Shown here one piece after another: positions 1 to 64,000 of a stretch of DNA of 64,000 nucleotides. Source of the stretch: Escherichia phage vB_Eco_mar004NP2. How positions within the stretch are numbered: the stretch's first letter is position 1; the number at the start of each line of letters is the position of its first letter. Both the position numbers and the translations under genes were made by a program. The stretch is from the sequence record OR896837.1. One strand, 5' to 3'. The notes under the pieces were generated by a model. The model made no database searches. It was not told where the DNA came from and was given only the letters and a program-made list of their open reading frames with translations.

Positions 1-408
1 ATGATCGCCGATGGCCCATTTCATACCATCAGCTATTGGCTCTAACCAAGGCTCTAGCTTTTCCGCCAGATCACCAGGAAGCATACCAAGAGACTTACCT
101 AGAGGTTCATTAGGACGTACGAGAATCACTTGCTCAATATCTGAGTGAATGTCTACGAGTTCCTGAGCTGCAAGAACGGACGGAATAAAGGTTTTACCAG
201 TACCTGGCTCACCGATACCCACAGTCACTGTGTTGTTCTTGATCATATTGATATATGATTTTTGCTCGCGGTTTTTACCTACTAGGGATTTAGCAACTGG
301 GTTAGCGTAATCATTAGAAAAATTAGTCTGAATTACGTTATTCTCATATTTGTTGCCACGCTTTCTTGAACCATTGCGGTTCTCTCTTTTTTGACGTGCT
401 TTTCCCAT
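1..408 (-). CDS. phoH: PhoH-like ATPase, N-terminal 136 aa only (gene runs off the window start)
   Basis: Own minus-strand translation from ATG at 408-406: MGKARQKRENRNG...; Walker A GIGEPGTGKT and LGMLPGDLAEK motif. Absent from ORF track because truncated by window edge. Confidence 0.65.
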   Translation of the reverse strand, partial: MGKARQKRENRNGSRKRGNKYENNVIQTNFSNDYANPVAKSLVGKNREQKSYINMIKNNTVTVGIGEPGTGKTFIPSVLAAQELVDIHSDIEQVILVRPNEPLGKSLGMLPGDLAEKLEPWLEPIADGMKWAIGDH

Positions 409-702
409 AAATAACACTCCTATAGTGTACTTCGCTAACAGAGGATCAACAAAAAGATCTTGTTTATCAACTTACAAATATATTATACCAATATATACAG
501 TAAAAAGCAACTACAATTTTAAATAAGCCTATGATATTGCATTTAAATAAAAAATTTGCTTGCTTTTAACGTGAGATGTGTGATACTAGATAATCATTTT
601 ATATCGCGTGTACGAGTGCGTGATTATACAATTTTTAATAGAGATTGGCAAATAAAATTTTTTGACTCAGATCATGTTACAGAACTTTATAGTAAAATAT
701 TG

Positions 703-731
703 TTGACATCTGCCCTCGAATGAGTTATAAT
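703..731 (+). promoter_or_regulatory. sigma70-type promoter upstream of nrdD
   Basis: TTGACA 703-708, 17-nt spacer, TATAAT 726-731, about 30 nt before the nrdD SD/ATG. Confidence 0.45.
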
Positions 732-760
732 AGTAGTCTTAGTTATAGAAGGAGAGTATA

Positions 761-2635
761 ATGAATCGCAATGAAGAACTAAAGTATAAAGAAATGCAGG
801 CGTTAATTAGAAACTGCAAAGAGATTATCGAAGGGTCAGCAGATGAAGAGCTGCTGTTTAATAATGCCAATAAACCCTCAGAACGTTTCCCTACACAAAG
901 GGATATGCTTGCAGGTGAATTGAGTAAGTATCTGATTCTAGAAGAAATGCCAATTCAGATTCGAAATGCTCATATGATTGGGGATATTCATTTCCATGAT
1001 GCTGATTATGCTGCATTAGGCATGACTAACTGTTGCCTGGTAGCTCTGGAAGATATGTTGAAGAATGGTATGAAGGTTGGTAATGCTGAAATTAGCACTC
1101 CAAACTCTATCACTACTGCGGCGGCTATCACTGCTCAGATTATCACTCAAGTTAGCTCCCATCAGTATGGTGGTACTTCTGTAGATCGCCTTGATGAAGT
1201 ATTAGCACCTTATGTTCGTAAATCCTATGACAAAAATCATGCGTTTGCAAAACGTTGGACTAAGGATGAAGCCAAAGCATCCGTAATGGCTACGGAGATG
1301 ACTGAAAAAGAAGTCTATGACGCTTGTCAGGGTTTAGAATATGAAATCAATACCATGTTCAACTCTAATGGTCAGAGTCCGTTTATTACCTTTGGTTTTG
1401 GTCTAGGAACTTCTTGGGAAGCACGTCTAGTACAGAAAGCAATACTGAAAGTACGCATGGATGGTTTAGGTATCAATAAGCGTACAGCTATCTTCCCGAA
1501 ACTGGTATTTGTACTCCGTGATGGCGTTAACATGAAACCAGGAGATGTTAATTATGACATCAAGAAGTTAGCTATGAAATGTACTGCTGAACGTATGTAT
1601 CCAGATTATATCAGCTATGATAAGGTTGTGGAAGTTACTGGAGACTATAAAGTTTCTATGGGCTGCCGTTCATTCCTAGCTGCTACAGAAGATGGTGAAA
1701 CTGCCGGTCGTAATAACTTAGGTGTTGTTTCTGTAAACTTGCCTAGAATTGCTATCGAAGCTGAAGGAAATATTGACCTATTCTTTGATTTGCTTGAGCT
1801 ACGTGTGGATACAGCGTTAAAAGCATTGGAGTGGAGAGTTGATCGCTTAAAATACATCCAAGCTAAAGCTGCGCCCATCCTCTATATGTCAGGAGCCTTT
1901 GGACTGCGCTTGGAGCCTGATGAATATGTATTCGATCATTTCTATAACCGTGCTTCTGTATCTCTAGGGTATATTGGTTGCCATGAAATGCTACAGTTCA
2001 TGTTTGGCAAAGATGTAGACACAATGTCCGAGACCTGCATCAAGTTTGTTCAGCGTGTATTGCAGTACATGCGGGATAGAGTCGATCAGAAGAAGGAAGA
2101 AACTAAGTTAGGTTATAGCCTGTATGCTACACCATCAGAATCCCTATGTGACCGTTTTTGTCGTCTAGACCGCGAATATTTCCCGGAGCATGAAGATATT
2201 CTGTCTAAAGGATACTACACTAACTCGCACCACCTTGATGTAGAACGTAAGGTTGCTCCCAATGTGAAATTTGATTATGAATCTAACTTTACGCCTATTG
2301 CTTCTGGTGGGTGCATTTCCTATGTAGAACTACCAGATATGAAACGATTCCCAGATGCACTGGAATGGGTTATTAATTATGCTGCTAGTAAAGTTCATTA
2401 CTTCGGTATTAATACTCCAGTGGATTCTTGCGGTAAATGTGGATTCTTAGGTGAAACAGTAGCATCCGAAGATGGGTTTAAGTGCCCTATCTGTGGTAAT
2501 CATGATCCCGAAACTCTTGAAGTAACTCGCCGAGTTTGTGGGTATCTTGGAAATCCAGGTGCTCGTCCATTTAACCCTGGTAAACAGCACGAGGTTATGG
2601 GCAGGGTGAAACATCAGGATATTCGAGCTAAATAA
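761..2635 (+). CDS. nrdD: Anaerobic ribonucleoside-triphosphate reductase (class III RNR)
   Basis: 624 aa ORF; C-terminal glycyl-radical motif TRRVCGYLGNP and CGKCG...CPICG zinc ribbon; SD ggagag before ATG. Confidence 0.9.
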   Translation: MNRNEELKYKEMQALIRNCKEIIEGSADEELLFNNANKPSERFPTQRDMLAGELSKYLILEEMPIQIRNAHMIGDIHFHDADYAALGMTNCCLVALEDMLKNGMKVGNAEISTPNSITTAAAITAQIITQVSSHQYGGTSVDRLDEVLAPYVRKSYDKNHAFAKRWTKDEAKASVMATEMTEKEVYDACQGLEYEINTMFNSNGQSPFITFGFGLGTSWEARLVQKAILKVRMDGLGINKRTAIFPKLVFVLRDGVNMKPGDVNYDIKKLAMKCTAERMYPDYISYDKVVEVTGDYKVSMGCRSFLAATEDGETAGRNNLGVVSVNLPRIAIEAEGNIDLFFDLLELRVDTALKALEWRVDRLKYIQAKAAPILYMSGAFGLRLEPDEYVFDHFYNRASVSLGYIGCHEMLQFMFGKDVDTMSETCIKFVQRVLQYMRDRVDQKKEETKLGYSLYATPSESLCDRFCRLDREYFPEHEDILSKGYYTNSHHLDVERKVAPNVKFDYESNFTPIASGGCISYVELPDMKRFPDALEWVINYAASKVHYFGINTPVDSCGKCGFLGETVASEDGFKCPICGNHDPETLEVTRRVCGYLGNPGARPFNPGKQHEVMGRVKHQDIRAK

Positions 2636-2677
2636 GCTAATCAGCCGGGTTGCTAGTCGACCTGGCTTTTATTTTAT

Positions 2678-2706
2678 TTGCTTTCAGCCAAAAATTTATG
2701 TATAAT
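2678..2706 (+). promoter_or_regulatory. sigma70-type early promoter with conserved leader (ATAAATTTGAGAGGAG)
   Basis: TTGCTT 2678-2683, 17-nt spacer, TATAAT 2701-2706; leader tgatttataaatttgagaggag precedes ATG 2735. Confidence 0.5.
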
Positions 2707-2734
2707 TGATTTATAAATTTGAGAGGAGAAAGCT

Positions 2735-2947
2735 ATGAGAGTTCACAAGGTAGATAAAGAACGTATCTATTTTATTATGGATTCTGGGGCGTATGGTTCC
2801 ATTCTCCGTGGGGATATAGCTAAATTATGTTTAGTAAATACTTGGATGGACGAAGGGAAGATTGATCCTAGGGTGGGATTGTGCTTATCTGGGCCCGCCC
2901 TTTATATTGCTAGTGCAGAAATTGAAATGTTTGAGGAACAAGAATGA
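2735..2947 (+). CDS. Hypothetical protein (70 aa)
   Basis: ORF track; SD gagaggag upstream; first gene of a translationally coupled run. Confidence 0.5.
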   Translation: MRVHKVDKERIYFIMDSGAYGSILRGDIAKLCLVNTWMDEGKIDPRVGLCLSGPALYIASAEIEMFEEQE

Positions 2948-3147
2948 AGAACGTAAAACATCTTAAATATCGCTTAATTTACAACGGACGTATGGAAACA
3001 GAAGACCTGGCCCAGTTAGCTATTAATTCTAATGAGGTTACAGTGCGTGCGCTGGCAATTGAAAAGTTGCGTGCTTCTTATGAAAATCGTGTTATGGAAC
3101 TAGAGGAGAAACTTTATGGCATTCTCGAAGCCGATGCTACCAGATAA
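2944..3147 (+). CDS. Hypothetical protein (67 aa)
   Basis: ORF track; ATGA overlap with upstream stop; SD gagga 6 nt upstream. Confidence 0.5.
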   Translation: MKNVKHLKYRLIYNGRMETEDLAQLAINSNEVTVRALAIEKLRASYENRVMELEEKLYGILEADATR

Positions 3148-3337
3148 GGGTTTAAATGCCGCTTTGGAAAACGCATTAATGCAGCATTGGGAAACTGGCT
3201 ATAAGGATGGTGTTGAATCCTGCGCTAATATGCTAGAAGTTATTGCTAATACCTTAATGGAGAAAGGCAATAAAGAATTAGCTGAGCTATTAGACAGTAT
3301 TGGGCAAAACTTCAGAGAACAGGTGGAAAATGCGTAG
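3116..3337 (+). CDS. Hypothetical protein (73 aa)
   Basis: ORF track; ggag 8 nt upstream of ATG; overlaps neighbours by a few codons. Confidence 0.45.
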   Translation: MAFSKPMLPDKGLNAALENALMQHWETGYKDGVESCANMLEVIANTLMEKGNKELAELLDSIGQNFREQVENA

Positions 3338-4148
3338 ATTAATTATTATTAGCGGTGCGGGTTTGAGTGTTGAAAGTGGTGTACGAGCTTTTCGTACTGA
3401 TACTGCTAGTGGTAAAGCACTGTGGGATGATTATGATCTAGAAGAAGTATGTAATATTCATGCCTTTCGTAGTAATTTTTACCATAAAACCCATATGTTT
3501 TACAACAAACGTCGTGAAGAGCTAAAAACTGTTGAACCCAATCTTGCACATTTGCGTATTGGTGAATGGTATAAACAATATCCAGGTCAGGTAGTAAACT
3601 TGACTACCAACGTTGATGACCTTATTGAGCGTGCTGGCGTTCCACATAGTGACATTCTGCACATTCACGGATATTTAAAAGAGGTTATTGTAGCTGATAG
3701 CTACAATAGTAGCAATAAACGGATTATTGATGTAGGGTACAATTCTATTGATCCAGATGATTATAAATGGGTTAAACCTAATGTAATCTTCTTTGGGGAG
3801 CATGCTCCAGCGTATGCAGAAATGTACAATATTTTTGATGGTATTACCAGTCAAGATATGATCATTGTGGTTGGTTGCTCTAACCAAGTAATTAACTTCT
3901 ACTGGGAATTATTTCCTGTTCTTAATTTGACTGCTGCGAAACTTATGGTTGTTAACTACTATGATAGTGCCCTCGCAGCGGAACCGGGCTATCAAGGTAT
4001 GACTCGTAGTGAGATGTACCAGCTGGAAGAACGTGGTATCCCTTACTGGAGTAAAGGTGCGGTAGATGCTTTCAACGACCCTGATTTTATTGCTCGTGTA
4101 GAAGCCCATTTAGAGGGTAGACCTTATGTGTCGAGAAGCAAGAAATAA
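3330..4148 (+). CDS. Sir2-family (sirtuin-like) NAD-dependent enzyme
   Basis: Start taken at ATG 3330 (MRRLIIISGAG) preceded by aggtgga; Sir2 motifs GAGLSVESGVRAFR, TTNVDDLIERAG, HIHGYL, KPNVIFFGE, VVGCSNQV read in translation; no CxxC zinc ribbon seen. Confidence 0.65.
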   Translation: MRRLIIISGAGLSVESGVRAFRTDTASGKALWDDYDLEEVCNIHAFRSNFYHKTHMFYNKRREELKTVEPNLAHLRIGEWYKQYPGQVVNLTTNVDDLIERAGVPHSDILHIHGYLKEVIVADSYNSSNKRIIDVGYNSIDPDDYKWVKPNVIFFGEHAPAYAEMYNIFDGITSQDMIIVVGCSNQVINFYWELFPVLNLTAAKLMVVNYYDSALAAEPGYQGMTRSEMYQLEERGIPYWSKGAVDAFNDPDFIARVEAHLEGRPYVSRSKK

Positions 4149-4240
4149 TGAATGGGATATTTTTATAGCTTAGTCTGGCACTTGGTGTTATATATATGTT
4201 GATACGGTTGAGTATGATACGTTCTTAGAAAGGAACAAAA

Positions 4241-4747
4241 ATGGAAATAAGTAATACTCCAATTATTTTTCTAGACATTGATGGGGTGCTCAATTCGAGC
4301 ATCTCCCATCATCATGCACCTGATAATGAAAAGATTTTCTTTGGAAGTGACTGGGTTTTCAAACCGCTTCTCAAGGCTTTTCAGGATTTTATTCGTCCTT
4401 CTCCGATAATGATTGTTGGAGTATCCTCATGGTTCTCTGTTAGGAATGAGATGGAGAACGTTCAGATTATGACCGGATTAGGTCTTATCGATCGTTTTCT
4501 TGGTACAACTGATTTTACTGGGGGTGGGCTATCTAGAGGTAATTCTGTTCTCCGTTTCGTTGAAAAGCATAAGCTCAAACATTGGTGTGTGCTTGATGAT
4601 GCTGGTGCTACGATGTATCAGTATCCAACGGTTATAGTCAACGGTAGGACTGGGATAAATCTTCAAGATTTAAAAGCTGTTAGCTATATGCTAGAATTTA
4701 GCCCAGATATTGAAATGTGTAAATCCTTACAACAATTTAAGGTGTAA
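4241..4747 (+). CDS. HAD-superfamily hydrolase-like protein (possible nucleotidase/phosphatase)
   Basis: N-terminal FLDIDGVLN (DxDGxL HAD motif I); SD aggaac upstream. Confidence 0.55.
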   Translation: MEISNTPIIFLDIDGVLNSSISHHHAPDNEKIFFGSDWVFKPLLKAFQDFIRPSPIMIVGVSSWFSVRNEMENVQIMTGLGLIDRFLGTTDFTGGGLSRGNSVLRFVEKHKLKHWCVLDDAGATMYQYPTVIVNGRTGINLQDLKAVSYMLEFSPDIEMCKSLQQFKV

Positions 4748-4749
4748 AT

Positions 4750-5178
4750 ATGTTCAATAATGTATTCTCTAAAGAAGCTAACCCAATTTTGGTTAACTTT
4801 TGGCGTACTCTCCCAGCTAGCCTGTATAATGAGGCTATTAACTCTTTGAAAATATGGTGTGAGAATAACGAAATCTCCTTTGCTTTTAAGGATGATATTG
4901 ATGAGGCCCCCTGTATTGGTTTAATTGTGCAGGTAGAGGATGGTCTTGAAGAGATTGTGGGCTGGAAAGAGTTAGACGAAATGGGCTTAGTTTTTGCGTT
5001 AAACTATAAGCTGTTTATGCCTGCTAAGCATCGCCTAGTTGTTAACTATAAAACTAGTGAATCTCCTGGTTTTCAGGTTAATGAACGTTATGGTTGGTCT
5101 TACTCACCGGAAGAAGTGAATGAGGGGATTCAGAAACTTCGCCGTTTCGGGTATATGATCCCAGGTTTAACTGCTTAA
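4750..5178 (+). CDS. Hypothetical protein, paralog A of a tandem pair
   Basis: ORF track; shares a C-terminal block with the next ORF (EL-x-EMGLV-x-LN-x-LF-P...GY-x-IPGL). Confidence 0.55.
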   Translation: MFNNVFSKEANPILVNFWRTLPASLYNEAINSLKIWCENNEISFAFKDDIDEAPCIGLIVQVEDGLEEIVGWKELDEMGLVFALNYKLFMPAKHRLVVNYKTSESPGFQVNERYGWSYSPEEVNEGIQKLRRFGYMIPGLTA

Positions 5179-5187
5179 GGAGGCAGA

Positions 5188-5580
5188 ATGGAACAAGTAT
5201 ATTGGCGTCAGATTGATCCTAGTTTGGTGAAGCGTGCTGAGAAGCTGCTACAACGTTGGTTGGGGGTAAAGCAAGCCTCCTTCACTTTTCCAGAGCAGCA
5301 AATAGATGATCCCTGCACTGGCGTTTTCCTGTCTGGATATGCCGGGGAATGGGAGATGGACTGGAATGAATTGTCCTCTATGGGTTTAATTGTTTCCCTA
5401 AATTTCTCTTTGTTCCATCCACGTGGTTTTGCCATATGTCGTGTGCCTGATGACGGTTGTTCGCCCCATCTTTTACAGGTGAAAGATGATATTTGGGAGT
5501 ACACTCCAGATATTCTCAAAGAAGCTAAAGAACAATTAAACCGTGTTGGGATTTATGTTCCAGGCCTAAATGATGAATGA
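5188..5580 (+). CDS. Hypothetical protein, paralog B of a tandem pair
   Basis: ORF track; strong SD taaggagg; paralogous to 4750-5178. Confidence 0.55.
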   Translation: MEQVYWRQIDPSLVKRAEKLLQRWLGVKQASFTFPEQQIDDPCTGVFLSGYAGEWEMDWNELSSMGLIVSLNFSLFHPRGFAICRVPDDGCSPHLLQVKDDIWEYTPDILKEAKEQLNRVGIYVPGLNDE

Positions 5581-5671
5581 TTTTTACTAGCTGAACTCTG
5601 ATTACCGAGTCATTTTGGCTCGGTTTTCTCTGTACTCAAAGACACTGATAGCACCTTTGGGAAAAATTTAC

Positions 5672-5700
5672 TTGCACGGTGCTCAAAATCTTGATATAAT
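5672..5700 (+). promoter_or_regulatory. sigma70-type promoter reading into a ~0.45 kb region without a convincing ORF
   Basis: TTGCAC 5672-5677, 17-nt spacer, TATAAT 5695-5700, followed by the conserved leader-like atttatattgaattgagaga. Confidence 0.45.
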
Positions 5701-6199
5701 ATTTATATTGAATTGAGAGACATTAGTAAAAATTGATTTTGCTAATTTTTCTTGTTTACAATCCGCGATACGGAACAGTTAGGCTGCCCCATTAAGGGTT
5801 GTTTTAACTGTTACGTGTTAGTTTTTAAACAAATAGTTAATAGAATACTTAGCGATCTGCGTCCCGTAGGAACCCTGGTAAGGCCTCGAAGCAACCTAGA
5901 TAGAGGTGGTTGTGAAGTGAGACGGGAGGAGTGAAAAACTCCGAGACGTGATTCTGTAAGTTATATTGCATCTAGTATGAGCTAGTATATGAAGCATTAG
6001 GTGAGCAAATCTGGCTTAGCGGCCATCCTCAAGGATTTGTGCGGTATAGCAAAGCAGCAGCGCAGCGTGAAAGTGGAAGTTGCCACCCCACTTCAGTATT
6101 TGCGATTAATTTGTTGAGAAATTGACAGTAACAGTTGTTCTATTCTTTCTGAATAGTCCTAAAGAAAACTTATTTCATTTCCAACACAGGAGTATTGTT

Positions 6200-8989
6200 G
6201 TGTTTTCAATCCTACAAGGTCATGCAGGATTTCATCGCGATTTAGCCACAGGCAATTGGCGAGAAGTTAAAGCAGAAGATTATCTTTTTGCTAAAAGATT
6301 TTCCTCAAAGCATCCTGAAGGTAAACCAGCTTCAATGCCCTTCAAGTTTGATGTAATTGACGAAGTTGATCCTCAAACCCTAGTAGAAATGCTTCCTCTT
6401 ATGAGACGTTTAACGTCTGACCCTCATATCGTTGCGGTACGAGGTCGATGTCTTGCACCTAAAAATAATGTGCGGCGTAAGAATGGCAACTTTAATGTAT
6501 CTAACCCAAGTCATATAATTGCAATGGATGTGGATGGTATTGTAGATACAGGTGGTTGTAACAAGTTTGATCTTGTTGGCATGGCTCGACATATTATTAG
6601 AATGTTAAATAGTATTAGTGAGGATATGTTTCCTCTTGATGCAGGGTTTATCGCTCATGCATCGTCTTCGGCTGGGCTAAAACCAGGTATCCGAATGCAC
6701 TTAATACTAGAATCTAATGTTAAAGTAACTCAGGGTCAAATCAAATTCTTATTTACATCTATCAACGAAAGTAGTAGACAAAAGTATGGCTTTGATATTG
6801 CCGACTTAGCTTATTACTCTTCCGTACAGCTCCATTATTTTGCAGATCCGTTATTTACCGATGGTATAGTAGATCCGTTTAAAGAGGAGGGTGCTTCACG
6901 TCTGGTATTTGTTAAGGGTTCTAAAGTAAATTTACCCAATAATCTGGTTGACTATGAAACAACTAGAGGTGAGTTTAAAGAAGAGTTCTACTCTTTACTA
7001 GACCAAATTAAGGGTAAAAAAGCTGCCTCTGATAAAGTAGAAGAAACCATCAGCGAACTAGAAGAAGCTGAGGATGGAGTGTATCTACGTATTATTCCTA
7101 AACTCTATCACAGGGCTTTAGAGGATGGTGTTGATTTTGCATGGCTAGAAAAAGAAATCCGTCCAGCCTTATCAGAATATATTGCAACTAAAGATAATAG
7201 TCGTAATATTCAAGACTACTTTAATAATGGTCGTAAACAGGCTCTAAAAGCATTTGTTAATAATTCTAAACGTTATATACCGGATGTTTTAAAAGGTATT
7301 CCACTCAAAAAGCTAGAAACTAACTCTTTAGAGACTGATAACTTCTTGAAATTAAATACTGTGCCACCAGAAGGTTATATGACTTTTGTAAAAGCGAGTC
7401 TAGGTACAGGTAAAACTACAGCGGTTGTGCGTTGGTTAGATTCAGGAGTTATTAAAGGTAATTTCTTAGCAATTACCAATACTCGAGCACTGGTATCTTC
7501 CAATGCTAAGAAATTTAGTGCAGGACAATATGATAAGTCTGTAGATATGCTTAATTTTAAGCGTGGTGCTATTGACCGTATGTCCACAACTATTCACTCT
7601 TTGCATAAGTTCAAGAGTTTTATTGGTCAAATTGATGCAATCTTTATCGATGAATGTGATGCAGTAATGAACGACCTATTATTCGCCCCGGTTGTTAAAC
7701 AACGTCGTGAATGTATTCAGGTTCTTCGGGATATTCTTGCAACTGCAAAAATCATTATATTATCAGATGGTGATATTAGTGCAGAAACAATTGAAGCATA
7801 TGGTTCTTTGATCGAGTTTGATAAACCGGTTGCATTTTATAATCATCACCGTAAAATGCTGTCAAAAGCTCATGCTTATGAGTTTCCTGATGAATCCAGT
7901 ATTTGGGTTGCACTTCAGACTTCTCTAGAGATGGGTGAGAAATCTATTCTGGTATCTGATTGTGGCCCTGATGAGCTGAATGAGAAGGGTATGGCATTAC
8001 GTCGTAATACGGGTGCGTTAGTTAAGGAAATCCACTCAAATTCTACGTCTGATGTGGATATTAGACGTATTCTGGATTACACAACTAATGAGCTGATTGA
8101 TCAACAAATTGATTGCTTATTATGTAGTCCATCCGTAACGAGTGGAGTTGACTTCAACTATTTTGATAACGTATTCGTTATTACTAGAACCAGTAACCAA
8201 GCGCCAAACATGCGTTTTCAAGCAATCAGGCGCGACCGTGGTGCTCAGAATATCTATTATTTTATTGATAAATCTACGAGTGGATTCTCTGCAGGTTCTG
8301 AACAATATAATATTGATGAGGGCTGGCTGGAGTTAGCACAGCAATTATATGCACGTCGTAGAGAGCTGGAATCTAGAAATTATACTAGTACTTTACGTTA
8401 TTACTTGCTTGATCAGGGTGCAACTATTGATATTTTCAGCGAAAGCTGGGGAACTATTGAAGGTGCAGGGAAAGAATATATGGAAGAGCGAATCAAAGCT
8501 ATTCTACATTCAACTCCTGATTATTGTGCTCCACGTCATGCGGATGCGTATGAAGCTAAACTACTTCTTGTTCGCTATTATCATCTTGAGTCTATTAAAG
8601 ATGTAACAGTTGAGCATGTTGAACAATATATCAAGGATAAACCTAATGATCGAGCGGCATTCTTCCATAAAATGCACGAGATGTTTTGGGAAGATATTAA
8701 GAAGTGTTCAAACGTCACTATCAAACCATTCATAGAAGCTCTGAAAGGTAAGAAGAAGGACTTCTTCCTTAAAACAGGTCAGAGTGCTAACCCAAAATAT
8801 GCTAGAATGTATCTTGGTATGATGGGTATTGGTAAGGATATGAACACTGAAAATATTGTAGACTGGTACAGAACCTATTGTAAAATCGAGTGTATGCCAA
8901 TTCCTTATAAGTTTATGACTGATGAGGAGAAACATATGCATGATGAAGCAATGGCAGAGCTAGGTGCTAGAAATGACAGTGAAGAATAA
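6200..8989 (+). CDS. Large SF2 helicase-like protein (possibly replication-origin-binding / primase-helicase-like)
   Basis: ORF track 6122-8989 (TTG); start placed at GTG 6200 after aggag with 7-nt spacing (uncertain); Walker A SLGTGKTT, Walker B FIDECD; N-terminal IIAMDVDG acidic motif. Confidence 0.65.
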   Translation: MFSILQGHAGFHRDLATGNWREVKAEDYLFAKRFSSKHPEGKPASMPFKFDVIDEVDPQTLVEMLPLMRRLTSDPHIVAVRGRCLAPKNNVRRKNGNFNVSNPSHIIAMDVDGIVDTGGCNKFDLVGMARHIIRMLNSISEDMFPLDAGFIAHASSSAGLKPGIRMHLILESNVKVTQGQIKFLFTSINESSRQKYGFDIADLAYYSSVQLHYFADPLFTDGIVDPFKEEGASRLVFVKGSKVNLPNNLVDYETTRGEFKEEFYSLLDQIKGKKAASDKVEETISELEEAEDGVYLRIIPKLYHRALEDGVDFAWLEKEIRPALSEYIATKDNSRNIQDYFNNGRKQALKAFVNNSKRYIPDVLKGIPLKKLETNSLETDNFLKLNTVPPEGYMTFVKASLGTGKTTAVVRWLDSGVIKGNFLAITNTRALVSSNAKKFSAGQYDKSVDMLNFKRGAIDRMSTTIHSLHKFKSFIGQIDAIFIDECDAVMNDLLFAPVVKQRRECIQVLRDILATAKIIILSDGDISAETIEAYGSLIEFDKPVAFYNHHRKMLSKAHAYEFPDESSIWVALQTSLEMGEKSILVSDCGPDELNEKGMALRRNTGALVKEIHSNSTSDVDIRRILDYTTNELIDQQIDCLLCSPSVTSGVDFNYFDNVFVITRTSNQAPNMRFQAIRRDRGAQNIYYFIDKSTSGFSAGSEQYNIDEGWLELAQQLYARRRELESRNYTSTLRYYLLDQGATIDIFSESWGTIEGAGKEYMEERIKAILHSTPDYCAPRHADAYEAKLLLVRYYHLESIKDVTVEHVEQYIKDKPNDRAAFFHKMHEMFWEDIKKCSNVTIKPFIEALKGKKKDFFLKTGQSANPKYARMYLGMMGIGKDMNTENIVDWYRTYCKIECMPIPYKFMTDEEKHMHDEAMAELGARNDSEE

Positions 8990-9206
8990 AAAATGGGAAA
9001 CAAGGAAGTTCCCAGTAAAAGAGCGTAAAGTTCCTGTTTACGATACTTCGGAAAAGCTATGTAGGGTGGTTCCTGCTAGATTAGCTGGCATCCCTAACAT
9101 ATCCGAGTGGTTACTTAAACAACGGAAAACAAACGTGTCTCTTCGCATCGGCTTTGAATTAGATAAAGTCTATGCTGAACTTGCTTCTTTGCTCAAGGAA
9201 TCGTAA
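8973..9206 (+). CDS. Hypothetical small protein
   Basis: ORF track 8964-9206; ATG 8973 overlaps the end of the upstream gene; weak support. Confidence 0.3.
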   Translation: MTVKNKKWETRKFPVKERKVPVYDTSEKLCRVVPARLAGIPNISEWLLKQRKTNVSLRIGFELDKVYAELASLLKES

Positions 9207-9214
9207 AAATTTAT

Positions 9215-9243
9215 TTGCATAGTGCAAAAAATTTCTGTATAAT
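9215..9243 (+). promoter_or_regulatory. Strong T5-type (PN25-like) sigma70 promoter
   Basis: TTGCAT 9215-9220, 17-nt spacer, TATAAT 9238-9243, AT-rich upstream block, leader tagattcataaatttgagagaggag closely resembling the classic T5 PN25 promoter (from memory). Confidence 0.6.
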
Positions 9244-9274
9244 AGATTCATAAATTTGAGAGAGGAGTTTAAAT

Positions 9275-9979
9275 ATGGCTGGTTCTCGTAGAAAGAAACA
9301 TATCCATGAAATCCCGGATGAAGTCTTTAAAAAGGTTATAGAGCATCTGGAGAACGGTGGTACTAAGAAAGCAGCATGTGAAATGCTCGGCGTATCATCT
9401 AATCCAACTATGGAAAGAATGATTGAAGAATGGCAAGACCGCCAGATTCAAGTTGCCGAAATGAAGAAAAAGAAACGTGGCACACTCATTGAAGGCATTG
9501 AGTTAGCTAACGTTATTGAGCAGTATTTATCTGGTGATTCTTTTGAAGAAATTGCCGATCGTAATTACCGCTCTGTAGCAATGGTTAAATCTGTTCTGGA
9601 ACGATATGGTGCTCTACTTCGTTTGAACGATATTGTAGATCCATTGAATCCTCCAATTATTCCTGATGATGCTGTAGCAGAAGAATTTGCAGTTGGTGAG
9701 CTTGTTTGGGTTCCTGGATACCAGTGTATCGGTGAAATCAAAAAAGCAATGGATAATCCTGTTGGTTGTTACCGTGTATGGCTTCTATCGGAAGGCAAAC
9801 AACAGAACGTCCATTATATGAATTACGAGTTGGCCTCTGTTAAGCATCTAGAAAAGTTAGGGGTTGACGTAAAATCTCTAGGGTACAAGTGGACTCGTGA
9901 AGAAATTATTACGTTGATTAACGAAGCTGTTAAGGCCGCCCTGAAGCTTGATAAAGAAAAAGGAAAACGCCGTGAGTAA
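9275..9979 (+). CDS. Putative DNA-binding protein (N-terminal HTH-like)
   Basis: ORF track; strong SD gagaggag; N-terminal GGTKKAACEMLGVSSNPTMERMIEEW resembles an HTH. Confidence 0.55.
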   Translation: MAGSRRKKHIHEIPDEVFKKVIEHLENGGTKKAACEMLGVSSNPTMERMIEEWQDRQIQVAEMKKKKRGTLIEGIELANVIEQYLSGDSFEEIADRNYRSVAMVKSVLERYGALLRLNDIVDPLNPPIIPDDAVAEEFAVGELVWVPGYQCIGEIKKAMDNPVGCYRVWLLSEGKQQNVHYMNYELASVKHLEKLGVDVKSLGYKWTREEIITLINEAVKAALKLDKEKGKRRE

Positions 9980-10235
9980 GCTAACAGATTTGCTTAAAGA
10001 TGGAGATGTAAAATATCTCCAGCGGGATAGCTGGGGTAATTGGGACGCTCGTACTTATTACTCTACTATTATAAAAGTAGATGTTGATAATAATGATATT
10101 GTCGAGTTTACCTGGTGGCTCAATGAAGGTGGGTATACCAAGTTCGATATAAAAGACGCAACATGGAAAACCTCCTCCCTAACCCTAGAAGAAGCTCTGG
10201 CGGATGATTGGGAGATCGTTGAGCTAGATGTGTAG
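9972..10235 (+). CDS. Hypothetical protein
   Basis: ORF track 9948-10235 (TTG); GTG 9972 preceded by aaggaaaa is the preferred start; uncertain. Confidence 0.4.
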   Translation: MSKLTDLLKDGDVKYLQRDSWGNWDARTYYSTIIKVDVDNNDIVEFTWWLNEGGYTKFDIKDATWKTSSLTLEEALADDWEIVELDV

Positions 10236-10256
10236 CAATTACAGAAAAAATTTCAG

Positions 10257-10285
10257 TTGCTTAATCCTATAATTCTTGATATAAT
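10257..10285 (+). promoter_or_regulatory. sigma70-type early promoter
   Basis: TTGCTT 10257-10262, 17-nt spacer, TATAAT 10280-10285. Confidence 0.45.
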
Positions 10286-10342
10286 ATTCTCATAGTTTGA
10301 AAGAACTATTCTGTTTAATTATTAATTAAGGAAATATAAAAT

Positions 10343-10753
10343 ATGACTACTCCAACTCAGTGGACTGATGAACTGTTCGAAAAAATGTCTTCCGAATACG
10401 TTGCTCGTATGGAGCAATTCCCAGAGGATGAACGTCCGGGTGTTAGCATGGAAATTGTTAGCGAAATTGCCCAGGAAAATGGTGTAACTCCGAACGGTTT
10501 TCGTATGAAGCTAACTAAAGCAGGTGTGTATATCAAGAAAGCTGCTGGCTCTGCTTCTAAATCTAGCGCATCTACTGGAGAAAAAGCTTCTGGTGGTTCT
10601 CGTACTTCCAAAGCCCAAGCTCATGCCGATCTTCGTTCAGCATTCTCTGATGCTGGCTTAGCACCAGATTTTCTGGATGATGCAATTATCGACAAACTGA
10701 CCGGTAAAGCGGCTGCTCATCTGGCAGAAGCAATCCGAGCTATCACTAAGTAA
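10343..10753 (+). CDS. Hypothetical protein (136 aa)
   Basis: ORF track; SD aagga upstream; Ser/Ala-rich central linker. Confidence 0.55.
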   Translation: MTTPTQWTDELFEKMSSEYVARMEQFPEDERPGVSMEIVSEIAQENGVTPNGFRMKLTKAGVYIKKAAGSASKSSASTGEKASGGSRTSKAQAHADLRSAFSDAGLAPDFLDDAIIDKLTGKAAAHLAEAIRAITK

Positions 10754-10789
10754 TTTCTAGATAAATCCACCAACAAAAGGAACACAGTT

Positions 10790-11083
10790 ATGACCAAAGC
10801 TGAAATTATCGCACAATGTGAAAAATTTGGTGAGTTTTATCTTCATTACGAGAAACTTCGTCAGAAAGGAACCACGTACCTTCAGGGTACGATGGAATTT
10901 GATCCAGCCCAAGATAAATATCTGGCTGAGCGTATTAAACGTGAACGTATTCGTAAAGCGAAAGATGATGAGATCCTTGTCTTCTCTCGTACTAATGATA
11001 GCTTCCGTTTTATTCCTGTCGAGAAAGTCCGTCGTGTGACTAGCCTCCAATCAGAGTTAGATCGTGCTTCTCCAGTAGGCTGA
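10790..11083 (+). CDS. Hypothetical protein (97 aa)
   Basis: ORF track; SD aaagga upstream; followed by a terminator. Confidence 0.55.
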   Translation: MTKAEIIAQCEKFGEFYLHYEKLRQKGTTYLQGTMEFDPAQDKYLAERIKRERIRKAKDDEILVFSRTNDSFRFIPVEKVRRVTSLQSELDRASPVG

Positions 11084-11096
11084 TAAGAAACCAATT

Positions 11097-11117
11097 AGCC
11101 CCTATATGGGGCTTTTT
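11097..11117 (+). terminator. Rho-independent terminator
   Basis: Hairpin agcccc-tatat-ggggct followed by TTTT. Confidence 0.6.
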
Positions 11118-11136
11118 GTGTATTTGGGATATGTAA

Positions 11137-11445
11137 ATGAGCGAACAGGTAAATCAAAACTATGAAGGACACGTTGATGACCAGTCCATCATACTCTGGG
11201 AGAAGGAGGGAGAACAAGTAAGATTAACAGTATCTGAATTTCGTGGGAATCTATACATGGGTATTCGTTACTGGCTTCTTGATATTAATGATGAATGGTT
11301 TCCAACGAAATCTGGCTTCTCTTTTCCTTACACCCTAGAAACAACATCGCAGCTTTTCTATGCGTTTACACAGATTCTTAGCGAATCTGAGGTTTTACAT
11401 GAAGTACAGAAACGAGCTGAAGAACTCAAAGCCAAGAATGCCTAG
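11137..11445 (+). CDS. Hypothetical protein (102 aa)
   Basis: ORF track; weak SD. Confidence 0.45.
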   Translation: MSEQVNQNYEGHVDDQSIILWEKEGEQVRLTVSEFRGNLYMGIRYWLLDINDEWFPTKSGFSFPYTLETTSQLFYAFTQILSESEVLHEVQKRAEELKAKNA

Positions 11446-11472
11446 TTCTTGGCTTTTTCTTTATAAATGTAT

Positions 11473-11501
11473 TTGCTTTCAACTCAGTTTTGTTATATAA
11501 T
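11473..11501 (+). promoter_or_regulatory. sigma70-type early promoter upstream of ligase subunit A
   Basis: TTGCTT 11473-11478, 17-nt spacer, TATAAT 11496-11501, leader tatttatataaattaatgagag. Confidence 0.5.
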
Positions 11502-11532
11502 ATTTATATAAATTAATGAGAGATACAAATAA

Positions 11533-12504
11533 ATGACTAATGTAAAAGACTTTATTAAACGTTGCCAAGAAGCATATTACCAGGGAATGTCTTTAATCTC
11601 TGACGAAGAATATGATCGTCTGATTAAAAGATTTCCGTTAGAAGAAGAGATCGGGCCTAAGGGCGATATTCCACATCTGTATCGTATGTATTCTTTACAG
11701 AAAGTTTATTATAATCGTGGAGATAAACCTCCGTTTAACCCATTAGGTCAGGTAGAAACTGATAAGTTAGATGGTTGTGCGATTTCTCTGTTATATATTA
11801 ATGGCGAATTTGTTCAAGCATTAACTCGTGGTAATGGCATTCTAGGGAATGATGTCACAAGCAACGTAAGATTGCTGAACATCCCTAAAAAGATTTCCCA
11901 AAAAGTACCTACTCAAATCACTGGTGAAGTTCTAATTACAAAAGAAGTAGAAAATAAACGTAACTTTGCCTCTGGTGCTATTAACCTCAAGGATAGAGAT
12001 GATTTCGTACAACGTATCGGGGAAGGTGGTTTAATCTTCGTTGCATATGGTATCCAGTGTTCTGCTGAATCTGTAGGTATTACAGAAGCGTATTTAAAAG
12101 ATATGCTTTGGCTGGAGAATGAGAACTTCTTAACAGTTGTTAATGTGCGTTCCTTCTTTAAATGGATTCCGACGGACGGTAAAGTTGTTCGTATCAATGA
12201 CAATAACAAATTCTTCCGAGAAGGCTGGACTAATAAATTCCCTCGTGGAGCATTCGCTATTAAAGAGGATGAAGAAGGCGAAATTACAACTCTTACTAAA
12301 GTTGAATGGCAGGTAGGGGCTTCTGGTAAAGTAACTCCAGTTGGTTATTTTGAACCGGTAATTATTGATGATGCTACAATTGTTAAAGCGACTCTTAATA
12401 ACGTTGATTATATTAACTCTCTCGATCTAGAGATCGGTTGCCAGATTCGAGTGATTCGTGCTGGTGGTGTAATCCCGTGTATAGTAGAGCGAGTATACGA
12501 TTAA
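11533..12504 (+). CDS. NAD-dependent DNA ligase, adenylation-domain subunit (split ligase, part A)
   Basis: KxDG adenylation motif (ETDKLDGCAIS) and LigA-like N-terminus; ends before the Zn-finger/HhH/BRCT portion, which is encoded by the next gene. Confidence 0.8.
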   Translation: MTNVKDFIKRCQEAYYQGMSLISDEEYDRLIKRFPLEEEIGPKGDIPHLYRMYSLQKVYYNRGDKPPFNPLGQVETDKLDGCAISLLYINGEFVQALTRGNGILGNDVTSNVRLLNIPKKISQKVPTQITGEVLITKEVENKRNFASGAINLKDRDDFVQRIGEGGLIFVAYGIQCSAESVGITEAYLKDMLWLENENFLTVVNVRSFFKWIPTDGKVVRINDNNKFFREGWTNKFPRGAFAIKEDEEGEITTLTKVEWQVGASGKVTPVGYFEPVIIDDATIVKATLNNVDYINSLDLEIGCQIRVIRAGGVIPCIVERVYD

Positions 12505-12554
12505 TACATAACCCTTTGCTACCCATCTACCATATCGGAATTATAAAGTGGTTA

Positions 12555-12583
12555 TTGACATTTTCGCCGCTTAGGTATATACT
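12555..12583 (+). promoter_or_regulatory. sigma70-type promoter in the ligase A/B intergenic region
   Basis: TTGACA 12555-12560, 17-nt spacer, TATACT 12578-12583. Confidence 0.4.
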
Positions 12584-12647
12584 ATTATCATTCAGTTGAG
12601 GGATAGAAAGTTATGGCGAGGGTAAGCAAAGTTAGTTAAAATTGTAG

Positions 12648-12676
12648 TTGCTAAATGCTTAAATACTTGCTATAAT
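12648..12676 (+). promoter_or_regulatory. sigma70-type promoter immediately upstream of ligase subunit B
   Basis: TTGCTA 12648-12653, 17-nt spacer, TATAAT 12671-12676, leader atttatataaattgataaggaag. Confidence 0.45.
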
Positions 12677-12706
12677 ATTTATATAAATTGATAAGGAAGA
12701 AATTTG

Positions 12707-13486
12707 ATGAAAATCGAAATTCCAACACAATGTCCCTCTTGTGGTTCTAAGCTAGATCTTGTCAACGGACAATTATTCTGTCGGAATAAGTCCAACTGTC
12801 CAGCGCAATCAAGTAAGTTAATTGAGAACTTCTGTTCAAAAATGAAGTTAAAGGGCTTTGGCCCAAAAACTATTGAGAAGCTGGAGCTGACGAAGATTTC
12901 AGAACTATTTTACCTAACCGAAGAAGATTTGGTTAGAGCCGTGGGTAGCAAGGTTGCCGCTAAGTTAATTAGCGAATTAAATACTAAAGTTCGCGGAGAC
13001 ATTGACTTTGGTTCAGTTCTCGGTTCTTTAGGAATCCCTCTAATTGGAGAGGTTGCAGCAAAGAAATTATCCCAAAATTACACTAGCTTCCATGATGTGA
13101 AGGCTGACGGCAAGGCTGGAGAAAATTACAAAGCCTGGCTAAATTCCCCACAAGGCAAGGATGTTATCGAACTACCGTGGAAATTTTCAACTGGTATTAA
13201 GGGCACTAAAGCTGACGTCATCATTACAGATGAATTAGTTGCCCAGCCAAATGGAATCGCGGTATGTATTACCGGATCTTTGCAAGATTTTGCAAATCGA
13301 ACGGATGCAACAAACTATTTAGAAGGTCTAGGGTATACGGTTAAGAAATCCGTTACTAAAGACGTCAAATACCTAATCTGTGAGGATGAATCAAAACGTT
13401 CTTCCTCATCTTATAAGAAAGCCGAAACGAATGGGATAGAAATCCTGTCGATTAAAGAACTATTGGAGAAAAATAATAATGTCTAA
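12707..13486 (+). CDS. NAD-dependent DNA ligase, C-terminal subunit (Zn finger, HhH, BRCT; split ligase, part B)
   Basis: ORF track 12704 (TTG); ATG 12707 preferred; CPSCGSKL...CRNKSNC zinc finger then helix-hairpin-helix-like and BRCT-like C-terminus. Confidence 0.8.
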   Translation: MKIEIPTQCPSCGSKLDLVNGQLFCRNKSNCPAQSSKLIENFCSKMKLKGFGPKTIEKLELTKISELFYLTEEDLVRAVGSKVAAKLISELNTKVRGDIDFGSVLGSLGIPLIGEVAAKKLSQNYTSFHDVKADGKAGENYKAWLNSPQGKDVIELPWKFSTGIKGTKADVIITDELVAQPNGIAVCITGSLQDFANRTDATNYLEGLGYTVKKSVTKDVKYLICEDESKRSSSSYKKAETNGIEILSIKELLEKNNNV

Positions 13487-14246
13487 ACTGAACTGGAACG
13501 TAGAAGGTGTAACCGAGTCTCTGAAAGCAAAAGCCACTGCTCTGGGTGTTGCTGTAATCTCTCAAGAACAAGTAGCTGCTATCGCTGCTGAACTGGCTGC
13601 TGAAACTGGCAAAGACGTTACCGCTCGCTCTGTTGGCTCTAAGCTGCGTAAAGAAGGTTTTGAAGTACAAAAAGCTAACGAAGTACAGAAATCCCCGTGG
13701 ACTCCTGAGCAGGAAGCTGAACTGGTTGATTTCCTGAACGCTCATGCTGGTCAGTATACCTATGCTGAAATCGCTGCTGCTGTAGCTGGTGGTCAATTTG
13801 GTGCTAAGCAGGTACAGGGTAAGATCCTGAGTCTGGAAATGACCGCCTCTGTTAAACCAACTGAAAAAGCTGCTGCTGTTCGTTCCTTCACTCCTGATGA
13901 AGAAACCGATTTTGTTAATCAGGTTGTTGCTGGGGCTACTATTGAAGCTATCGCTGCTCACTTCGGTCGTAATATCAAGCAGATCCGTGGTAAAGCTCTG
14001 AGCCTGCTTCGTGAAGGTCGTATCGCTGCTATGCCGGTACAGGAAACTTCAAGTGCTAAAACTCGTGAAGATCTGTTAGAAGGTCTGGATCTGGCTAACA
14101 TGACTGTTGCTGAGATCGCTGAGAAAACTGGTAAATCTGAGCGCGGTGTTAAATCTATGCTGTCTCGTCGTGGTCTAGTTGCTAAGGACTATGATGGTGC
14201 TGCTAAGCGTGCTAAACTGGATGCAAAAGCTGCGGCTGCTGAATAA
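13479..14246 (+). CDS. Highly expressed protein with three internal ~50-aa repeats (function unknown, possibly DNA-binding)
   Basis: ORF track; strongly biased codon use (GCT/CTG/GGT/CGT); repeats built on TPEQEAELVDFL / TPDEETDFVNQV / TREDLLEGLDL; followed by a strong terminator. Confidence 0.6.
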   Translation: MSKLNWNVEGVTESLKAKATALGVAVISQEQVAAIAAELAAETGKDVTARSVGSKLRKEGFEVQKANEVQKSPWTPEQEAELVDFLNAHAGQYTYAEIAAAVAGGQFGAKQVQGKILSLEMTASVKPTEKAAAVRSFTPDEETDFVNQVVAGATIEAIAAHFGRNIKQIRGKALSLLREGRIAAMPVQETSSAKTREDLLEGLDLANMTVAEIAEKTGKSERGVKSMLSRRGLVAKDYDGAAKRAKLDAKAAAAE

Positions 14247-14263
14247 TCTGGTAAATTAAACCT

Positions 14264-14296
14264 AAGGGGAGGGGGCTATGCTCCTTCCCCTTTTTT
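14264..14296 (+). terminator. Rho-independent terminator
   Basis: 12-bp GC-rich stem (aaggggaggggg / ctccttcccctt) with 5-nt loop then TTTTTT. Confidence 0.65.
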
Positions 14297-14317
14297 GCAT
14301 TTAGAAGGCACGAAAGC

Positions 14318-15802
14318 GTGCAAAGGAGAATGACCTTGTTTAACGTGCAAGCTGTAGTGTTGAAGATGCTTCTTGCTTCTGAACAGAAGCAAATAGCATT
14401 GGAAACATTCTCAAAACTGCATAAAGATCATTTTAATGACGCTTTCTCCTCAATTTACCAAGCCGTCCAGAATTATTATAAAAAATATAACACAATGCCG
14501 TCCATTGACGCACTTATGCTTGAAGCTAATAGGAACGCCCGCCTTTCTCAAGCTCTAGTCGTCTTAGCTAACACTCAAATTCCAGAAGTGAGCATGGAAC
14601 AGGCACTTGAAGTCCTAGAGGCCGAATATACACAAGATTTATTCCTAAAGCTTCTAGAAACAGATGTGCTTCAAGATTTAACAATGCTGGATCAGGGAGA
14701 AATTCTCAACCGAGTTGCCTCCCTTCACTTAAAATTAGAAGAGAAAGTAACGAATACTGGAAAAGTATTCAACGCAGATAACATGCGTATTTTCCAGAGA
14801 GAAGAAGATACCAAACTGAACTTAATCGCTCTTGGTATTTGTAATGAGTTCGACGCTCAAATTGGTTTAGCTCGCACAGAAACGTTACTGCTTGGTGGTT
14901 GGCGTGGTACTGGTAAATCCATTATCTGTTCAAACATACAGGTTCAGCAATATTTGAATGGAGATATTGCTCCATACTTCTCAATTGAGATGAAAGAACA
15001 TGAAGTATTTAGACGTAATCTAGCCATGTTAGCTGGTGTATCAGCATTAGCAATGCGTAATAATACTCTAGAAGGTGCAGCTCTGTTGAGATTGGCCAGA
15101 ACTAGAGCTAGGATGTTCAACGGGGGTGAGGAGCTTTTCGATAACTTCGTTAAACAGTATACAATGGCTAAGATGAGTGATTTCTACGATATGGAGAGTA
15201 AGCTAATAGAAGGATATGAGCTACATACTCCTATGATTATTGTTTATGACCCTGAGCTGTCCATTACAACAGTTGACGTAGAATTAAATAAATTAGTTGC
15301 TAGATACGGAGATAAAGTTACAGTAGCTTTACTGGACTATATTAACCAAACCCGACTTCCAGACTCTAAAACCATTGATATGTATGACTGGAAAGAACAG
15401 ATGGTTGTCAGCTCGTCTTTCAAATCTATCTGCCAGAAACATAACGTGGCTGGTGTAGCTCCTTACCAGATTGATCAAGATGGTAGAACACGTATGTCAA
15501 AGGGGATTCTTGATTCCGCAGACATGGCTGCTAATCTTAATGCTGCAAAAGCTGATAATGGTCAAGGTGCTATTATGTTTGACTTCGTTAAGACCCGTTC
15601 TTCTGATAGCGTGAAGTTTATGCCTAAAATGAACTGGGAAACCCTGCGGATGGATAACACTATCAACCTAGCAATGGAAGATATATCTCAAATGGAAGCT
15701 GAGTTCGTTATCCCTATTGAGAAGGATAAGCCGGCTCAATCTAAACGTGCTAAGAAAGACAAAGCTGAAAATTCAACAGGTGAACAGGCCAGCGATATAT
15801 GA
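14318..15802 (+). CDS. DnaB-like replicative DNA helicase
   Basis: P-loop LLGGWRGTGKS and DnaB-like ALLDYINQ block; start GTG 14318 or ATG 14330 uncertain. Confidence 0.7.
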   Translation: MQRRMTLFNVQAVVLKMLLASEQKQIALETFSKLHKDHFNDAFSSIYQAVQNYYKKYNTMPSIDALMLEANRNARLSQALVVLANTQIPEVSMEQALEVLEAEYTQDLFLKLLETDVLQDLTMLDQGEILNRVASLHLKLEEKVTNTGKVFNADNMRIFQREEDTKLNLIALGICNEFDAQIGLARTETLLLGGWRGTGKSIICSNIQVQQYLNGDIAPYFSIEMKEHEVFRRNLAMLAGVSALAMRNNTLEGAALLRLARTRARMFNGGEELFDNFVKQYTMAKMSDFYDMESKLIEGYELHTPMIIVYDPELSITTVDVELNKLVARYGDKVTVALLDYINQTRLPDSKTIDMYDWKEQMVVSSSFKSICQKHNVAGVAPYQIDQDGRTRMSKGILDSADMAANLNAAKADNGQGAIMFDFVKTRSSDSVKFMPKMNWETLRMDNTINLAMEDISQMEAEFVIPIEKDKPAQSKRAKKDKAENSTGEQASDI

Positions 15803-16689
15803 GTAGAATAACAGAACTACTTGATCTGAAAGGCATTGAGTATAAAGACACAGGTGGGGACATCCTCATCTGTTGTCTCAATCCAGATCATGACGATAAA
15901 CATCCAAGTTTGCGTATTGATCCTGAAACAGGTATTATGCACTGCTTGAGTTGTGGCTTCGGTAAAGGTATACCGAGCATTTACCATTATTTTAATGAGA
16001 CTCAGTACCGACAGTCTCCAAGACTATCGCAGGTACGTAAAAAGATTTCAGAGATTAGGAATGGATCTACGAATCTTGCAATTCCTGAATCTGCTTACCT
16101 TTTCGAAGGTGATTTCCGAGGTATAAGTTCTAAGACCTTGAAGAAATATTTTGCTTTCCAACACCAAGCAGATTGGGAGGGCAGAATTGTATTCCCAATC
16201 ACAGATGCTGTTGGACGCAATATCCTATTTTTGGGTCGTTCTATAAACAGTTCTGCCCCTCCTAAATACTTAGTAAAACCAAAACAAGTTTCACCACCGA
16301 TTTTCCCTGTACGATATAATACTCCAGTTCTTATTCTAGTTGAAGGTATCTTTGATATGCTGAACCTAGAGGATAATGGTATAGACTATGCTTCTTGCTG
16401 CTTTGGTACACATCAGTTTACTTCGGATAACATTGCAGATAAGTTCAGTCCTTATATTATTGCTGGTGTAAAAGTTGTTGTTATCTTACTAGATAATGAT
16501 GCTTCTGGTAATAAAACTGCACAAGCATTGGCTAAGCTAATTCGTACAAAAACGCGTTTAACACCTGTAGTTGCTAACTTTCTCCTACCTGAAGGCAAAG
16601 ATCCAGGTGATTTAAACAAAGATGAAATTGATATGTTAGCAAAACGTATTGAAATTTTAGTTGCTGAATCGCTTAAAGATTTGGTATAA
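15799..16689 (+). CDS. DnaG-like DNA primase
   Basis: CHC2 zinc finger (CCLNPDHDDKHPSL...CLSCGFGKG), TOPRIM-like LVEGIFDMLNL and LLDNDASG; ATGA overlap with helicase stop. Confidence 0.8.
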   Translation: MSRITELLDLKGIEYKDTGGDILICCLNPDHDDKHPSLRIDPETGIMHCLSCGFGKGIPSIYHYFNETQYRQSPRLSQVRKKISEIRNGSTNLAIPESAYLFEGDFRGISSKTLKKYFAFQHQADWEGRIVFPITDAVGRNILFLGRSINSSAPPKYLVKPKQVSPPIFPVRYNTPVLILVEGIFDMLNLEDNGIDYASCCFGTHQFTSDNIADKFSPYIIAGVKVVVILLDNDASGNKTAQALAKLIRTKTRLTPVVANFLLPEGKDPGDLNKDEIDMLAKRIEILVAESLKDLV

Positions 16690-16715
16690 TAGTCCTAAAT
16701 AACTGAGGAGCTACT

Positions 16716-17045
16716 ATGGAATATGTATATATTTATGCGGATGTTCCAGTGTATGATAGTGTAACACACAAAGAGGTTAAACTAGAGCGGTTTACAACAC
16801 TGGAGTCCCTTAATAAACGAAAGAATTTCCATTTATTTGGTGATCCTAAATTACCTGCATCTTATATTTACTTTAAAGTAAAAGATACAGGTCAAGAGGT
16901 ATACCTAACATATGATTGGGCTGTTGTAGAAAATACTGAGCAATCTATGAAAGCGCTAGATGCTTTTCTGCGTATAGATGAAGAATTTCGGGTACTAGAA
17001 AAGCAGCGCAATGAAATGCGTAAATTACTTCACACCTATAAATAG
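16716..17045 (+). CDS. Hypothetical protein (109 aa)
   Basis: ORF track; SD gaggag upstream. Confidence 0.55.
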   Translation: MEYVYIYADVPVYDSVTHKEVKLERFTTLESLNKRKNFHLFGDPKLPASYIYFKVKDTGQEVYLTYDWAVVENTEQSMKALDAFLRIDEEFRVLEKQRNEMRKLLHTYK

Positions 17046-17048
17046 TAT

Positions 17049-17077
17049 TTGCTATTATCCCAATATTTTGATATAAT
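17049..17077 (+). promoter_or_regulatory. sigma70-type promoter upstream of DNA polymerase, followed by a leader hairpin
   Basis: TTGCTA 17049-17054, 17-nt spacer, TATAAT 17072-17077; 9-bp stem ttggtaagt (17081-17089) / acttaccaa (17117-17125) just upstream of the SD. Confidence 0.45.
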
Positions 17078-17138
17078 ATATTGGTAAGTTAGAGAAGAAA
17101 CACTGAAGTTATACTTACTTACCAAGAGGAGATTAAAT

Positions 17139-19706
17139 TTGAAAATCGCAGTAGTTGATAAAGCTCTAAATAACACTCGTTATGATAAACATTTCCAGCT
17201 ATACGGCGAGGAAGTTGATGTATTCCATATGTGTAACGAGAAGTTATCCGGTCGTTTGCTCAAAAAGCATATTACTATCGGGACTCCGGAAAACCCATTT
17301 GACCCGAATGATTATGATTTTGTTATACTGGTAGGTGCCGAGCCTTTCCTGTACTTTGCAGGTAAGAAAGGCATTGGTGACTATACTGGTAAACGTGTAG
17401 AGTATAATGGATATGCTAACTGGATTGCGAGTATCAGCCCCGCCCAGTTACACTTTAAGCCTGAAATGAAACCAGTTTTCGATGCAACAGTAGAGAATAT
17501 CCACGATATTATCAATGGTCGTGAGAAGATTGCAAAAGCTGGTGATTACCGTCCTATTACTGACCCTGACGAGGCGGAAGAATATATCAAGATGGTGTAT
17601 AATATGGTTATCGGACCTGTCGCATTCGACTCCGAAACCTCAGCACTATACTGTCGAGATGGTTATCTGCTTGGTGTTTCTATGTCTCACCAAGAGTATC
17701 AGGGTGTATATATCGATTCTGATTGTCTCACAGAGGTTGCAGTATATTATCTCCAGAAAATTCTGGATAGTGAAAACCACACTATTGTTTTTCACAACTT
17801 GAAGTTTGATATGCACTTTTATAAGTACCATCTGGGACTTACTTTTGATAAAGCACATAAAGAACGCAGGCTCCATGATACCATGTTGCAGCATTATGTT
17901 CTAGATGAGCGTCGTGGTACTCATGGCTTGAAATCTCTAGCAATGAAGTATACCGATATGGGCGACTATGACTTTGAACTAGATAAGTTCAAGGAGGATT
18001 ACTGCAAAGCACATAAAATCAAGAAAGAAGATTTCACCTATGATTTAATTCCGTTTGATATTATGTGGCCTTACGCTGCAAAAGATACCGATGCCACCAT
18101 ACGTTTGCACAACTTCTTCTTATCAAAAATTGAGAAGAATGAAAAACTTTGCAGTCTGTATTATGATGTCCTAATGCCTGGTTGTGTATTTCTCCAGCGT
18201 GTTGAGGATCGTGGTGTACCTATTTCTATTGATCGTTTAAAAGAAGCTCAGTACCAGTTAACCCATAATCTGAATAAGGCTCGTGAGAAACTGTATACTT
18301 ATCCAGAAGTCGTTCAGCTAGAAAAAGACCAGAACGAGGCGTTTAACCCAAACTCTGTTAAGCAACTGCGTGTTCTTCTGTTTGATTATGTTGGCTTAAC
18401 TCCAACAGGTAAATTGACGGATACTGGGGCAGACTCTACAGATGCAGAAGCTCTGAATGAACTGGCTACGCAGCATCCAATTGCTAAGACTCTACTAGAG
18501 ATTCGTAAGCTGACTAAGCTGATCTCTACTTATGTTGAGAAGATTCTTCTGAGTATTGATGCAGATGGTTGCATTCGTACTGGTTTCCATGAACATATGA
18601 CTACTTCTGGTCGTCTGAGTTCTTCTGGTAAACTGAACCTGCAACAGTTACCTCGTGATGAATCTATTATCAAGGGTTGTGTAGTAGCTCCTCCCGGGTA
18701 TCGTGTAATTGCATGGGACTTAACAACTGCGGAAGTTTATTATGCTGCTGTTCTATCTGGTGATAGAAATATGCAACAAGTATTTATCAACATGAGAAAT
18801 GAACCTGATAAATACCCTGACTTCCACTCTAACATCGCACACATGGTATTTAAACTCCAATGCGAGCCTCGTGATGTTAAAAAGTTATTCCCAGCTCTGC
18901 GTCAGGCTGCTAAAGCAATCACCTTTGGTATTCTGTATGGTTCTGGCCCGGCTAAAGTAGCTCATTCTGTTAACGAAGCTCTTCTGGAACAGGCTGCTAA
19001 GACAGGTGAACCGTTTGTAGAGTGTACTGTTGCGGATGCGAAGGACTATATCGAAACTTACTTCGGTCAGTTCCCGCAGCTTAAGCGTTGGATTGATAAG
19101 TGTCACGACCAGATCAAGAATCATGGATTTATCTATAGTCACTTTGGTCGTAAACGTCGTCTGCATAATATCCATTCCGAAGACCGTGGTGTTCAGGGTG
19201 AAGAAATCCGTTCTGGATTTAACGCAATCATTCAGTCTGCTTCTTCCGACAGTCTCCTTTTAGGTGCTGTAGATGCAGATAATGAGATCATTTCTCTTGG
19301 CCTAGAACAAGAGATGAAGATTGTTATGCTAGTTCATGACTCCGTAGTTGCTATTGTTCGTGAAGACTTGATCGACCAATACAATGAAATCCTGATTCGT
19401 AATATTCAGAAAGACCGTGGTATTAGTATTCCTGGCTGTCCGATTGGTATTGATTCAGATTCTGAAGCAGGAGGTTCTCGTGACTATTCTTGTGGTAAGA
19501 TGAAGAAACAGCACCCATCAATCGCTTGTATTGATGATGATGAATATACTCGTTATGTCAAGGGTGTATTACTTGATGCAGAGTTCGAGTATAAGAAACT
19601 AGCTGCAATGGATAAAGAGCATCCAGATCATAGCAAGTACAAGGATGATAAGTTTATTGCTATATGTAAAGATTTGGATAACGTGAGAAGGATTCTCGGT
19701 GCTTAA
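17139..19706 (+). CDS. Family A DNA polymerase with 3'-5' exonuclease domain (T5-type)
   Basis: 855 aa; exo motif FDSETSAL, pol motifs KAITFGILYGSG and VHDSVV; TTG start after SD gaggag; N-terminus and length match my recollection of T5 DNA polymerase. Confidence 0.95.
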   Translation: MKIAVVDKALNNTRYDKHFQLYGEEVDVFHMCNEKLSGRLLKKHITIGTPENPFDPNDYDFVILVGAEPFLYFAGKKGIGDYTGKRVEYNGYANWIASISPAQLHFKPEMKPVFDATVENIHDIINGREKIAKAGDYRPITDPDEAEEYIKMVYNMVIGPVAFDSETSALYCRDGYLLGVSMSHQEYQGVYIDSDCLTEVAVYYLQKILDSENHTIVFHNLKFDMHFYKYHLGLTFDKAHKERRLHDTMLQHYVLDERRGTHGLKSLAMKYTDMGDYDFELDKFKEDYCKAHKIKKEDFTYDLIPFDIMWPYAAKDTDATIRLHNFFLSKIEKNEKLCSLYYDVLMPGCVFLQRVEDRGVPISIDRLKEAQYQLTHNLNKAREKLYTYPEVVQLEKDQNEAFNPNSVKQLRVLLFDYVGLTPTGKLTDTGADSTDAEALNELATQHPIAKTLLEIRKLTKLISTYVEKILLSIDADGCIRTGFHEHMTTSGRLSSSGKLNLQQLPRDESIIKGCVVAPPGYRVIAWDLTTAEVYYAAVLSGDRNMQQVFINMRNEPDKYPDFHSNIAHMVFKLQCEPRDVKKLFPALRQAAKAITFGILYGSGPAKVAHSVNEALLEQAAKTGEPFVECTVADAKDYIETYFGQFPQLKRWIDKCHDQIKNHGFIYSHFGRKRRLHNIHSEDRGVQGEEIRSGFNAIIQSASSDSLLLGAVDADNEIISLGLEQEMKIVMLVHDSVVAIVREDLIDQYNEILIRNIQKDRGISIPGCPIGIDSDSEAGGSRDYSCGKMKKQHPSIACIDDDEYTRYVKGVLLDAEFEYKKLAAMDKEHPDHSKYKDDKFIAICKDLDNVRRILGA

Positions 19707-20196
19707 TTTCAAATTGCCCGTATATGCTTTACGGGCGTTTGTATCAATTGAGCAAGAAGGTGATTATTCCGTAATTACAACAAGATATAATAAATATGTG
19801 CTAGATAACAGGAAGTTGCCTGGCACGTTTTCTCAACGTAGACTTATTCTATTTGAGAAACGGAAAGAATTACCATACAAGCTCTACCCTATTAGAGGTA
19901 GAATATCAATGTTGTCTCAATTAGTTGGGTCAAAGCGTAGCCAATTTATAGATTCTGATGGAAATCTTATTAACTGGAAGAAAACTACGTTCTATGATGT
20001 TGTCACCTCTAAAGTTTTGCATTCAGCTAGAATTTATAATGGAAAATACCAATGCTATGTGGCTAAAGTTCCTTATCCATTTGTATTATCCTATGTTCCA
20101 GCTTATATAAGCTATATTCTGGTAAATAATAGCCCTGTTATTTATCAAGTCCATCAAGAGGAGCCTGAAATTCCTAGACTTAGAATAAAATTATGA
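19699..20196 (+). CDS. Hypothetical protein (165 aa)
   Basis: ORF track; GTG start overlapping the polymerase stop, gaagga upstream; coupled to the next gene (ATGA overlap). Confidence 0.5.
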   Translation: MLNFKLPVYALRAFVSIEQEGDYSVITTRYNKYVLDNRKLPGTFSQRRLILFEKRKELPYKLYPIRGRISMLSQLVGSKRSQFIDSDGNLINWKKTTFYDVVTSKVLHSARIYNGKYQCYVAKVPYPFVLSYVPAYISYILVNNSPVIYQVHQEEPEIPRLRIKL

Positions 20197-21545
20197 AGGT
20201 TGTTATATCTAATAAAGCCTATTTCAAGCCCGATGATGAACTTTGGGATTATTGTAGTAAGCAAACCACTTATCACATTGAGACAATGACTAGTAAATAC
20301 CCTATTATGTATAAGAATAGTGGTGTTGTTGCCAAAGAGATTAAGTGGATTCCTATTACGCGTCTGGACTTACTAGATGCTAAAGGAGTAAAATACGAAT
20401 TAGTCGATAAACGCACATTAGCTCCGGTAGATATACCAAAACCTAAGTTCAAGCTGCGTGAAGAAGACCAGCTCCCAATATATGAAGAGTGTGATGATAC
20501 CTGTATTATTAATGGTAAGCCTGGATTTGGCAAAACTATCCTAGCCCTTGCACTTGCGTATAAATTTGGCCAGAAAACTCTGGTAATTTGTACTAACACA
20601 TCTATTCGTGAGATGTGGGCAGCAGAAGTTCGTAAATGGTTTGGATTTGAGCCAGGTATTATAGGTTCTGGGAAATACAATATTGATCCACCAATTGTAG
20701 TCAGTAATATTCAAACAGTGAATAAACATGCGAATAATCTTTCTAAAGTATTCGGTACTGTTATAGTTGATGAAGTTCACCATTGTGTGGCTACAACTTT
20801 CATTAACTTCCTAGAAATATCATGTGCTCGCTATAAGATTGGGCTATCTGGAACATTAAAACGTAAAGATGGTCTACAAGTTATGCTCAAAGATTTCTTT
20901 GGATATAAGATCTTTAGCCCACCGGTTAATAATACTGTTGCACCTACAATCCACAGGTACTCCGTACCAGTTGAGTTGTCTGGAAACCAAAACGTACCGT
21001 GGGCATTACGTGCTAATGATGTGTATAATCATCCTGAATATCGAGAAACTATTATAAACCTAGCACATTTATATGTGAATATGGGACATAAAGTACTCAT
21101 TGTAAGTGATAGAACAGAGTTAATCCAAACAGTACTAGAAGCTCTTGCACAACGTGGTGTTACAACATATGAAATTATAGGGTCAACTCACTTGGATGAC
21201 CGATTAAAAATTCAGGAAGATATAGCAAAAGGTGGGCCTTGTGTACTTGCAGCAGCTCAAAGTATCTTCTCTGAAGGTATTTCCCTTAATGAGCTGTCTT
21301 GTTTAATAATGGGAAGCCTCATTAATAATGAATCTCTCATTGAACAGCTTGCAGGACGTGTTCAACGTATTGTCGATGGTAAACTCGACCCTATTGTTGT
21401 AGATCTAATTATGAAAGGTGGCACTGGACTAAGGCAGGCTTCTGGACGTATGGCAGTATATCATAACAATGGGTGGAAAACTATTACCATGACTCCTGAG
21501 AAAGCAGTTCAATTAGCTAAAATTGCATTTGGCAACAGCTCATAA
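20193..21545 (+). CDS. SF2 DNA helicase (DEAH-type)
   Basis: Walker A NGKPGFGKT, DEVHH box, helicase C-like region later. Confidence 0.8.
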   Translation: MKVVISNKAYFKPDDELWDYCSKQTTYHIETMTSKYPIMYKNSGVVAKEIKWIPITRLDLLDAKGVKYELVDKRTLAPVDIPKPKFKLREEDQLPIYEECDDTCIINGKPGFGKTILALALAYKFGQKTLVICTNTSIREMWAAEVRKWFGFEPGIIGSGKYNIDPPIVVSNIQTVNKHANNLSKVFGTVIVDEVHHCVATTFINFLEISCARYKIGLSGTLKRKDGLQVMLKDFFGYKIFSPPVNNTVAPTIHRYSVPVELSGNQNVPWALRANDVYNHPEYRETIINLAHLYVNMGHKVLIVSDRTELIQTVLEALAQRGVTTYEIIGSTHLDDRLKIQEDIAKGGPCVLAAAQSIFSEGISLNELSCLIMGSLINNESLIEQLAGRVQRIVDGKLDPIVVDLIMKGGTGLRQASGRMAVYHNNGWKTITMTPEKAVQLAKIAFGNSS

Positions 21546-21629
21546 ATGATGTATAATAATATACATAAATTTGAGAGAGAAAGTTTCGGATTGATAAGAA
21601 AGTCCGAAGCAGAAAAATAAAAATTTTAG

Positions 21630-21659
21630 TTGCTAAATTCTCTCGAAATCTAGTATAAT
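21630..21659 (+). promoter_or_regulatory. sigma70-type promoter (second of two promoter-like elements in this gap)
   Basis: TTGCTA 21630-21635, 18-nt spacer, TATAAT 21654-21659, leader atatacataaattcgaggag; a similar TATAAT plus leader sits at 21552-21590. Confidence 0.4.
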
Positions 21660-21766
21660 ATATACATAAATTCGAGGAGAAAACAAAAATTAAATTCTTC
21701 GATTATGAAAAGCTATACTTACTAGCTAGAGGAAATTCCGACCTAATTATTAAGTTATTCAAAAGA

Positions 21767-22051
21767 ATGCTCATAGAGCCTGATGCTCACCAATTATTGG
21801 TCGGTTCCTCATTCATTTTGAATGAGTCAACAATAGTTGATAATCCAAATAAATTGTCTAATAGACAACTGGCAGAATATCTAGGAATTTTAAGTCTACG
21901 AAATTATGCCGAATACAAGTTTACAAACGATCCTAGTTTGAACATACAATATGTTCCAGTATGGATACCACGTTTAGTAATCGACACTAACCCACTAATC
22001 GCAATTAACAAATCGAAATTAATCTTTAAAGAGGAAATAAAATATGGCTAA
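21767..22051 (+). CDS. Hypothetical protein (doubtful)
   Basis: ORF track only; no clear SD. Confidence 0.25.
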   Translation: MLIEPDAHQLLVGSSFILNESTIVDNPNKLSNRQLAEYLGILSLRNYAEYKFTNDPSLNIQYVPVWIPRLVIDTNPLIAINKSKLIFKEEIKYG

Positions 22052-22817
22052 GTCTTGGGGCGAAACTACTGGCGGTTCTAACGATAAAATCGAATTCCTG
22101 AAGTTCAACAACGGTATCACTCGTGTCCGTATCGTTTCTGGTGTTCTTCCACGTTATGTCTATTGGCTGACTAATAAAGAGGGTAACGTAGCTCCTTTTG
22201 AATGTCTCCGTTTTAACCGTGACAAAGAGAGCTTTGTTCGTGGTAAAGCTGATCCGGTTCATGAGATGGGCTTCTTCGAGAAAGAGCTGGATAAAGACGG
22301 TAATCGTGTTCCGCTGAAACCGAAGAAAAACTATATCGCTTTTGTTATCGACCGTTCTGATAACAAACTGAAAGTAATGGAAGTCAAGGCTACTATTCTG
22401 AAAGGCATCCAGTCTATCATGAAGCAGTTGAATCTGGCAACTCCGTTTGATATTGATATTTCTATCGAGAAAAAAGGTAAAGGTTTCGATACTGAGTATG
22501 ATGTACAGCAGATTGCTGCTATGCAGTTCCAGATTAAGCTGCAAGATCCTAACAGTGCAGAATCTAAGCAATATGCTGCAGATGTAGATCTGATCGGTGA
22601 AGCTATGTGTGATGAAGATGGCGACATCATTAAGTTCGAAAAAGTTCCTTCTCTGGAACAAACCTATCCGGTTCCTACCTATGAAGAGCAGAAAGAAGCA
22701 ATTCAAGCCTTCATGGAGGGTCGTGAGAATAAAGATGATGATGCCAAATCTGGTAATAGCAATGCAGGCTCCCAGAAAGGTATTGACACAGAAGCTGCAA
22801 GCGATCTGGACGACTAA
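22044..22817 (+). CDS. Putative single-stranded DNA-binding protein
   Basis: Strong SD aaagaggaaat; highly biased codon use; acidic C-terminal tail (DTEAASDLDD) typical of SSBs; assignment is inference. Confidence 0.5.
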   Translation: MAKSWGETTGGSNDKIEFLKFNNGITRVRIVSGVLPRYVYWLTNKEGNVAPFECLRFNRDKESFVRGKADPVHEMGFFEKELDKDGNRVPLKPKKNYIAFVIDRSDNKLKVMEVKATILKGIQSIMKQLNLATPFDIDISIEKKGKGFDTEYDVQQIAAMQFQIKLQDPNSAESKQYAADVDLIGEAMCDEDGDIIKFEKVPSLEQTYPVPTYEEQKEAIQAFMEGRENKDDDAKSGNSNAGSQKGIDTEAASDLDD

Positions 22818-22824
22818 TAAATAG

Positions 22825-22848
22825 AGGGGCTTCGGCCCCTTTCTTTTT
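22825..22848 (+). terminator. Rho-independent terminator
   Basis: aggggc-ttcg-gcccct hairpin followed by TTCTTTTT. Confidence 0.65.
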
Positions 22849-22853
22849 AACTT

Positions 22854-23831
22854 ATGAGAATATTATTTAGTGCTGATCATCATATTAAGCTGGGCCAAGA
22901 TAAGATACCCAAAGAATGGCAGAAGCGTCGCTTCCTGATGCTAGGAGAACGGTTAAATGATATATTCCATAATCATAACTGTGATTTGCATATTATTGGT
23001 GGTGATTTATTTGATCATTCCGACCCGTCGTCGGAAGAAGTAGAACTTCTAGAAAAATTTATGTCTAGGCTAGATCATATAGGAATGGTATTTACAGGTA
23101 ATCATGAATTAATAACTAAGACTATTTCATGCCTATATCATTATGCAGGAGTTATTAATAAAGTAACGAGTGGTAAGTGGGAAGTAATTACCAAACCATA
23201 TCGTTCCCCTGAATTTGATATTGTTCCATATGACGAAATCCATAAATCTAAGTGGAAACCTCCTGTATCAAAACTATGTTTCACGCATGTTCGTGGTGAA
23301 ATCCCTCCACATGTAAAACCAGAAATTGATCTAACTAAGTACAACTGTTATGATACTGTAATTGCTGGCGATTTACATTCTTATACTAATAGCCAGACTA
23401 TCGGATCTACTAGACTTCTCTACCCAGGATCTCCATTAACTACATCGTTCCATAGAGAACGCACAAAAGGTACAAATGGTTGCTTTATCATTGATACCGA
23501 CACATTAAAAGTAGAATGGATTGAACTAGGTGATTTACCACAACTGATTCGTAAAACAATCGGAGCAGGTGAAGAGATGGAACCTAGTGATTATGATCGT
23601 GTAGTCTATGAAGTTACTGGTGACGTTGTTCAATTAAAGTCTATTAAAGACTCTGATTTGTTAGATAAGAAGATTAACCATCGAGTTACTAAAGACGCTA
23701 AGTTAAATCTTGTTGATCTTGATATGTTAGGGGAACTTGAACTTTACTTCCGTGAAGTCGAGAAGCTGTCTCAAGGCGACATTGATAGAATCTTGGCTAG
23801 AGCTGCGAAATATGTCAAAGATTACAATTAA
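22854..23831 (+). CDS. SbcD/Mre11-like nuclease subunit
   Basis: Calcineurin-like phosphoesterase motifs: SADHH, GGDLFDH, FTGNHE. Confidence 0.8.
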   Translation: MRILFSADHHIKLGQDKIPKEWQKRRFLMLGERLNDIFHNHNCDLHIIGGDLFDHSDPSSEEVELLEKFMSRLDHIGMVFTGNHELITKTISCLYHYAGVINKVTSGKWEVITKPYRSPEFDIVPYDEIHKSKWKPPVSKLCFTHVRGEIPPHVKPEIDLTKYNCYDTVIAGDLHSYTNSQTIGSTRLLYPGSPLTTSFHRERTKGTNGCFIIDTDTLKVEWIELGDLPQLIRKTIGAGEEMEPSDYDRVVYEVTGDVVQLKSIKDSDLLDKKINHRVTKDAKLNLVDLDMLGELELYFREVEKLSQGDIDRILARAAKYVKDYN

Positions 23832-25650
23832 GACACTAAAATTTAGTAACGTTATGTCTTACGGTAGGGACATCGTAATTCATTTCGATAAGAATCCAGT
23901 TACTCAGTTAATCGGAGGAAACGGTCTAGGGAAGTCCACTATTGCTACTGTTATTGAGGAATTGTTTTATAGCAAGAACTCACGTGGTATCAAGAAGGAC
24001 GCCCTATTCTCTTGGGGTTCTCCGAAGAAAGAGTATGATATGCATGCTTACTTCTCGAAAGATGAAGATGAGTATGAATTGCATAAAGTAGTTAAATCAA
24101 CTGCTAAGGTTACACTGATTAAGAATGGAGAAGATATCAGTGGACACACAGCAACTCAAACGTACAAGATGATTGAAGAGATTATGGGTGGTGACTTCCA
24201 AACATTCACTAAACTAATCTATCAATCTGTTGGTTCCAATCTAGACTTCCTCAAAGCAACAGATGCAACACGTAAGGCTTTTCTTGTTAACTTGTTCAAT
24301 CAAGAACAGTATAAAGAAATGTCAGAAACTATTAAGGCTGACCGTAAAGAAATAGCAAATACCTTAAATAATTTGCAGGGCCAAATGGCTGTAATTACAA
24401 AAATCCTTAATGGAAAGAATAACTTGGGAACCTTACAAGAACCAGTCGAAGTACCAGAATTTGATGAAGAACCATTAGCACAAGAACTTACAGAATCGAA
24501 AATTAAGGCGGCATTAGCCAAGTCTCAAGAGGCTAATATTACTAAATTGCGTAATTTGGACAAAGCTGTACAAGTTGCCGAACAATCTTTCGAGCCTTTC
24601 AAAAATTTGCCTGCGCCCACCGACCAAAATGAAGAGATCTCGAGTGTTACGCGTGACCTAACGATTGTGACCTCACGTGCGGGCGAAGTCAAGAAACGTT
24701 ATCAGAAGTTCAAGCAAGAGGCTTCAAATACTGAATGTCCTACTTGTGGTACTCACCTGGATACAACTGCTGCTCAAAAAGCAATGGATATGGCTAGAAC
24801 AGAATATGATCCTCTGTTCAAAGAGAAGCAATCTCTTGAAACCAAGCTAGAACAGCTGAAGAAAGAACAACTTGAGTACACTACGTATATTAGAGCAAAG
24901 GATGCTTTGGATAAAGCAGTAGCAGCTAGAGACGAGTTCAAAAATTCAATGAGTGATGCTTCTTTTGAAGAACTCAATGTGCAAAACCTACAGGTGCAAA
25001 TACGACAATTAGAACAGGAAATTGCTGATGGACGTTCTAAGGTTGCAATTGCCAAAGAGCATAATGCAAATGTTGAATTAGCCAATGCAAAATATAAAGC
25101 GAAACTAGAACAGATTGAGAAAGCTGAGGCAGAAATGTCTGAGATTACTTCCAAACTGGATGAAGTATCAGAAGCTGTTGCTGATCTCGATATTCTGATC
25201 GCCGCATTGAAAAATCTGGTAGGGTATAAGCTAGAGCATAGTGTGAAAGTATTTGAAGAACTAATTAATAAATACCTTTCCATTATGACTGGTGGTAAGT
25301 TCGCACTTGGATTTGAACTTGATGAAACAAAATTACAAGTAGTAATCTTCAATGATGGAAACCGTACCAGTATGGAGAACTGCTCTACTGGTCAGCAAAG
25401 TCGAATCAACCTAGCAACTCTGTTAGCTATTCGAATGCTACTAACATCTATTAGTAAAGTTAATATTAATCTTCTATTCCTTGATGAAGTAATTAGCTTT
25501 ATTGATACGAAAGGACTTGACACCCTTGTTGAATTATTAAATGAGGAAGAAAGTCTAAACTCTATCATTGTTTCTCATGGGCATACGCATCCATTGGCCC
25601 ATAAGATTACTGTCAAAAAAGATGCAGAAGGATTTTCCTACTTAGAATAA
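23812..25650 (+). CDS. SbcC/Rad50-like ATPase subunit
   Basis: ATG 23812 (MSKITIK) preferred over ORF-track 23737; P-loop GNGLGKST, zinc-hook CPTCG within coiled coil, Walker B LLFLDEV. Confidence 0.8.
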   Translation: MSKITIKTLKFSNVMSYGRDIVIHFDKNPVTQLIGGNGLGKSTIATVIEELFYSKNSRGIKKDALFSWGSPKKEYDMHAYFSKDEDEYELHKVVKSTAKVTLIKNGEDISGHTATQTYKMIEEIMGGDFQTFTKLIYQSVGSNLDFLKATDATRKAFLVNLFNQEQYKEMSETIKADRKEIANTLNNLQGQMAVITKILNGKNNLGTLQEPVEVPEFDEEPLAQELTESKIKAALAKSQEANITKLRNLDKAVQVAEQSFEPFKNLPAPTDQNEEISSVTRDLTIVTSRAGEVKKRYQKFKQEASNTECPTCGTHLDTTAAQKAMDMARTEYDPLFKEKQSLETKLEQLKKEQLEYTTYIRAKDALDKAVAARDEFKNSMSDASFEELNVQNLQVQIRQLEQEIADGRSKVAIAKEHNANVELANAKYKAKLEQIEKAEAEMSEITSKLDEVSEAVADLDILIAALKNLVGYKLEHSVKVFEELINKYLSIMTGGKFALGFELDETKLQVVIFNDGNRTSMENCSTGQQSRINLATLLAIRMLLTSISKVNINLLFLDEVISFIDTKGLDTLVELLNEEESLNSIIVSHGHTHPLAHKITVKKDAEGFSYLE

Positions 25651-25653
25651 AAC

Positions 25654-26136
25654 ATGGCTGTAGATAGTAGAGAGAAAGGTAAACGTGGTGAATATCAGGT
25701 AAGAGATATTCTACGCGAGCGTACAGGTCTTGAGTGGGAACGTGTTCCTGGCTCTGGTGCTTTTGGCCAGAGCCACGGACTGAAAGGTGACATCTACCTT
25801 CCACCACAAAGCGGACACATTAGTAAATACTGCTTCGAAGTTAAGTGGTATAAAGATGATAATATATCAAGTAATTTATTTAATGTCGGTGAATCCACTC
25901 TAGAGAAGTGGTGGCAGCAATGCTCACGTGAAGGTGAGCAGATGAACTCCAAGTCTGCATTAATATTCAAAAAAGACAGAGGACAGTGGTTAATAGCTTT
26001 GGATAGCGCAGACCCGATGGTTGACAACTTAATGAGTCGTACCCATATGGTGTTAAATAAGAAAGACATGGAAATCGTAATTGGTTTATTTGAACCGTGG
26101 CTACATCATGCATCTGTTGAGGACTTAATTAAATAA
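25654..26136 (+). CDS. Putative PD-(D/E)xK-type nuclease
   Basis: GDIYLP ... CFEVKWYKD arrangement resembles a D...ExK active site; weak. Confidence 0.45.
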   Translation: MAVDSREKGKRGEYQVRDILRERTGLEWERVPGSGAFGQSHGLKGDIYLPPQSGHISKYCFEVKWYKDDNISSNLFNVGESTLEKWWQQCSREGEQMNSKSALIFKKDRGQWLIALDSADPMVDNLMSRTHMVLNKKDMEIVIGLFEPWLHHASVEDLIK

Positions 26137-27011
26137 TGAGTAAATCCTGGGGAAAATTTATTGAAGAAGAGGAAGCTGAAATGGCTTCCCGTCGTAACCT
26201 AATGATTGTTGATGGAACTAACTTAGGCTTCCGCTTCAAACATAACAATAGTAAAAAACCATTTGCCTCAAGTTATGTTTCCACTATTCAGTCTCTAGCA
26301 AAATCTTATTCTGCTAGAACTACAATAGTTTTAGGGGATAAAGGAAAGTCTGCATTCCGCCTAGAGCATCTTCCAGAGTATAAAGGGAATCGAGATGAGA
26401 AATACTCTCAGCGTACGGAAGAGGAAAAAGCGTTAGATGAGCAGTTTTTCGAGTATTTGAAAGATGCTTTCGAACTATGTGAAACTACATTCCCAACCTT
26501 CACTATTCGTGGTGTAGAAGCAGATGATATGGCAGCTTATATTGTTAAGCTGATTGGGCATCTATATGATCATGTTTGGCTAATTTCTACCGATGGTGAC
26601 TGGGATACTTTATTAACTGATAAAGTTTCTCGCTTCTCTTTTACAACACGTCGTGAATATCATCTTCGTGATATGTATGAGCACCATAATGTTGACGATG
26701 TAGAGCAGTTTATCTCTCTGAAAGCAATTATGGGTGATTTAGGGGATAATATCCGTGGTGTTGAAGGTATTGGGGCAAAACGCGGGTATAATATTATTCG
26801 TGAATTTGGTAACGTTCTGGATATTATTGATCAGCTTCCACTACCTGGAAAACAGAAATATATACAGAATTTAAATGCTTCGGAAGAATTGCTTTATCGA
26901 AACCTAATTTTAGTTGATTTACCTACCTACTGTGTGGACGCTATTGCTGCTGTAGGTCAAGATGTATTAGATAAGTTTACAAAAGATATTTTGGAGATTG
27001 CAGAACAATGA
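26136..27011 (+). CDS. D15: 5'-3' exonuclease / flap endonuclease (T5 D15 type)
   Basis: 291 aa; N-terminus and length match my recollection of T5 D15 exonuclease; FEN acidic clusters (DGTNL, EADD, DGDWD, GDLGDN). Confidence 0.95.
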   Translation: MSKSWGKFIEEEEAEMASRRNLMIVDGTNLGFRFKHNNSKKPFASSYVSTIQSLAKSYSARTTIVLGDKGKSAFRLEHLPEYKGNRDEKYSQRTEEEKALDEQFFEYLKDAFELCETTFPTFTIRGVEADDMAAYIVKLIGHLYDHVWLISTDGDWDTLLTDKVSRFSFTTRREYHLRDMYEHHNVDDVEQFISLKAIMGDLGDNIRGVEGIGAKRGYNIIREFGNVLDIIDQLPLPGKQKYIQNLNASEELLYRNLILVDLPTYCVDAIAAVGQDVLDKFTKDILEIAEQ

Positions 27012-27454
27012 TTAAAATTAAATTAACTCATCCAGATTGTATGCCTAAGATTGGTTCCGAAGATGCCGCAGGTATGGATCTGCGAGCATTCTTTGGTACA
27101 AACCCTGCTGCAGATTTACGTGCTATTGCGCCAGGCAAATCCCTAATGATTGACACCGGTGTCGCGGTAGAAATTCCGCGAGGTTGGTTCGGTTTGGTGG
27201 TTCCTCGTAGCTCTTTAGGTAAGCGCTATTTGATGATTGCAAACACCGCAGGGGTGATCGACTCAGACTATCGTGGTACTATTAAGATGAACCTCTATAA
27301 TTACGGTTCTGAAATGCAAACTCTGGAGAATTTCGAGAGACTTTGTCAGCTAGTGGTATTGCCACATTACTCAACTCATAATTTTGAAATCGTTGATGAG
27401 TTAGAAGAGACTGTACGTGGAGAAGGAGGATTTGGAAGTTCAGGAAGTAAGTAA
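27008..27454 (+). CDS. dut: dUTP diphosphatase (dUTPase)
   Basis: 148 aa; dUTPase motifs AAGMDLRA, PRSSLG, GVIDSDYRG. Confidence 0.9.
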   Translation: MIKIKLTHPDCMPKIGSEDAAGMDLRAFFGTNPAADLRAIAPGKSLMIDTGVAVEIPRGWFGLVVPRSSLGKRYLMIANTAGVIDSDYRGTIKMNLYNYGSEMQTLENFERLCQLVVLPHYSTHNFEIVDELEETVRGEGGFGSSGSK

Positions 27455-27478
27455 TCTACATATAAAATAAATAATAAA

Positions 27479-27513
27479 CCCCAGTGGATTTTGTCCACTG
27501 GGATTTTCTTTTA
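27479..27513. terminator. Bidirectional rho-independent terminator at the early/late boundary
   Basis: 9-bp stem cccagtgga / tccactggg with ttttg loop, T-runs on both strands, between convergent dut and tail-fibre genes. Confidence 0.65.
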
Positions 27514-28158
27514 TTGTGATACTAATTGTACCTTTAATTGCTCAAGCTCTTTCTCTAGATCTTCAATCCGTTTAATAAGATCTTGCACAACATGCATAGT
27601 GTCAAGAAGCATTGGAGTTGTATCTAATTCCTTTTGCTCCTGCTCTATTCCGTCATCATTATAAAATTTTCTAGTTTTTACATAAAGTGGTTCTATAGTC
27701 TCTACTTGCTGAGCAATAACCCCACGTCGGACACGAGATTTTTCATCGTTATTATATACAAAGGATTGGAATTCTAATCCTTTTAATACCTCGATGGACT
27801 TAGTTGCGTCTATAGCCTTAATATCATGCTTTAAGCGAGAATCAGATACAGCATTTAATTGCAAAGTATAGGTTGCTGAAGCACCTGGCCACCAAGAATA
27901 AAAATAAATACTATTATTATTCGGCTGAATTTTTAAACGCACACCAAATTTATTATCATCATCTCCCGCTACCTGCCAACAAGAATCTGCAAATGAGCCT
28001 AAGTCATTATGAATTAATCCAAAATGTGCAGATGTCTTATACCCTGCGGAAGAAGACTGGGAACCGCTCAATATACTATTAAAGTTAAATGTACTACCTA
28101 TATTGACCTCGTTCTGAGAAAGAGTACCTTGTACCCAGCCAGTCTGAGACCACGCCAT
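27511..28158 (-). CDS. Tail-fibre C-terminal segment with intramolecular-chaperone (S74-type) domain; likely 3' part of a frameshift-split fibre gene
   Basis: SDSRLKHDIKAI autocleavage-type motif then coiled-coil C-terminus; 17 open in-frame codons upstream of the ATG. Confidence 0.6.
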   Translation of the reverse strand: MAWSQTGWVQGTLSQNEVNIGSTFNFNSILSGSQSSSAGYKTSAHFGLIHNDLGSFADSCWQVAGDDDNKFGVRLKIQPNNNSIYFYSWWPGASATYTLQLNAVSDSRLKHDIKAIDATKSIEVLKGLEFQSFVYNNDEKSRVRRGVIAQQVETIEPLYVKTRKFYNDDGIEQEQKELDTTPMLLDTMHVVQDLIKRIEDLEKELEQLKVQLVSQ

Positions 28159-28177
28159 GCCAGTAACTAATCTAGCT

Positions 28178-28927
28178 TTAAAACGATCCGTTACAAAATC
28201 CCCATTTATCTACAAGCTGGGCGGAATTCGATTTACCGGTAGATTTATTGTCTATTAGTAGTTCAGTAGAGTAGGTGCCACCAATAGTAGCTTTAGCTCG
28301 TAGTGTACTTACAGCCTCACTACTAGTACCTACTTTATACTCAGATAGTACACTCCCGCCATAAACAGTAGTACCAGTATTAGGTTTGACAGCATCACCA
28401 CTAATAACACTCCACGAAGTCTTTGCAGCCACGAACCCACCAGAAGCACGGATTACCCAGACACCTATAAAGCTGTTTGGAATAATAGTACCTTTTATTC
28501 CATAACGCCCATAAACAGGGTCCGCTAAGTTTGCATCAAAACTAAATCCGTATTGGTTATCAGGATTAACTACGGCGAATGATTTAGATGCACCTCCAGG
28601 AGCGGCACCTAAGCCGTTTTCACCACCAATCGCCCCAATAAGACCAAATCTAGATGAATATCTATTAAGCGCTTCTTCATATGCACCAGCAATAGCGCCA
28701 GGAAAACTACCAGTAATATTGGGTGCTGCAGCTTCTGATATTGAACCAGCTTGACCAGCATCCCCCCCCCCCCCACCGTCACCACGAGCGAATAACCCTT
28801 TGATTGAATTTAGTTGCACACCATTACGATCTGGGACGCGGAAAGTAGTGGTACCATCTCCCGTAGAATATTTCCCACGTTGTCCTACATCTGCTAACCA
28901 AACTGAATCATCTATAGCTCCAACCAT
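28178..28927 (-). CDS. Tail-fibre middle segment with phage tail-collar-type domain and poly-Gly tract
   Basis: Frame is open a further 53 codons upstream of its first ATG with no start codon; the collar motif SDGQLLNRADWPELW lies upstream of the Met, TTFRVPDRNG downstream. Confidence 0.55.
   Translation of the reverse strand: MVGAIDDSVWLADVGQRGKYSTGDGTTTFRVPDRNGVQLNSIKGLFARGDGGGGGDAGQAGSISEAAAPNITGSFPGAIAGAYEEALNRYSSRFGLIGAIGGENGLGAAPGGASKSFAVVNPDNQYGFSFDANLADPVYGRYGIKGTIIPNSFIGVWVIRASGGFVAAKTSWSVISGDAVKPNTGTTVYGGSVLSEYKVGTSSEAVSTLRAKATIGGTYSTELLIDNKSTGKSNSAQLVDKWGFCNGSF
28762..28774. repeat. 13-nt C/G homopolymer inside the tail-fibre coding sequence
   Basis: Plus-strand C13 (G13 on coding strand) encoding GDGGGGGD in frame. 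Confidence 0.9.
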
Positions 28928-28986
28928 TTGTGCATACGCCCAAAGTTCAGGCCAGTCAGCCCTGTTAAGAAGCTGCCCATCAGAAA

Positions 28987-29283
28987 CTACCTCATAAGGT
29001 TGAATATACGCACGGCTATCTCGAAGATGAAAATCCCCACCCCGTAGTTCATAACACCATTCATTGTGGGTCCTACTGTGCCAGTATTAAGTTTGTTCTC
29101 CACCCAACGCTTAGTTGCGGCATCATAGTCACTAACAGGATCTCCAGCAAGAGGGGTAGATCCAATAGGACGCACATTTAGCCATGCTGCACGGTCTGCT
29201 AAGTCACTCAGGTTATTATTTTTATTAAGTGACTCATTTTTAAGTTTTGTAATATCCGTAGGAATTACTGTTTTAGTTACCAT
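28987..29283 (-). CDS. Tail-fibre N-terminal segment (frameshifted relative to the downstream collar-domain frame)
   Basis: Fibre-like N-terminus (DYDAATKRWVENKL); last ~15 residues look like out-of-frame read-through. Confidence 0.5.
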   Translation of the reverse strand: MVTKTVIPTDITKLKNESLNKNNNLSDLADRAAWLNVRPIGSTPLAGDPVSDYDAATKRWVENKLNTGTVGPTMNGVMNYGVGIFIFEIAVRIFNLMR

Positions 29284-29292
29284 TATAAAACC

Positions 29293-29571
29293 TTATGCCC
29301 ATACTCTAAGAGGCTGTTCTAGCTGAACTATAAAAGGCTCGAAGGATTCGTAAGTAAAGGATTCATCAAGAATCCTTACATTAATATAATACCCTTCATT
29401 ACGGATGCATCTAGGTTCCTCATCACCTAGCGGAGAGATTTCAGTATAAGTATATCCAATTTCGTCAAGCATTATTTGGTTTTGCAAATTTTCATTAGTA
29501 TCCCACTCTATTTTTAAGAGAAAATCTTTATATGCTGATTTATCCGTGAATTTTAGGATTATATCTCTCAT
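29293..29571 (-). CDS. Hypothetical protein between the two tail-fibre genes
   Basis: ORF track; ATGA overlap with upstream gene. Confidence 0.5.
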   Translation of the reverse strand: MRDIILKFTDKSAYKDFLLKIEWDTNENLQNQIMLDEIGYTYTEISPLGDEEPRCIRNEGYYINVRILDESFTYESFEPFIVQLEQPLRVWA

Positions 29572-31625
29572 ACATACTCCTTCATTTGTCTATCAGTTAG
29601 TTCCTTATGCCAGATTCTAAAGTTTCTAACGTGCCCGAAAAGATGACGTTCGCCCCTAGTTGTTTGTCCTCCAATCCTTATAGTAGCCGTTGATTGTATG
29701 TATCTCCATTCCGTTTTTGTTTCGCTTGATATTCTGGCATTACTTACACAGCAAGTATTGTAATCACTCTTTACTCTCATTCCCATGATCATCTTTTTTA
29801 GTTTTGCATTCTCGTAAACCCTTCTGTTTGATTTACCTATATCGCAATAAGGGAAACCATCATTATCGCCTTCGGCAGATCCGAAAGCAAGAATAATAGC
29901 CGCTTCGGTTTGATGACCTCTGGTATCAAAAACACGTGGCGCTGCACTTGGCGTTATACTCCAGTTTTTATGAGCTTCCACAAGTACTGTAAACGGCAAA
30001 TTGTAAAGGTTGTTTTTTATTGGTAATGTGACCATATCGCTTGCCCGTGTTACTGGAGTCTCTTCTGTAATAATAAACGATGAAGCGCACGCCCCGCCTT
30101 CAACTTGAGGGGTAGCTACCTGTAAGTACTCTCCACCAGAATAAGTGCCAGGTGAAACAGGTGGAGCAATTTGGATCTGAGAGCTAACCATATTATCAAT
30201 AGCTTCAGATTGATATGTAACCTCGAAATAAATCCATCCATTAGATTCTTTCTCCGCTCGGGCGGTTATTCTTGCAGCCCCTACTTCCGTTTTTCTAATG
30301 GACATATCTGTTATATTAAGATATGCATCTGCTAGATAAAAATATGCGGATCCGTCATATCTTTCAAATCTTATACGACATTGTATATTAGCACTATCGC
30401 TTTTTACACGACATGATGTTGTAACATACTTTTCAGTTCCGGTAACATCGACACCTCTTCCTCCTGAAATCGCAGCGATATTCATTGCCGTATTTGTCCC
30501 AATTTTTTCGTCCTTTATTTGAAACCGCCCATAAGTAAATCCAAACTCATCAACACCACTTTCTGTTATAGTTACACTTGTTGTAGCTTCCCACTTAGAT
30601 GGCGTAAGTGAGTTAAGATGATAGTTAGTTCTTTGCCCCTCAATGAGCAAACCATCCTTTTCAAATCTAGGTTCATTAATCCCCGCAACAGTTAATACAC
30701 CTGATTTATTAATATATGTCGCAGTTGATGCACGTGTAAAGCTAACAATCTTGTCACTGGGCAGTGTTATTTCCTCATCACCGACTGTTATTTTTTTTTT
30801 ATAGTCTGGCGCAAAGCCGGTGATCATATCTAGAGAATCGTTAAACGGTATCCATACATCTGGAAGAGGTTGAATGTCGGGGGTAGAATTAGCAGCAGCT
30901 TCTGATCTATCAGCCTCAGTTTTTGAACGATCGGCTTCAGTTTTAGCAGTATTAGCACTATTAGCAGCATTAGTAGCTTGTTTTCCTGCTTCAGTAGCAG
31001 AATTAGCAGCACTAGTTGCAGAATTAGCAGCTTGGTTTTTTAGCGTGGTAGTTTCTGTTATCGCGCTATTCTTAATGCCTTGTGTGTCTGTTTTTAACTG
31101 CGCAACATCTGCCTTTATAGCTGTTGTCTCTGTTACAGCACTGTTTTTAATGGCCTGAGTATCTGATTTTAGCTGCTCAACATCTGATTTTAAGCCTTGA
31201 ATAGTAGTTACTGACTGACTAGCTGAAGTTGCGGAACTAGCTGCGTTATTCTCACTAGCTTTGGCTTTAGTCTCACTAGCTTTGGCTTTAGTCTCACTAG
31301 CTTTTGCATTAGTCTCGGATACTTTAGCAGCGGATGCAGATGTTGCAGCTTGTCTAGCGAATGTTTCTGCTTCATCCCTAAAACCTTTAGAATTGGCAGC
31401 AGACGCAGCAGCATTAGTCTCACTAATTTTAGCGTTAGTTTCGCTAATTTTTGCAGCCGCAGCAGATTTAGCAGCAGCCTCTATAGAAGATACTAACTCA
31501 TTAGCAGTAATAGAGCTAATAGAATTTCCAAGAGTTACTGTGTATCTAGGAAATTTACTAGCAGTAGCTTTAGTATCATCAATATTTAATATTTGTTGTA
31601 CAATAATCTTAGTAGTTATTGCCAT
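29568..31625 (-). CDS. L-shaped tail fibre protein (T5 pb1-like N-terminus, Ala/Ser/Thr-rich repeat shaft, distinct C-terminal domain)
   Basis: N-terminus resembles T5 pb1 as remembered; repeat shaft SETNAKASETKAKASETKAKASE; 685 aa, far shorter than T5 pb1. Confidence 0.7.
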   Translation of the reverse strand: MAITTKIIVQQILNIDDTKATASKFPRYTVTLGNSISSITANELVSSIEAAAKSAAAAKISETNAKISETNAAASAANSKGFRDEAETFARQAATSASAAKVSETNAKASETKAKASETKAKASENNAASSATSASQSVTTIQGLKSDVEQLKSDTQAIKNSAVTETTAIKADVAQLKTDTQGIKNSAITETTTLKNQAANSATSAANSATEAGKQATNAANSANTAKTEADRSKTEADRSEAAANSTPDIQPLPDVWIPFNDSLDMITGFAPDYKKKITVGDEEITLPSDKIVSFTRASTATYINKSGVLTVAGINEPRFEKDGLLIEGQRTNYHLNSLTPSKWEATTSVTITESGVDEFGFTYGRFQIKDEKIGTNTAMNIAAISGGRGVDVTGTEKYVTTSCRVKSDSANIQCRIRFERYDGSAYFYLADAYLNITDMSIRKTEVGAARITARAEKESNGWIYFEVTYQSEAIDNMVSSQIQIAPPVSPGTYSGGEYLQVATPQVEGGACASSFIITEETPVTRASDMVTLPIKNNLYNLPFTVLVEAHKNWSITPSAAPRVFDTRGHQTEAAIILAFGSAEGDNDGFPYCDIGKSNRRVYENAKLKKMIMGMRVKSDYNTCCVSNARISSETKTEWRYIQSTATIRIGGQTTRGERHLFGHVRNFRIWHKELTDRQMKEYV
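31251..31313. repeat. Three tandem 21-bp repeats inside the tail-fibre gene
   Basis: ctcactagctttggctttagt x2 plus a degenerate third copy; encodes the KASETKA heptad-like repeats. Confidence 0.7.
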
Positions 31626-32047
31626 TATCTAGTTACCCCATCACTGATAAATACTTTACCCTCCATTATACGAAAAGAGCTAATAGCTGATCCTATGACA
31701 TCTCGTGTCATAATTATATCATAGTATCCTGCAAAACGTTGGCGAGGGTTATACTTATCTCTCTCTTTGGTAGCTTTTTCACCAATATTATCTACCGCCT
31801 CTACAGGTAAACTTATAGCTATAGCACCTTGAGCAGCATCAATAATTTTAGTAGTAAAAGATGCCAAAGTTTCCGCGTTCTCATCAAGCCCCGCCTTTAT
31901 AGTACCCCTTAGGGAATACCCTGTTAAGTTAACAGGGGTATTTGTAGGTGGATAAGTACTATCATCAACATCTAAGAATTGCATCATTAGACCATAAGGT
32001 ACTTTTTCATCTATTACTAAGTCTATAACTCTATTTTCAGTACTCAT
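31625..32047 (-). CDS. Tail collar protein (T5 p132-like by size and position)
   Basis: 140 aa, immediately upstream of the L-shaped fibre gene. Confidence 0.55.
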
Positions 32048-32053
32048 TATTTA

Positions 32054-34126
32054 TTACCTTATATGGATATACCCACTATTTAGGTCTATCTTCATCTTGT
32101 AGTATGCCTCAGGGTTTACCGATAATGCAGCATTCTTATCATAAATGATGTTAACACCGATCTGAGATAAGAAAGCATTTCCTGCTACAATTTTATCTGC
32201 CGTCACCGTCCCATTAACAATCATGTTTCCATGGAGAACCATTGCAGGGTTAACCCAACCAGACCCGTTCCATTGCCTTGTAAATGCTGATTGGGGGGCA
32301 TTACTATTAAATTCAGTTAATACATCGTATTTAACTGGTGGAGAACCGAAGTTACTTTGAAAGAAGGAATTAGCTTGTCCATCATCCCAACCACCTAAAC
32401 CTGCTATACCTACAGAATACATCCCAGGACCACGTTGTCCATCATGCCCTATAGTACCTTCAGTACCACTCCACTGAACTACATCCGACCAGCTAGTACC
32501 CTCTAATAACCTATTAGTAACTGGATCAAGCGTACCTGTAGTGGTATAGATATTTTGTGTCATATCTGTACGGTTAGGTGGAGTTTTTGACCAACCAGGA
32601 GGCGGATAATCTTGTTCTAGTGGTTTAGCAGGTAGAGATGTTGCTAACTTATAAACAAATACTGTTTGCTTACCTTGCATACCAGTACCCAGATCTACAT
32701 CGCCATTAGGAGTTCCAATAACTACTCCACTAGAAATACGTAGCACATCACCATCATAACGTATCCATTGTGTGGCGTTACCAATGTCTAGTTTAGCTTT
32801 GGCAGAAGTATTATCCATACCCATCCAAATACCGGAGTTATTATCACCCCAAGATTTACCTTGAGTGTAAATTGCTGGATTATCCTTACCAGATAAGTTA
32901 GTCATGATAAAGTTCGCAGCATTAATATCTCTAGTAATTACTTTACCATCAACGTTAACAACACGGTTTATAGGGTCAAAAGAAATAGGTGCTTTTCCTT
33001 CTTCATCTAGCAGACCAATGTTAATAGCACCAGTAGCTGCGTCGATTAAGAATGTCTGTCTCCAGATTTCTCCATCTTTCATGCTGCCCTTAATAAAGGC
33101 ATAGTTAACATCAATACCAGTCTCATTGACAAAGCTGTTGTCTAGAGGAGTATCTTCATTAAGTATAAACGTTACAGGAGCTGATTCTGCTATATCTTGC
33201 TTATTTGGTCCCCAGGCAATTGATGATACCTTAAAAGTATGCTCAACTTTCCATGGGAATGATATAATCGTTGCGGCTCTGGCAGCACCAACGTTTATCT
33301 TTTGAGCTTTAGCCCAGCCAGTCTTAGAATATTCTTCAGAGTTTATATAAGTAACCAGAAATTCACGGACATTAGCACCAGCACCACGTTCCCAGTCCCA
33401 CTCTATTCTAACATCATATCGTTCCTTACCGTCTGCGATTCGTGCAGCTTTAAAGTCAATGTTAGTAGGTGCAGTAGGTGGTACGAAATTATAAGCTACA
33501 GTGAAAACGCTAGGATATTCATAATAGCCAGATGAGTCAACTGTAACACCATCTGGCATAGTAACTTGACCAGATATTCTGATCTTATAGTTGCCAACAG
33601 GAACACCACCAAATTTGATAGTAGGTCCCAGTGCTCCTATGTAATATTTAACCCATTCACTATCTTCTGATGCAGTACTTTTTAATTCAATAGTGCAGTA
33701 ACTAGCCTCACCAGCAGTCTCTACAACAACTATTGGAGCACCAACACCAACGTCAACGGGTTCTGATTCAGATCTTGCTGCAGTAATTATTGGCTTTTCC
33801 TTTGTTCTAAAGTTAGTTTCATTAGAGAGGTTGATACCAATCTTAGCTTCTAGTAACTCTGAGTCAATAATTGAGTCATAGAAAGCCCCCTGAATCTCAT
33901 AGGAGGTAGAGGGGGTTAAATTATTAATCATTACGAAGAAAGTATCTATACCGGTGTAATCACGTCTATCTATACTTTCTCCTATTTTTAACCAAAAAGA
34001 TCTACCAATAACATCATAATCAGTATAAATGGAGTGCTGGACATAAGCCAAAGTATATCCAGTCATTATACTATTTAAGACCATTTTGGCTGGTGCATTA
34101 TTTGAAATCATTAAATGGATGCCCAC
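32054..34126 (-). CDS. Central straight-fibre / tail-tip protein (T5 pb4-like)
   Basis: 690 aa, position between pb3-like and collar genes. Confidence 0.65.
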   Translation of the reverse strand: MGIHLMISNNAPAKMVLNSIMTGYTLAYVQHSIYTDYDVIGRSFWLKIGESIDRRDYTGIDTFFVMINNLTPSTSYEIQGAFYDSIIDSELLEAKIGINLSNETNFRTKEKPIITAARSESEPVDVGVGAPIVVVETAGEASYCTIELKSTASEDSEWVKYYIGALGPTIKFGGVPVGNYKIRISGQVTMPDGVTVDSSGYYEYPSVFTVAYNFVPPTAPTNIDFKAARIADGKERYDVRIEWDWERGAGANVREFLVTYINSEEYSKTGWAKAQKINVGAARAATIISFPWKVEHTFKVSSIAWGPNKQDIAESAPVTFILNEDTPLDNSFVNETGIDVNYAFIKGSMKDGEIWRQTFLIDAATGAINIGLLDEEGKAPISFDPINRVVNVDGKVITRDINAANFIMTNLSGKDNPAIYTQGKSWGDNNSGIWMGMDNTSAKAKLDIGNATQWIRYDGDVLRISSGVVIGTPNGDVDLGTGMQGKQTVFVYKLATSLPAKPLEQDYPPPGWSKTPPNRTDMTQNIYTTTGTLDPVTNRLLEGTSWSDVVQWSGTEGTIGHDGQRGPGMYSVGIAGLGGWDDGQANSFFQSNFGSPPVKYDVLTEFNSNAPQSAFTRQWNGSGWVNPAMVLHGNMIVNGTVTADKIVAGNAFLSQIGVNIIYDKNAALSVNPEAYYKMKIDLNSGYIHIR

Positions 34127-36963
34127 TCCACAGACTGTTCTCCATCATCCCCTTCAGCCCTAATACGAAAATACAATTTTCTATTTATACCTAGAGCACC
34201 GCTGTTCTGGAGAGCAAAGTCTGCCTTATTATATGTTAATAAATAGTCATAAGTATACTGATTTTCAATACGTACACTTCTTAACATCCTATTTTGCGAA
34301 TCGTGTATTTCAAGTGTATAAAATATACTCTCTATTATATCTTCTTCAGGTATTTTATCCCAAGCTAGTTTTACATCTGGGCCAACAAACTCAGTTACAT
34401 CTCCAGAAGCAGTATTAGTTACCATAAAATTAGATACTACACTAAGGTTTTTAGCAGAGTTAAGTTCTATAGACAGAGTCACCGGGGAACTTCTTCTACC
34501 ATTAATATCTACTGCTCTTATCTCAAATATAGCCAGACCTGCTGGTTCCCCAATTATTTCTTGGATCATACGTTCGTTAGGATTGGTCTCTAACTGTTGT
34601 ACTATGTAAGGTTCGGCATGGCCTGAGTGCACAATAGAGTAATAAACTACATTATTGGTTAGACTCGGAAGCCAGGATAACTCACCATTTTTACCTATAG
34701 AACCAACTAAGCCATCAGGTGGCTTAGGAGTATACTTAAAATCTCTAGGAGGAAGAACGTTGTTACTAATATCTGGTATATCATTACCACTATTATCTAT
34801 TTGATCAGAGTTGATGAATACATCTTTTCCATACTCCTGTAGAGTAACATTTATCTTTCCTTCCCTAGAGTTTTCGACTTCATCTACTAAAAAGTACTTC
34901 TTATCCCATCCGTAACGGTCGTATGTAAATGCAATAGCATCATTAGGCTCAATACCAATGAATTGATATGGTAAAGAAAATGAGAGGGTTCTAGAATACC
35001 TAGATTTCTTAAGTTCTCTGTCTGCAAAACTTCTAGCAGTATAGTAGTTAGTTATATTTGCAAAAGATAATTGTAATTTTTTGTCTAGGTTCTTGTCCTG
35101 TTCCTTATACTTGGAGTTATAGAATGTAATGGAATTAGTTTTCCAGCTAAGGGCTGGATCTACGATAGATGCTTGAACTGAGTTGAATTTATTTCTACCA
35201 GTAGTATCTGATAGCTCCAAATCACCGTAAGTATCTAGAAAATTAATCTCTAATGGAGTATTAGAGTATTTTTCTACAGTAATCCTGTACTGGCCAGATA
35301 AGTTGTTAATAGCCCCACCGTAGGACTCTAATAAACCTTGCACATTTTTAAATACTGATTCAGATGTATCCAGAATAGTATTCATTTGTACTATTTGTCT
35401 ATTTTCTGCTAGTGGATCAGTCCACCCAACGTATCTCCAATATGGCTGCCAAGATACCTGATAGGATTCATCTATAATATCTAAAATAGCTGCTTCCTGT
35501 ATTAATTGCTGAAGAGGGAACTGATCAATGGTAATATTAGCACCGTATCTATCGGAGGTTAAGTAGTCAAGTGTTTGCCAAATACCATTTAAACTAGTAC
35601 TATTAGCAGTTACTCTACCATCAGAATGATAGACTTTTACTTTTTTACCTTGAATTTCAGCACTAACTTCAGGAATCTCAGTCCTATTTTCATTAATAGT
35701 GAAGCGCACCACTGCGTATGCAGTATCTAGTAGTTTATACCTAGCATCCCAGTACTCCGGTCCATTGCCATTCATATTCTGAAGGTAGAACCCACGTTCT
35801 TTCGCTATGTCTACTAATACTTCAGAAGCCGTTTGATCAGCTTTTCCATGATAAGTCCAAATCCTTATATCACCATTACCATCATTATACTTATATTCCT
35901 GACCATGCACAGAAGGACTACTAGAAGATATTCCTGATGCTATTCTTTGCATGGTGTCTCCTGCTACTTTTTTAACACCGAAACAGGTTCTAGCAGAGCT
36001 ATCATTAGAGTCCATACAAATCATAGGGTTATCCCCGAAGGAAAAGTCAAGAAAACCGTCTATCTCCCCTTCAGCAAAGGCGTATACTACATAAACTATA
36101 TTAGGATTGTGTAGTTCCGTATCCGCAAAAATAGGTATTCCTGGTATTTTCTGTACACCATAAACTACTGGTATATACTTAGCAGCAAGGTTAAAATCTA
36201 TATCTACTTCTTTAGTAACAGTCTCATAATACTTTTTAAGACTATAGCTTCTAGATAGGCCAAATAGCTTTTTCTTAGACTTTAGCTTGTATCTCTCTTC
36301 CTGTACCTGATATTTTGCTAAAATAGAGATACTTTTATTAGCATGAAAGAACCCATAATCTTCTTGGTACTCAAGTCTTTTAGCCCCGTTAGATGGAACT
36401 AATTGCCCTGCTACAACCTCAAGCCCTCTATGAGAAGCATCATCAGTAAATCTACCGTTAACCCTATCAAAGTCATAGAATTGGTTAGAACAATTCCAAG
36501 TAATTGTGGAGGTTCCAACCCCAGAAGTACTAATGTTGTCCTTAATACCCCCACCGGTAATTCTCCCTCTAAAGTATAATAAAGGGCCATTTGTGTCTGG
36601 GTCTACAGGTAAAATAGAACCATCCTCTGTAATAATTGCTTGGTGGATTGTTACTATTCTATCTAAAAAGGACACACCATTCTGCACTAATTTCAGTACT
36701 TCATCCTGCGCTGTACCCGTAATAGTAAAAGATAGACTGCCAATAGATAAATCTCTATTTTGTTTATGTGTGCTAATGGACTTAACCTTACCGGCCTGGT
36801 ACAAAATACCATTATATAGTACATCTCTAAAATAATCAGTTAAATAAATAAAAGCAGTACTAGTACCAGTAGAGCCAGGTAATTCTAGGGAAATTAGACT
36901 AGCAGTTTTTATTCTGCTATTATTTTTTAAGTAGTTTCTAGCACTATCTAGTATTTTCTTCAT
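34111..36963 (-). CDS. Baseplate hub protein (T5 pb3-like)
   Basis: 950 aa, downstream of the Dit-like gene. Confidence 0.65.
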   Translation of the reverse strand: MKKILDSARNYLKNNSRIKTASLISLELPGSTGTSTAFIYLTDYFRDVLYNGILYQAGKVKSISTHKQNRDLSIGSLSFTITGTAQDEVLKLVQNGVSFLDRIVTIHQAIITEDGSILPVDPDTNGPLLYFRGRITGGGIKDNISTSGVGTSTITWNCSNQFYDFDRVNGRFTDDASHRGLEVVAGQLVPSNGAKRLEYQEDYGFFHANKSISILAKYQVQEERYKLKSKKKLFGLSRSYSLKKYYETVTKEVDIDFNLAAKYIPVVYGVQKIPGIPIFADTELHNPNIVYVVYAFAEGEIDGFLDFSFGDNPMICMDSNDSSARTCFGVKKVAGDTMQRIASGISSSSPSVHGQEYKYNDGNGDIRIWTYHGKADQTASEVLVDIAKERGFYLQNMNGNGPEYWDARYKLLDTAYAVVRFTINENRTEIPEVSAEIQGKKVKVYHSDGRVTANSTSLNGIWQTLDYLTSDRYGANITIDQFPLQQLIQEAAILDIIDESYQVSWQPYWRYVGWTDPLAENRQIVQMNTILDTSESVFKNVQGLLESYGGAINNLSGQYRITVEKYSNTPLEINFLDTYGDLELSDTTGRNKFNSVQASIVDPALSWKTNSITFYNSKYKEQDKNLDKKLQLSFANITNYYTARSFADRELKKSRYSRTLSFSLPYQFIGIEPNDAIAFTYDRYGWDKKYFLVDEVENSREGKINVTLQEYGKDVFINSDQIDNSGNDIPDISNNVLPPRDFKYTPKPPDGLVGSIGKNGELSWLPSLTNNVVYYSIVHSGHAEPYIVQQLETNPNERMIQEIIGEPAGLAIFEIRAVDINGRRSSPVTLSIELNSAKNLSVVSNFMVTNTASGDVTEFVGPDVKLAWDKIPEEDIIESIFYTLEIHDSQNRMLRSVRIENQYTYDYLLTYNKADFALQNSGALGINRKLYFRIRAEGDDGEQSVEWASI

Positions 36964-37574
36964 AAACTTTCCCGTAAATTTAATGAGATGCCGGAATATG
37001 TTCCGTTATTATTTAATGTAGATCCGAAAGCATCACCATTCATGAGTTTTGTTCTAAATAGTATTCCGTTAAACACTGGTTTCTCAGCCCCAGTAGTAGT
37101 TATAAATAAATCAGGGTATAAGTTTATAGACCACGTATTGCCTGATTTATTGAATGATGTTATTTTATATACTTTTGGATGGTTAGATAGCTTAAATAGA
37201 TCCCCTGGTTTTGGAATACCTGTGAGAAGTCCTTTTGTATCCATAGTTATATTAGAACTCTTCTGTCCAGCAGGTATATTTACTAGGCTAGTATTACCTC
37301 TAACTCTAAAAGCTTCGTATTGTGGTAATATAACATCTATATAACCACCAGTACTTTTGTATTCTAGAATAAATGCATCTAGAACACTATATTCATCTGG
37401 AAATAATTCTGGATAAGAAATATTTATACCCCAGTATTGAGCAGATACCTTAACTTCGTTAACTTTACCATTTGGTAACTCATCACGAATTACTGGGTCA
37501 TTATCAATCAGGTTAACACTTTCGAATCCTAAGCCTGAAAGTTCTGGATTCGTGTATGGGTCTGGTAATCTCAT
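36960..37574 (-). CDS. Distal tail protein Dit (T5 pb9-like)
   Basis: 204 aa, immediately after the tape measure gene; strong SD aaagaggagaaattaact-ATG. Confidence 0.65.
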   Translation of the reverse strand: MRLPDPYTNPELSGLGFESVNLIDNDPVIRDELPNGKVNEVKVSAQYWGINISYPELFPDEYSVLDAFILEYKSTGGYIDVILPQYEAFRVRGNTSLVNIPAGQKSSNITMDTKGLLTGIPKPGDLFKLSNHPKVYKITSFNKSGNTWSINLYPDLFITTTGAEKPVFNGILFRTKLMNGDAFGSTLNNNGTYSGISLNLRESL

Positions 37575-37601
37575 AGTTAATTTCTCCTCTTTAATAACAA
37601 T

Positions 37602-37630
37602 ATTATAATAGTATTAGAAAATTTTATCAA
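37602..37630 (-). promoter_or_regulatory. sigma70-like promoter on the minus strand upstream of the Dit-like gene
   Basis: Minus strand TTGATA (plus 37625-37630), 17-nt spacer, TATAAT (plus 37602-37607). Confidence 0.35.
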
Positions 37631-37639
37631 GAAATTTTT

Positions 37640-37677
37640 ATTTTTCCATAAAGAAAAGGAGGACTTTGAGTCCTCCT
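37640..37677 (-). terminator. Rho-independent terminator after the tape measure gene
   Basis: 9-bp stem aggaggact / agtcctcct then a T-rich run on the minus strand. Confidence 0.5.
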
Positions 37678-37683
37678 CCAGTT

Positions 37684-40600
37684 TTAAGAATTTCCTAATG
37701 TTTTCAGACTAGTACCGTTCTCATTCAGAGCTAATTCCACTGCGTCTCTTAGAGCACTACTATTACTAGAAGCAAACTCTCTAAAACTTGCAGCATCCAT
37801 AGCACTAATATTCAGGATGATAGGTCTTCCTGAAGTTGAGTTAGATGAGGTTTTTAGCTCATCATTAGGCGTAGCTTTCATAGGAACCATAGGGGTAACT
37901 ACTTCTGTACCATGCTCACCCATTTGATAGCTAACCCCAGGGTACATATTACCACCTTCGGCACGCGGCACAAATGAATTAGCATTACCAATACCTTGAT
38001 CACCACGTACATAAGATAGTTCTCCAGCATTAGCAGACATAGATACATCAATGTTCTTCTGACGCTCTCCAAGAGTTAAATAACTAGTGGTATCAGCTCC
38101 AGAATCTGCAATACTTGACATACTAGAGGCAGAGGATGCCTGCGCTAATGCCAGAGCACCTGCTAATCCTGCCGCTACCATCAGAGGGATAGAGAACGGG
38201 TATGGTACAGCTGTTGCTGCCTGCATAACTGCTACTGCAGTTTGGATGATAATCCGCTTCTTAGCTGCATCTTGTTGAATCTTCAGCTTTTCAGCTTCTA
38301 GCTTCTTCAATTTAGCTTTAGATGCTTCTGATTTACCATCACGTTTCTGCTCCGCTGCGATAGCTGCATCAATAGCACTAACCTGTTGACTAGTACTATA
38401 CTGAATCATAGAAGATACAGTTTGCATGCCAGAAGCAATCAAGGAGGTAGTATCTAGGGATCCCTGAGAGAACTGAATCATAGCGTTAGTTAAGTTACCC
38501 ATACTTTGAGCCACAGCGGTTGCTTCAGAATTTAATTCAGATAGCTTAGAGATTGCTTGGTCATAAGAAGCCATTCTATTTTGCATATCAGCAAAATCTT
38601 TATCTTCTCCAGATAATCCCGTTGTAGGAGTGTACACAGCACCTACAGAGGATCCTACCTGTTGTTGCATTTGAGCATTACGTTGCGCCGTTAAAGCAGA
38701 CATTTGAGCCCTTGTCTTAGCTATTTCAGCATTCCAGCGCATTTGCTCGTTAGCATTACCTTTGGTAAGTTCCTTCATCTGAGTATAAAAATCTAACTGC
38801 ATTTCCATTTTTTGCATTTCCCCTGCCAGAGGGAACATGGAAGTTAGAGTATTTTCAAAGGCTTCTTGCCTTTTACTGGTCATTTCAGCTTGCTGATCCT
38901 GACGGAATTTCCATATTTCACGTTCAATTTGAGCTTGAGAACGTCTAGACTGTTCAGCCTCTTTCTGTTTATCAGCCTGTTTTGTATACCATTCGTACTT
39001 CTCTTTTTCAATGGTCAATTCAAGATTTAACTGTGCTAGACGATACTGAGTATCTGTCATAGTACGGTTATTTAAGAGAGCTATCTCACGATCTACGCCA
39101 AGAATTTTATCTGTGTAATCCTTGACCTTCTTCTGAGCTTCCATACCCTGATTAGTAAGTTTAAGTTTCTCCAGCTGAATTTTTTCAATTTCTTTCTCAA
39201 CAGCTTTATTTCCCTGGTTTGTTTGAAGAACACGGCGTAAAGCAGCTTCTTGCTCTTCTAACTGTTGGAGTTCTAAACGTCTACCAGCTTCCTGAGCCTT
39301 TTCCTTATCCTTAGTTTGATTATACACATCAGCTATTTTCTGTTGAACTGCTAACTGATTTTTAGTTTCATTACCAGTTAGTTTAACATACTCAGATAGA
39401 GCCTGAGATGCAGTTTTCATTTCAGACAGGGTGTTATAACCCAGGTTAAGGTTTTTAACATATTCATCGGCACTCTTACCGGTACCTAAGGATAGAGATT
39501 CTATATTTTTTATAGCATCTGCCAAAGTAGCACTAGTTTTAGCAGCAGTATCTGTATTCTGAGCAACGTTCTGTATATCATTAGCTAAGTCACTAGCCGT
39601 TTTCTTAGTCTGATTGTACGCTTTCTGCTGCTCAGTTAGTCCTTTTAATACAGTAGAGTTAAAATCGTATACAGCATCAGGATCAGTAGTATCTCTCTGT
39701 AGATTAATTTGCTTCTGAAACTCTGGACTAGCCTTTGCAGCAGCGGCACCAGCAGCTTGATACGCTGATTTCCAAGCATTGAGATTCTCTGTAGAATCCT
39801 CTACTTCCTTACCAAGTCTAGTTACTTGTAGACCCATAGCTGCAGTTTCTGCTACAAATTGCTTATTGGCCTCCGAAGCACCTGCTGCTACAAGACCAAC
39901 AGGAATACCTTCACCAACTTGACGTATAGCTAATTTTGTATAGAAATCTGCTTGTTCCATTCGTTTATCAAACTCAGATTTTAGCTTATTACGCTTATCA
40001 AGAGATTCCTTATACATATCTAGAGCTTTATTATAGCCTTCTTCAGAAGCAGCTAAACTTAAAGCAACAGCACCAACGTTGGTAGGGTCTATCTGTCTAT
40101 TAGTTTTTTCTTGGGCCCTAGCTGCTTCAGCAGATATAGAAGCCTGAGATGTATAAAATACTGTGTTGATAGCATCAATTACTGGCCCTAAATACTTAGC
40201 AGCAGCTTGTTGTATTTTTCTTAGTGCAGCATCTGCATTAGCAGCAAATTGCTCCCACGGAGTTGCACGTAGTACTTCATCTAGGTAGCCAAAACGCTTA
40301 GTAGATTCAGCAATTACCGCGTTAGCGTATGCTTGTTGCTTCTGGAAAGTGGTAAGACTATTAACATTATATGTTATACCTGTGTTTGCAGCATTTAACT
40401 GTTTAGCATAATCAGCGTATGCATCATTAAGACGGATGGTGACACCCAGCTCATCCAGAAGTTCGATTTCTTGTTTAGATACGCCCTTAATTACACGGTT
40501 AAGTGCATCAGTCATATCAATGCCAAGAACAGCAGCCGCACGACGAGCTACTAAACCAAATTTATTAAGTTGTTCGGCATCAAATCCATAAGCAGATGCT

Positions 40601-41367
40601 GAAGATGCCTGTCTCATTGCTTCCTCAAAAGAAATAGCATATCCAGCAGCTTCTTGTAGTGATCTAGCAAGGGTCTGAACAGGAGTACCTGTCTGAGTAC
40701 CTACTATAACACCAAATTTTTCTAGACGATTTAGCTGATCACCTAGTTTAAGTTGTTCAAATGCTGATTGCAAAACGAAGATGTTGGAAGCAAGAGCTGC
40801 GTACATAATAGGTAGACTACCACCGATCTTAGCCATTGCCGCAAAATCACGAGTTGCACCACGTGCTGAACCAGAAGTATTACCAATAGCTCTAGAAGCT
40901 CTACCAGCGGCACCAGCAGTATCATTAAAACCCCTAGCTGTGCCACCTAATGCTCTATTAGTATCATATAATCTATCCTGGACTTTTTCTGTTGCAGCTG
41001 CAACATCATTACCTATTGTTTTAACAGATCTAGAAACTCCATCGAATCCAATTTCTAGTTTATCTGTCACTTCAATAAGCTGGATAGCTAGGTAATCTAG
41101 TTTATCACCAATATCATTAATAGATTTGGTGATACCAGCCATACCCCTACTAGCTTGCATTTTAGTAAGACTTTTTGCTGCTCTGTCTGCTGCCCTCTCA
41201 ATGGAATAAAGAGTTCTGGGCATTTTACCTAACTGCTCATTTGTCAGTTCGGAAGCAGCAGCAGCATTTTCCAACGCATCAGATACGTTTTCAATAGACT
41301 TTGCAGTACGAGTTGCTCCCTTCTGTTTAACGTCTATTAGTAATTCTCGTATTAGCTTATCAGTCAT
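37684..41367 (-). CDS. Tail tape measure protein (T5 pb2-like)
   Basis: 1227 aa, long coiled-coil-rich protein with hydrophobic segment near the C-terminus. Confidence 0.85.
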   Translation of the reverse strand: MTDKLIRELLIDVKQKGATRTAKSIENVSDALENAAAASELTNEQLGKMPRTLYSIERAADRAAKSLTKMQASRGMAGITKSINDIGDKLDYLAIQLIEVTDKLEIGFDGVSRSVKTIGNDVAAATEKVQDRLYDTNRALGGTARGFNDTAGAAGRASRAIGNTSGSARGATRDFAAMAKIGGSLPIMYAALASNIFVLQSAFEQLKLGDQLNRLEKFGVIVGTQTGTPVQTLARSLQEAAGYAISFEEAMRQASSASAYGFDAEQLNKFGLVARRAAAVLGIDMTDALNRVIKGVSKQEIELLDELGVTIRLNDAYADYAKQLNAANTGITYNVNSLTTFQKQQAYANAVIAESTKRFGYLDEVLRATPWEQFAANADAALRKIQQAAAKYLGPVIDAINTVFYTSQASISAEAARAQEKTNRQIDPTNVGAVALSLAASEEGYNKALDMYKESLDKRNKLKSEFDKRMEQADFYTKLAIRQVGEGIPVGLVAAGASEANKQFVAETAAMGLQVTRLGKEVEDSTENLNAWKSAYQAAGAAAAKASPEFQKQINLQRDTTDPDAVYDFNSTVLKGLTEQQKAYNQTKKTASDLANDIQNVAQNTDTAAKTSATLADAIKNIESLSLGTGKSADEYVKNLNLGYNTLSEMKTASQALSEYVKLTGNETKNQLAVQQKIADVYNQTKDKEKAQEAGRRLELQQLEEQEAALRRVLQTNQGNKAVEKEIEKIQLEKLKLTNQGMEAQKKVKDYTDKILGVDREIALLNNRTMTDTQYRLAQLNLELTIEKEKYEWYTKQADKQKEAEQSRRSQAQIEREIWKFRQDQQAEMTSKRQEAFENTLTSMFPLAGEMQKMEMQLDFYTQMKELTKGNANEQMRWNAEIAKTRAQMSALTAQRNAQMQQQVGSSVGAVYTPTTGLSGEDKDFADMQNRMASYDQAISKLSELNSEATAVAQSMGNLTNAMIQFSQGSLDTTSLIASGMQTVSSMIQYSTSQQVSAIDAAIAAEQKRDGKSEASKAKLKKLEAEKLKIQQDAAKKRIIIQTAVAVMQAATAVPYPFSIPLMVAAGLAGALALAQASSASSMSSIADSGADTTSYLTLGERQKNIDVSMSANAGELSYVRGDQGIGNANSFVPRAEGGNMYPGVSYQMGEHGTEVVTPMVPMKATPNDELKTSSNSTSGRPIILNISAMDAASFREFASSNSSALRDAVELALNENGTSLKTLGNS

Positions 41368-41380
41368 GTTTTATTTTTCC

Positions 41381-41415
41381 CAATAAAAAAGGCTCTGGGC
41401 AAATCACCCAGAGCC
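41381..41415 (-). terminator. Rho-independent terminator/attenuator immediately upstream of the tape measure gene
   Basis: Stem ggctctggg / cccagagcc then TTTTTTATT on the minus strand; shares the sequence TTTTTTATTGGGAAAAATAAA with the element at 46361-46388. Confidence 0.55.
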
Positions 41416-41450
41416 AAGCCTCATCGTGGAACGCCCATTGGAGGAAACTT

Positions 41451-41819
41451 TTACCGTGCACGAGATCTAGCATGTGGCTTAACGTTAGGAATCCTTCCGT
41501 TTTGCGGTTTATGCTTCTCAGCACGTTTACGTGCAGCATCTACAGCTTTAGCATCAAATATATTGATAATGTGTAGAACAAATTCTTTCTCTATAGGATC
41601 AGTAATCCCATAAATATCAAATAAAACACCTAGAGCAGCCTTATCTTTACCTATAAAGATAGGAAAGTCACCTGGTATGAAGCAGTCAATTAGACTGTTA
41701 TAAATATTCATACTAGTAGCCACAATAGGTGGAAAGTCTTCAAGTTCAACAGGCATGGCCTTAGGATCAGGCTCTATACCCATTGATTCACAAAGTATTA
41801 AATATTGTTGTTTAGTCAT
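41451..41819 (-). CDS. Hypothetical protein (possible tail assembly chaperone)
   Basis: Position between tail tube and tape measure genes; no motif evidence. Confidence 0.45.
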   Translation of the reverse strand: MTKQQYLILCESMGIEPDPKAMPVELEDFPPIVATSMNIYNSLIDCFIPGDFPIFIGKDKAALGVLFDIYGITDPIEKEFVLHIINIFDAKAVDAARKRAEKHKPQNGRIPNVKPHARSRAR

Positions 41820-41880
41820 TTTAGATGCTGAGCTTTTAATACACTTATCTGCAAAATCAGCAACAGCATCTAGGAGTTCT

Positions 41881-42300
41881 TTACGCTTTTGGGCTACGAA
41901 AAGTGTCTAAGTGGAACACTGTCTGGTTGATCCAAGAATCAAACGCAGCAGAGTTCTGCATGAGCATTACAGCATTATCGCGGCTAAAAGGAACTTCAGT
42001 AGCAGGATCAGCATCTGTTTCAATCAGCATCAGTTTTTCAACGTCACCTACAGTCAAACCGGTCCAACCTTTAATAGCTGCGTCAACGAAGGCTTCAATG
42101 AACTTATCATCATCCTGTACCTGAATCAAAGTACCATTAACCCATTCATCGCGTTTAGCAGAAGAAATAACACGTTTAGAGGTAGCACGAGACATATAGT
42201 TAAGTTCTAATTTAAAGTTCGGCATACCTGGGTAGGAAAGAGTAATAGTACGAGTATCAAGAGTAATATCTTTTAAATTAATCATTTTTAATTTCTCCAA
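41881..42300 (-). CDS. Hypothetical protein (possible tail assembly chaperone)
   Basis: Position only. Confidence 0.45.
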   Translation of the reverse strand: MEKLKMINLKDITLDTRTITLSYPGMPNFKLELNYMSRATSKRVISSAKRDEWVNGTLIQVQDDDKFIEAFVDAAIKGWTGLTVGDVEKLMLIETDADPATEVPFSRDNAVMLMQNSAAFDSWINQTVFHLDTFRSPKA

Positions 42301-43180
42301 AGAAATCTATTCTCACTGGGTCTGAAGAAGCAGTAGGTATAATATCCCACTCAACTCTATACACATCTGAGAAATCTAGGCGTTTTGTAATACGTGCTGA
42401 AGGAAAATCTATAGAAATATTATTATTTCTTATATTTAAAGGTACATCTGTCTCCGGTTCGATATTGTAAACCATATCTCCTGCAAAACGTTTTAAGTAA
42501 TATAGAGAAATGGTTGCCGAAGCATTCATTTCAGTTACATAGGCTCTTTTATTATTATAAATTTTATTTATATCAAAAACACTCTTATCCTCTCTCCAAG
42601 AGCACTGCTGCTGGAAAGATAAAGAGGCAGAAATAAGACCGGGTAAGATGCTGCCATTAGTAGAAGCTATTACTGGGCTGTAAGACATTACTTCACCCTG
42701 TATAATAGAAGCTGCTTCTCTATAGGTAGATACTTCTGAGAATTTCCCAGACTCAATACCAACATTAAGAATTGGTATGTTCTTATCTAAAGAAAAATCT
42801 ACCGTAGATACATAACAGTTTTCAAAATATACACAGTTATTATCTTTATTTACTATATAGATATTGAACATAATAGGTTCAATATTACTACTATATAGTG
42901 GGAGTAAGAAAGTATTACCTTTTCTATCAAAACCTAACCATTCAAAGAAGTTAGCTTCAGTAAGAGTATTACTGAAATTTACTGCTAGAGAGATAGAAGA
43001 GGGGGTTTGAGCATTTATAATAGAGTCTGCATAGTTAGTTCTATGATGAACAGTCCTACGAAGAGTCTTGAATTCCTCGTAGGAAGTCTGTATATCATAG
43101 TTTGATAGGGCATCAAAATGAAATGCCCTACCATCATACTCAACTATAACTTTTGACTCTCTCATTAGAGAGTAGTACAT
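42278..43180 (-). CDS. Tail protein (possibly collar p140-like)
   Basis: 300 aa directly downstream of the tail tube gene; assignment by position. Confidence 0.45.
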   Translation of the reverse strand: MYYSLMRESKVIVEYDGRAFHFDALSNYDIQTSYEEFKTLRRTVHHRTNYADSIINAQTPSSISLAVNFSNTLTEANFFEWLGFDRKGNTFLLPLYSSNIEPIMFNIYIVNKDNNCVYFENCYVSTVDFSLDKNIPILNVGIESGKFSEVSTYREAASIIQGEVMSYSPVIASTNGSILPGLISASLSFQQQCSWREDKSVFDINKIYNNKRAYVTEMNASATISLYYLKRFAGDMVYNIEPETDVPLNIRNNNISIDFPSARITKRLDFSDVYRVEWDIIPTASSDPVRIDFFGEIKND

Positions 43181-43184
43181 TTAA

Positions 43185-44555
43185 TTAGCCACCAGAACCG
43201 TCTTTAGCTACAGCTTTCACAGTAACTTCTCCAGTCTTAGTAGTATCCGCAGTTAATAGACCAGATTCTGGATCAATTGTAGCTGCATCACCGCTAGAAA
43301 TAGACCAAGTTACAGCACTATTAGTAGCATCTGACGGAGTTACTTCAACAGACATCTGTAGAGTATTGCTATTCTCCACTGAAGTGACATTACCAGCTGA
43401 TTTAACTGTGATTGATTCAACTAGTTTTGGTGGAGTTTTAGCGCCATCTCCTGTAGCAATCAGATTAGCCACAGTGGTTTTAGTATACTTGTTAGAAAAA
43501 CCAAGATAACCTTCATCACCAGTATCCAGATCTGTAGGGATAGCTTTAAACTCTACTGAAGTACCAAGTACATCAACAGTCTCAATATTAGGAATATTAA
43601 CATGCGCCTGTTTAGCAACTAACACAGCTGCCGGACGTTCATCATCATATTCACCACCAAGGATAAGTGCAACTTCAAACTTGTTAACTACCTTAAGAGT
43701 TTTAATTAGATCTTTATATAGCTCCATAGATCCTAGAGCTTTATCATTAAGGTAAGCTGTCAGAGAACCAGTTAGTTCAAACGCACCAGTAAATGAACCG
43801 ATCGGAATATTTACACGGGACATAATATTGGGGGTTAGGTACGTAATATTGTTATTAATGGTGAAAGTACCTCCAGTAATAGGGATATCATATGCCTTAT
43901 CAGAATCCATATCCTTAATTTTCAGGATAGTCAATTTGTTCTTGATATAAGAACTCTGAATAGTCATATAAGTTTCATCATCAACACCTACAGTATCAGG
44001 ATCAAATGGTTGCTCATCCAAAGGAATAAGCTGGTTACCATTACCTGACCAAGTTACACGACCAATATCCTCAATATCAACGTTAACTTCTGCCTGGTTG
44101 ATCTGGCAAGAGTCGATGTAACTCCATGCTTTGTCAGTCAGGATGTAGATATGCAGCATTGCCAGTTCGTGGTACGCGTTATCTTTAAAGTTAACCATAA
44201 AATTGGTTTCGTTATTATGTGCTCCTGTATCACCTTTTAGGTTAAGAGCTTTACCGCTAGAAATAGCATGCCATAACATATAGTCAGGGACAATCTGTTT
44301 GTTAGTAGTTTTATCTATATATGGCAGGATATAAGTAGAGAAACTCCACTCAGCCGCGTTTAAAGAGTCATTAAAACGTTTAGAACCACGAGTTGGACGC
44401 GGACCAGCTTCATTAACAGTAATATCTGTTAAGTTACTGTCCTGACCCCAAGAAATATCATCCTGAACTAGAATCTCTTGCGTGTTGGTCTTATTATGAC
44501 CAGTCTTAACCGTAGACACGAAGATTCGAGTATTACGTAATAGTTGTAAAGACAT
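43185..44555 (-). CDS. Major tail tube protein (T5 pb6-like) with C-terminal Ig-like domain
   Basis: 456 aa; C-terminal Ig-like block (NSAVTWSISSGDAATIDPESGLLTA). Confidence 0.8.
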   Translation of the reverse strand: MSLQLLRNTRIFVSTVKTGHNKTNTQEILVQDDISWGQDSNLTDITVNEAGPRPTRGSKRFNDSLNAAEWSFSTYILPYIDKTTNKQIVPDYMLWHAISSGKALNLKGDTGAHNNETNFMVNFKDNAYHELAMLHIYILTDKAWSYIDSCQINQAEVNVDIEDIGRVTWSGNGNQLIPLDEQPFDPDTVGVDDETYMTIQSSYIKNKLTILKIKDMDSDKAYDIPITGGTFTINNNITYLTPNIMSRVNIPIGSFTGAFELTGSLTAYLNDKALGSMELYKDLIKTLKVVNKFEVALILGGEYDDERPAAVLVAKQAHVNIPNIETVDVLGTSVEFKAIPTDLDTGDEGYLGFSNKYTKTTVANLIATGDGAKTPPKLVESITVKSAGNVTSVENSNTLQMSVEVTPSDATNSAVTWSISSGDAATIDPESGLLTADTTKTGEVTVKAVAKDGSGG

Positions 44556-44581
44556 TTAATTATTTTCTCCTAATCTGTAAC

Positions 44582-45067
44582 TTATCTGCGAAGTGACCTA
44601 CGTGGAGGCTGATACCTCACTGTTACATTTATTTCTGCTAAACCATATGGGGCCAGTAGACCCTCATCTGTACTAACTGATGTAATGATCATATCAGTTG
44701 CCTCACATGGGAAGGTCGATCCATTAGGTTTACTAACAGTATATTCTAAATTTCCACCTGTGTCAATAACGGTTTTTATATCCACTACGAGTTTTTCAAG
44801 TTGCTCTTGAATGTCTGTTTTCTCTTTATCATACACCAGGATTGGAAGTTCTAAAAACATCCACTGTTGGCCTGAAGGAAGATACTGCCCAGTTTCAGTT
44901 CCGATATGAACTGCCACATAAGGAAACTCTCGTATTTCCTCAAATTTATAAGTTTGACGAGAAACGTTTCCATATAGGTTATTAAAATATTCGTCAGGTT
45001 GAGAACCGTCCAACTGTTTAGATATACGGTCAACCAGAGCTTGTGCAATACTTGTTCTATGGTCCAT
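44582..45067 (-). CDS. Tail terminator-like protein
   Basis: 161 aa immediately upstream of the tail tube gene. Confidence 0.5.
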   Translation of the reverse strand: MDHRTSIAQALVDRISKQLDGSQPDEYFNNLYGNVSRQTYKFEEIREFPYVAVHIGTETGQYLPSGQQWMFLELPILVYDKEKTDIQEQLEKLVVDIKTVIDTGGNLEYTVSKPNGSTFPCEATDMIITSVSTDEGLLAPYGLAEINVTVRYQPPRRSLRR

Positions 45068-45070
45068 TTA

Positions 45071-45838
45071 TTAGGTTCCTTGATTAACCTTGATTTTATA
45101 TCTAGAGTGAATCAGGTCTCTTGCAGCTTTTGCTATAGCCTCACCAATAAGTTTTTGTGGATTTCTAGCGCCAGGATAAGGTCTTAGAGATAATCTTCTA
45201 TACGTAGATACTGCAGGGTTGAATACAGAATATGGACGAGTCATATAATTATATGTTACGTTCAATTCAGGAGAGCCTTTACTAGTCTCTGCATCTCTAA
45301 GTATAACATCCTTAATTTTCAGAGAATTTGCAAAGCGACCGGTTCTAAATTTTAATGGCGCTCCTGTCTTTTTCATATCCTTTATTAAGTACTCTTTAGC
45401 AACTATCTCTAATATAACCTTCATATTGCTATTTGATACAAAACGTCCGGAAGCACCTGTTATTGCACCTGAGTATCCATCCTCTACGTCTCTAGGATCC
45501 CCAAAGTTTACCTGTACTCTGCCTGTAGAACGTTTTTTACCTACAGCAGATTTTTTACCAGCGGTTGCTTGTATTAAATTCTCTAAAGCACCTAAATCTC
45601 CCGAAAGATCTAAACTAGAGGATACAGCTTTTAGTATAGAGGCTGTTCTAACATCAAGAAGATCTTGGGATACAGGCTTTGAAAACTTAAAAGATACTTG
45701 AGCAACAGTACCATCTCTGGTAGGATCTTTTAGCCCTGTTTCAACAGAGTATACAACAGTATTCTTATTATTTTCAGATCGTCCTGCAGTATCTAGCTGC
45801 TCTTTAATAATTTGTTTAGCTAGATCGGAAAGAGACAT
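45071..45838 (-). CDS. Head-tail connector / neck protein
   Basis: Position between capsid and tail genes. Confidence 0.45.
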   Translation of the reverse strand: MSLSDLAKQIIKEQLDTAGRSENNKNTVVYSVETGLKDPTRDGTVAQVSFKFSKPVSQDLLDVRTASILKAVSSSLDLSGDLGALENLIQATAGKKSAVGKKRSTGRVQVNFGDPRDVEDGYSGAITGASGRFVSNSNMKVILEIVAKEYLIKDMKKTGAPLKFRTGRFANSLKIKDVILRDAETSKGSPELNVTYNYMTRPYSVFNPAVSTYRRLSLRPYPGARNPQKLIGEAIAKAARDLIHSRYKIKVNQGT

Positions 45839-46350
45839 TATACTCTCCTATATACTTCAATAATAGTACGAATATGCTCTGGAATACCAGACTTAGTGCT
45901 ATTGAAGGTTACTGTTTCACCACCAATTGTTTTAGCTTGGCGATAATCTTGTTTGTGCCAATGATCTACTAACATACATGCTGCAAGTTTGAGATCTTCA
46001 GGTATTGGATTGAATCCACCTTGTGTATATGCTACATCCATATAACCTTCTGGAGGATTAAATTTGAGAAGGATAATACCGTCAGAGTATAGCCTATACT
46101 GCTCTGGGTCAATCTCATTATCGTTAATCGTCACTTTAGTTACGGAGGTAGCAGATGGTGAGCTCAGAAAATATTTCCTACGTGTAGGTTTTGTATTGAT
46201 TAACTGGTCTACCGCATCAGCGTCATCCATGCCTAGAAGGCTTGTGATCAGCGCATTGGCAGCAGTAATCATCATTTCTACACCAGATTCTAATTCAGGT
46301 CGTTTTAAACCACCATATAATCTATAATCTTCGTCTGTGATGATTTGCAT
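45838..46350 (-). CDS. Head completion / adaptor protein
   Basis: Position; ATG overlap with downstream gene. Confidence 0.45.
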   Translation of the reverse strand: MQIITDEDYRLYGGLKRPELESGVEMMITAANALITSLLGMDDADAVDQLINTKPTRRKYFLSSPSATSVTKVTINDNEIDPEQYRLYSDGIILLKFNPPEGYMDVAYTQGGFNPIPEDLKLAACMLVDHWHKQDYRQAKTIGGETVTFNSTKSGIPEHIRTIIEVYRRV

Positions 46351-46360
46351 TTATTTTTCC

Positions 46361-46388
46361 CAATAAAAAAGGAGAGCCGAAGCTCTCC
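46361..46388 (-). terminator. Rho-independent terminator after the major capsid gene
   Basis: Stem ggagagc / gctctcc with cgaa loop then TTTTTTATT on the minus strand. Confidence 0.6.
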
Positions 46389-46409
46389 TTATCGGCTGAA
46401 AAGCCTGTA

Positions 46410-47786
46410 TTAAGATGCAGCGTAAGCACCAGATACAACGCCGTTTTTGAAGTAACGTTGCAGGTTAACACGCTGAGTAACGTAGTACGCATCACGCTGT
46501 TTACCAGCTTGGCGCTCACGTTCAACAGTAACAGCACGCTGACGCGGCATTACGAAGTTATCTTTATAAACAATAACTGCGAACTCTTTACCTACTGCTT
46601 TATCTGGGAAGTATTCAGAAACTACAACCGGAAGACCATAGATACGACCAACCTGACCTTGCAGTTTAACAGCATCGTTACCAACCTGTGCAACATCCTG
46701 CCATTCTTCGTCTTCCAGCAGATCGTAGTAAGCATCCATAGATACTATCAGTACCAGTTTGCTCAGTTTCAGACCATGACGACCCAGTTTACGACGCAGT
46801 TTAGAGATAGTTTTAGCAGTTACCAGAACAGTACCATCAGCTTTAGCTTCAGTAGTAACTTTAGCTTTATCATCTTCAGCCAGTTTCAACAGACCTTTCG
46901 GCTTACCAGTACCATCACCAGTCATAAAAGCTTCTTCGATAGAAACAGCATGTGCTTCAATCAGACGCTTACGCAGCAGCGGCAGCAGGGAGAAGATTGC
47001 ATCTTCTTCAGTTTCATCAGTAATGAAGGACTTAGCAGCCAGTTTGTAGGTTTTAAAACTAATTTCAGTCAGAGTACCTTGAACTTCGTTACCAACAGTA
47101 TCATCAGTACCGTAGGAACCAGCATCTACCCAAGTAGCTTTTCCAGCTTCAGGCTCAACCAGCATAGTAAGAATTTTGCTGGACATTGGCAGTTCATCGA
47201 ACAGTGCACCAACTACTAACTCTTTCTGCAGGTCACGAAGGATACGGGTAGAGAAAATAGTTTCGTAGTTTTCACTGAAAACCTGTACAGAGGAAGAAGT
47301 ATTAACAGCGTTAATGTGGGCTTTACCATGTTCAGTTTCAAATACGTCCTTCTCCATCATATAAGACAGGAGAACTAGTTTTTCAACTTCATCTTCAAAA
47401 GCTTCCTGAGTACCATACAGTGCTTTAGCTACGCTATCACCGACGAAGGAACGACCTTCACGAGCTGCTAGCAGAGATTTAATTTCATCCTGAAGACCAA
47501 CAATGGTTTCCTGCTGCTTTTCTACAGTCTGTGCGAACAGTTCTGCGCTCTTCTTAGATTTTTCATCCAGAGACTTAACCAGTTCCAGAGCTTGTTCCAG
47601 TTTCTGACGATCTTCGCCAACTGCTTTAGAAACCAGGTCATTCATACGAGCCAGTTCTTTTTCTTCCTGCTCTTTACGCATACGTTCAGCTTCCTGGGCT
47701 TTCTGAGCAGCGGTCAGACCTTCCAGAGATTTAGCCAGATCACCCAGACCAAGTTCTTCTTTCAGCTTATTAATATCAATAGTCAT
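46410..47786 (-). CDS. Major capsid protein precursor (HK97 fold, T5 pb8-like)
   Basis: 458 aa with long coiled-coil N-terminal delta-like domain; strong SD; followed by a terminator. Confidence 0.85.
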   Translation of the reverse strand: MTIDINKLKEELGLGDLAKSLEGLTAAQKAQEAERMRKEQEEKELARMNDLVSKAVGEDRQKLEQALELVKSLDEKSKKSAELFAQTVEKQQETIVGLQDEIKSLLAAREGRSFVGDSVAKALYGTQEAFEDEVEKLVLLSYMMEKDVFETEHGKAHINAVNTSSSVQVFSENYETIFSTRILRDLQKELVVGALFDELPMSSKILTMLVEPEAGKATWVDAGSYGTDDTVGNEVQGTLTEISFKTYKLAAKSFITDETEEDAIFSLLPLLRKRLIEAHAVSIEEAFMTGDGTGKPKGLLKLAEDDKAKVTTEAKADGTVLVTAKTISKLRRKLGRHGLKLSKLVLIVSMDAYYDLLEDEEWQDVAQVGNDAVKLQGQVGRIYGLPVVVSEYFPDKAVGKEFAVIVYKDNFVMPRQRAVTVERERQAGKQRDAYYVTQRVNLQRYFKNGVVSGAYAAS

Positions 47787-47803
47787 TTTTAAATAATTCT
47801 CCG

Positions 47804-48436
47804 TTATTCTTTAACGTAGCCTAAAGCTATCGCAAGTTTTTCTAGTTCAGAAAGATTACGTTCTTGAGCTGGGACAGCTTTAGAACTTATTGCAGTAAAA
47901 GATTTACGCCATTCAGTATAATCATGACCATTCATGCTCTTAGCGAGATTGAATGTTGAGTCCTGATTACAAGGTACAGAAACTACCGAAACTTCGTATA
48001 GTTCTAAATCTTTAATAATAAATATATCAGTAGCTTCATCCCACTCTGCATCTAGGCAGTGGAATCCGATACTAAAAGTTTTCAGTACACCGTTTTTAAT
48101 TAGTGAAAAGATAGCCGGGTCAGAACTTTCATAGATCTCGCATTCGATTTCGAGACCCATTTCAGTGGGGTTAAGATCAATACACTTACCGATTGGACGA
48201 CGATGATCGTGTCCGAAAAGAATAATCGGGTTTTTCATGTAGTTAGTAAGTGCATTAGATGTTTTCCATGCAGAAGCAGGAATTACATCACCAGCGCGAT
48301 CTTTACTAATTGTATTAGCGAATCCACGTATTTTTACAACACCCTCTTTGGATTCGCTATCAATAGATTTAATATAAGCATCTAAATGAACCGGTGCTGA
48401 TTTTAACTTGTTATAGTCAATAGCAGCTTGTGTCAT
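47804..48436 (-). CDS. Prohead maturation protease (T5 pb11-like)
   Basis: 210 aa, between decoration and capsid genes; size matches T5 pb11 from memory. Confidence 0.75.
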   Translation of the reverse strand: MTQAAIDYNKLKSAPVHLDAYIKSIDSESKEGVVKIRGFANTISKDRAGDVIPASAWKTSNALTNYMKNPIILFGHDHRRPIGKCIDLNPTEMGLEIECEIYESSDPAIFSLIKNGVLKTFSIGFHCLDAEWDEATDIFIIKDLELYEVSVVSVPCNQDSTFNLAKSMNGHDYTEWRKSFTAISSKAVPAQERNLSELEKLAIALGYVKE

Positions 48437-48439
48437 TTA

Positions 48440-48922
48440 TTAGCCTCCAGAAACAGTAGGATTAACTGTTACAGCACATGCAGTAGAATCCTTACTTACT
48501 TGCTTACTATCTGTTACAGTTACTTTATAAGAGCCGGCATCCTTAGCTGCTGTAGGCTTAGTATAGGTAGCTCCTGAAGCACCAGGAATAGGAGAACCAT
48601 CTTTAGTCCATGCATAAGTATATGGACCAGTACCCCCAGTTGCAGTAACAGAAAGTGTTAATGCTGCTCCCTCTTCAACTGACATGCTCGCAATTAAATC
48701 TTTAGAAAGAGTTAATGGTGGAGCCGGAGGAATTGCTTTACCATAAGCCTCTACAAATTTCTTCCATACTTTACGATTAGTATGCGCAGATGAAAGCCCT
48801 AGTTCTCTACGCAGAAAAGCATAGCTAGGAACATATTTATGCGCAGCAACCGTAGCAAAGAAGATATGAGATTCTGGCAGTTTTTCACCAAAAATGGTCC
48901 TCAGACCACTATAATCAATCAT
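48440..48922 (-). CDS. Capsid decoration protein with Ig-like domain (T5 pb10-like)
   Basis: C-terminal Ig-like segment LTLSVTATGGTGPYTYAWTKDGSPIPGASGATY. Confidence 0.65.
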   Translation of the reverse strand: MIDYSGLRTIFGEKLPESHIFFATVAAHKYVPSYAFLRRELGLSSAHTNRKVWKKFVEAYGKAIPPAPPLTLSKDLIASMSVEEGAALTLSVTATGGTGPYTYAWTKDGSPIPGASGATYTKPTAAKDAGSYKVTVTDSKQVSKDSTACAVTVNPTVSGG

Positions 48923-48924
48923 TC

Positions 48925-50136
48925 TTAATCTCCCTCGGTGGAACTCTTGGGTCTACCACCTTCTTGACCAGATACACCTGTTGCAGAACCAGCGACGTTA
49001 GCAGGAATACGGATCTTATTCATCTGCTCATCATCTAAAGGTTCAAGGTTCAGCTCTGAACGAGCTTCGTTACCGGTTATAATACCATTATTAACCAATG
49101 AGGTTAAATGTTTAGCCTCTGCTTCTTTATCTGGTGTTAATGCTGCGACTTCCTTAGTATTCGGAGTGATCTTATAACCAAAAAAGAAAGTAAGAGAACT
49201 AGTCAGTTTGCTCAGCATAGGAATGACAGTCATATAATAGAACAGTTCGATGTTTGGTCGAATGTTCGCATTATTACCCCCACCAAGCAACACTTGCGGA
49301 ACACCAAAGGCTAGACAGATAGATTTATTAAATCCTTCAATGTCTTCCTTAAAGTCTAGATCTTTAAAGGAGGATATTTGGGAGTACGGTTTAGCTTTCA
49401 TACCACCATCTAGAATCAGGACAGAAGACTGACCAGTACTAGGATTATAATCGAGTTGTAATTCTTCTTGTTTACGCTCACGCAATTTCTTGTTCAGGAT
49501 TTCATCCGTCTCAAGAATAAGACCAATCACGGTTCCGTTATCTAGGAATTTCTCTTTAAAGTTAAGCATCTTAGAACGCTTTTCAAGAGAATCAATAACA
49601 GTAGCAACACGAGATTGTCCAGAAATTTGAGAATTTGTGCCACACACGTAACTGTTATCCTTTATGAAGATAATCTCATCTACGCGATAGTCTATCTGAT
49701 TATTAAATGTAAATTTTTTGATAAACTTATTGGCATCTGCCTCGACCTGCATAAGAGCAGCCGGGACATGGTAAAGCGATGTGCCATCCCAATAGATGTA
49801 TGCACAACCTTCAAAAAGTAGGTCAGTGACTACAAGTCTACGGAATGTGCTTATATCCATGAATGGATTAGGTCGTACATTTAAGAGAGTGTCTAGAGTC
49901 TTTGTTTTGACGCCATTAGCGTACGTAACAATATTATATTTATCTCCGACAGTATAAGAACACTCCGCCGCACTATCTATAACCATATTGGCAGTTCGAT
50001 TGAGAATCTCAATCTTGCTATAGGCTTGTCCAGTGGTAAAAGGCTTACGGTTAGTGCGATGACTAACTGGTTCCATGTCTCTTATAATACGTTGACCCGG
50101 ATTTAGCTTTTCAGTAATCCAGCTTTTAAAACCCAT
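48925..50136 (-). CDS. Portal protein (T5 pb7-like)
   Basis: 403 aa, upstream of the protease/capsid genes; size matches T5 portal from memory. Confidence 0.8.
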   Translation of the reverse strand: MGFKSWITEKLNPGQRIIRDMEPVSHRTNRKPFTTGQAYSKIEILNRTANMVIDSAAECSYTVGDKYNIVTYANGVKTKTLDTLLNVRPNPFMDISTFRRLVVTDLLFEGCAYIYWDGTSLYHVPAALMQVEADANKFIKKFTFNNQIDYRVDEIIFIKDNSYVCGTNSQISGQSRVATVIDSLEKRSKMLNFKEKFLDNGTVIGLILETDEILNKKLRERKQEELQLDYNPSTGQSSVLILDGGMKAKPYSQISSFKDLDFKEDIEGFNKSICLAFGVPQVLLGGGNNANIRPNIELFYYMTVIPMLSKLTSSLTFFFGYKITPNTKEVAALTPDKEAEAKHLTSLVNNGIITGNEARSELNLEPLDDEQMNKIRIPANVAGSATGVSGQEGGRPKSSTEGD

Positions 50137-50588
50137 TATAAGAACCTTGCGAATCCTGATTTTGTTTCAGTCTTGACTTGTGTCTTTTCTTGAGGATTCT
50201 GTAATTTGTCTTTCTGCTTTTGAACCCACGCTTTTTGCTTATTAGCAGAAAATAAAGGAGGTTCTTTTGTGTAAACCTTATGTAATAATTGGTGATGGTG
50301 CTGGCACAATGTTACCACGTCCCTAACTAACTCATGCTCATATTTCTTGTAGAATGCTTCCCTATTTGAAAGGACGATATTCTCATCAGTGAAATCCAGC
50401 TGGAGTTCTTTAGCAAATTTTTTTATTAGCTGAGATATAGTATGATAATGGTGAAGTTCTAGGTCTTCACTACTACCACATATAGCACAGCAACCATCCT
50501 TACTATACCTAGATTTTATACCATCCCTCATTATGGAAATGGCATCACGTTTGTACTTAGTATTAGTGGCCATAATCCTCCAATCCAA
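50136..50588 (-). CDS. HNH endonuclease (free-standing, homing-type)
   Basis: CCAICGSSEDLELHHYH ... CQHHHQLLH: HNH signature with zinc-binding Cys pairs. Confidence 0.7.
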   Translation of the reverse strand: MDWRIMATNTKYKRDAISIMRDGIKSRYSKDGCCAICGSSEDLELHHYHTISQLIKKFAKELQLDFTDENIVLSNREAFYKKYEHELVRDVVTLCQHHHQLLHKVYTKEPPLFSANKQKAWVQKQKDKLQNPQEKTQVKTETKSGFARFL

Positions 50589-51237
50589 AGCTACTTAGAA
50601 AGATTACTATATCCTCAGGAGCAACATTAAAAAATTCCGTGCTTCCTGTAAAATTAGAAAACCCACAGTTTTTATTATAATATTCTCTGTGAACTTCCTT
50701 TTCTAAATCTAAAGCAGTCTCTCTATCTGGCAGATGATACATGGTGAACAAGTATAGGTCAGAAAATCCAGATTCTCTTTTAACTTCATTCAGCCGTTTC
50801 TCAGGGTATAAGCTTATGCCTACTTTAGTACCACTAGAGGAGGACATGATATAGAGGAATCCGCCATTCTCCCACTTAAGAGAACAATAAGGACATCTCT
50901 TACCTTGAGTCAATCCATCTAAGGTAATTAAACAGTCATGCCCATTATTGCAGCGTAGATGTAGTTTTGTTTTAGCATTAGTATAGCTGCTTAACAGAGT
51001 ATACCCTATATTAGATATTCTGTTATTAACTTCATCTAACGATATTGTATTATTGGAGCAGTGTGGACAACCTCTCCCCATATGGAGTATAGAATGTGGT
51101 GTTGCTTCCCAAACATGTGCTCTCTGGCATTTAAATACTGTTTTTGTACGTTGGTTTACATACTCACCGACAATTTGGATTCCACGATCAGCTAATCTAA
51201 TATTTATATCTTTTATTGTTAGCTTTTGTCGACCCAT
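50563..51237 (-). CDS. Putative zinc-finger endonuclease (homing-endonuclease-like, possible GIY-YIG-type C-terminal half)
   Basis: Two CPxC pairs; C-terminal GGFLYIM...GTKVGIS...R...E block reminiscent of GIY-YIG; weak. Confidence 0.45.
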   Translation of the reverse strand: MGRQKLTIKDINIRLADRGIQIVGEYVNQRTKTVFKCQRAHVWEATPHSILHMGRGCPHCSNNTISLDEVNNRISNIGYTLLSSYTNAKTKLHLRCNNGHDCLITLDGLTQGKRCPYCSLKWENGGFLYIMSSSSGTKVGISLYPEKRLNEVKRESGFSDLYLFTMYHLPDRETALDLEKEVHREYYNKNCGFSNFTGSTEFFNVAPEDIVIFLSSFGLEDYGH

Positions 51238-51408
51238 AGAATCTCCTACACCCCATGTAGAGCATTAATTTTTCTTGTTTACGTTCTATTATGGGAGAAG
51301 TTCTCCCGATCAATGAATATAGTATACATAATCGTATCGAATTTGTAAAGGGGATTTTAAAATGCAGGAATGGGATACCAACTGAGTAGTATCCCTTCCT
51401 ATACTTAT

Positions 51409-52725
51409 TTATTTACCACGGGAAATAGAGTAAATTCCATAGCGCAGTGCATCACAAAGGTGAGAGTTAGCATCATGACGTGGTTTTTCACGTGATAATT
51501 TTTCTTCACCTTCTTGGAAATCCCATTTATAGTTCTGCAACGCATGGATTAATGAGGAACATGAAACATCTACAATAATCTTGCCTTGTTGGAATAGCGC
51601 TTGCAAGCATGCTAGGCCATCTAGGACAGATTTTTTAGCAGGGGCTGATGCAATTTCATGTTCATAAGCTAAGTCCTGGCGGAACTGAGCTGCCGCGGAG
51701 TCAACAAAAATACGATCAACTTTATAACGATCTATACAGTGCTGAATGTAAGCAGCATGCTGAGCTGTAGTTTTCTCCGCCTGCTGATACTCTTCTAATA
51801 CATAGTAAGTATCCGTATCGTAATGATACTTAATAGTAAGAACTGCTGTAGGATCACGATAACCAACGTCGATACCAAGCAACGTTTCGAATGCTTCATC
51901 ATCTTTAAAGAAATGACGCATACCCTTAAGGTCTTTAACATGGTCAATAGCATTGAAAGTATCAAAAATCTGACCTTCAAATACAGAGAAGTCAGCTTCA
52001 TATTCCTGGCGGAAGTAGTTTTTACTAACCGTACGACGTGCTTCTTCTATATCATTCAGGTCAGCACGAGGGTTATCACGATATGTACCATGAATAGATA
52101 CCCAGTTAGGCAACGTATCATCAAATCCGTAGGCGTAAAACTCTTTAAACCAGTTACCTCCACGAGGTGTGGAAATAAATAGAGCCTTAGAATTAGGTTT
52201 ATCTAGAGTAGGACGCAGCTGAACCCTGAAGGCATCACCACCCACATCGGAAATTGCCGCCTCGTCAAAGATGATAAAATCATATGAACGTCCAACCGCG
52301 GAGTCAGCCTGAGCAGCGGAAGCTAGTTTAAACAGAGAACCATTAGCTAACTCAATTTCCTTATCTTTAGCGTTCTCACGTTCAGTTTGTAGGCCATATT
52401 TTTTAATAAGACCACGAATCTGAGACCATCCGATGTTGGCCAGTGAATAGTTAGGAGCAACTACTAACACCTTCACATTAGGTTCCAGCAATTTTAGGAA
52501 CCCAAGAGTATATGCGATGAAGGATTTACCTACACGGCGTGATACACACGCCGTTACAAAACGATGTCTAGGATCCTCTAGAGCATTAATAATCGCTATT
52601 TGAGGACCATTAGGTGTAATACCTTCTTGTGCTAGTATTCCCGAAACAGGTAGACGAAAGAAACGTTTATCTATTCCGAAATCAATAACATCTACTGTAT
52701 TAACGTAAGGTCTTGATACTTCCAT
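51409..52725 (-). CDS. Terminase large subunit
   Basis: 438 aa; ATPase Walker A (ACVSRRVGKS) and nuclease half. Confidence 0.85.
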   Translation of the reverse strand: MEVSRPYVNTVDVIDFGIDKRFFRLPVSGILAQEGITPNGPQIAIINALEDPRHRFVTACVSRRVGKSFIAYTLGFLKLLEPNVKVLVVAPNYSLANIGWSQIRGLIKKYGLQTERENAKDKEIELANGSLFKLASAAQADSAVGRSYDFIIFDEAAISDVGGDAFRVQLRPTLDKPNSKALFISTPRGGNWFKEFYAYGFDDTLPNWVSIHGTYRDNPRADLNDIEEARRTVSKNYFRQEYEADFSVFEGQIFDTFNAIDHVKDLKGMRHFFKDDEAFETLLGIDVGYRDPTAVLTIKYHYDTDTYYVLEEYQQAEKTTAQHAAYIQHCIDRYKVDRIFVDSAAAQFRQDLAYEHEIASAPAKKSVLDGLACLQALFQQGKIIVDVSCSSLIHALQNYKWDFQEGEEKLSREKPRHDANSHLCDALRYGIYSISRGK

Positions 52726-53207
52726 TACTTCTTACCTCCAGTAGCTAGGGAAGTAATTAAGTCCATGTAGTTTTGATCCCCAGCTCCAGCAATAATATTA
52801 TTCTGGATGTTGGTCTGGTTAGCTGGAGTACGGGCTGCTGCCTTCACTTTCTCCAGTTCTACCATCATTTTCATTTCTTCCATTTTCATTTTATGTGCTT
52901 TCCAGAGAATATCCATAATATCTTGGTCAGAACCCATGCCAGTTTCTTCTAGTTCCTCTAGTTTACGCTTGATAACTTCATCCAGAACACCAAATAAACG
53001 ATCTCTGTTACGGAAACCACTCTCCATAAAAATATCATTTAAGTAGTTCTTAACTTCACTACGATTCATAATATCTCGAAAAGCAATTTCGGACATCCCA
53101 AGACTACGTGCGGCAGAAGGCACATCGCTGCCACACTGTAAATATGCTTCAATTACATCCATCCCTTCAGGGGACATAAGATCTGGTACTAATACATCAT
53201 TTGCCAT
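52725..53207 (-). CDS. Terminase small subunit (putative)
   Basis: 160 aa with N-terminal HTH-like segment, immediately upstream of the large subunit with overlapping stop/start. Confidence 0.55.
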
Positions 53208-53217
53208 ATTTCCTCCT

Positions 53218-54975
53218 TTAGGTAAGGCGTTGAACTGTTACTCTTAATCTCGGTAGGAAAACTGCACTACCTAAACTTACGTGCATAACTACCCCTAACT
53301 CTACATTTCCATTCCCCAGATTTTTAGCAGTATATATAAAACTATTTCTACTTAGGGCATTGTTAGGTGTGTACCTAAAAGCAGATGTAGTATGAAAAGG
53401 TACTAAATACCCTACTGGTAATGTTAAAATCTGGTGGAATATTGCATCTCCATTACTATAGCTATATGCTCTTCTTCCTTGCACTTGAAACACACCGTTA
53501 TTCCATGTATTAGCAGGAACACCTGCACAGTTAAGGTTACCTGATATAACTTCAGTGGTAAGAATTACTGTAGCATTGCCACCCGGTATACCTAGCCCAA
53601 TAGTTGATAAACCAACGTATCTATCCCCTGTTCCCGGGTAGCTGGGAGTAATATCATCCCCCATGTAAGAGCTACCTACATTTCCACCAAAAAGTCGTAA
53701 TGGAACTGCTGATGGTCCCCAAACAACCCCGTGTTCATTACCGATAGTATTATCCCTAGAGTTTACATACCATTGCTTACCCGCTCCGAATTTGTAAATG
53801 CTAATTTGGGATTTAGCTCCACCATAGTCTACAGGAGACCATAATCCTCCATTACTAGACCCTACAAGTTCACACCTTGCCGTGGTATCCCCAAAAACCC
53901 CGGTATACGCTGCGTTATTTCCTATATACTCCATATCAGGACGGTAACCTAGGTTACCAAAAGCATTCTGATTTATAAATTTATACCCGGTATTAGGGAG
54001 ACTTACCCCTTTAATTATGAAATTAGAAGGAGATATAAGAATATCAGAACCAGTAAAGGGGTTGCCTGAAATACTCATTCCACCATTAGAGTACCTTAAA
54101 TTAAGAACATACCAAATAACCTTAGTAGGGGTTATATTATACCAATCCTGTAGTATTGTAGAGTCACCCGACTGGTTAGCTAAATTAGTAGTAGATCCCC
54201 TACAAACAAATCTGTTCCCACCGTCGTGGTACATAGTATTTACATTACCTGGGAGCCCTTGTCTAACCCCACCGTATCCACGTATATTAGAGTTGCAAAC
54301 ATAAAACCAATCATGCCCTCTATGTGCTGCTCCTAGAGGCGACATCCATCCAGGATCCCAATAGTACGGGTTATTCCCATCTACAGGTACTGTGCTACTA
54401 TTAGTAGGAAAACCTAATTGTGCAAAGGCTTCTGCAACAGTAACACCTACAGGAGCTCCCGCACCAGGCCTAACTATCCCATGGTAGGTACTATGTAACG
54501 TAGTACCACCTGTACCACTCCTAGAGATAGATTCTTCGTGCCATATCGATGGGTTATAATTATAAGTTCCAGATGCTAGACTATTACCAAATGCAAATCC
54601 ACTGGTTTGAGAAACACTAGCAAAAGATCTAAAGGGGTCTGCTTGAGTGGCAACTATAGTTTGACCAACTTTACTCTGAGTACCATTAAGAAAAGCTCTG
54701 TGAGTACCATTAATCTCAATAGCAGTTAGTATAACTCTACCAGGATCATTAGATTTAATATTTACTATATCAGGAGGCATCTGACATACGAAAAACCCAT
54801 TCCCGGCATCACCTAATCCTGCCTCATAAGTACCCTCAACTAGAACAAATGGCATATCACTATGAAAAATACTATTATTACTTGGACTATAGTGACGATT
54901 AATGTCACCCCCAGATTCAGTATTTAAAGATAGTACGGTCTTACCATCGCTATACTTTCCAGCGAAAAAACCCAT
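53218..54975 (-). CDS. Receptor-binding tail protein (T5 pb5/Oad-like)
   Basis: 585 aa, divergent from the adjacent lipoprotein gene as oad/llp are in T5. Confidence 0.6.
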
Positions 54976-55000
54976 ATAATCTCCTATTATAAAAATGTAT

Positions 55001-55029
55001 TTGCTTTCATCCCTCTATTTTGCTATAAT
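55001..55029 (+). promoter_or_regulatory. sigma70-type promoter for the llp-like gene
   Basis: TTGCTT 55001-55006, 17-nt spacer, TATAAT 55024-55029, conserved leader aattcataaattagaaatggagag. Confidence 0.5.
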
Positions 55030-55060
55030 AAATTCATAAATTAGAAATGGAGAGATAAAT

Positions 55061-55327
55061 ATGAAAAAGTTTGTAATTGCACTAGTTGCCACAGTTATAT
55101 TATCTGGTTGTGTACCTGCTCCCAAACCATTTTGTACGGGATTTGTAAAATCTTTTGGTGGTGCGGGAGAAGAATATTACGGTCTCAAGGTTCAAAAAGT
55201 TCGTATTAAGGGAGATCGCTTTCCAGTAGTACAGCTCCGTACTAAATTTGGGTGGTGGGATCTCAGTCAGTTTGACCTTAAATATGGTGATTGTAAATTT
55301 AAACTAGAGCAATCTAATTACCTGTAA
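55061..55327 (+). CDS. llp: Lipoprotein, Llp-like (receptor-blocking superinfection-exclusion protein)
   Basis: Signal peptide with lipobox ILSGC; 88 aa; divergent from the receptor-binding protein gene. Confidence 0.65.
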   Translation: MKKFVIALVATVILSGCVPAPKPFCTGFVKSFGGAGEEYYGLKVQKVRIKGDRFPVVQLRTKFGWWDLSQFDLKYGDCKFKLEQSNYL

Positions 55328-55494
55328 TTAGTATAAAACAAAAAGACATCCAAGTAAACTAAATTTTTTATTTCTTGGATGGTATATTGGCAGAAACCAC
55401 TATGTAAGAAAAGTAGAAGTCCTTCTAGGAGTCCACAAGCACGGTTGGTTATGCACATATTTTAAAATATCACATTTATGGGAGCACGAAAGAT

Positions 55495-55623
55495 ATGTCA
55501 AACAAAAGAAATAATAGACGCGGAGAGGTGTATGAGAGTTGGATAAATAGTTTTGGGTTCGGAACTCTCCTATTCTTTATTTTCGTAGGTTTTTGGTTAG
55601 CAGCTATGGCGGGGTGGATTTAA
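55495..55623 (+). CDS. Small membrane protein (42 aa), first of four overlapping tiny genes
   Basis: Own translation MSNKRNNRRGEVYESWINSFGFGTLLFFIFVGFWLAAMAGWI; ggag 10 nt upstream; below ORF-track size cut-off. Confidence 0.3.
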   Translation: MSNKRNNRRGEVYESWINSFGFGTLLFFIFVGFWLAAMAGWI

Positions 55624-55730
55624 TGGAATGGGTAATTATTGCACTATTAGGGATTGTGATTATTGGGCAATGTATTTTAGATAATCACTTAGCTAGAATT
55701 GAAACTTTATTGCTGGAGAAACGTAAATGA
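55623..55730 (+). CDS. Small membrane protein (35 aa)
   Basis: Own translation MEWVIIALLGIVIIGQCILDNHLARIETLLLEKRK; TAATG overlap with upstream stop. Confidence 0.25.
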   Translation: MEWVIIALLGIVIIGQCILDNHLARIETLLLEKRK

Positions 55731-55921
55731 TGGAAGTGGCAGCTACATTAATAGTAATATTAATCTGGGCAATTTTCATTGTTTCTTATACCGCGTATGT
55801 TCGCCTAAAAACTCTAGAGGCCCAGGTAAAGCAGCAACAATTTGCACTAGAAAAATTAGTAGAGCTTCAACGCTGTGATAGTACCCGTATTCTGCAAATT
55901 GAGAGGGAATTAGATGTTTAG
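55727..55921 (+). CDS. Small single-pass membrane protein (64 aa)
   Basis: ORF track; N-terminal TM helix then coiled-coil-like tail; ATGA overlap with upstream gene. Confidence 0.45.
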   Translation: MMEVAATLIVILIWAIFIVSYTAYVRLKTLEAQVKQQQFALEKLVELQRCDSTRILQIERELDV

Positions 55922-56159
55922 TATTGTAATTGCTTTTATTATCGGGATACTCGCGGGAGTTTTCGGGACGACTGCGGCAATCAATAAGCATCGTAAATAT
56001 ATTGCGGGAGTGACGCGGGAGATTGCGGAAAGGGAGCGGAAGTTTGACGAGAAACGTGCGGAGTTTGAGCGGGAGTGGTCGGATGGATCTCGGGCGTCGC
56101 GGAAGAGATTCCGTGAGTTCAGACCAGAATACAGGTTTGATGACCCTTCTATGCGCTAA
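55914..56159 (+). CDS. Small single-pass membrane protein (81 aa) with Arg/Glu-rich tail
   Basis: ORF track; N-terminal TM helix; 3' end lies in the first copy of the 76-bp tandem repeat. Confidence 0.45.
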   Translation: MFSIVIAFIIGILAGVFGTTAAINKHRKYIAGVTREIAERERKFDEKRAEFEREWSDGSRASRKRFREFRPEYRFDDPSMR

Positions 56160-56264
56160 TTTGACTTTTGCCAATTTCTTTGGATTACGTGAGTTCAGAC
56201 CAGAATACAGGTTTGATGACCCTTCTATGCGCTAATTTGACTTTTGCCAATTTCTTTGGATTAC
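56113..56264. repeat. Perfect 76-bp tandem duplication (2 copies)
   Basis: 56113-56188 is identical to 56189-56264. Confidence 0.95.
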
Positions 56265-56336
56265 GTACGCGTGGGTGTGTCCAGTGGCCCCCCAGATGAG
56301 AATGAGTCTCATTACCGCCCGGTACTTAGCAGGCTA

Positions 56337-56373
56337 ATAGTCACGGCATGGTATCATTACACACCGTGACTAT
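56337..56373. terminator. Hairpin between convergent genes (possible terminator)
   Basis: 10-bp stem atagtcacgg / ccgtgactat with 17-nt loop; flanking U-tract weak. Confidence 0.3.
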
Positions 56374-56387
56374 TTCAACTTTAATTG

Positions 56388-57122
56388 TTAGGCAACTTTT
56401 AATTTCTCAATATATTGTTGAGGACTGCAACTATATTCTGCGCGTTCTTCCTCGGTCATACCTTCCCAGCATAATTTTAAACGGTCAGCTAGGAATTGAT
56501 AATCATTATCATCGTCGAGAGATTCATCAATAAAGGTTTCACCTATCAATGCCACGCCGATTGATAGAATATCATTAACGGCTTGTGCGTCCAGCGTTTT
56601 AAATCCGTATGACGCTGCCGCTGATAGCACGCCTTTATGATCATCAATCATTGTAAAATCAGCGTTAGGATATAACTGTTTAAATAATTCAAAATAATAA
56701 GATTTATATACTGCGTCTTTGCTGTGGTATATTTCGCTAACCTTATCAGCTTTAAAATATTTGTGTAGTGTATCGCGGGAAAATACGCGGATATTACTAT
56801 TACCACGACCGCGCAACCCTTGTTTACGCAAGAAATAATAGTCCGACTTACTCATCAGTCGAGCGGTGCAAATAATGTTTAAAGTATTTGCGTCATTCAT
56901 GCACTGGCGCATATATTCAACCAATGGCAATAAAGTATCTTGCATTATTAAATGGTGTTTACACGCTTCATTTTTATACTTATTTAAATCTAAATTGCCC
57001 TCGCTATCAAAGCAGGGTGCTATACGATGGAAAGAATTAATGATAGTGCCGTCTAAATCCCAAATCATGACGCGGGAAATATGCGGGAAGCTGCGGGAAA
57101 GATTCATGATAGCTTTATTCAT
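56388..57122 (-). CDS. dmp: HAD-family 5'-deoxyribonucleotidase (T5 Dmp-like)
   Basis: 244 aa; HAD motif I WDLDGTI near N-terminus; sits in a pre-early-type module with A1/A2-like genes. Confidence 0.7.
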   Translation of the reverse strand: MNKAIMNLSRSFPHISRVMIWDLDGTIINSFHRIAPCFDSEGNLDLNKYKNEACKHHLIMQDTLLPLVEYMRQCMNDANTLNIICTARLMSKSDYYFLRKQGLRGRGNSNIRVFSRDTLHKYFKADKVSEIYHSKDAVYKSYYFELFKQLYPNADFTMIDDHKGVLSAAASYGFKTLDAQAVNDILSIGVALIGETFIDESLDDDNDYQFLADRLKLCWEGMTEEERAEYSCSPQQYIEKLKVA

Positions 57123-57201
57123 TTGTTACGTTCTCCATTTAAGGGATTAGATTAATTCAGCATTACCCGCTATTTATAAGCGGGTAATAATAAATTAACT
57201 A

Positions 57202-57594
57202 TTAAAGACCATAAGCCAACGCATCGGCGATAAAACTAACATCCTCACCTGATACATGGGAACGAATCCCCGCACAAGTATATACTTTTGCAGAAATCAA
57301 TTGATCATCAAGGCAAGCGGGGCAAGGCGCGACAACTGCAAAGGCTAGACCGGATTTTACTGCGTCGATGATAATCGTTTCTTGTTTCGCCGTGTCAACA
57401 TAAACGCCTTTTGCTTTAATATGGCTAGTTAGTTTGCCTTGCATATATGCAAATGTTGTAACCTGCAAAGCGTCATTGAAATCTAGCAATTCATCAATAA
57501 CGTGCCCCGCCTCGACGTGGTAACGCTCACCATTAGAATAAACCAGAACAATTGAGGATTGAGCGCGGTCAAATGGAATATTTTGCTTTTTCAT
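57202..57594 (-). CDS. Hypothetical pre-early-module protein (130 aa)
   Basis: ORF track; PCPAC motif; conserved leader upstream. Confidence 0.5.
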   Translation of the reverse strand: MKKQNIPFDRAQSSIVLVYSNGERYHVEAGHVIDELLDFNDALQVTTFAYMQGKLTSHIKAKGVYVDTAKQETIIIDAVKSGLAFAVVAPCPACLDDQLISAKVYTCAGIRSHVSGEDVSFIADALAYGL

Positions 57595-57632
57595 GTTTAT
57601 AAAACTCCAATTAGTTTAATAATGGATTTAAT

Positions 57633-57890
57633 TTATTTGATAATAATCTGCATCTGGTACGGTGTTAATTCACCGTTTACGGGTAAATTATTATCGCTTA
57701 GCCACTCATAAAAAGCACCATCATCGTCAAAGGGTACAATATCATTATCACTATAATCGACCGTAATAATCCCATCAGTATTAGTTTTGGCGGCTAGAAT
57801 AGGCCCGAAGCTGTAAACTTTATCGGATTCCATTTCATCCGGTGAAATAAATGCTTTTTCGTCTAGCGTTTTGGGTAATGTAACTTTCAT
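57633..57890 (-). CDS. Small acidic protein (85 aa; candidate DNA-mimic / host-takeover factor)
   Basis: 16 Asp/Glu versus 6 Lys and no Arg by my count; location in the pre-early-type module. Confidence 0.5.
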   Translation of the reverse strand: MKVTLPKTLDEKAFISPDEMESDKVYSFGPILAAKTNTDGIITVDYSDNDIVPFDDDGAFYEWLSDNNLPVNGELTPYQMQIIIK

Positions 57891-57946
57891 TCTAATTTAG
57901 CTCCTGTAATAGCGGCTATATTTCAAGCCGCTAGGGGATTAATTAT

Positions 57947-59611
57947 TTACGCAAAGAATTTACCGTTTTTAAAGTCAATCAAAGTGCGCTGACCGTTTGC
58001 ATAGGTAATTAAATGCGTTTGCGTCCAGCTTGACGCGCCAACGTTGTAACCCATGTCCAGACTACCAGCTACGCCAGCGGTATACACGCCGCCATAAATG
58101 CTGGCGGTGTGAGTGTGTCCGGTGTTTAATTTGCCCAATTTCTTAAATTGTTTAGGATTGCCACGGCTGCCGTTAATGCCGTTGTGACCGTGTACGCCGC
58201 ATTCAATGCCTACAATCTTGAAAGATTGGTCAGTAGTTAGAAAAATGGCGTTAAACTCACAACCTGCAACCTTGCGCAGCGCATAATCTAGCACGTTGAA
58301 AGTATCGTCTTTTTCTGCAATAGCTCCATAAATCGCGGCATTTAGGCGGTGATATAGTTCCGCGTTTGCTGGATCGTCTTTAATGTTAGCATTACGATCA
58401 TCAAGCCAACGGGATAGCGCCAAATCGTGATTAGATTCAACAATGATTGTTTGCGAGAAATCACGTTCCATTGATTCCAGCACGCGCCCCGTATCGATAA
58501 GATCATCTAATACCTTATCACGTCCGGCGGCGTATTGTTTTGCTAGGAATACACCGGATGCGCGGTTGTGATGGTTGCGTGATGTAAAATCATGCACGTC
58601 ATGGATAAACTGATATTTAGGCTTGAGAATATCAAGCAAGCTATTTTCGCCAGCCCATGACGCAACGGCACAATCATCATCTAGTTTTTCTGCGTGAATA
58701 TCGCCGTATTGCAAGCCTAAAACATGCCCCGATGTCTCATAGCATCCGGCAGGAGTAGCGCACACATTCAGATCATAAAATACCCCGCTTTCGTCCATCG
58801 TTTCGAGCTGGCGTACAAAAAATTCCCCGTCCTCGTCGAACTCGACAATTAGCGCACCGAAGTTATGCAGCGCCTCGGCCTTTTGTCCTGCTTTCTGCTG
58901 AATGTAGTTTTTGAGCGTTGCCGTTCCGGTTGAGTACATACGGCGCACTACTTCACCTTTTAAAGCTGGCACGCTTTCAGCGGTAATTTTAGCGTGACCA
59001 ATTGCCAGACCTTCCAGATTAAGCGCCGTTGCAGTTTCAGCGAATCCAGAAAGCGGATAATCTGCGGTTGGCAAAACGTTAATTTCAGCCATGAAAGCAA
59101 AACGGCGGTTATTTAAAAACACGTTTTTATTGCAGATATATTTGTCAAATGCGGAATCATATTTTATTCCTTCTGCACCCTCGCCATTTTGAAAACCGTT
59201 TTTGTTATAAATAAACTTGCTAACCAGCAAATCAGCGCCGATATATTTAGCAAATTGCTCCAATGAGGCTAAAAAGTTTTTATGCGGGAAAGTATTATTC
59301 TGAATCGACGTAATAATAAAGCGTTTACCCTGCTTTACTTCCCATTGCTCAACCGTGCTAGAAACAATCCCCGCCGCTTCTGGACGCTCATCGTTTTTAA
59401 TGGCTTTTGCTACTTTCGCCGCTTTCGGTTTAGCTGGTTTATTTGCTTCCAACCAGTCGCAGATAGCGGTCGAGTGTTTTGTTGTATCGTAGACCGCTTT
59501 TGATATATCGTCGCAGACCTCCAGTTTAGTAGCGCGCAGACGTTTACCATAGAAATTAAAGTCAGCGGCCATTTTCAGGATAACGGTTTGTTTTTCTGTG
59601 GAAATAATCAT
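57947..59611 (-). CDS. A1: A1-like pre-early protein (metallophosphoesterase-type nuclease-like)
   Basis: 554 aa; calcineurin-like motifs GDIHAEKLDD, VESNHD, GHTHTA; size close to T5 A1 from memory. Confidence 0.7.
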   Translation of the reverse strand: MIISTEKQTVILKMAADFNFYGKRLRATKLEVCDDISKAVYDTTKHSTAICDWLEANKPAKPKAAKVAKAIKNDERPEAAGIVSSTVEQWEVKQGKRFIITSIQNNTFPHKNFLASLEQFAKYIGADLLVSKFIYNKNGFQNGEGAEGIKYDSAFDKYICNKNVFLNNRRFAFMAEINVLPTADYPLSGFAETATALNLEGLAIGHAKITAESVPALKGEVVRRMYSTGTATLKNYIQQKAGQKAEALHNFGALIVEFDEDGEFFVRQLETMDESGVFYDLNVCATPAGCYETSGHVLGLQYGDIHAEKLDDDCAVASWAGENSLLDILKPKYQFIHDVHDFTSRNHHNRASGVFLAKQYAAGRDKVLDDLIDTGRVLESMERDFSQTIIVESNHDLALSRWLDDRNANIKDDPANAELYHRLNAAIYGAIAEKDDTFNVLDYALRKVAGCEFNAIFLTTDQSFKIVGIECGVHGHNGINGSRGNPKQFKKLGKLNTGHTHTASIYGGVYTAGVAGSLDMGYNVGASSWTQTHLITYANGQRTLIDFKNGKFFA

Positions 59612-59708
59612 ATTAATAAAACTCCATTAAAGGGATTAAAAAACGTTTGTTATTGGCAAATATTGCCAAATATAACGCCTTGAATAATAGGCGTTATAAT
59701 TTGCAACA

Positions 59709-59906
59709 TTAATTTAAAGGCATAAGGCTAGAACTAACACCACAAGCAATGGCGGCAATAAAACAAATCAGACCTAAACGCTTTGCCAATTTAGACTTAC
59801 GTTTAAAATAATATGAGTCTAAATCATTTTGAAAATAAGCGAATAATAACGAGGCCGCCATAATAAATAAGCCTAGAATTAACGATTCAGTGGGGTAAAA
59901 GATCAT
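59709..59906 (-). CDS. Small two-TM membrane protein
   Basis: ORF track; two hydrophobic helices separated by a basic loop (KRKSKLAKR). Confidence 0.45.
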   Translation of the reverse strand: MIFYPTESLILGLFIMAASLLFAYFQNDLDSYYFKRKSKLAKRLGLICFIAAIACGVSSSLMPLN

Positions 59907-59962
59907 TTTAAAACTCCAGTCAAAGAGAAATTATAGTGGGGAATATTCCCCGCTAATTAAAT

Positions 59963-60370
59963 TTATTCACCTGCGGCCTGTTTTACTTCATCGGCAACGC
60001 CTAACAGTTGCGCTACGGCGTCCAGCGTTTCAAGTTTTGCACTTTCCAGACTTGCCAGACCGTCGGCGTCTTTAATAATGCCGGAATCAATAGCATGTTT
60101 AGCGATAACGCGTACATAGTGAGCTTTGCGGATTGAGCTACCGCCGCCAACTTTGCGAGGCTTATCGCTTTTCTGATACGCTTTTGCGCTGGTCAATTTT
60201 GATCGAACAGACACGGGAGAAGACGCGCCCACTGCTTTTGCAATCTCTTTTAAACCGTCGCTATTTGCGAAATCTAAACCGTTTTCATTAATTAACTGCT
60301 GGTACATAGAAACAGCTTTTTGAGTGTTTTCTTCATTCCAAGCAAATTTTGCGGTTTTAACGTTAGTCAT
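59963..60370 (-). CDS. A2: A2-like pre-early DNA-binding protein (tentative)
   Basis: 135 aa following the A1-like gene; size and position only. Confidence 0.45.
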   Translation of the reverse strand: MTNVKTAKFAWNEENTQKAVSMYQQLINENGLDFANSDGLKEIAKAVGASSPVSVRSKLTSAKAYQKSDKPRKVGGGSSIRKAHYVRVIAKHAIDSGIIKDADGLASLESAKLETLDAVAQLLGVADEVKQAAGE

Positions 60371-60466
60371 GGTAAAAACTCCTATTAGTTTAATTTAAGG
60401 GATAAGATTAACATAATGTTAATCGTTATATCCCCCGAACTACTGGGGGATATAAAAGTAACACTA

Positions 60467-60718
60467 TTACGCTACAGCTTCCCATTTTTCGTTACGCTGT
60501 ACAACCTTTACAACGTCGCCGGATTTAACGCGAACGCTAAAAACGGTTTTGCCGTTGTTACTACGTTCATTTTCAGCGTATACCGCGTCGATTGTATCAA
60601 ACGGCATAAGCGCCGCACCTTTAATACGTTCGGCTTTTCCGGTTAGTTCATCCGTTTTAGTAACGAAAGGAATAAAAACGGATTGACCAATTTTAGGCGC
60701 GGTAATAACGTTTTGCAT
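60467..60718 (-). CDS. Hypothetical protein (83 aa)
   Basis: ORF track; conserved leader upstream. Confidence 0.45.
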   Translation of the reverse strand: MQNVITAPKIGQSVFIPFVTKTDELTGKAERIKGAALMPFDTIDAVYAENERSNNGKTVFSVRVKSGDVVKVVQRNEKWEAVA

Positions 60719-60754
60719 AGTATAAACTCCAAGTTATTTAGGGGATTGTTCCGC

Positions 60755-60781
60755 ATTACCTGCTAGAAAGTAGCAGGTAAT
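60755..60781. repeat. Perfect 11-bp-arm palindrome with 5-nt centre
   Basis: attacctgcta-gaaag-tagcaggtaat, about 35 nt upstream of the 60718 start codon. Confidence 0.8.
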
Positions 60782-60917
60782 AAGCAACAATCCGCTCACC
60801 GCTATAATCAATTTAAGGAACTCCACGCAGGCTGCTATATCCCAGTTAGGGGGCAGGATGATTTATGGGGAATCACCTAACCGTCAAATTGTATCAAGTT
60901 ATCGCTCTCATCGAACT

Positions 60918-61206
60918 GGGTACATCTTAAAGCCTATCGGCTAGGGTGTCAAACTGTTTTTTGCAGTTTTTTATGATTTTCTTTCAGGTCGATCATAATA
61001 TTACGCCAGATCATTTCTAAACCCTGCTGGCGGCCTTTCTTGTACTGAGCAAATCGGTATTTTACGGATTGCTGGGCTATTGTCAACAATTTTTTAGTAG
61101 TACCATCTAATTTTTTAGCTGGTTTACCAGTGATCAATAAAGTTTGTTTCATATCTGCGATTCCTTATAATATAAGTTTACCGCCGATAGACTTTAAGAT
61201 GTACCC
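60918..61206. repeat. 24-bp inverted repeat pair (23/24 match) bracketing a small basic-protein gene
   Basis: gggtacatcttaaagcctatcggc (60918-60941) versus reverse complement of gccgatagactttaagatgtaccc (61183-61206). Confidence 0.85.
60949..61152 (-). CDS. Small basic protein (67 aa, Lys-rich)
   Basis: ORF track; 16 Lys/Arg versus 4 Asp/Glu by my count; SD aagga 9 nt upstream; enclosed by the inverted repeats. Confidence 0.45.
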   Translation of the reverse strand: MKQTLLITGKPAKKLDGTTKKLLTIAQQSVKYRFAQYKKGRQQGLEMIWRNIMIDLKENHKKLQKTV

Positions 61207-61575
61207 AATTTTTAAAGAGCGCGGCGGTAAACTTCCCGCCGTGTAGTTCGTCATTGCCGCCCTACGAGATAAATAATAGCAAATAGTAAAAATGGCGCAA
61301 CCTTATTTTTGTAAAGAAACGTAAAGACAAAATGCCACCGGACACCGTGCGGCGACCTGGGCGCGGCGCACTAAAATTAAAGGAAACGGGCGCGCGAATA
61401 CCATAAAACCCAGCAGGTTGGCAAGTAATTTTTTCATTTATATTTGCCTTGCCCTACTTGACAAAAACTAAAAAGCTCGTGGTAGCGATAAACGAGGGTA
61501 GGCAATGCAATGGCATGGCTAAAAACTTCATCGCGTTATAGGGCGTTTTAGGCGCATTCTAGCCTTGTTGATAAC

Positions 61576-62017
61576 TTATCCCCAAAAGCAAAAATGAAAT
61601 TTTCCTAGTTATCCACTTGACTTTTATTTTCCAGTGGATAACTACTTATTTTATGAAATAAATTAATTGACTTTTATTTGTTAGTATGCATCGGAAAGAT
61701 AGCAGACTAATAGTTGCTAGGATGATAATCATGCTGGTGGATTGTAATAGCCGGAACTGTTAGCAGACTATTAATCACGGAAAATCTCATTAGCCAACTA
61801 ACTATTTCATGATATATAATATACTTATAAATTAATGAGAAATAATAATTATAAGAAATCGTAACCGATAGAAATAATAACTATAAGAAACTATCGTCCT
61901 AAGTGAGAACCACTATCGTTTAAGTTATCCACAAGTTTATTAACAGCACAAAATGATTTGACACGATAGGCGACGATATAAGGACTTATCCACAGACTTA
62001 TCCACATGTTATCCTAC
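61576..62017. promoter_or_regulatory. DnaA-box cluster in a 1.1-kb non-coding region (origin / injection-stop-like region)
   Basis: TTATCCACA-type boxes at 61609-61617 (+), 61633-61641 (-, palindromic pair with 15-bp spacer), 61925-61933, 61986-61994, 61998-62006, plus weaker 61576-61584 and 62009-62017. Confidence 0.6.
61839..61890. repeat. Two 20-bp direct repeats (iteron-like)
   Basis: gaaataataattataagaaa (61839-61858) and gaaataataactataagaaa (61871-61890), 19/20 identical. Confidence 0.8.
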
Positions 62018-62298
62018 TGTATAAATATACAGGGTAAAAAGGTAGTGTTAACAACTGCAATCAATTTTAGGCGGCCTAAAACGCTTTCTAACGAGCTAAA
62101 TGCGGTGGGGTAATATTAAAGTGAAGCCTTCACCCGTCGCCCTGGTGGCTTCACCGTGTTTTGCTCTTTACTGTACCGCTGCGCGGTTAGCATAAAACTA
62201 GGCGCTAGGCAAGGAAAATAAAAAGGTAAAATAATATTTGCCTATGCTAGAAAATTGCCTTTATCATTCACTCACCGATTAACGAGGGAGGCCAACAA

Positions 62299-63060
62299 AT
62301 GAGGCTATATAAACCAGGTAACGCAACCGTCTTAAAAGGTGCGCTGCGTAACCTGCTGGACGGTAGCAGAACAACCAGCATTAAACATTTTATTAACAAG
62401 GCTGAAACTATTCACCAAAACTTTTTTGGTGATTTCGATGCCTATGATATGAATAGTTTTCTACCGTTATATAAACAAGGGGCAACGCTTGTTTTATATA
62501 ATCAAGATTATCAATTGCTCACTAGTCGAGGGCCGGATACTGATTTCATAATCGTAAAAGGTAGCACAGTAAAAGCCTATGATACTGGGGCAGGCTTAGA
62601 AGTTTTTTCAATAGAAAATTATGAAGCCAACCCCAATGATCTTTATGATATTGAAAATTTTCTTGATTCATTTTGGCGTTATTTATCAGTTGGCTGGAAT
62701 CGGTCGGATTGTGACGGGTATCGTTTCGCGGCTGTAATGGCCTTTGATGATAACGGTAATTTTTTGTTACCGTCGGAAGTGTACCCTTATGTATATGAGG
62801 GGGATATTGAAAGCGCGGGCTTTTCTTTCTGGAAGGAGGAAGATCAGCCTATTGACAACACGGAAAAACATGCTGTAAATTCTAACACTCAAAGCGTTAA
62901 CACTCAAACTACTGAAAACAAAGGAAATAATACCATGACCAAGATCGCTAATATCGTTGCCGCTAATAAATCCGCTGTTGTAAATGCTGCAAAACTGGAA
63001 GCTGGCAAAATTGCATTGACTCAAATCACGAAAGTAGCGGCTAAAAACCGCCGTTTATGA
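62299..63060 (+). CDS. Hypothetical protein (253 aa)
   Basis: ORF track; SD gggagg upstream. Confidence 0.55.
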   Translation: MRLYKPGNATVLKGALRNLLDGSRTTSIKHFINKAETIHQNFFGDFDAYDMNSFLPLYKQGATLVLYNQDYQLLTSRGPDTDFIIVKGSTVKAYDTGAGLEVFSIENYEANPNDLYDIENFLDSFWRYLSVGWNRSDCDGYRFAAVMAFDDNGNFLLPSEVYPYVYEGDIESAGFSFWKEEDQPIDNTEKHAVNSNTQSVNTQTTENKGNNTMTKIANIVAANKSAVVNAAKLEAGKIALTQITKVAAKNRRL

Positions 63061-63290
63061 TTAAAGGTTATATTGATACGCCGATTGGTCGGGTAGTTAT
63101 TGCTAACCTGCTGAGCGTAGCGGTTGACCAGTACGCCCCGAATAACCAGAAAGCGAAAGCGGTAGCAGGCGCAGCTATGGAAGCGGCAATGCTAGAAATG
63201 GTGCAAAGTTTTAACATCGCTGAAATGATTGATGAAATGGTGAAAGGTATCGATATTTCTACTTTTACCACTAGCACCGAAAGCGAGTAA
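63057..63290 (+). CDS. Hypothetical protein (77 aa)
   Basis: ORF track; ATGA overlap with upstream gene. Confidence 0.45.
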   Translation: MIKGYIDTPIGRVVIANLLSVAVDQYAPNNQKAKAVAGAAMEAAMLEMVQSFNIAEMIDEMVKGIDISTFTTSTESE

Positions 63291-63355
63291 TAATATTTAG
63301 TGGGGATTGTTTCCCCGCTTTACTATTCCCTTATTAATTAATAGGAGGCTAATAA

Positions 63356-63850
63356 ATGGCTGAGGAAAAATATGGGTTTTCGCTAGGGGAAGTGAGCAAG
63401 GCTAAACATGATATGATCATTTTGGTCGATTGTCATACTGGCTATTGCGGTGAAGGGAATACTGAGGAATATTTTGTTCCTGCTGGTACGGATCTCGACG
63501 CTTTCGCTCATGAAATGGCTGTTGATAATGCTTCTCGTTTTGGTAGCGATGGCTATGAAGATGAGGAAACGGGCGAATGGTATGAGAATGATAATGTATA
63601 TGCAAGCCTTTATCATTATCAATTAAGTAAATCCGGCACATATGTAAACGGCGGCGATCCTATTAATTCCGTCATGAAATTAATTATTAAATATGGTGGC
63701 GCTGAAATAATCGGAAATAAAGCGGTAATATACGCAAACCGACTAAAACAGCTTGTTTATATCCCTGATAGTACCCGATGGGATGAATACGCTGTTTTGC
63801 ATGACGAATTGAAACGATGTTTCAATATTGAAACATTACAAGTAGTTTAA
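63356..63850 (+). CDS. Hypothetical protein (164 aa)
   Basis: ORF track; strong SD taggagg; followed by a terminator-like hairpin. Confidence 0.55.
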   Translation: MAEEKYGFSLGEVSKAKHDMIILVDCHTGYCGEGNTEEYFVPAGTDLDAFAHEMAVDNASRFGSDGYEDEETGEWYENDNVYASLYHYQLSKSGTYVNGGDPINSVMKLIIKYGGAEIIGNKAVIYANRLKQLVYIPDSTRWDEYAVLHDELKRCFNIETLQVV

Positions 63851-63863
63851 TGTAAAGTTTTGT

Positions 63864-63892
63864 AAAGGTCGCCATAATTGGTGGCCTTTTTT
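63864..63892 (+). terminator. Rho-independent terminator (stem includes G-U pairs)
   Basis: aaaggtcgcc / ggtggccttt stem followed by TTTTTT. Confidence 0.45.
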
Positions 63893-63956
63893 GTTATAAT
63901 GCCTTTACACCGTTTAAGGACGGTTGAAAATTTTCCCAAAAATTTGGAGGCTTAAA

Positions 63957-64000
63957 ATGGTTGCTTATTCTTCTGCTAGTCATCTGTTTACCGCGCAAGG
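63957..64000 (+). CDS. Hypothetical protein, N-terminal fragment (continues beyond window end)
   Basis: ATG 63957 preceded by ggagg at 6-nt spacing; only 14 codons in window. Confidence 0.35.
   Translation, partial: MVAYSSASHLFTAQ

Follow-up and report, generated by a model that had tools for sequence, protein, structure and literature searches.

LtfB is the second subunit of the branched, L-shaped tail fibres of DT57C and DT571/2, two T5-like phages, and an orthologous gene of Escherichia phage vB_Eco_mar004NP2 has been named ltfB (PMC6563131; PMC4728585). Only on O-antigen-producing strains are lateral fibres essential; on rough strains the phage can do without them (PMC10713586). Phages with LtfB knocked out grow unimpaired on laboratory strains, no lateral fibres are visible in an opal mutant of ltfB, and mutations of the ltf locus have arisen in passage on strain C600 (PMC4728585). 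DT530(1), for instance, acquired an ltfA-ltfB fusion deletion after C600 passage, a case of spontaneous damage to the locus, tolerated or selected on a rough K-12 host (PMC4728585). Variation of a different kind is known from T2 and T4, in which homopolymer contingency loci have been described (PMC12633550), and from Campylobacter phages, for which poly-G tracts are cited in PMC10877375.

The locus considered here lies in a 64-kb window, the whole stretch of DNA that was analysed, from a Tequintavirus (T5-like) phage. It is the ltfB-type lateral (L-shaped) tail-fibre gene of a mar004NP2-species Tequintavirus, occupies 27511-29283 on the minus strand and falls into three pieces. As in DT57C and DT571/2, it follows a collar/LtfC gene and an ltfA-like gene and precedes the dUTPase gene (PMC4728585; PMC10713586), and it resembles the DT57C-type LtfB in its C-terminal S74 chaperone domain and in a function that is dispensable on rough hosts. 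In contrast to the DT57C gene, it is broken by two frameshifts, its central receptor-binding part is only partly similar, and its upstream partner is not a DT57C-type LtfA (PMC6563131) but a member of PHROG 1419. The breakage differs in kind from that of DT530(1), a recombinational deletion between repeats, in that it consists of two point frameshifts. The gene was probably inactivated genuinely and very recently, by two real single-base frameshifts in the present isolate.

Identity and genomic setting of the locus

Over 27400-29700 the window is 99.3-99.4% identical at the nucleotide level to Salmonella phage SPLA5b, Escherichia phage vB_Eco_mar004NP2, phage KS_S14 (LC788706) and Salmonella phage PMBT29. 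A single intact CDS of 589-590 aa, annotated as 'tail fiber protein', spans the equivalent of 27511-29283 in mar004NP2 (gp051/orf135, YP_009824675), SPLA5b (WNT48387) and PMBT29 (XCD29680); at the positions of the two frameshifts these orthologues carry five G and AA, respectively, and they have 7 or 10 G in a tract that numbers 13 G in the window. The assignment to ltfB rests on this alignment, on the published naming (PMC6563131) and on the match of the intact protein to PHROG 6921, 'tail fiber protein' (E 7e-181). Residues 526-1072 of DT57C LtfA (the deposited sequence of PDB 8hqz_d) also align to the intact protein (E 6e-135), and the alignment is near-identical straight through the junction at which the initial annotation had joined two open reading frames. 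The near-identical block common to the C-terminal half of DT57C LtfA and the window gene extends from NLSDLADRAAAWLNVRPIG to NYGVGDFHLRDSRAYIQPYEVVSDGQLLNRADWPELWAYAQM. This comparison concerns sequence rather than structure, as the map of 8hqz_d resolves only the N-terminal part of the chain (PMC10713586).

Near the C-terminus, 27688-27846 (minus strand) encodes a Peptidase_S74/endosialidase-chaperone domain (PF13884; 48.5 bits, cut-off 22). The tail-collar label given to the central part in the initial annotation fares less well: a collar-like motif, KYSTGDGTTTFRVPDRNG, is present, but the Pfam Collar model (PF07484) scores 17.7 and 19.8 bits against a gathering threshold of 24, and the match covers only model positions 38-54, that is, the motif itself.

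The window, mar004NP2 and SPLA5b have a common gene order: collar/LtfC gene, ltfA-like gene (796-aa tail protein), a 92-aa ORF, ltfB and the dUTPase gene, the last on the strand opposite to the ltfB module. The ltfA-like partner belongs to PHROG 1419, and an exact look-up of its 685-aa product gave no record. A tblastn search found at least 80% of the intact protein covered at one place in 166 phage records, and nearly all of the matches listed (60 of 166) consisted of a single piece. Because the window gene is not one uninterrupted ORF but carries two frameshifts, it is filed as an LtfB-family pseudogene.

The two frameshifts and the resulting fragments

The first frameshift lies at 29035-29038 (minus strand), where the window has four G and all four closest relatives have five. 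The coding strand reads CGGGGTGGGGAT at plus-strand positions 29033-29044, of which 29035-29038 is the second G run. At the equivalent site GGGGTGGGGG is found in each of the four relatives, so the missing nucleotide is a G of this run. The initial annotation had proposed that a 1-nt frameshift within GGGGTGGGG interrupts a T5-like tail-fibre gene, and the extra G of the relatives bears this out. Upstream of the site, fragment 1 (28987-29283, minus strand; 98 aa) begins at the authentic start, whose ATG is preceded by a weak Shine-Dalgarno sequence (TAAGG). It encodes about 83 genuine N-terminal residues, followed after ...NYGVG by 15 out-of-frame residues, IFIFEIAVRIFNLMR, and a stop; these residues are the end that had been described as nonsense. 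The motif NYGVGDFH lies in one continuous ORF in all 15 relatives examined, mostly without a G run. The run itself is not conserved: YGVGDF is kept in more distant relatives, but with the codons GGT GTT GGT. An exact-pattern scan of IMG/VR found the five-G allele once and the four-G allele not at all.

Fragment 2 (28178-29086, minus strand) holds the central part of the fibre, including the collar-like motif, and its genuine coding extends from about 29034 to 28208. Its frame opens at 29086, after a TAA stop at 29087-29089, and the codons before the first ATG read ...GDFHLRDSRAYIQPYEVVSDGQLLNRADWPELWAYAQ. The first start codon is at 28927, which gives the 249-aa minus-strand ORF 28178-28927; a check of the codons agreed with the earlier statement that 53 of them upstream of this ATG are open and include no ATG, GTG or TTG. 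Adding one G within 29035-29038 does fuse the ORFs of fragments 1 and 2, as proposed, but the gene remains broken, since a second frameshift follows.

This second frameshift lies at 28205-28207 (minus strand), 830 nt downstream of the first and opposite in sign: the window has AAA in place of the AA of the relatives, one nucleotide extra. It creates the tail KWGFCNGSF and a stop at 28178-28180. The original frame re-opens at 28209 as fragment 3 (27511-28209, minus strand), which encodes the distal fibre and the C-terminal intramolecular chaperone, including the S74 domain. One frame is thus open over 29292-28990 and again from 28209 to 27514, and the other over 29086-28181. The annotated ORF 27511-28158 (the C-terminal 215 aa) begins at a Met that is internal in the intact protein. 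The second frameshift, the third fragment and the 13-G tract had all been overlooked in the initial annotation.

The three ORF products are in NCBI as WWD13553, WWD13552 and WWD13551, each named 'tail fiber protein [Escherichia phage vB_Eco_mar004NP2]' and encoded on a contig of 98,746 bp. That the fragments are separate genes with their own starts was rejected: no Shine-Dalgarno sequence precedes the ATG at 28927 or that at 28158, and both correspond to internal Met residues of intact homologues. Homologous phages, moreover, encode the N-terminal and the central part as one gene, the opposite of the finding that had been named as counting against a single interrupted gene. The three deposited CDS (WWD13551-53) are fragments of one inactivated ltfB.

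Besides the frameshifts, the gene has lost one GCA in frame at 29185-29190 (minus strand; two units against three in the relatives, one Ala fewer), and its 13-G tract is longer than in the relatives. In a five-way alignment, what sets the window apart in ltfB is four slippage-type indels, all of them at small repeats, and not one substitution of its own. Restoring one G and removing one A yields an ORF of 590 aa without a single substitution against mar004NP2 LtfB, from which it differs by one Ala fewer and two Gly more and by nothing else. The comparison of the repaired protein with T5-like tail fibres, suggested earlier as a check, thus returned intact homologues.

Origin of the frameshifts

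If both changes are real, a run of five G has lost one G at 29035-29038 and one A has been added at 28205-28207. Ribosomes that initiate at the authentic start would then reach a stop after about 98 residues, neither the middle nor the C-terminal piece would have a ribosome-binding site of its own, and the C-terminal chaperone, needed for folding of the trimer, would be cut off from the fibre. Given the early stop, the lack of ribosome-binding sites for the other pieces and the disconnected chaperone, a functional LtfB fibre is not to be expected. As judged from the alignment, the mutations must be very recent, because the repaired protein is free of substitutions relative to mar004NP2 LtfB. 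The loss would be tolerated, and possibly favoured, because lateral fibres, which bind O-antigen, are dispensable on rough laboratory hosts.

Sequencing or consensus error is the strongest competing explanation. It holds that ltfB is in reality intact and that both indels are artefacts that base calling, error correction or polishing introduced at short homopolymers. It would be odd for neutral decay to leave two independent frameshifts within 1.8 kb and not a single substitution, a pattern that resembles indel-type sequencing error; every window-specific difference in ltfB is a repeat indel (five G to four, AA to AAA, three GCA to two, and 7 or 10 G to 13), the repaired protein is free of substitutions, and another gene of the window, encoding a DUF7566 protein, has a 1-nt deletion. 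Nevertheless, the independent Logan assembly, built from k-mers of the raw reads of SRA run SRR27112525, contains a contig (contig_10) that is 100% identical to 25987-31274 of the window (5288 nt) and continues, with neither bubble nor break, through the two frameshifts and the 13-G tract. As this assembly is based on the reads, the frameshift alleles are present in them, at least as a strong majority, and on the evidence of the contig the mutations are fixed or nearly so in the sequenced stock. The frameshift of the DUF7566 gene at 63049 is reproduced by the Logan assembly as well.

The consensus is, moreover, clean elsewhere. About 49 kb aligned to two relatives contained four single-nucleotide indels, one intergenic (21559), two in ltfB and one in the DUF7566 gene (63049). 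More than 260 homopolymers of at least 5 nt occur in the window, yet none of the 49 A/T 6-mers and no other G/C run of 5-6 nt in the aligned part is affected. The frameshift in the DUF7566 gene could be a sign of a slightly elevated frameshift load, whatever its cause.

Changes from AA to AAA and from five G to four are not those to which Illumina, the likely platform, is prone. The platform of SRR27112525 is itself deduced, a literature search for the run number having found nothing: accessions WWD13551-53 lie near those of phage Baret (WWD13087-88, locus tag CPL00220), and from this proximity we infer that the isolate belongs to a Citizen Phage Library batch and that the data are from Illumina. 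In that library, E. coli phages were isolated on rough K-12 BW25113, sequenced by Illumina NovaSeq (2x150) and assembled with Shovill (PMC10893117), and by the same proximity the present phage was probably isolated on K-12 BW25113. CPL00229, a Tequintavirus of the library, did not propagate on a clinical E. coli strain, which would fit a fibre defect if it is the same genome. On balance, error is an unlikely source of the two frameshifts, and this option of the initial annotation is weakened. The odd spectrum of changes may possibly stem from selection for loss with a hitch-hiking second hit, from decay before isolation, or from error.

The initial annotation had also raised phase variation, in which reversible slippage between four and five G at 29035-29038 would switch ltfB off and on as bet-hedging. 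The change is indeed one unit in a homopolymer, and elsewhere in ltfB lies a hypervariable G tract whose length breaks the frame in other isolates. However, a run of 4-5 G is short and commonplace, with 140 G/C runs of this size in the window (121 of length 4 and 19 of length 5). Every relative having the run has five G, distant relatives use GGT GTT GGT instead, and the Logan contig passes 29035-29038 without bubble or break. Reversion at this site alone would, in addition, leave ltfB broken by the second frameshift. The site thus shows neither the long tract nor the length polymorphism among close relatives that characterize a contingency locus, and phase variation there is very improbable.

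The third option, programmed recoding, would require a -1 slip on G GGG, by the ribosome or by RNA polymerase, so that a full fibre is made from two frames. A -1 slip of Gly-tRNA on GTG GGG A would in fact restore the wild-type peptide ...YGVGDF.... The lambda G/GT tail assembly chaperone is made by a conserved programmed -1 frameshift at a slippery heptamer. Both cases concern tail genes with two overlapping frames, but the layout in the window is unique to one isolate and offers no such heptamer. A programmed -1 frameshift was rejected as extremely unlikely: the 15 relatives examined all read YGVGDF in one ORF, mostly without the G run, and conserve no two-frame layout; the zero-frame codons TAC GGG GTG GGG ATT contain no X XXY YYZ heptamer; the 85 nt that follow show no more stable folding than shuffled sequence (z +0.68); and a full fibre would need yet another shift, of opposite sign, at GATAAATGG, 830 nt farther along the gene. 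Genuine inactivation, one of the possibilities named at the outset, is the one that these comparisons favour, and the locus is in all probability an ordinary, recently inactivated gene rather than a recoding signal.

Homopolymer tracts and significance

The ltfB gene contains a 13-G homopolymer at 28762-28774 (minus strand), the sole G/C run longer than 6 nt in the window, which is in frame and encodes a run of Gly (GGT GGG GGG GGG GGG GAT). The tract numbers 10 G in SPLA5b, 7 in mar004NP2 and PMBT29, and 6 in KS_S14; 7 G are also found in an IMG/VR contig, in phC17 and in a human-gut contig (ENA). The ltfB gene of KS_S14 (LC788706) is, like that of the window, split, being annotated as two CDS, but its break is at the out-of-frame 6-G tract and not at either of the window's frameshift sites. 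For P0013 an out-of-frame tract of 8 G is deduced from the protein only (N-terminus MTVGGD); P0013 and P0015 are truncated members of the protein cluster. JLBYU40 and Lindwurm have the interrupted form GGGGGAG, and other ltfB alleles are without the tract. A gapped pattern scan returned 7-G alleles in a single IMG/VR contig and a single gut contig of ENA; a further match, L021, was discarded as an unrelated chance match of high GC content. The second-longest homopolymer of the window is in the neighbouring ltfA-like gene: at 30791-30800 the plus strand has ten T (A10 on the coding strand), where the run of the relatives is 3 nt shorter. The two longest homopolymers of the window are therefore both in lateral tail-fibre genes.

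Among near-identical phages the 13-G tract of ltfB varies in length, and its alleles are partly in frame and partly out of frame. This is the sequence pattern of a hypermutable repeat, here within a gene for host recognition, and it suggests a contingency locus. In this the tract resembles the T2/T4 loci and those of the Campylobacter phages, which have a long homopolymer in a host-recognition gene; the G run at 29035-29038 does not. The likeness is drawn entirely from sequences of different isolates, and the out-of-frame alleles in other records could be sequencing errors. That the 13-G tract of ltfB and the A10 tract of the ltfA-like gene are genuine contingency loci is conceivable, though rather doubtful. 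Slippage at these tracts would toggle fibre expression or vary the length of a Gly or Lys linker, and toggling would hedge a phage population between O-antigen-bearing and O-antigen-free hosts. No contingency locus of a Tequintavirus was described in the literature searched. If true, this interpretation would extend phage contingency loci from T2/T4 and Campylobacter phages to the receptor-binding genes of T5-like phages.

The kind of gene (ltfB) and its mode of breakage are already known, and three CDS in the public record correspond to its fragments. On strains that carry O-antigen, the host range of a phage lacking LtfB should be narrower, which matters for therapy and for host-range work. 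The case also illustrates that lateral fibres are under no selection when T5-like phages are isolated on rough K-12. If the poly-G tract does switch within populations, it would provide a tractable coliphage model of phase-variable host recognition.

Homopolymer tracts in the lateral-fibre genes

The 64-kb window contains only one G/C homopolymer longer than 6 nt, a G13 tract (28762-28774, minus strand) located inside the lateral tail-fibre gene ltfB. Among sequenced near-identical phages, the length of this tract was found to be 6, 7, 10 or 13 G, and an additional 8-G allele was deduced from one protein N-terminus; the 6-G and 8-G alleles are out of frame. The ltfB poly-G tract is a candidate contingency locus.

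The second-longest homopolymer of the window is a T10 run on the plus strand (30791-30800). It belongs to the ltfA-like gene (29568-31625), whose coding strand reads A10 at this site. Therefore, the top two homopolymers both lie within lateral-fibre genes. All four close relatives (mar004NP2, SPLA5b, PMBT29, and KS_S14) carry A7 at this position, and the 3 extra nucleotides of the window add one lysine to the protein (DYKKKITVG versus GYKKITVG in the relatives). Both G13 and A10 represent in-frame expansions.

The ltfA-like protein and the adjacent small ORF

The ltfA-like tail protein, encoded on the minus strand, is 685 aa long in the window, compared with 796 aa in mar004NP2 and SPLA5b. The difference of ~111 aa, at window about 31274-31480, is in frame and stems from a region of 21-nt (7-aa) repeats. 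An independent short-read contig (Logan) ends at 31274, and the alignment to the relatives breaks slightly beyond this point, at about 31427-31478. The shorter repeat region may mean that repeats were genuinely lost, or else that the assembly collapsed them. In its C-terminal half, the protein differs from that of mar004NP2 by about a dozen substitutions, several of which replace Gly with Glu or Asp. Between the ltfA-like gene and ltfB lies a 92-aa ORF belonging to PHROG 1361 (29293-29571, minus strand), which is conserved in the same interval in all relatives examined and could encode a fibre assembly or adaptor protein.

Differences from relatives outside the fibre genes

The DUF7566/PHROG 4263 gene (62299-63290, plus strand), which is undivided in mar004NP2 (gp089; 330 aa), is split in the window into ORFs of 253 and 77 aa by a 1-nt deletion at about 63049, in a context that is not a homopolymer; the same split is present in Logan contig_16 (run SRR27112525). 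In a homing-endonuclease gene, a 1-nt deletion (window about 51099) is carried by the reference mar004NP2 rather than by the window. The gene is accordingly represented there by two CDSs, gp072 and gp071 (13322-13995 in the reference, L005), while the window matches SPLA5b, in which a single endonuclease CDS is annotated.

A 4.3-kb segment (38927-43199) covering the tape-measure and tail-assembly-chaperone region shows only about 94% identity to mar004NP2 and SPLA5b, as opposed to 98.8-99.7% in its flanks, and is probably a recombination mosaic.

Follow-up and report, generated by a model that had tools for sequence, protein, structure and literature searches.

Probable slippage-driven expansion of a hypermutable poly-G tract in a decaying lateral tail fibre gene (ltfB type) of a T5-like phage

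In Campylobacter, Neisseria and Haemophilus, slipped-strand mispairing in runs of G or C switches contingency genes on and off and thereby varies surface structures. A first-pass annotation of part of a T5-like phage genome (the window, meaning the whole 64,000-nucleotide stretch of DNA that we analysed) pointed to a run of 13 C residues within what it called a tail-fibre coding sequence. It proposed that slippage in this run could switch the fibre on and off or alter its C-terminal sequence, and warned at the same time that the length of the run might be a sequencing error. The question raised by this locus is whether the tract is a working switch, a mutational hotspot in a gene that is being lost, or a fault in the record.

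28762..28774, coding strand minus: C13 homopolymer on the plus strand (plus-strand letters CCCCCCCCCCCCC), G13 on the coding strand

The run is bordered by T and A. Read on the coding (minus) strand, the region is CGT GGT GAC GGT GGG GGG GGG GGG GAT, or R-G-D-G-G-G-G-G-D; one GGT and four GGG codons make up the Gly5 of R-G-D-G5-D, and the initial G of GAT completes the run. The peptide GDGGGGGD reported in the first-pass annotation agrees with this minus-strand translation. Such a run is exceptional in the window, which has a G+C content of 39%. It is the only G/C run of at least seven nucleotides, and the only other run of any kind reaching at least eight is a T10 at 30791..30800. All five overlapping C9 matches that were observed lie inside the tract, compared with 0.10 expected from dinucleotide-preserving shuffles, and an i.i.d. 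model predicts just 6e-5 G/C runs of at least 13. GGG is the rarest glycine codon of the phage (12%), and GGG-GGG encodes none of the 62 Gly-Gly dipeptides in the other long ORFs; codon preference therefore does not account for the run. On neither strand does a promoter, terminator or Rfam feature cover the tract, and promoter-like matches occur at chance level.

The window belongs to a Tequintavirus (T5-like) genome that here is 99.3-99.4% identical to phages SPLA5b, mar004NP2, PMBT29 and KS_S14. The tract resides in the second of two lateral fibre genes.

27476..27506, between the convergent fibre and dUTPase genes: bidirectional terminator hairpin, at the 3' end of the fibre transcription unit
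27511..29283, minus strand: ltfB-type lateral tail fibre gene, present here as three ORFs, 590 aa once two 1-nt indels are repaired in silico
29568..31625, minus strand: upstream lateral fibre gene, 685 aa here versus 796 aa in SPLA5b, mar004NP2, PMBT29 and Bas32

In SPLA5b, mar004NP2, PMBT29 and JLBYU40 the fibre gene is intact as one ORF of 1770-1773 nt. Its protein matches residues 526-1076 of DT57C LtfA (PDB 8HQZ_d, E=2.8e-135) and, by blastp, both LtfA (1.5e-123) and LtfB (6e-118) of phage DT571/2, with 59% identity over 329 aa to DT571/2 LtfB (187-496). It ends in a Peptidase_S74 intramolecular chaperone (PF13884, 46.9-48.5 bits against a cutoff of 22). Annotations of relatives, together with Pfam LtfC and PB4 matches on the KS_S14 locus, place the gene in the order pb4-ltfC-fibre-fibre-dut; in relatives it is flanked by the convergent dut and, at the opposite end, by a 92-aa gene together with the large upstream fibre gene. 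The mar004NP2 gene, MAR004NP2_00162, has been named an ltfB orthologue (Michniewski et al., PMC6563131). Homology and position together mark the window's gene as ltfB-type, encoding a lateral tail fibre of a mar004NP2-like Tequintavirus. The first-pass annotation was thus right to place the tract in a fibre gene, but the 249-aa ORF around it is merely the middle fragment of a frameshifted 590-aa gene.

Upstream of the tract in the direction of translation lies a short motif that the first-pass annotation had assigned to a collar domain.

28820..28873, minus strand: collar-like motif KYSTGDGTTTFRVPDRNG, Pfam Collar positions 38-54 of 57

The motif scores 17.2-18.3 bits against Pfam Collar (PF07484), under the 24-bit gathering cutoff, and covers only the last ~17 positions of the model; the first Gly of the run, in the GGT codon, is 14 codons past its end. 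A homolog that is 47% identical (P0043) reaches 27.6 bits, which is above the cutoff. On these sequence comparisons the motif survives but the domain call does not: with 17-18 bits against a cutoff of 24, 'collar-like motif' is a fair name and a Collar domain assignment is not justified. The R-G-D-G-G sequence is kept in distant homologs, and both the sequence and the length of what comes after it vary. Two AlphaFold models have mean pLDDT values of 50 and 53.5, with values of ~35-45 at the Gly run, and a Foldseek search of the PDB with the low-confidence AlphaFold model returned no match with E<4. In the solved DT57C structure, 8HQZ, LtfA is represented by its N-terminal part alone, and the motif region is absent.

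In mar004NP2, PMBT29 and SPLA5b the fibre gene is otherwise intact, such that the tract alone could control it. This is not the case in the window. An alignment with six relatives reveals four window-specific length changes in the fibre gene and zero window-specific substitutions.

29185..29190, minus strand: (GCA)3 in all relatives, (GCA)2 here; private, in frame, loss of one Ala (DRAAAW to DRAAW)
29035..29038, minus strand: G5 in all relatives, G4 here (GGGGTGGGGG to GGGGTGGGG); private -1 frameshift
28762..28774, minus strand: G7 to G13; +6, locally in frame
28205..28207, minus strand: AA in all relatives, AAA here (GATAATGG to GATAAATGG); private +1 frameshift

The +1 change at 28207 brings back the original frame 831 nt downstream of the -1 change at 29038, and repair of both 1-nt indels in silico yields the 590-aa protein. 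As it stands, the gene is divided into three fragments; the deposited ORFs of the locus are WWD13551-WWD13555 on a 98,746-nt record.

28987..29283, minus strand: fragment 1, an ORF of 98 aa that begins at the native start and runs into a TAG owing to the -1 indel (NCBI WWD13553.1)
28178..28927, minus strand: fragment 2, a 249-aa ORF that holds the tract and begins at an internal Met, with no native start (NCBI WWD13552.1)
27511..28158, minus strand: fragment 3, a 215-aa ORF with the Peptidase_S74 domain (NCBI WWD13551.1)

Translation from the native start ends at codon 98, upstream of the tract, and G13 is 'in frame' solely relative to its local fragment. The first-pass picture of an intact, in-frame fibre coding sequence poised to switch is therefore unsupported here, since the -1 at 29038 and the +1 at 28207 break the gene. 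Given the stop at codon 98 and the flanking indels, an in-frame tract length has no consequence now in this genome: what is left is a decaying accessory gene whose untranslated remnant holds a probable slippage hotspot, not a working switch. The same gene is frameshifted at homopolymers in other T5-like genomes, namely KS_S14, NG_A1 (one break) and VSe12 (three breaks). Another homopolymer has grown in the upstream fibre gene, again in the window alone: A7 has become A10 at 30791..30800, which converts YKKI to YKKKI.

These lesions recur in a second assembly. Over window positions 25777..31274, a Logan contig of SRR27112525 (contig 10, 5498 nt) matches at 100% identity. G13, both frameshifts relative to the intact orthologues, the loss of 3 nt and the T10 are all present in it, and it runs unbroken through the tract. 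This identity does not support an assembly artefact as the source of the tract length. The contig excludes an assembler or polishing artefact, not a systematic read error, and it was probably built from the same reads as the deposited genome.

If the tract is prone to slippage, as the first-pass annotation held, its length should differ among relatives, and it does.

GGT GGT CAA: Bas32
GGT GGG GGA G (G5AG): JLBYU40, Lindwurm, WP85, PH204
G6: KS_S14 and the Logan contigs of two unrelated read sets, SRR31518524 and ERR11474195
G7: mar004NP2, PMBT29, phA11, phC17, IMG/VR contig L014, gut-metagenome contig L015
G10: SPLA5b
G13: the window and the Logan contig of SRR27112525

All of these states were read directly on DNA. 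For phC11 a 7-length state is given by the alignment span alone, and a G8 state is implied by a protein that no other length could produce (P0030; 421 aa, starting MTVGGDAGQ, on two contigs of up to 107.9 kb). The commonest state is G7. Scanning IMG/VR added a single true homolog (G7) besides two chance matches, a scan of metagenome contigs gave one homolog (G7), and a scan of genome contigs for tract homologs found none. A G6 in DT571/2 ltfB was considered as a homologous tract and set aside, as it comes from CGG GGG (Arg-Gly) codons and not from Gly-Gly codons.

The length differences occur among near-identical genomes. Over 1030 nt round the tract there are 0 substitutions among the window, mar004NP2, KS_S14, SRR31518524 and ERR11474195, which between them carry G6, G7 and G13, and SPLA5b (G10) is 2 substitutions away in the same stretch. 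The expectation of a uniform length across related phages, which the first-pass annotation had set against its own proposal, is thus contradicted. Since differing lengths are surrounded by no substitutions at all, the tract appears to change faster than point substitutions accumulate, and by this comparison it is the fastest-changing site in the fibre gene among near-identical phages. Length varies only where the run is uninterrupted; more distant relatives with G5AG or GGT-GGT show no variation. Between G6 carriers there are 2-5 substitutions, whereas ERR11474195 equals mar004NP2 over 2836 nt save for G6 versus G7, and for this reason G6 probably arose more than once.

What such changes would do to an intact gene can be calculated. 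In silico, the protein terminates at 222-225 aa with G6, G9, G12 or G15 and at 189-192 aa with G5, G8, G11 or G14. The G6 alleles of KS_S14, SRR31518524 and ERR11474195 indeed come with a 223-aa ORF, and the KS_S14 gene is annotated as separate ORFs of 223 aa and 306 aa. The proposal that tract length changes or abolishes the fibre product is accordingly borne out, in that off-frame lengths cut the fibre at about 190-225 aa and natural G6 alleles exist. The locus therefore presents the structural features of a contingency locus: a homopolymer of at least ~7 within an ORF, polymorphism among near-identical genomes, and lengths that truncate the product.

We consider it probable that G13 reflects slippage-driven growth of a hypermutable poly-G tract in a decaying ltfB-type gene. 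The tract would have originated when the Gly codons after R-G-D-G-G lost their interruption, passing from GGT GGT through GGT GGG GGA to GGT GGG GGG (G7). Strand slippage during replication would then alter its length, outpacing point substitution. Steps in multiples of three (G7, G10, G13) would add Gly to a Gly-rich, length-variable stretch past the collar-like motif, while G6 and G8 would shift the frame, remove the distal part along with the C-terminal S74 chaperone, and so give rise to an LtfB-less phage. Such a phage would be viable because T5-like phages require their lateral fibres on O-antigen-bearing hosts alone. On rough hosts they can do without them, and a DT571/2 mutant with an opal codon in ltfB lacks lateral tail fibres (LTFs) altogether and shows normal growth on laboratory strains (PMC4728585). 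In the window's gene, the accessory fibre would have been lost, perhaps because selection on the fibre was relaxed or negative as the phage was propagated, and the hypermutable tract would have drifted to its longest length so far.

The alternative that selection keeps the tract as a reversible on/off (or Gly-length) switch is, in our view, doubtful. We take an equally guarded view of the hedge it might provide, with fibre-bearing virions for O-antigen hosts and fibreless ones on rough hosts or under anti-fibre pressure. In its favour, off alleles (G6 and the putative G8) recur on slightly different backgrounds in independent assemblies, and the longer lengths 7, 10 and 13 are all in frame. 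After growth on C600, ~30% of DT571/2 clones are LTF-less (PMC4728585), and there are precedents for phage contingency tracts in the Fletchervirus polyG runs (7-11) and in T2 and T4 (bioRxiv 10.1101/2025.10.21.683753). However, the uninterrupted tract is limited to one shallow clade. Close relatives carry G5AG (JLBYU40, Lindwurm, WP85, PH204) or GGT GGT (Bas32), and the repeat therefore lacks long-term conservation across the lineage. Moreover, the window has this single G/C tract, repeats are reported to be under-represented (0.77x) in tail-fibre genes (bioRxiv 10.1101/2025.10.21.683753), and the two further, poorly reversible frameshifts here look like decay rather than switching. That the tract is a bona fide T5-like contingency locus, reversibly turning the LtfB branch on and off at high frequency, strikes us as rather unlikely. 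If it were one, the switch might extend to the entire lateral fibre, given that LtfA needs LtfB for stability.

It is unlikely, in our judgement, that the true tract is shorter (e.g. G7 or G10), that the flanking 1-nt indels are read-level errors and that the gene is intact, even though long G runs are difficult on every sequencing platform and the second assembly may share its reads with the deposited record. All four differences of the fibre gene from its relatives are repeat-length changes, and the 1.77 kb gene has 4 private indels against 0 private substitutions, where ~20 substitutions would be expected at the window-wide density, a figure to be read in light of the clustering of window-private substitutions in mosaic patches. 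Of the 11 private indel events, 4 fall within 2.8% of the window (binomial 1.7e-4), in a segment otherwise identical to mar004NP2, a concentration that is not fully explained. Neutral decay alone hardly accounts for 4 indels and 0 substitutions, since the A2 to A3 and (GCA)3 to (GCA)2 sites are not obvious hotspots. Nevertheless, the k-mer-based Logan contig is identical and unbroken at the tract, AA to AAA is atypical as a consensus-level error, the changes of +3 and +6 from G7 and of A7 to A10 are multiples of 3, unlike random miscalls, and independent laboratories and pipelines have deposited differing lengths. Global sequencing error was rejected by a whole-window comparison with SPLA5b, mar004NP2, PMBT29 and KS_S14, which revealed no general indel excess: the private indel:substitution ratio, 11:409 over 35 kb, does not differ from that of its sisters (p=0.53). 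The remaining private 1-nt indels are benign, at 14296 in a terminator T-run, at 21559 in an intergenic position, and at 63048 where a hypothetical gene is cleanly split with an ATGA overlap. It seems improbable that growth from Gly3 to Gly4 to Gly5 was selected as a longer hinge that alters fibre geometry or host recognition. The SPLA5b gene is intact with Gly4, the stretch past R-G-D-G-G differs in sequence and length among homologs, and the region is of low confidence in the AlphaFold models, but the sole Gly5 allele lies in a gene frameshifted on either side, so there can be no present selection for protein function, and exclusive use of the rarest Gly codon speaks for mutation rather than selection. 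Finally, RNA polymerase or ribosome slippage on G13 might yield mixed-frame products, and the one point in favour of such a recoding site is that runs exceeding the RNA-DNA hybrid permit transcript realignment. We regard this as highly improbable, given that the ancestral and commonest allele is just G7, that the alternative frames stop within ~20-55 codons with no recognisable domains, and that ribosomes from the native start never reach the tract in the window.

Poly-G and contingency tracts in phages are known already, and the tract described here is a further phage homopolymer hotspot in a host-recognition gene. The closest analogy is with Campylobacter Fletchervirus, where receptor-binding protein genes are described as carrying hypermutable polyG tracts of 7-11 G (Sorensen et al. 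2021, Cell Rep 35:109214, as cited in PMC10877375 and bioRxiv 10.1101/2025.10.21.683753). In both cases a G homopolymer lies inside a phage host-recognition gene and has length variants in and out of frame. Sub-populations have been demonstrated experimentally in Fletchervirus, whereas the evidence here is comparative; ours is also a single tract in an accessory fibre of a T5-like coliphage, and confined to one shallow clade. The contingency loci of T2 and T4 similarly consist of simple-sequence repeats of at least 6 in phage ORFs, which frameshift reversibly by polymerase slippage and raise reversion ~1000-fold (Gomez, Barrick and Waters, bioRxiv 10.1101/2025.10.21.683753). Unlike the present tract, they are mostly A runs (agt, rIIA) and are linked to evasion of host defence. 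Bacterial phase-variable homopolymers share with it the placement of a G/C run within a surface-structure gene, but occur in many genes of a genome, are conserved across strains and have been shown to be reversible.

Loss of a side-fibre gene by frameshift also has a parallel in lambda, where stf of lambda PaPa is inactivated in comparison with Ur-lambda (Hendrix and Duda 1992, summarised in PMC12617516). The propagated stock carries the frameshift, and the fibres speed adsorption and are dispensable for plaques. Lambda has one fixed frameshift and no long hypermutable tract, in contrast to the two frameshifts and the length-variable G run found here. The nearest relatives with characterised fibres are DT57C and DT571/2, whose LtfA and LtfB contain a homologous module and the C-terminal S74 chaperone (PMC4728585; PMC10713586; PDB 8HQZ). 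The genes occupy the same locus, between ltfC and dut, and the DT fibres are likewise dispensable on rough hosts and frequently lost. Unlike the window, the DT phages encode R-G-D-G-G in mixed codons with no long run at those Gly codons, the G6 from CGG GGG being all that DT571/2 ltfB has, and the molecular basis of their frequent LTF loss has not been reported.

T5-like phages, SPLA5b, PMBT29 and KS_S14 among them, are being assembled into collections for biocontrol and therapy, and it is the lateral tail fibres that set the range of O-antigen-bearing strains open to them. A tract that silently switches the fibre off, or a decayed fibre gene in a stock, would alter host range between lysates of the same phage, and annotation would wrongly list several short 'tail fiber protein' ORFs in its place, which is what the deposited record does. 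Should the contingency reading prove true, it would supply a molecular basis for the unexplained and very frequent LTF-less variants in this phage group, and populations could hedge between O-antigen-bearing and rough hosts. Reversible switching, if real, would extend phage contingency loci to the Demerecviridae, in a gene class reportedly depleted of repeats.

Besides the G13 run, the window has a second long homopolymer, which lies in the lateral fibre gene upstream of the ltfB-type gene: a T10 tract at 30791..30800, corresponding to A10 on the coding strand.

29568..31625, minus strand: upstream lateral fibre gene, 685 aa in the window

The coding strand reads TAT AAA AAA AAA ATA across this tract, whose length is private to the window. 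A7 is present at the same site in the related T5-like genomes SPLA5b, mar004NP2, KS_S14, PMBT29 and JLBYU40 and in two Logan contigs (assemblies of public raw reads covering the fibre locus), and the +3 change gives the protein one extra Lys (YKKI to YKKKI). The protein also varies in size: its length is 796 aa in SPLA5b, mar004NP2, PMBT29 and the further relative Bas32, whereas JLBYU40 encodes 790 aa and KS_S14 557 aa. These differences correspond to a variable repeat region rich in Ala, Ser, Thr and Lys (AKASETKAKASE...), and the Logan contigs break off in this region too.

Repeat changes are found elsewhere in the window as well. The (AT)n dinucleotide repeat at 4197 is shorter by 10 nt than its SPLA5b counterpart, and there are window-private 3-nt repeat changes at 34722 (+GCT) and 48552 ((CTG)3 to (CTG)2). 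Private substitutions are grouped in patches at 14000-16500, 37950-41700 and 51400-51700, a mosaic or recombinant pattern relative to the SPLA5b/mar004NP2/PMBT29 group, whereas the ltfB segment is identical to that group.

A hairpin at 14255..14296 (GGGGAGG...CCTTCCCC) is followed by T6 in the window versus T5 in relatives, and together hairpin and T-run look like the terminator of the gene at 13479..14246. Because the start codon annotated in SPLA5b and mar004NP2 for a DnaB-like helicase falls in the loop of this terminator-like hairpin, that start has probably been placed too far upstream. At 62299..63290, a hypothetical gene of 330 aa in relatives is divided into ORFs of 253 and 77 aa; the cause is the loss of one nucleotide at 63048 (A6 to A5, accompanied by a substitution), a change private to the window. 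The two ORFs share an ATGA overlap, and the pair may represent a viable two-gene arrangement instead of a broken gene.

Among other T5-like phages, DT571/2 (KM979355.1) carries G6 at nt 968-973 of ltfB, built from the CGG GGG codons of the R-G-D-G-G motif and the only homopolymer of at least six nucleotides within its ltfA or ltfB. Clones of this phage without lateral tail fibres reached about 30% on C600 (PMC4728585). The ltfB-like genes of VSe12 and NG_A1 are four 1-nt indels apart, every one in a C4/5 or T5/6 run; the gene has three frame breaks in VSe12 and one in NG_A1. In total, the ltfB-type fibre gene is frameshifted in at least four deposited T5-like genomes (VSe12, NG_A1, KS_S14 and the window).

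One Ala is lost in frame at 29185..29190 (DRAAAW to DRAAW), in a part of the LtfB N-terminal segment that is conserved. In DT57C, a 3-bp deletion that arose spontaneously and took out one Ala (A198) abolished infectivity on the phage's O-antigen host (PMC4728585), although that change affects LtfA rather than LtfB and the sequence contexts differ. Going by this phenotype, loss of a single Ala can matter for the function of these fibres.

Follow-up and report, generated by a model that had tools for sequence, protein, structure and literature searches.

The window analysed here is a 64,000-nucleotide stretch of Escherichia phage vB_Eco_mar004NP2 DNA (record OR896837.1), and the gene at 29568-31625 on its minus strand codes for the proximal subunit, attached to the virion, of the two-part lateral (L-shaped) tail fibre; the phage is a Tequintavirus belonging to the mar004NP2 species. 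The reading that best explains the locus, and that we regard as very probable, is that of a shortened, LtfC-anchored proximal fibre that carries a swapped end module resembling a carbohydrate-binding module (CBM) and has a 92-aa partner, with the gene for the distal, S74-bearing fibre broken. A two-part architecture of proximal and distal fibres has already been published for T5-like phages; the finding is real but ordinary, and it leaves the current view of T5-like adsorption unaltered. What is added here is a 16-heptad deletion allele, the linkage of the C-terminal module to a small ORF in 80 of 80 loci, a plug peptide, and recurrent frameshifts in the distal gene. The practical use of these results lies in annotation and phage engineering. 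The locus comprises the following features.

31625..32047, minus strand: LtfC/p132 collar protein of 140 aa, the ring on which the lateral fibre docks (Pfam PF23926, LtfC-like, E=8e-15; 'collar protein' in relatives)
29568..31625, minus strand: proximal lateral-tail-fibre protein, 685 aa, ATG start (phrog_1419; deletion allele of a 796-aa form)
29293..29571, minus strand: 92-aa ORF (phrog_1361) whose start overlaps the fibre gene stop, always linked to the C-terminal module
27511..29283, minus strand: distal (T-shaped, LtfB-like) fibre gene with Peptidase_S74, inactivated, in three ORFs colinear with a 589-aa gene
27476..27506, no strand assigned: bidirectional hairpin terminator separating dut from the end of the fibre operon

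Identity and attachment of the proximal fibre

The fibre locus of the window is 99.2% identical in DNA to that of the vB_Eco_mar004NP2 reference, and the gene order (ltfC, fibre, 92-aa ORF, distal fibre, terminator, dut) is the same in both. A bidirectional terminator is annotated in T5 at the position equivalent to the hairpin, and promoter-like sites in the fibre region are no commoner than in shuffled sequence. The 685-aa protein is deposited as WWD13555.1 and annotated 'tail protein'. Its mar004NP2 orthologue, gp053 (YP_009824673), is 796 aa long and has the full shaft, so that the window copy is the shorter one (Michniewski et al. 2019, PMC6563131). This orthologue is a structural protein, confirmed by MS in virions.

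The pb1-like N-terminus proposed in the initial annotation is borne out by a 48% identity between aa 1-134 and residues 1-126 of T5 pb1 (Ltf, 1396 aa), which is encoded at the same genomic position. The alignment with T5 pb1 had been chosen beforehand as the comparison on which the reading would stand or fall. Past aa 1-134, BLASTP of pb1 against the window protein returned only low-complexity shaft matches and no colinear full-length alignment, and the reading stands. Relative to pb1, the window protein is half as long, differs in its C-terminal two-thirds, lacks the intramolecular chaperone and shows no similarity to the polymannose-binding tip. The N-terminal identity is the one point in favour of a truncated or mis-annotated pb1 orthologue, a reading whose probability we consider negligible: nothing aligns past the shaft, the S74 domain is absent, and the C-terminal 436 aa come from another family. 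The BLASTP comparison refutes the shortened-pb1 reading. A Pfam scan of both the 685-aa and the 796-aa proximal fibres gave zero family matches, Peptidase_S74 included. The proximal fibre is thus without a chaperone domain, as had been claimed, and S74 lies in the separate, broken gene downstream.

A structural reference for the N-terminal part is the branched LtfA/LtfB lateral fibre of DT57C (Golomidova 2016, PMC4728585; Ayala 2023, PDB 8hqz). The proximal fibre matches LtfA 1-229 of 8hqz with E=5e-21, and the alignment, which covers aa 1 to about 250 of the window protein, ends near LtfA residue 235-250. The features involved are as follows.

31506..31625, minus strand: N-terminal anchor, aa 1-40, predicted to insert into the LtfC ring (aligned to DT57C LtfA, 8hqz_d, from residue 1)
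30885..31505, minus strand: heptad-periodic shaft, aa 41-247 (21-nt register; homologous to the LtfA three-helix bundle)

Residues 1-44 show about 80% identity among hundreds of T5-like phages. In the DT57C structure the LtfC ring is dodecameric, and the LtfA helix begins at T40 (PMC10713586). By homology, aa 1 to about 40 are the segment that threads into the LtfC (p132) collar in the manner of T5 pb1 and DT57C LtfA.

DT57C LtfA 1-235 is homologous to the anchor and coiled coil of the window protein, and the window-type fibre, as in DT57C, would have a second fibre hung on the first. The means of hanging it differ. The phiEco32 gp14-like, LtfB-docking region of LtfA (aa 223-471) is absent from the window proximal fibre, which, unlike its DT57C counterpart, terminates in a CBM-like module and has a small ORF downstream. 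The gp15-like N-terminus of LtfB is likewise absent; the window-type distal N-terminus is MVTKTVIPTDITKLK, and alignment with LtfB starts only at residue 206. Whereas DT57C has an S74 chaperone on both subunits, the window has S74 only in the distal gene.

A closer parallel is Bas32 (IrisVonRoten), whose locus is orthologous (ltfC, proximal fibre, 92-aa ORF, distal fibre). Bas32 Gp22 has 93% amino acid identity to the window proximal fibre, and Gp24 is 85% identical to the intact mar004NP2 distal fibre. Gp22 has been described as a 'proximal fibre with a galectin-like domain' that bears a T-shaped distal fibre, and an AlphaFold-Multimer model of Gp22/Gp24 seats the downstream fibre on the end of the proximal one (Humolli et al. 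2025, PMC11990801). The 'galectin-like' C-terminal domain of Gp22 corresponds to the CBM-like domain of the window protein. The Bas32-type distal fibre, with a Gp12-like RBD1, a T5-like RBD2 and an intramolecular chaperone, has a homologous gene in the window that is not intact (-1, +1). Compared with Bas32, 112 shaft residues are missing from the window protein and a single Lys is added, and the distal gene carries two frameshifts; Bas32 in turn lacks the G7 tract of the distal gene. The earlier suggestion of a two-component fibre is upheld by this multimer model, by the LtfC-docking N-terminus of the upstream protein and by the distal fibre, which when intact matches only the distal regions LtfA 511-1073 and LtfB 206-528 of DT57C.

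Heptad repeats and deletion in the shaft

The shaft is written in a 21-nt unit, and in each heptad the fourth residue is typically Ala and the seventh Ser. At a lag of 7, 35% of residues are identical, compared with about 10% at other lags, and this periodicity suggests that the shaft forms a trimeric coiled coil. The following features were located in or near it.

31246..31316, minus strand: 21-bp tandem repeat, 3.4 copies, encoding (A)KASETK heptads (TRF score 121, 94% matches)
31449..31457, minus strand: deletion junction, 9-nt microhomology GCTGCAAAA (breakpoint scan against mar004NP2; protein alignment)
30792..30800, minus strand: A9 run, A6 in relatives, adding one Lys (DYKKKI)

The tandem 21-bp repeats reported in the initial annotation were recovered by TRF. 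To provide a null distribution, the proximal fibre gene was shuffled 200 times with dinucleotides preserved and the shuffles were scored with TRF; none reached the score of 121, and the shuffle maximum was 53. Weaker 21-bp arrays lie at 31410-31455 and 30945-31031. The heptad periodicity spans aa 41-247 and is at its sharpest in the 3.4-copy repeat.

The size of about half that of pb1 is correct for the 685 aa observed here, but it is not the family norm, since the proximal fibre of the closest relatives has 796 aa. The window allele has lost 336 nt in frame relative to the 796-aa form, which corresponds to 112 aa, or exactly 16 heptads. The homology at the junction is 9 nt when exact and 16/18 when imperfect. 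A 'TTT insertion' that BLAST placed near the junction was rejected as an alignment artefact by the exact breakpoint scan. For annotation, the 685-aa size should be read as a deletion allele and not as a separate fibre type.

Other in-frame shaft deletions, which keep the register, occur in relatives: KS_S14 has lost 717 nt between 7-nt microhomologies, and NG_A1 has lost 336 nt at a site different from that in the window. The shafts of T5-type homologues measure 126, 203, 217, 253, 263, 267 and 365 aa. These alleles agree with the earlier proposal that the repeats permit changes in shaft length. Short-homology slippage or recombination between the units would remove whole heptads because each heptad is a 21-nt unit present in many near-identical copies, and the loss of 16 heptads is estimated to shorten the shaft by about 17 nm. 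The window allele is a clear natural case of a coiled-coil shaft changing in length by whole heptads.

The C-terminal module and its 92-aa companion

Beyond the shaft, the C-terminal 436 aa of the proximal fibre belong to a widespread family (phrog_1419/5939, NF048003).

29571..30878, minus strand: mobile C-terminal module, aa 250-685, conserved flanks and variable centre (tblastn and HMM matches in unrelated phage families; conservation profile)
30042..30647, minus strand: beta-sandwich resembling a carbohydrate-binding module, aa 327-528, related to the RcGTA head-spike fibre

Across module homologues the mean identity to the window is 55% in the variable centre and 77-79% in the flanks. The centre (aa 327-528) scores 58.1 bits against NCBIfam NF048003, the GTA head-spike-fibre domain (cutoff 36), and aa 294-543 match residues 43-286 of the RcGTA head-spike fibre Rcc01080 (PDB 6tb9, E=6e-7). 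An AF2 monomer model of aa 236-685, built from a 30-sequence alignment, is confident only at aa ~335-510, with pLDDT below 50 in the conserved flanks; structural matches to it indicate a CBM/lectin-like fold for the central domain. The beta-sandwich is shared with Rcc01080, but in the window it sits within a tail fibre, with conserved flanks around it and a coiled-coil shaft below. The heptad shaft would carry a conserved scaffold bearing a more variable CBM-like beta-sandwich. The RcGTA head-spike fibre binds capsular polysaccharide (PMC10218006). By analogy with these binding data, and from the CBM-like fold matches, we infer that the domain may bind a surface polysaccharide.

The module is joined to at least five distinct N-terminal anchors. 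In phage 21 and lambdoid prophages, the Seuratvirus phages VogelGryff and JenP1, the Warwickvirus tuinn and the Vequintavirus nomine, module identity is 44-71% and small-ORF identity 33-58%, while the side tail fibres of these phages have other N-terminal anchors (lambda Stf PF08400, T1-type and others). This distribution supports the view that aa ~250-685 are a horizontally exchanged end module, shared by lambda-Stf-type, T1-type, Seuratvirus and rV5-type fibres. Such a mobile module bears out the claim that the C-terminal part is swapped relative to T5.

An ORF of about 92 aa lies directly downstream of the module in all 80 sampled IMG/VR loci, and also in VogelGryff, tuinn, phage 21 and nomine; the cassette of module and small ORF occurs in T5-like, T1-like, Seurat-like, rV5-like and lambdoid phages. 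AF2 gives the 92-aa protein an alpha/beta fold (pLDDT 80). Foldseek returned only weak ferredoxin/S10-like matches (E>0.01, TM<=0.45), a PDB profile search gave no match, and the homologue search found 18 close relatives only. The protein may be a trans-acting folding or assembly factor, or a partner of the module. The module has no chaperone of its own, and the product of the overlapping ORF would help it to fold or assemble in trans; replacement of the missing chaperone domain by this co-travelling ORF is likelier than simple absence.

The C-terminal module has no need of a distal fibre, because the cassette occurs without one in about 68 lambdoid prophage loci; in the lambdoid versions a 97-aa membrane protein follows the cassette in place of the distal fibre. 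Where a distal fibre does follow, it begins with a conserved 'TVIPxDITKLK' peptide; roughly 10 loci from three phage families retain it, and the rest of the protein differs among them. A third gene with this start occurs in T5-like, Seurat/Nonag-like and T1-like phages. The peptide is a candidate plug that hangs the distal fibre on the module, and in this lineage the plug of the 589-aa, LtfB-like S74 fibre would dock there. A broader proposal is that the module and the 92-aa ORF are a general socket for this plug, a portable connector for interchangeable distal fibres in unrelated siphoviruses (T5-like, T1-like, Seurat/Nonag-like) with the 92-aa protein as adaptor or chaperone; we offer it only tentatively and think it rather unlikely. 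Being common to several phage families, the cassette and plug peptide could guide modular fibre swapping.

The same loci bear on whether the fibre has one component by design, with the 685-aa protein complete and the downstream S74 fibre an unrelated adhesin that is separately attached or redundant. Occurrence of the module and small ORF without a distal fibre in phage 21, the lambdoid prophage loci and nomine speaks for this, as does repeated loss of the distal gene among T5-like relatives. However, no T5 virion-attachment region is homologous to the intact distal fibre, conservation of its first ~17 residues is confined to genes downstream of this cassette (in three phage families), and the published multimer prediction joins the two fibres. 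A one-component design is improbable, and we retain the two-component reading.

Lesions in the distal fibre gene

In vB_Eco_mar004NP2, a phage 99% identical, the distal gene is whole (gp051, 589 aa), and that phage has been reported to have an ltfB orthologue and two genes upstream of it (PMC6563131). In the window it is in three pieces, 28987-29283 (98 aa), 28178-28927 (249 aa) and 27511-28158 (215 aa), the last of which contains Peptidase_S74 (E=1e-12). A Collar-domain signal in the distal fibre is weak (E=0.04). Three differences from relatives were mapped.

29035..29038, minus strand: frameshift 1, G4 against G5 in relatives (-1)
28205..28207, minus strand: frameshift 2, AAA against AA in relatives (+1)
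28762..28774, minus strand: poly-G tract, G13, in frame, adding two Gly (G7 in four other independent sequences; G6, a frameshift, in KS_S14)

Four genomes, the window included, carry independent frameshifts in the distal gene. These recurrent frameshifts, together with the three tract lengths seen in a set of six independent sequences (G7, G13 and an out-of-frame G6), would suit a contingency locus in which the poly-G tract and other runs switch the distal fibre on and off heritably. Such programmed switching is very unlikely. The tract is G7 in four of the six sequences, including both of the metagenomic ones; collection scans added just two sequences, both G7, too few to uphold phase variation; the two frameshifts in the window lie outside it, as do the breaks in VSe12 and NG_A1; and loss on rough hosts suffices as an explanation. 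The ltf locus has been described as a mutation hot spot, and rough C600 selects ltf deletions (PMC4728585). Recurrent frameshifts in the distal gene are expected, since the fibre is dispensable on rough laboratory hosts.

Sequencing error is conceivable for the frameshifts, which are small indels in or beside short base runs. On the wider supposition of an assembly or sequencing artefact, the true phage would have a proximal gene of 796 aa and an unbroken distal one, the repeats having been collapsed and the base runs miscalled. Both frameshifts and two of the in-frame indels fall in or beside such runs (G5->G4, AA->AAA, G7->G13, A6->A9), the G13 run is unusual, and the shaft is repetitive. 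Nevertheless, 9 exact nt (16/18 imperfect) at the junction are too short for assembly collapse, and the loss is of exactly 16 heptads. There are five single-base indels in about 50 kb relative to NC_048205, and both of the ORF-breaking ones are in the dispensable distal gene, while a +1 at 51099 rejoins an endonuclease ORF that is split in NC_048205. Independent genomes also carry other lesions in the same two genes. We judge such an artefact unlikely. Most simply, the shaft deletion and the distal frameshifts are relaxed-selection damage acquired in propagation, because rough laboratory hosts can be infected without lateral fibres.

Because two frameshifts break the distal gene, the virion of this isolate probably carries only the shortened proximal fibre and is in that sense one-component. 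The isolate is probably without an O-antigen-specific distal fibre and may infect a narrower range of hosts than mar004NP2, PMBT29 or Bas32.

The lateral tail fibre locus and its relatives

The ORF call for the 685-aa fibre protein places it in a T5-like late operon, together with the following features:

31625-32047, ltfC/p132 collar gene (Pfam LtfC-like, E=8e-15)
29568-31625, (-) strand, 685-aa fibre ORF
29293-29571, 92-aa ORF, its start overlapping the stop of the 685-aa gene
27511-29283, three colinear ORFs that make up the distal fibre gene
27476-27506, bidirectional hairpin terminator, facing dut

The identical protein in GenBank is WWD13555.1, 'tail protein [Escherichia phage vB_Eco_mar004NP2]'. 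DNA identity across the fibre region is 99.2% to vB_Eco_mar004NP2 (reference genome NC_048205) and to Salmonella phages SPLA5b and PMBT29, and 94% to phage IrisVonRoten (Bas32). The locus is of the Bas32/mar004NP2/AKFV33 type, which has previously been described and annotated. What is new here lies in the details, namely the exact 16-heptad deletion, the register-preserving allele set, the 100% linkage of the C-terminal module to the small ORF, the wide occurrence of the proposed plug peptide, and the recurrent decay of the distal gene.

In function, this lateral fibre consists of two parts, as does that of DT57C with LtfA and LtfB. It differs from the DT57C pair in that it lacks a gp14/gp15-like junction, its proximal subunit carries no S74 domain, and its end module is a different one.

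The dut and fibre genes converge on the terminator hairpin, which has a 13-bp stem and T-runs on both strands; T5 has an annotated bidirectional terminator at the equivalent position. The window has the collar gene as a single unbroken ORF of 140 aa, where PMBT29 (L003 6056-6476) and the T5 RefSeq genome (L006 6556-6980) have two short ORFs annotated. The split in T5 has been put down to sequence error in the DT57C structure paper (PMC10713586).

N-terminus, heptad shaft and shaft length

The initial annotation described a pb1-like N-terminus, a shaft with tandem 21-bp repeats, and a different C-terminal domain. A BLASTP comparison with T5 pb1 (1396 aa) gave no full-length colinear alignment, the outcome that would have counted against this description; the match was limited to aa 1-134 of the 685-aa protein (48% identity). 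DT57C LtfA aligns with aa 1-250 by BLASTP, and DT57C LtfB gave no match in the same search. All parts of that description are confirmed.

Residues 1-237 also match the LtfA chain of the DT57C cryo-EM model 8hqz (E=5e-21), and the first 44 residues are ~80% identical across hundreds of T5-like genomes. In DT57C, the N-terminal strands of nine LtfA chains are threaded into the ring formed by the LtfC dodecamer, and from T40 onwards LtfA forms a three-helix coiled coil (PMC10713586). We infer that the 685-aa protein would attach to the LtfC ring as LtfA does and would continue into a predicted trimeric coiled-coil shaft.

Tandem Repeats Finder (TRF) detects a 21-bp unit repeated 3.4 times at 31246-31316 (94% matches, score 121), with weaker 21-bp arrays nearby, and the score never exceeded 53 in 200 dinucleotide shuffles of the gene. 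When residues 41-247 are set in 21-nt rows, a single heptad register runs through them, in which position 4 is Ala and position 7 is either Ser or hydrophobic; lag-7 residue identity is 35%, compared to ~10% at other lags.

Sequence comparison shows the 685-aa size to be that of a deletion allele. The gene encodes 796 aa in mar004NP2, PMBT29, SPLA5b, Bas32 and Baret, and phrog_1419 has 793 positions, of which the 685-aa protein matches 134-793. An exact breakpoint scan gives a deletion of 336 nt, or 112 aa (16 heptads), with a 9-nt microhomology (GCTGCAAAA) at the junction, within a 16/18 imperfect repeat. The net length change is 111 aa, since an A6 to A9 run adds one Lys. A genuine deletion is favoured, since assemblers would not collapse a junction of only 9 nt. 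The rise of a coiled coil is ~0.148 nm per residue, so that the lost residues correspond to about 17 nm of shaft.

Other alleles bear out the suggestion that the repeats offer a route to shaft-length variation. KS_S14 (99% identical) has a separate in-frame shaft deletion of 717 nt with a 7-nt microhomology, and NG_A1 has an in-frame shaft deletion of 336 nt at a different site. The T5-type homologues in the protein database have the first residue of the end module at position 126, 203, 217, 253, 263, 267 or 365. Given these alleles and differing module starts, shaft-length variation by whole heptads is real and recurrent.

The C-terminal module and the adjoining small ORF

The NCBIfam 'GTA_spike_fiber' domain model scores residues 327-528 at 58 bits, above its cutoff of 36, and a wider stretch, 294-543, can be aligned with the RcGTA head-spike fibre 6tb9 (E=6e-7). 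In the AF2 monomer, only the beta-sandwich formed by aa ~335-510 is modelled with confidence (pLDDT 70-93). The RcGTA homologue is reported to bind capsular polysaccharide (PMC10218006). Among 30 homologues, variability is concentrated in this central domain (55% identity to the window on average), with conserved flanks at aa 250-330 and 529-685 (77-79%), a pattern that fits a putative ligand-specific domain in a conserved scaffold.

Using tblastn and HMM searches, we found that fibres with differing N-terminal anchors, including T5 pb1-type, lambda Stf-type (PF08400) and T1-type anchors, carry aa ~233-685 as their terminal part, in Demerecviridae, Drexlerviridae, Queuovirinae, Vequintavirinae and lambdoid (pro)phages (>2,600 proteins in total). 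Judging from this distribution, the module is mobile between fibres.

Homologues of the 92-aa ORF lie directly 3' of the module in VogelGryff, tuinn, phage 21 and nomine (33-58% identity), and the module end coincides with the small-ORF start in 80 of 80 IMG/VR loci that were retrieved using the small ORF. The small protein has a predicted alpha/beta fold (pLDDT 80), for which no informative structural match was found. The 685-aa protein has no Pfam domain, Peptidase_S74 included, in agreement with the claim that it lacks a chaperone domain. Because the small ORF is strictly linked to a module that has no intramolecular chaperone, the most economical reading is that it would encode a trans-acting assembly partner of the module.

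In lambdoid (pro)phages, the gene after the cassette of module and small ORF encodes a conserved predicted membrane protein of 97 aa (MDISPLLHALCAVAAQ...), at L012 5159-5452 and in ~68 IMG/VR prophage loci (L020-L093). The distal fibre is absent from these loci, and the membrane protein takes its place.

The distal fibre gene: decay and proposed docking

The chaperone-bearing fibre is, as initially annotated, a separate and broken downstream gene. The intact 589-aa protein of mar004NP2 bears S74 and is homologous to DT57C LtfA 511-1073 (44%) and LtfB 206-528 (57%), with no homology to the T5 virion-attachment region. In the window, Peptidase_S74 is found in the downstream 215-aa ORF (Pfam, E=1e-12). 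Sites in the gene, with the changes relative to mar004NP2, are as follows:

29239-29283, N-terminal peptide site
~29184-29190, in-frame change, -3 nt
29035-29038, -1 frameshift, G5 to G4
28762-28774, poly-G tract on the coding (-) strand, in-frame G7 to G13, two extra Gly
28205-28207, +1 frameshift, AA to AAA

The first ~17 residues of the distal fibre (MVTKTVIPTDITKLK; consensus M[VA]T[KV]T[VI]IP[TA]DIT[KN]LK) recur at the start of the gene after the cassette in loci of T5-like phages, Queuovirinae and Drexlerviridae (L010 from 5359, L011 from 5150, and right after the small ORF in L015-L019, L025, L026 and L070). The proteins that share this peptide are otherwise unrelated in length (231-589 aa) and sequence, which supports a model in which the distal fibre is optional and attaches as a plug in a socket. 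Such an attachment agrees with an AlphaFold-Multimer model of Bas32, in which the Gp22 'proximal fiber' with its 'galectin-like domain' bears a T-shaped Gp24 (PMC11990801), with the conservation of Drexlerviridae distal fibre subunits only at the far N-terminus (PMC8594841), and with the description in mar004NP2 of an ltfB orthologue and two upstream genes, one of which probably co-forms the fibre (PMC6563131).

The -1 and +1 shifts leave the middle ~275 codons of the distal gene out of frame. Over ~50 kb there are only five single-base indels relative to mar004NP2. Two are in the distal fibre gene and a third falls between genes. The fourth lies shortly before the start of the helicase ORF in the window, at a site covered by the longer N-terminus that the reference annotates, and the fifth makes one ORF of a homing endonuclease that the reference has in two pieces. 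Therefore, the only gene with ORF-breaking changes is one that is known not to be needed on rough hosts; Golomidova et al. found that ltf-locus deletions arose on passage in rough E. coli C600 (PMC4728585). The base-run changes in the window may be sequencing errors. The distal gene is also frameshifted independently, each time at a different position, in KS_S14 (L007 4959-6727), NG_A1 (L008 5340-7069) and VSe12 (L014 6289-8015).

The poly-G tract is G7 in mar004NP2 and PMBT29 and in two contigs, one from IMG/VR and one from a human-gut metagenome. In KS_S14 it is G6, and the resulting frameshift is the sole change in the distal gene. This tract may be a slippage hot spot.

Elsewhere in the window, 38674-43199, including most of the tape-measure gene, is 94.2% identical to mar004NP2, compared to ~99.4% in other regions, and ~250 nt (38674-38926) have no alignment to it, suggesting a mosaic exchange. 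At 50563-51237(-), the window has a single 224-aa ORF where NC_048205 annotates a 66-aa hypothetical protein and a 172-aa homing endonuclease. At 51099 the window differs by +1, which fuses the two, and the frameshift may belong to the reference and not to the window.

Follow-up and report, generated by a model that had tools for sequence, protein, structure and literature searches.

Two nuclease-like genes overlap head to tail between the terminase and portal genes of Escherichia phage vB_Eco_mar004NP2, within an otherwise compact packaging and head operon. Are both of them invaders, or does either belong to the phage? A sequence-only reading of the window, the 64,000-nucleotide stretch of record OR896837.1 that was analysed here, took the HNH gene and its zinc-finger neighbor for two inserted, free-standing homing endonucleases, either of which might double as a nicking partner for terminase. 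Here we assign a probability of about 0.8 to a different joint claim: the HNH gene is sciA, encoding the T5 nickase SciA, and the neighboring gene of 224 codons is an optional, mobile gene of the homing endonuclease gene (HEG) type.

Layout of the Locus

The phage is T5-like, belonging to Tequintavirus, with 96% identity to T5 over the locus. The gene for the terminase large subunit, terL (51409..52725, minus strand; Pfam Terminase_6N and Terminase_6C), forms the left flank of the insertion site, and its product is 99-100% identical in HEG-bearing as well as HEG-less relatives. On the other side lies the portal protein gene (48925..50136, minus strand; Pfam Phage_portal, E 1e-50), the counterpart of T5 pb7, whose start codon and the stop codon of sciA overlap, base 50136 being common to both reading frames. 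Between terL and the portal gene two minus-strand open reading frames (ORFs) are present with the head-to-tail overlap that had been described, 50136-50588 (150 aa when read from a TTG) and 50563-51237 (224 aa). By sequence comparison both are real genes and not chance ORFs; homologue E-values reach 1e-148 and 1e-87 in searches with the two proteins. Neither SciA nor the 224-aa protein has a paralogue elsewhere within the window.

The sequence-only reading gave the HNH protein 150 residues, a length that has to be corrected. The ATG at 50573 is almost certainly the start codon of sciA (50136..50573, minus strand), because this start is annotated in the T5, IrisVonRoten and DT571/2 records, because in HEG-less relatives the gene starts at the homologous ATG, preceded by a good ribosome-binding site (GAGGAG), and because the residue name H42 in the PDB fits the 145-aa numbering only. 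The TTG start was dropped in its favor, leaving a protein of 145 aa and an overlap of 11 nt with the 224-aa gene.

Upstream of both genes, a consensus scan found a sigma-70-like late promoter, TTTACA-N17-TATACT (51321..51349, minus strand; 10/12 matches). Its sequence is identical in DaisyDussoix, DT571/2 and IrisVonRoten and recognizable in a Vibrio T5-like phage, and the T5 st0 record labels the homologous element as a "putative promoter." This conserved promoter would drive sciA and the portal gene in HEG-less phages, and the HEG, sciA and the portal gene in the window phage.

The 224-aa Gene and Its Empty Sites

The 224-aa gene (50563..51237, minus strand) is a free-standing homing-endonuclease-type gene of the T5orf172 family (GIY-YIG superfamily). 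Its product carries two CHCC zinc-ribbon/CapR-homology repeats (residues ~5-60 and ~63-118), which are putative DNA-binding modules, followed by a nuclease domain (~126-215) with Y129, R148, H183 and E201. Pfam finds T5orf172, MUG113, CapR and DUF4379 in it, and both nuclease families score above their cut-offs (PF10544 T5orf172, 34.4 bits against 20; PF13455 MUG113, 35.9 bits against 22.3). A structure model, which rests on a shallow alignment because the word-index homologue search gave only nine matches, has the GIY-YIG fold. The description as a zinc-finger protein with a GIY-YIG-like C-terminal half was therefore right. The four residues lie within the conserved motifs GFLYIM, KRL, EVH and TEFF, common to the full-length homologues that retain the nuclease domain. 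The protein is distant from the GIY-YIG domains of SLX1, I-TevI and UvrC, with 13-16% sequence identity; the second tyrosine of "YIG" is replaced (V-G-I), and Foldseek gave no significant match. T5orf172 HEGs have been described as forming a GIY-YIG subfamily with an enrichment in T5-like phages and beside terminase genes, with the caution that bioinformatics alone cannot prove active homing of a given nuclease gene (Barth et al.; PMC10448857).

In the synteny comparison with relatives lacking the insert, which the sequence-only reading had proposed, 73 records carry the 224-aa gene at full length, and in 342 the junction is empty and contiguous. Its place is downstream of the late promoter and upstream of the sciA start codon, with the left junction directly after ...TATACTATATTCAT (alignment A1). 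Decayed copies that have lost the start codon and the nuclease domain and retain no ORF occur in DT571/2, DT57C, Gostya9, smaug and L032; in the DT571/2-type pseudogene the HEG ATG has become ACG and the nuclease domain is deleted. An orthologue, 53% identical, occupies the same site in Klebsiella Sugarlandvirus; this Klebsiella-phage protein and the copies in 70-odd records have retained the zinc ligands and the GIY-YIG-type residues. The nearest terL and portal neighbors of HEG-bearing genomes are mostly HEG-less. Empty-site alleles, decayed copies and a near-identical copy in a diverged background together are, as far as genome comparison goes, the genomic signature of a free-standing HEG. 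For this gene, then, "inserted" and "homing endonuclease" were both apt terms, the latter by genomic signature.

A Cassette Reaching into sciA

What moves with the gene? A mobile cassette, or haplotype block, of ~1.05 kb (50289..51312, minus strand) comprises the HEG 5′ leader, the HEG and sciA codons 1-95, and extends from just past the promoter, where the left insertion junction lies, to a recurrent recombination boundary within sciA. It is nearly identical among phages with differing flanking genes. Between the window and S124 there are 2 mismatches in ~1,045 nt (~51333 to ~50289) and 80-90% identity outside; the terL of S124 is at most ~86% identical to that of the window, and beside a terL so diverged the cassette is 99.7% identical. 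Compared with HEG-less genomes, the window is 97-100% identical on the left, 67-83% from 50573 to ~50300, and 97-100% again beyond.

sciA occurs in two allele classes, with ~80% identity, that track HEG presence, and the window carries the HEG-linked allele, like T5 itself. The allele of most relatives is 81-85% identical to that of the window and differs in residues 3-91, codon differences ceasing at codons 91-96, and the right cassette boundary is a stretch of sciA nearly invariant in nucleotides. Mean nucleotide identities of genome pairs in which both, one or neither carry the HEG are 91.6, 91.4 and 91.6% for terL and 96.8, 96.4 and 96.5% for the portal gene; for sciA they are 95.6, 79.7 and 95.9%. 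Synonymous changes exceed non-synonymous ones between the alleles, and all catalytic residues are retained. The ~20% divergence of the linked 5′ segment would far exceed what immunity to cleavage needs, and suggests that the segment was imported from a distant donor. On the left, the flank is conserved to such a degree that co-conversion would not show, and asymmetry is therefore uninformative on that side. This linkage of HEG and sciA allele is a modest new detail; both genes themselves were already annotated or known.

How might such a block spread? In the homing model, recognition of a DNA site would fall to the two zinc-ribbon/CapR-homology repeats and its cleavage to the T5orf172 domain. 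During mixed infection, the HEG protein would cleave the allele that lacks the HEG, either at the empty site itself or shortly downstream of it; the cut would probably fall in the opening ~280 nt of sciA. Repair by recombination off the HEG-bearing genome would then carry over not just the HEG but also codons 1-95 of sciA, a co-conversion, and the linked sciA 5′ allele would be a version immune to cleavage. Cleavage within sciA, taken alone, is a tentative step that we hold to be somewhat doubtful; the full proposal, in which the sciA 5′ region of HEG-less phages is what the T5orf172 endonuclease attacks, so that the HEG's own linked, cleavage-immune allele comes to replace the catalytic two-thirds of a competitor's nickase, is a little more speculative. 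From the genomes compared we infer that the enzyme may still be active, where it may cut, and that cutting rather than ordinary recombination may drive the spread. If the proposal is true, a selfish element sustains a two-allele polymorphism in a core enzyme of virion DNA processing, and translational coupling might also link HEG expression to nicking and packaging.

The same block could be explained with the 224-aa gene as an inactive passenger, the cassette and the sciA alleles being spread by ordinary high-frequency recombination. T5-like phages recombine freely and the flanking genes, terL among them, are mosaic, and therefore the cassette could move without HEG activity; decayed HEG copies exist, and the near-invariant stretch of sciA at the right boundary is a natural crossover point. 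We consider this explanation unlikely, as the ORF is intact with its zinc ligands and GIY-YIG-type residues kept as far as the Klebsiella-phage orthologue, the left edge of the cassette coincides with the HEG junction, and a cassette of 99.7% identity beside so diverged a terL suggests recent, preferential spread.

SciA and the Single-Strand Interruptions

The HNH product is the same protein as the crystallized T5 SciA (PDB 9QGV/9QGX; T5p149/ORF142; PF26848) and has the same length. It is ~98% identical to the chain in 9QGX, about two residues differing (L/I at 123 and the engineered H42 mutation), and both genes occupy the terL-portal position. Both proteins carry the CCCH zinc plus HH...H motif, with zinc and catalytic residues C29, C32, H41, H42, C90, H93, H94 and H98, and the window protein has the beta-beta-alpha metal core, catalytic His and zinc-binding Cys/His pairs of an HNH/His-Me finger nuclease. 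PF26848 is found on 74 of the 74 SciA database homologues, one of which UniRef names "Nicking endonuclease." The local Pfam-A copy gave no match for the HNH protein, and neither NCBIfam nor PADLOC gave anything meaningful for it or for the 224-aa protein.

What does SciA do in the phage? As far as its biochemistry can be taken from GenBank annotation, PDB titles and a secondary citation of older date, SciA would be a late product that nicks a single strand of phage DNA at GCGC-containing sites, and the single-strand interruptions classically known in T5 virion DNA would be the result. The title of the SciA structure in the PDB names GCGC DNA, and the T5 consensus R/GCGCRGG is cited in PMC3517423. 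The window has 5 copies of RGCGCRGG against an expectation of 2.4; 13 of 100 shuffles give at least as many, so that the excess is not significant, and therefore only the site homologous to an annotated T5 nick was used. This probable SciA substrate, GGCGCAGG (24610..24617, minus strand), matches R/GCGCRGG and lies in the D13 (SbcC-like) gene; in the T5 record AY543070 the homologous minus-strand position is annotated as a "major DNA single-chain interruption." Nicking may be expected at this site in the window phage too. The D13 site is present in both HEG-bearing and HEG-less phages, and a different nick specificity of the two sciA alleles is unsupported at this single site that was checked.

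The suggestion of a nicking partner for terminase holds as to nicking, though in another sense than was meant; a partnership with terminase is not supported. The main role of SciA might be that of an HK97 gp74-type terminase cofactor which stimulates TerL cutting during packaging, the nicks being a by-product. We regard this as improbable: viable T5 mutants without nicks are reported in PMC3517423, T5 TerL has an RNase H-like nuclease domain of its own, the fold similarity of SciA to the packaging-associated GVE2 HNH protein is marginal, and SciA has no sequence similarity to other PDB entries, a profile of 36 SciA homologues having found no relative there except SciA itself.

Resident and Optional Genes

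By its position the HEG has, on the aligned sequences, displaced the ribosome-binding site of sciA, and the sciA start now lies inside the HEG 3′ end. Such an arrangement could make translational coupling to sciA functional if the 224-aa protein had been domesticated, either as a DNA-binding regulator resembling the satellite repressor CapR or to assist SciA or terminase. The protein contains a CapR-homology domain, its gene is the first after the late promoter, and HEG-related proteins are known to be domesticated (PMC10448857). Domestication is nevertheless quite improbable, since ~340 close relatives lack the gene and have an ordinary sciA ribosome-binding site, DT57C, DT571/2 and other phages are viable with pseudogenized copies, and the putative catalytic residues are kept.

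sciA has a different distribution. It was found in 899 Demerecviridae records, at 901 places and in 898 records at full length (counts that take in GenBank/RefSeq duplicates and partial assemblies), as a single copy at the same position, in phages with hosts from Escherichia to Vibrio and Aeromonas. The order terL-sciA-portal is retained in DaisyDussoix, Sugarland and a Vibrio phage, and no terL-portal junction without sciA was seen among the phage records compared. Conservation in all relatives without an empty site is what the sequence-only reading itself had named as evidence against insertion. sciA, a conserved core late gene, is a resident gene of T5-like phages, neither inserted nor a homing enzyme. 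That both genes are free-standing homing endonucleases which invaded the packaging operon in tandem, as nuclease motifs in both proteins and the overlap had suggested, is rejected as very improbable, given this distribution, the identity of the HNH product with a structurally characterized nickase, and sciA alleles with a synonymous excess and intact catalytic residues.

Implications

The result at this locus mostly settles a question of annotation. The HNH gene beside the T5 terminase is to be read as SciA, the nickase behind the long-puzzling single-strand interruptions of T5, and annotation as a mobile homing enzyme or as an HK97-type terminase cofactor is not advised. In its T5orf172 neighbor, nature provides a clear-cut case of a free-standing HEG, for which occupied, empty and decayed alleles are defined and a tract of ~1 kb is transferred along with the gene. 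IrisVonRoten (occupied) and DaisyDussoix (empty), both sampled, would make a convenient system for the question of T5orf172 homing. The linkage of HEG and sciA allele could matter when nicking patterns are compared across T5-like phages.

Comparison with Known Systems

Like SciA, the HNH proteins of the HK97 gp74 and GVE2 type are small phage proteins encoded beside terminase genes and have nicking activity. In the intronless homing of the T4 Seg and Mob enzymes (SegF, SegG), a free-standing gene of the GIY-YIG class lies between essential genes, and SegF and SegG homing involves localized marker exclusion or co-conversion of an adjacent gene segment. The sharp haplotype block beside the HEG of the window resembles this, whereas the HEG itself is of the T5orf172 type and not a canonical GIY-YIG Seg gene, and has other DNA-binding modules. 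A close likeness is also seen to the T5orf172 HEGs of ICP1 and T5-like phages (PMC10448857), which have the T5orf172 domain at one end and CapR-homology/zinc-ribbon repeats at the other, are adjacent to terminase, vary in presence, occur as frameshifted or deleted copies and mark a boundary of genetic exchange; homing of the ICP1 genes has not been demonstrated (Barth, Dunham and Seed, 2023; PMC10448857). Unlike in these other T5orf172 HEGs, the flank co-transferred at the window locus belongs to the nickase gene of the phage itself, of which it makes up the catalytic two-thirds.

Gene Order around the Locus

On the minus strand, terS (52725-53207) and terL (51409-52725) are followed, after a gap of 171 nt, by a 224-aa ORF (50563-51237; hereafter HEG, genomes with and without it being HEG+ and HEG-), an HNH ORF (50136-50588 from a TTG, or 50136-50573 from an ATG) and portal (48925-50136), beyond which lie the genes for pb10 decoration protein, prohead protease and major capsid protein. 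Thus, the two ORFs that the sequence-only reading had described between terL and portal are real and correctly placed. A similarity search with a 3.9-kb query around the locus matched 448 phage records, with an identity of 99% to Salmonella phage SPLA5b and 96% to phage T5.

Directly 3' of the terL stop is a GC-rich hairpin (51372-51395, minus strand; 7 bp, GGGATAC...GTATCCC, 10-nt loop), and next to it a promoter-like element, TTTACA-N17-TATACT (51349-51321, minus strand), the hexamers of which are still recognisable in a Vibrio T5-like phage with ~50% identical proteins. The terL DNA is only ~91-93% identical among most relatives, and patchily so (70-100% per 40-60-nt window), with TerL protein at 99-100%, a pattern that points to strong purifying selection, with synonymous change at saturation and recombination producing mosaics. 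The pb10 gene (48440-48922), with 69-97% nt identity to relatives, varies much more than the genes around it and is 738 nt long in DT571/2 vs 483 nt in the window, so that its Ig-like C-terminal part seems to have been exchanged or expanded.

SciA as a Resident Nicking Endonuclease

The HNH gene is sciA, the nickase gene of T5. Its product, which had no match in a Pfam search (local copy), shares ~98-99% of its residues with the 'Nicking endonuclease' chains 9QGV_A and 9QGX_A of PDB; the gene is labelled 'sciA, nicking site-specific endonuclease' in GenBank KM979355, and one cluster of SciA homologues is labelled 'Nicking endonuclease' in UniRef. H42 is the second histidine of LELHHYH only when the protein starts at ATG 50573, a start also annotated in T5, IrisVonRoten and DT571/2 and homologous to the sciA start in HEG-less relatives. 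SciA therefore has 145 aa, and the TTG start at 50588, which yields the 150 aa previously ascribed to it, was dropped on the same grounds. SciA is a CCCH-zinc His-Me finger protein, and C29, C32, E39, H41, H42, R71, C90, H93, H94 and H98 are invariant in 36 homologues. Fold matches besides SciA itself are weak (McrA, 4.1; GVE2 HNH, 3.5; Gme HNH nickase, 3.4), and no other PDB sequence was matched by the SciA family profile.

By tblastn, sciA was found in 899 phage records at 901 places (898 at ≥80% coverage), the hosts including Escherichia, Salmonella, Klebsiella, Proteus, Providencia, Vibrio and Aeromonas; its position between terL and portal is kept at every locus opened, and a single precomputed family, PF26848, covers 74/74 database homologues. 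sciA is a resident core gene, and with such conservation the idea that it is an insert or a homing endonuclease has to be abandoned. In Klebsiella phage pKMKP103 (locus L037, 2501-2909), the tblastn match to sciA is split in two (residues 1-38 and 62-145), and the gene, which adjoins an intact HEG orthologue, is annotated with a CDS of 119 aa; either the nickase is disrupted there or the record has a sequencing error. In the IMG/VR copy of Salmonella phage SP3 (locus L033, 3501-4993), sciA and portal each match in two out-of-register pieces, for which frameshifts or faulty assembly of the record may be responsible.

Nicking and Its Relation to Packaging

Nicks in T5 DNA are confined to one strand, have the major consensus 5'-R/GCGCRGG-3' and are due to two late loci, sciA and sciB (T5 literature as reviewed in PMC3517423). 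RGCGCRGG occurs in the window at 3219, 24610, 36705 and 38139 on the minus strand and at 62812 on the plus strand, which is no enrichment (5 found vs 2.4 expected; 13 of 100 shuffles reach 5). The site at 24610-24617 (minus strand; GGCGCAGG), in a D13/SbcC-like gene, is the exact homologue of the annotated T5 'major DNA single-chain interruption' (AY543070, 78573/78574, in gene D13). This motif is conserved with either sciA allele, three HEG-less relatives also having GGCGCRGG.

Either endonuclease had been suspected of being a nicking partner for terminase. SciA does nick, but no evidence was found that packaging requires it. Since sciB is the small terminase subunit according to the annotation of T5 records and the gene adjacency is invariant, nicking and packaging may plausibly be linked in function. 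Against SciA as a partner required by terminase stand the RNase H-like nuclease domain that T5 TerL itself carries (Pfam), the viability of T5 mutants without nicks (PMC3517423) and the marginal resemblance of SciA to the packaging-associated GVE2 HNH.

HEG and Its Empty and Decayed Alleles

The description of the 224-aa protein as a zinc-finger protein with a GIY-YIG-like half was borne out by the domain search: it matches DUF4379 (treble-clef zinc finger), CapR-homology domain, T5orf172 and MUG113 in Pfam, all above curated cut-offs, and PHROG 681 'endonuclease' at 2.8e-60. Aligned with database relatives, its N-terminal half resolves into two ~55-residue modules (CHCC ligands C37/H41/C57/C60 and C96/H100/C115/C118), of which the relatives have as many as four or five. 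T5orf172 is a GIY-YIG subfamily, the genes of which are over-represented in T5-like phages and usually adjoin terminase genes (Barth et al., PMC10448857). Judged by these domains, HEG is a T5orf172 homing-endonuclease-type gene.

Synteny comparison with T5-like genomes, as had been proposed, revealed empty-site alleles for this gene, with a terL-sciA spacing of 114 nt in DaisyDussoix and 97 nt in the Vibrio T5-like phage. When the terL-sciA region was aligned with those of relatives, the window matched DaisyDussoix through the terL stop, hairpin and promoter-like element up to ...ATATTCAT. Past this junction, DaisyDussoix has GAGGAG-N6-ATG of sciA; the window has a 75-nt leader, HEG and then the sciA ATG inside the last codons of HEG (GGAGGATTATGGCCACTAA). 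A second small hairpin, GGGAGAACTTCTCCC (~51294-51308), lies at the start of the leader. Of the records in the phage collection, 73 have ≥80% of the 727-nt insert covered and 342 have a contiguous empty junction (301-nt spanning probe), both counts including GenBank/RefSeq duplicates. Erwinia phage Key is likewise reported to have the nicking endonuclease and to lack the endonuclease between it and terL (PMC10194208). A 53%-identical HEG orthologue is found in this position in Klebsiella phage Sugarland, also with an overlap of 11 nt.

A 518-nt remnant with no ORF left is present in DT571/2 (2483-3000 of its locus, L004), DT57C, Gostya9, smaug and one metagenomic contig (also loci L010 and L032). 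Its start codon is changed from ATG to ACG, the first 48 codons being otherwise intact; the middle is ~70% identical and the nuclease domain has been lost by deletion. At the 3' end, 21 codons are retained because the ribosome-binding site and start of sciA lie there, and these phages still have the HEG-linked sciA allele.

A Cassette Including the 5' Part of sciA

TerL, SciA and portal of 33 loci and the window were compared by HEG state. Independently of that state, TerL is mostly 99-100% identical to that of the window (95-96% in a few diverged backgrounds) and portal mostly 97-99%. SciA is 96-100% identical in HEG+ and remnant genomes vs 81-85% in HEG- genomes, and 87% in a variant HEG+ lineage, SP01. 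Mean nt identities in +/+, +/- and -/- genome pairs are 91.6/91.4/91.6 for terL, 96.8/96.4/96.5 for portal and 95.6/79.7/95.9 for sciA, and most of the genomes closest to a HEG+ genome in terL or portal are HEG-. Along the locus, sliding identity to four HEG- genomes stays at 97-100% as far as the junction, falls to 67-83% from 50573 to ~50300 and is again 97-100% from ~50270. The two sciA alleles differ by 31-35 synonymous and 22 non-synonymous codons, with all catalytic residues kept; the differences fall within codons 2-91, except for codon 115 in one relative (L005) and five synonymous ones at codons 96-115 in another (L017). The right boundary recurs in a nearly invariant LC(Q/V)HHHQLLHKVYTKEPPLF-coding stretch of sciA.

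Salmonella phage S124 is 80-90% identical to the window in both flanks, and between them, from ~51333 to 50289, the two have two mismatches in ~1,045 nt (insert, 99.7%). Recent exchange between diverged backgrounds is therefore evident for a discrete ~1.05-kb unit consisting of the leader, HEG and sciA codons 1-95. HEG also has a second subtype, with 87-89% nt identity (L015 of Salmonella phage SP01 and L013 of NR01, 2837-3935; 22 records fall in the 80-90% identity band), accompanied by a third sciA allele (86%) in SP01 and by the T5-type allele (96%) in NR01, so recombination has also occurred inside the cassette.

How the Cassette May Spread

The homing-endonuclease reading is supported for the 224-aa gene, with its optional presence, decayed copies elsewhere and mobility, and fails for core sciA, leaving the original interpretation partly supported. 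The locus is ordinary and already explained: relatives are annotated with 'nicking endonuclease' and with 'putative homing endonuclease' or 'T5orf172 domain-containing protein', a SciA crystal structure has been deposited, and T5orf172 HEGs beside T5-like terminase genes are in the literature. Only the explicit series of empty, occupied and decayed alleles and the HEG-linked dimorphism of the 5' two-thirds of sciA are new.

The identity and fold of the gene products, the optional presence and decay of HEG, the cassette boundaries and the conflict with the flanking genes are matters of observation; the most likely mechanism goes beyond them. The zinc-ribbon repeats of HEG would bind a site in the HEG-less allele, and the GIY-YIG-type domain would cut nearby, most plausibly downstream in the 5' region of sciA. 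With a co-infecting HEG+ genome as repair template, HEG would then be co-converted together with the sequence from the insertion site to the cut site. The linked sciA segment is 20% divergent, which is more than immunity to cleavage needs and suggests a distant T5-like phage as donor of the cassette. Spread of the cassette by ordinary recombination, without HEG activity, is a live rival to homing, and domestication of the 224-aa protein is another, less probable one. Intronless homing is known from SegF and SegG of T4, and the co-conversion proposed here for HEG would resemble it.
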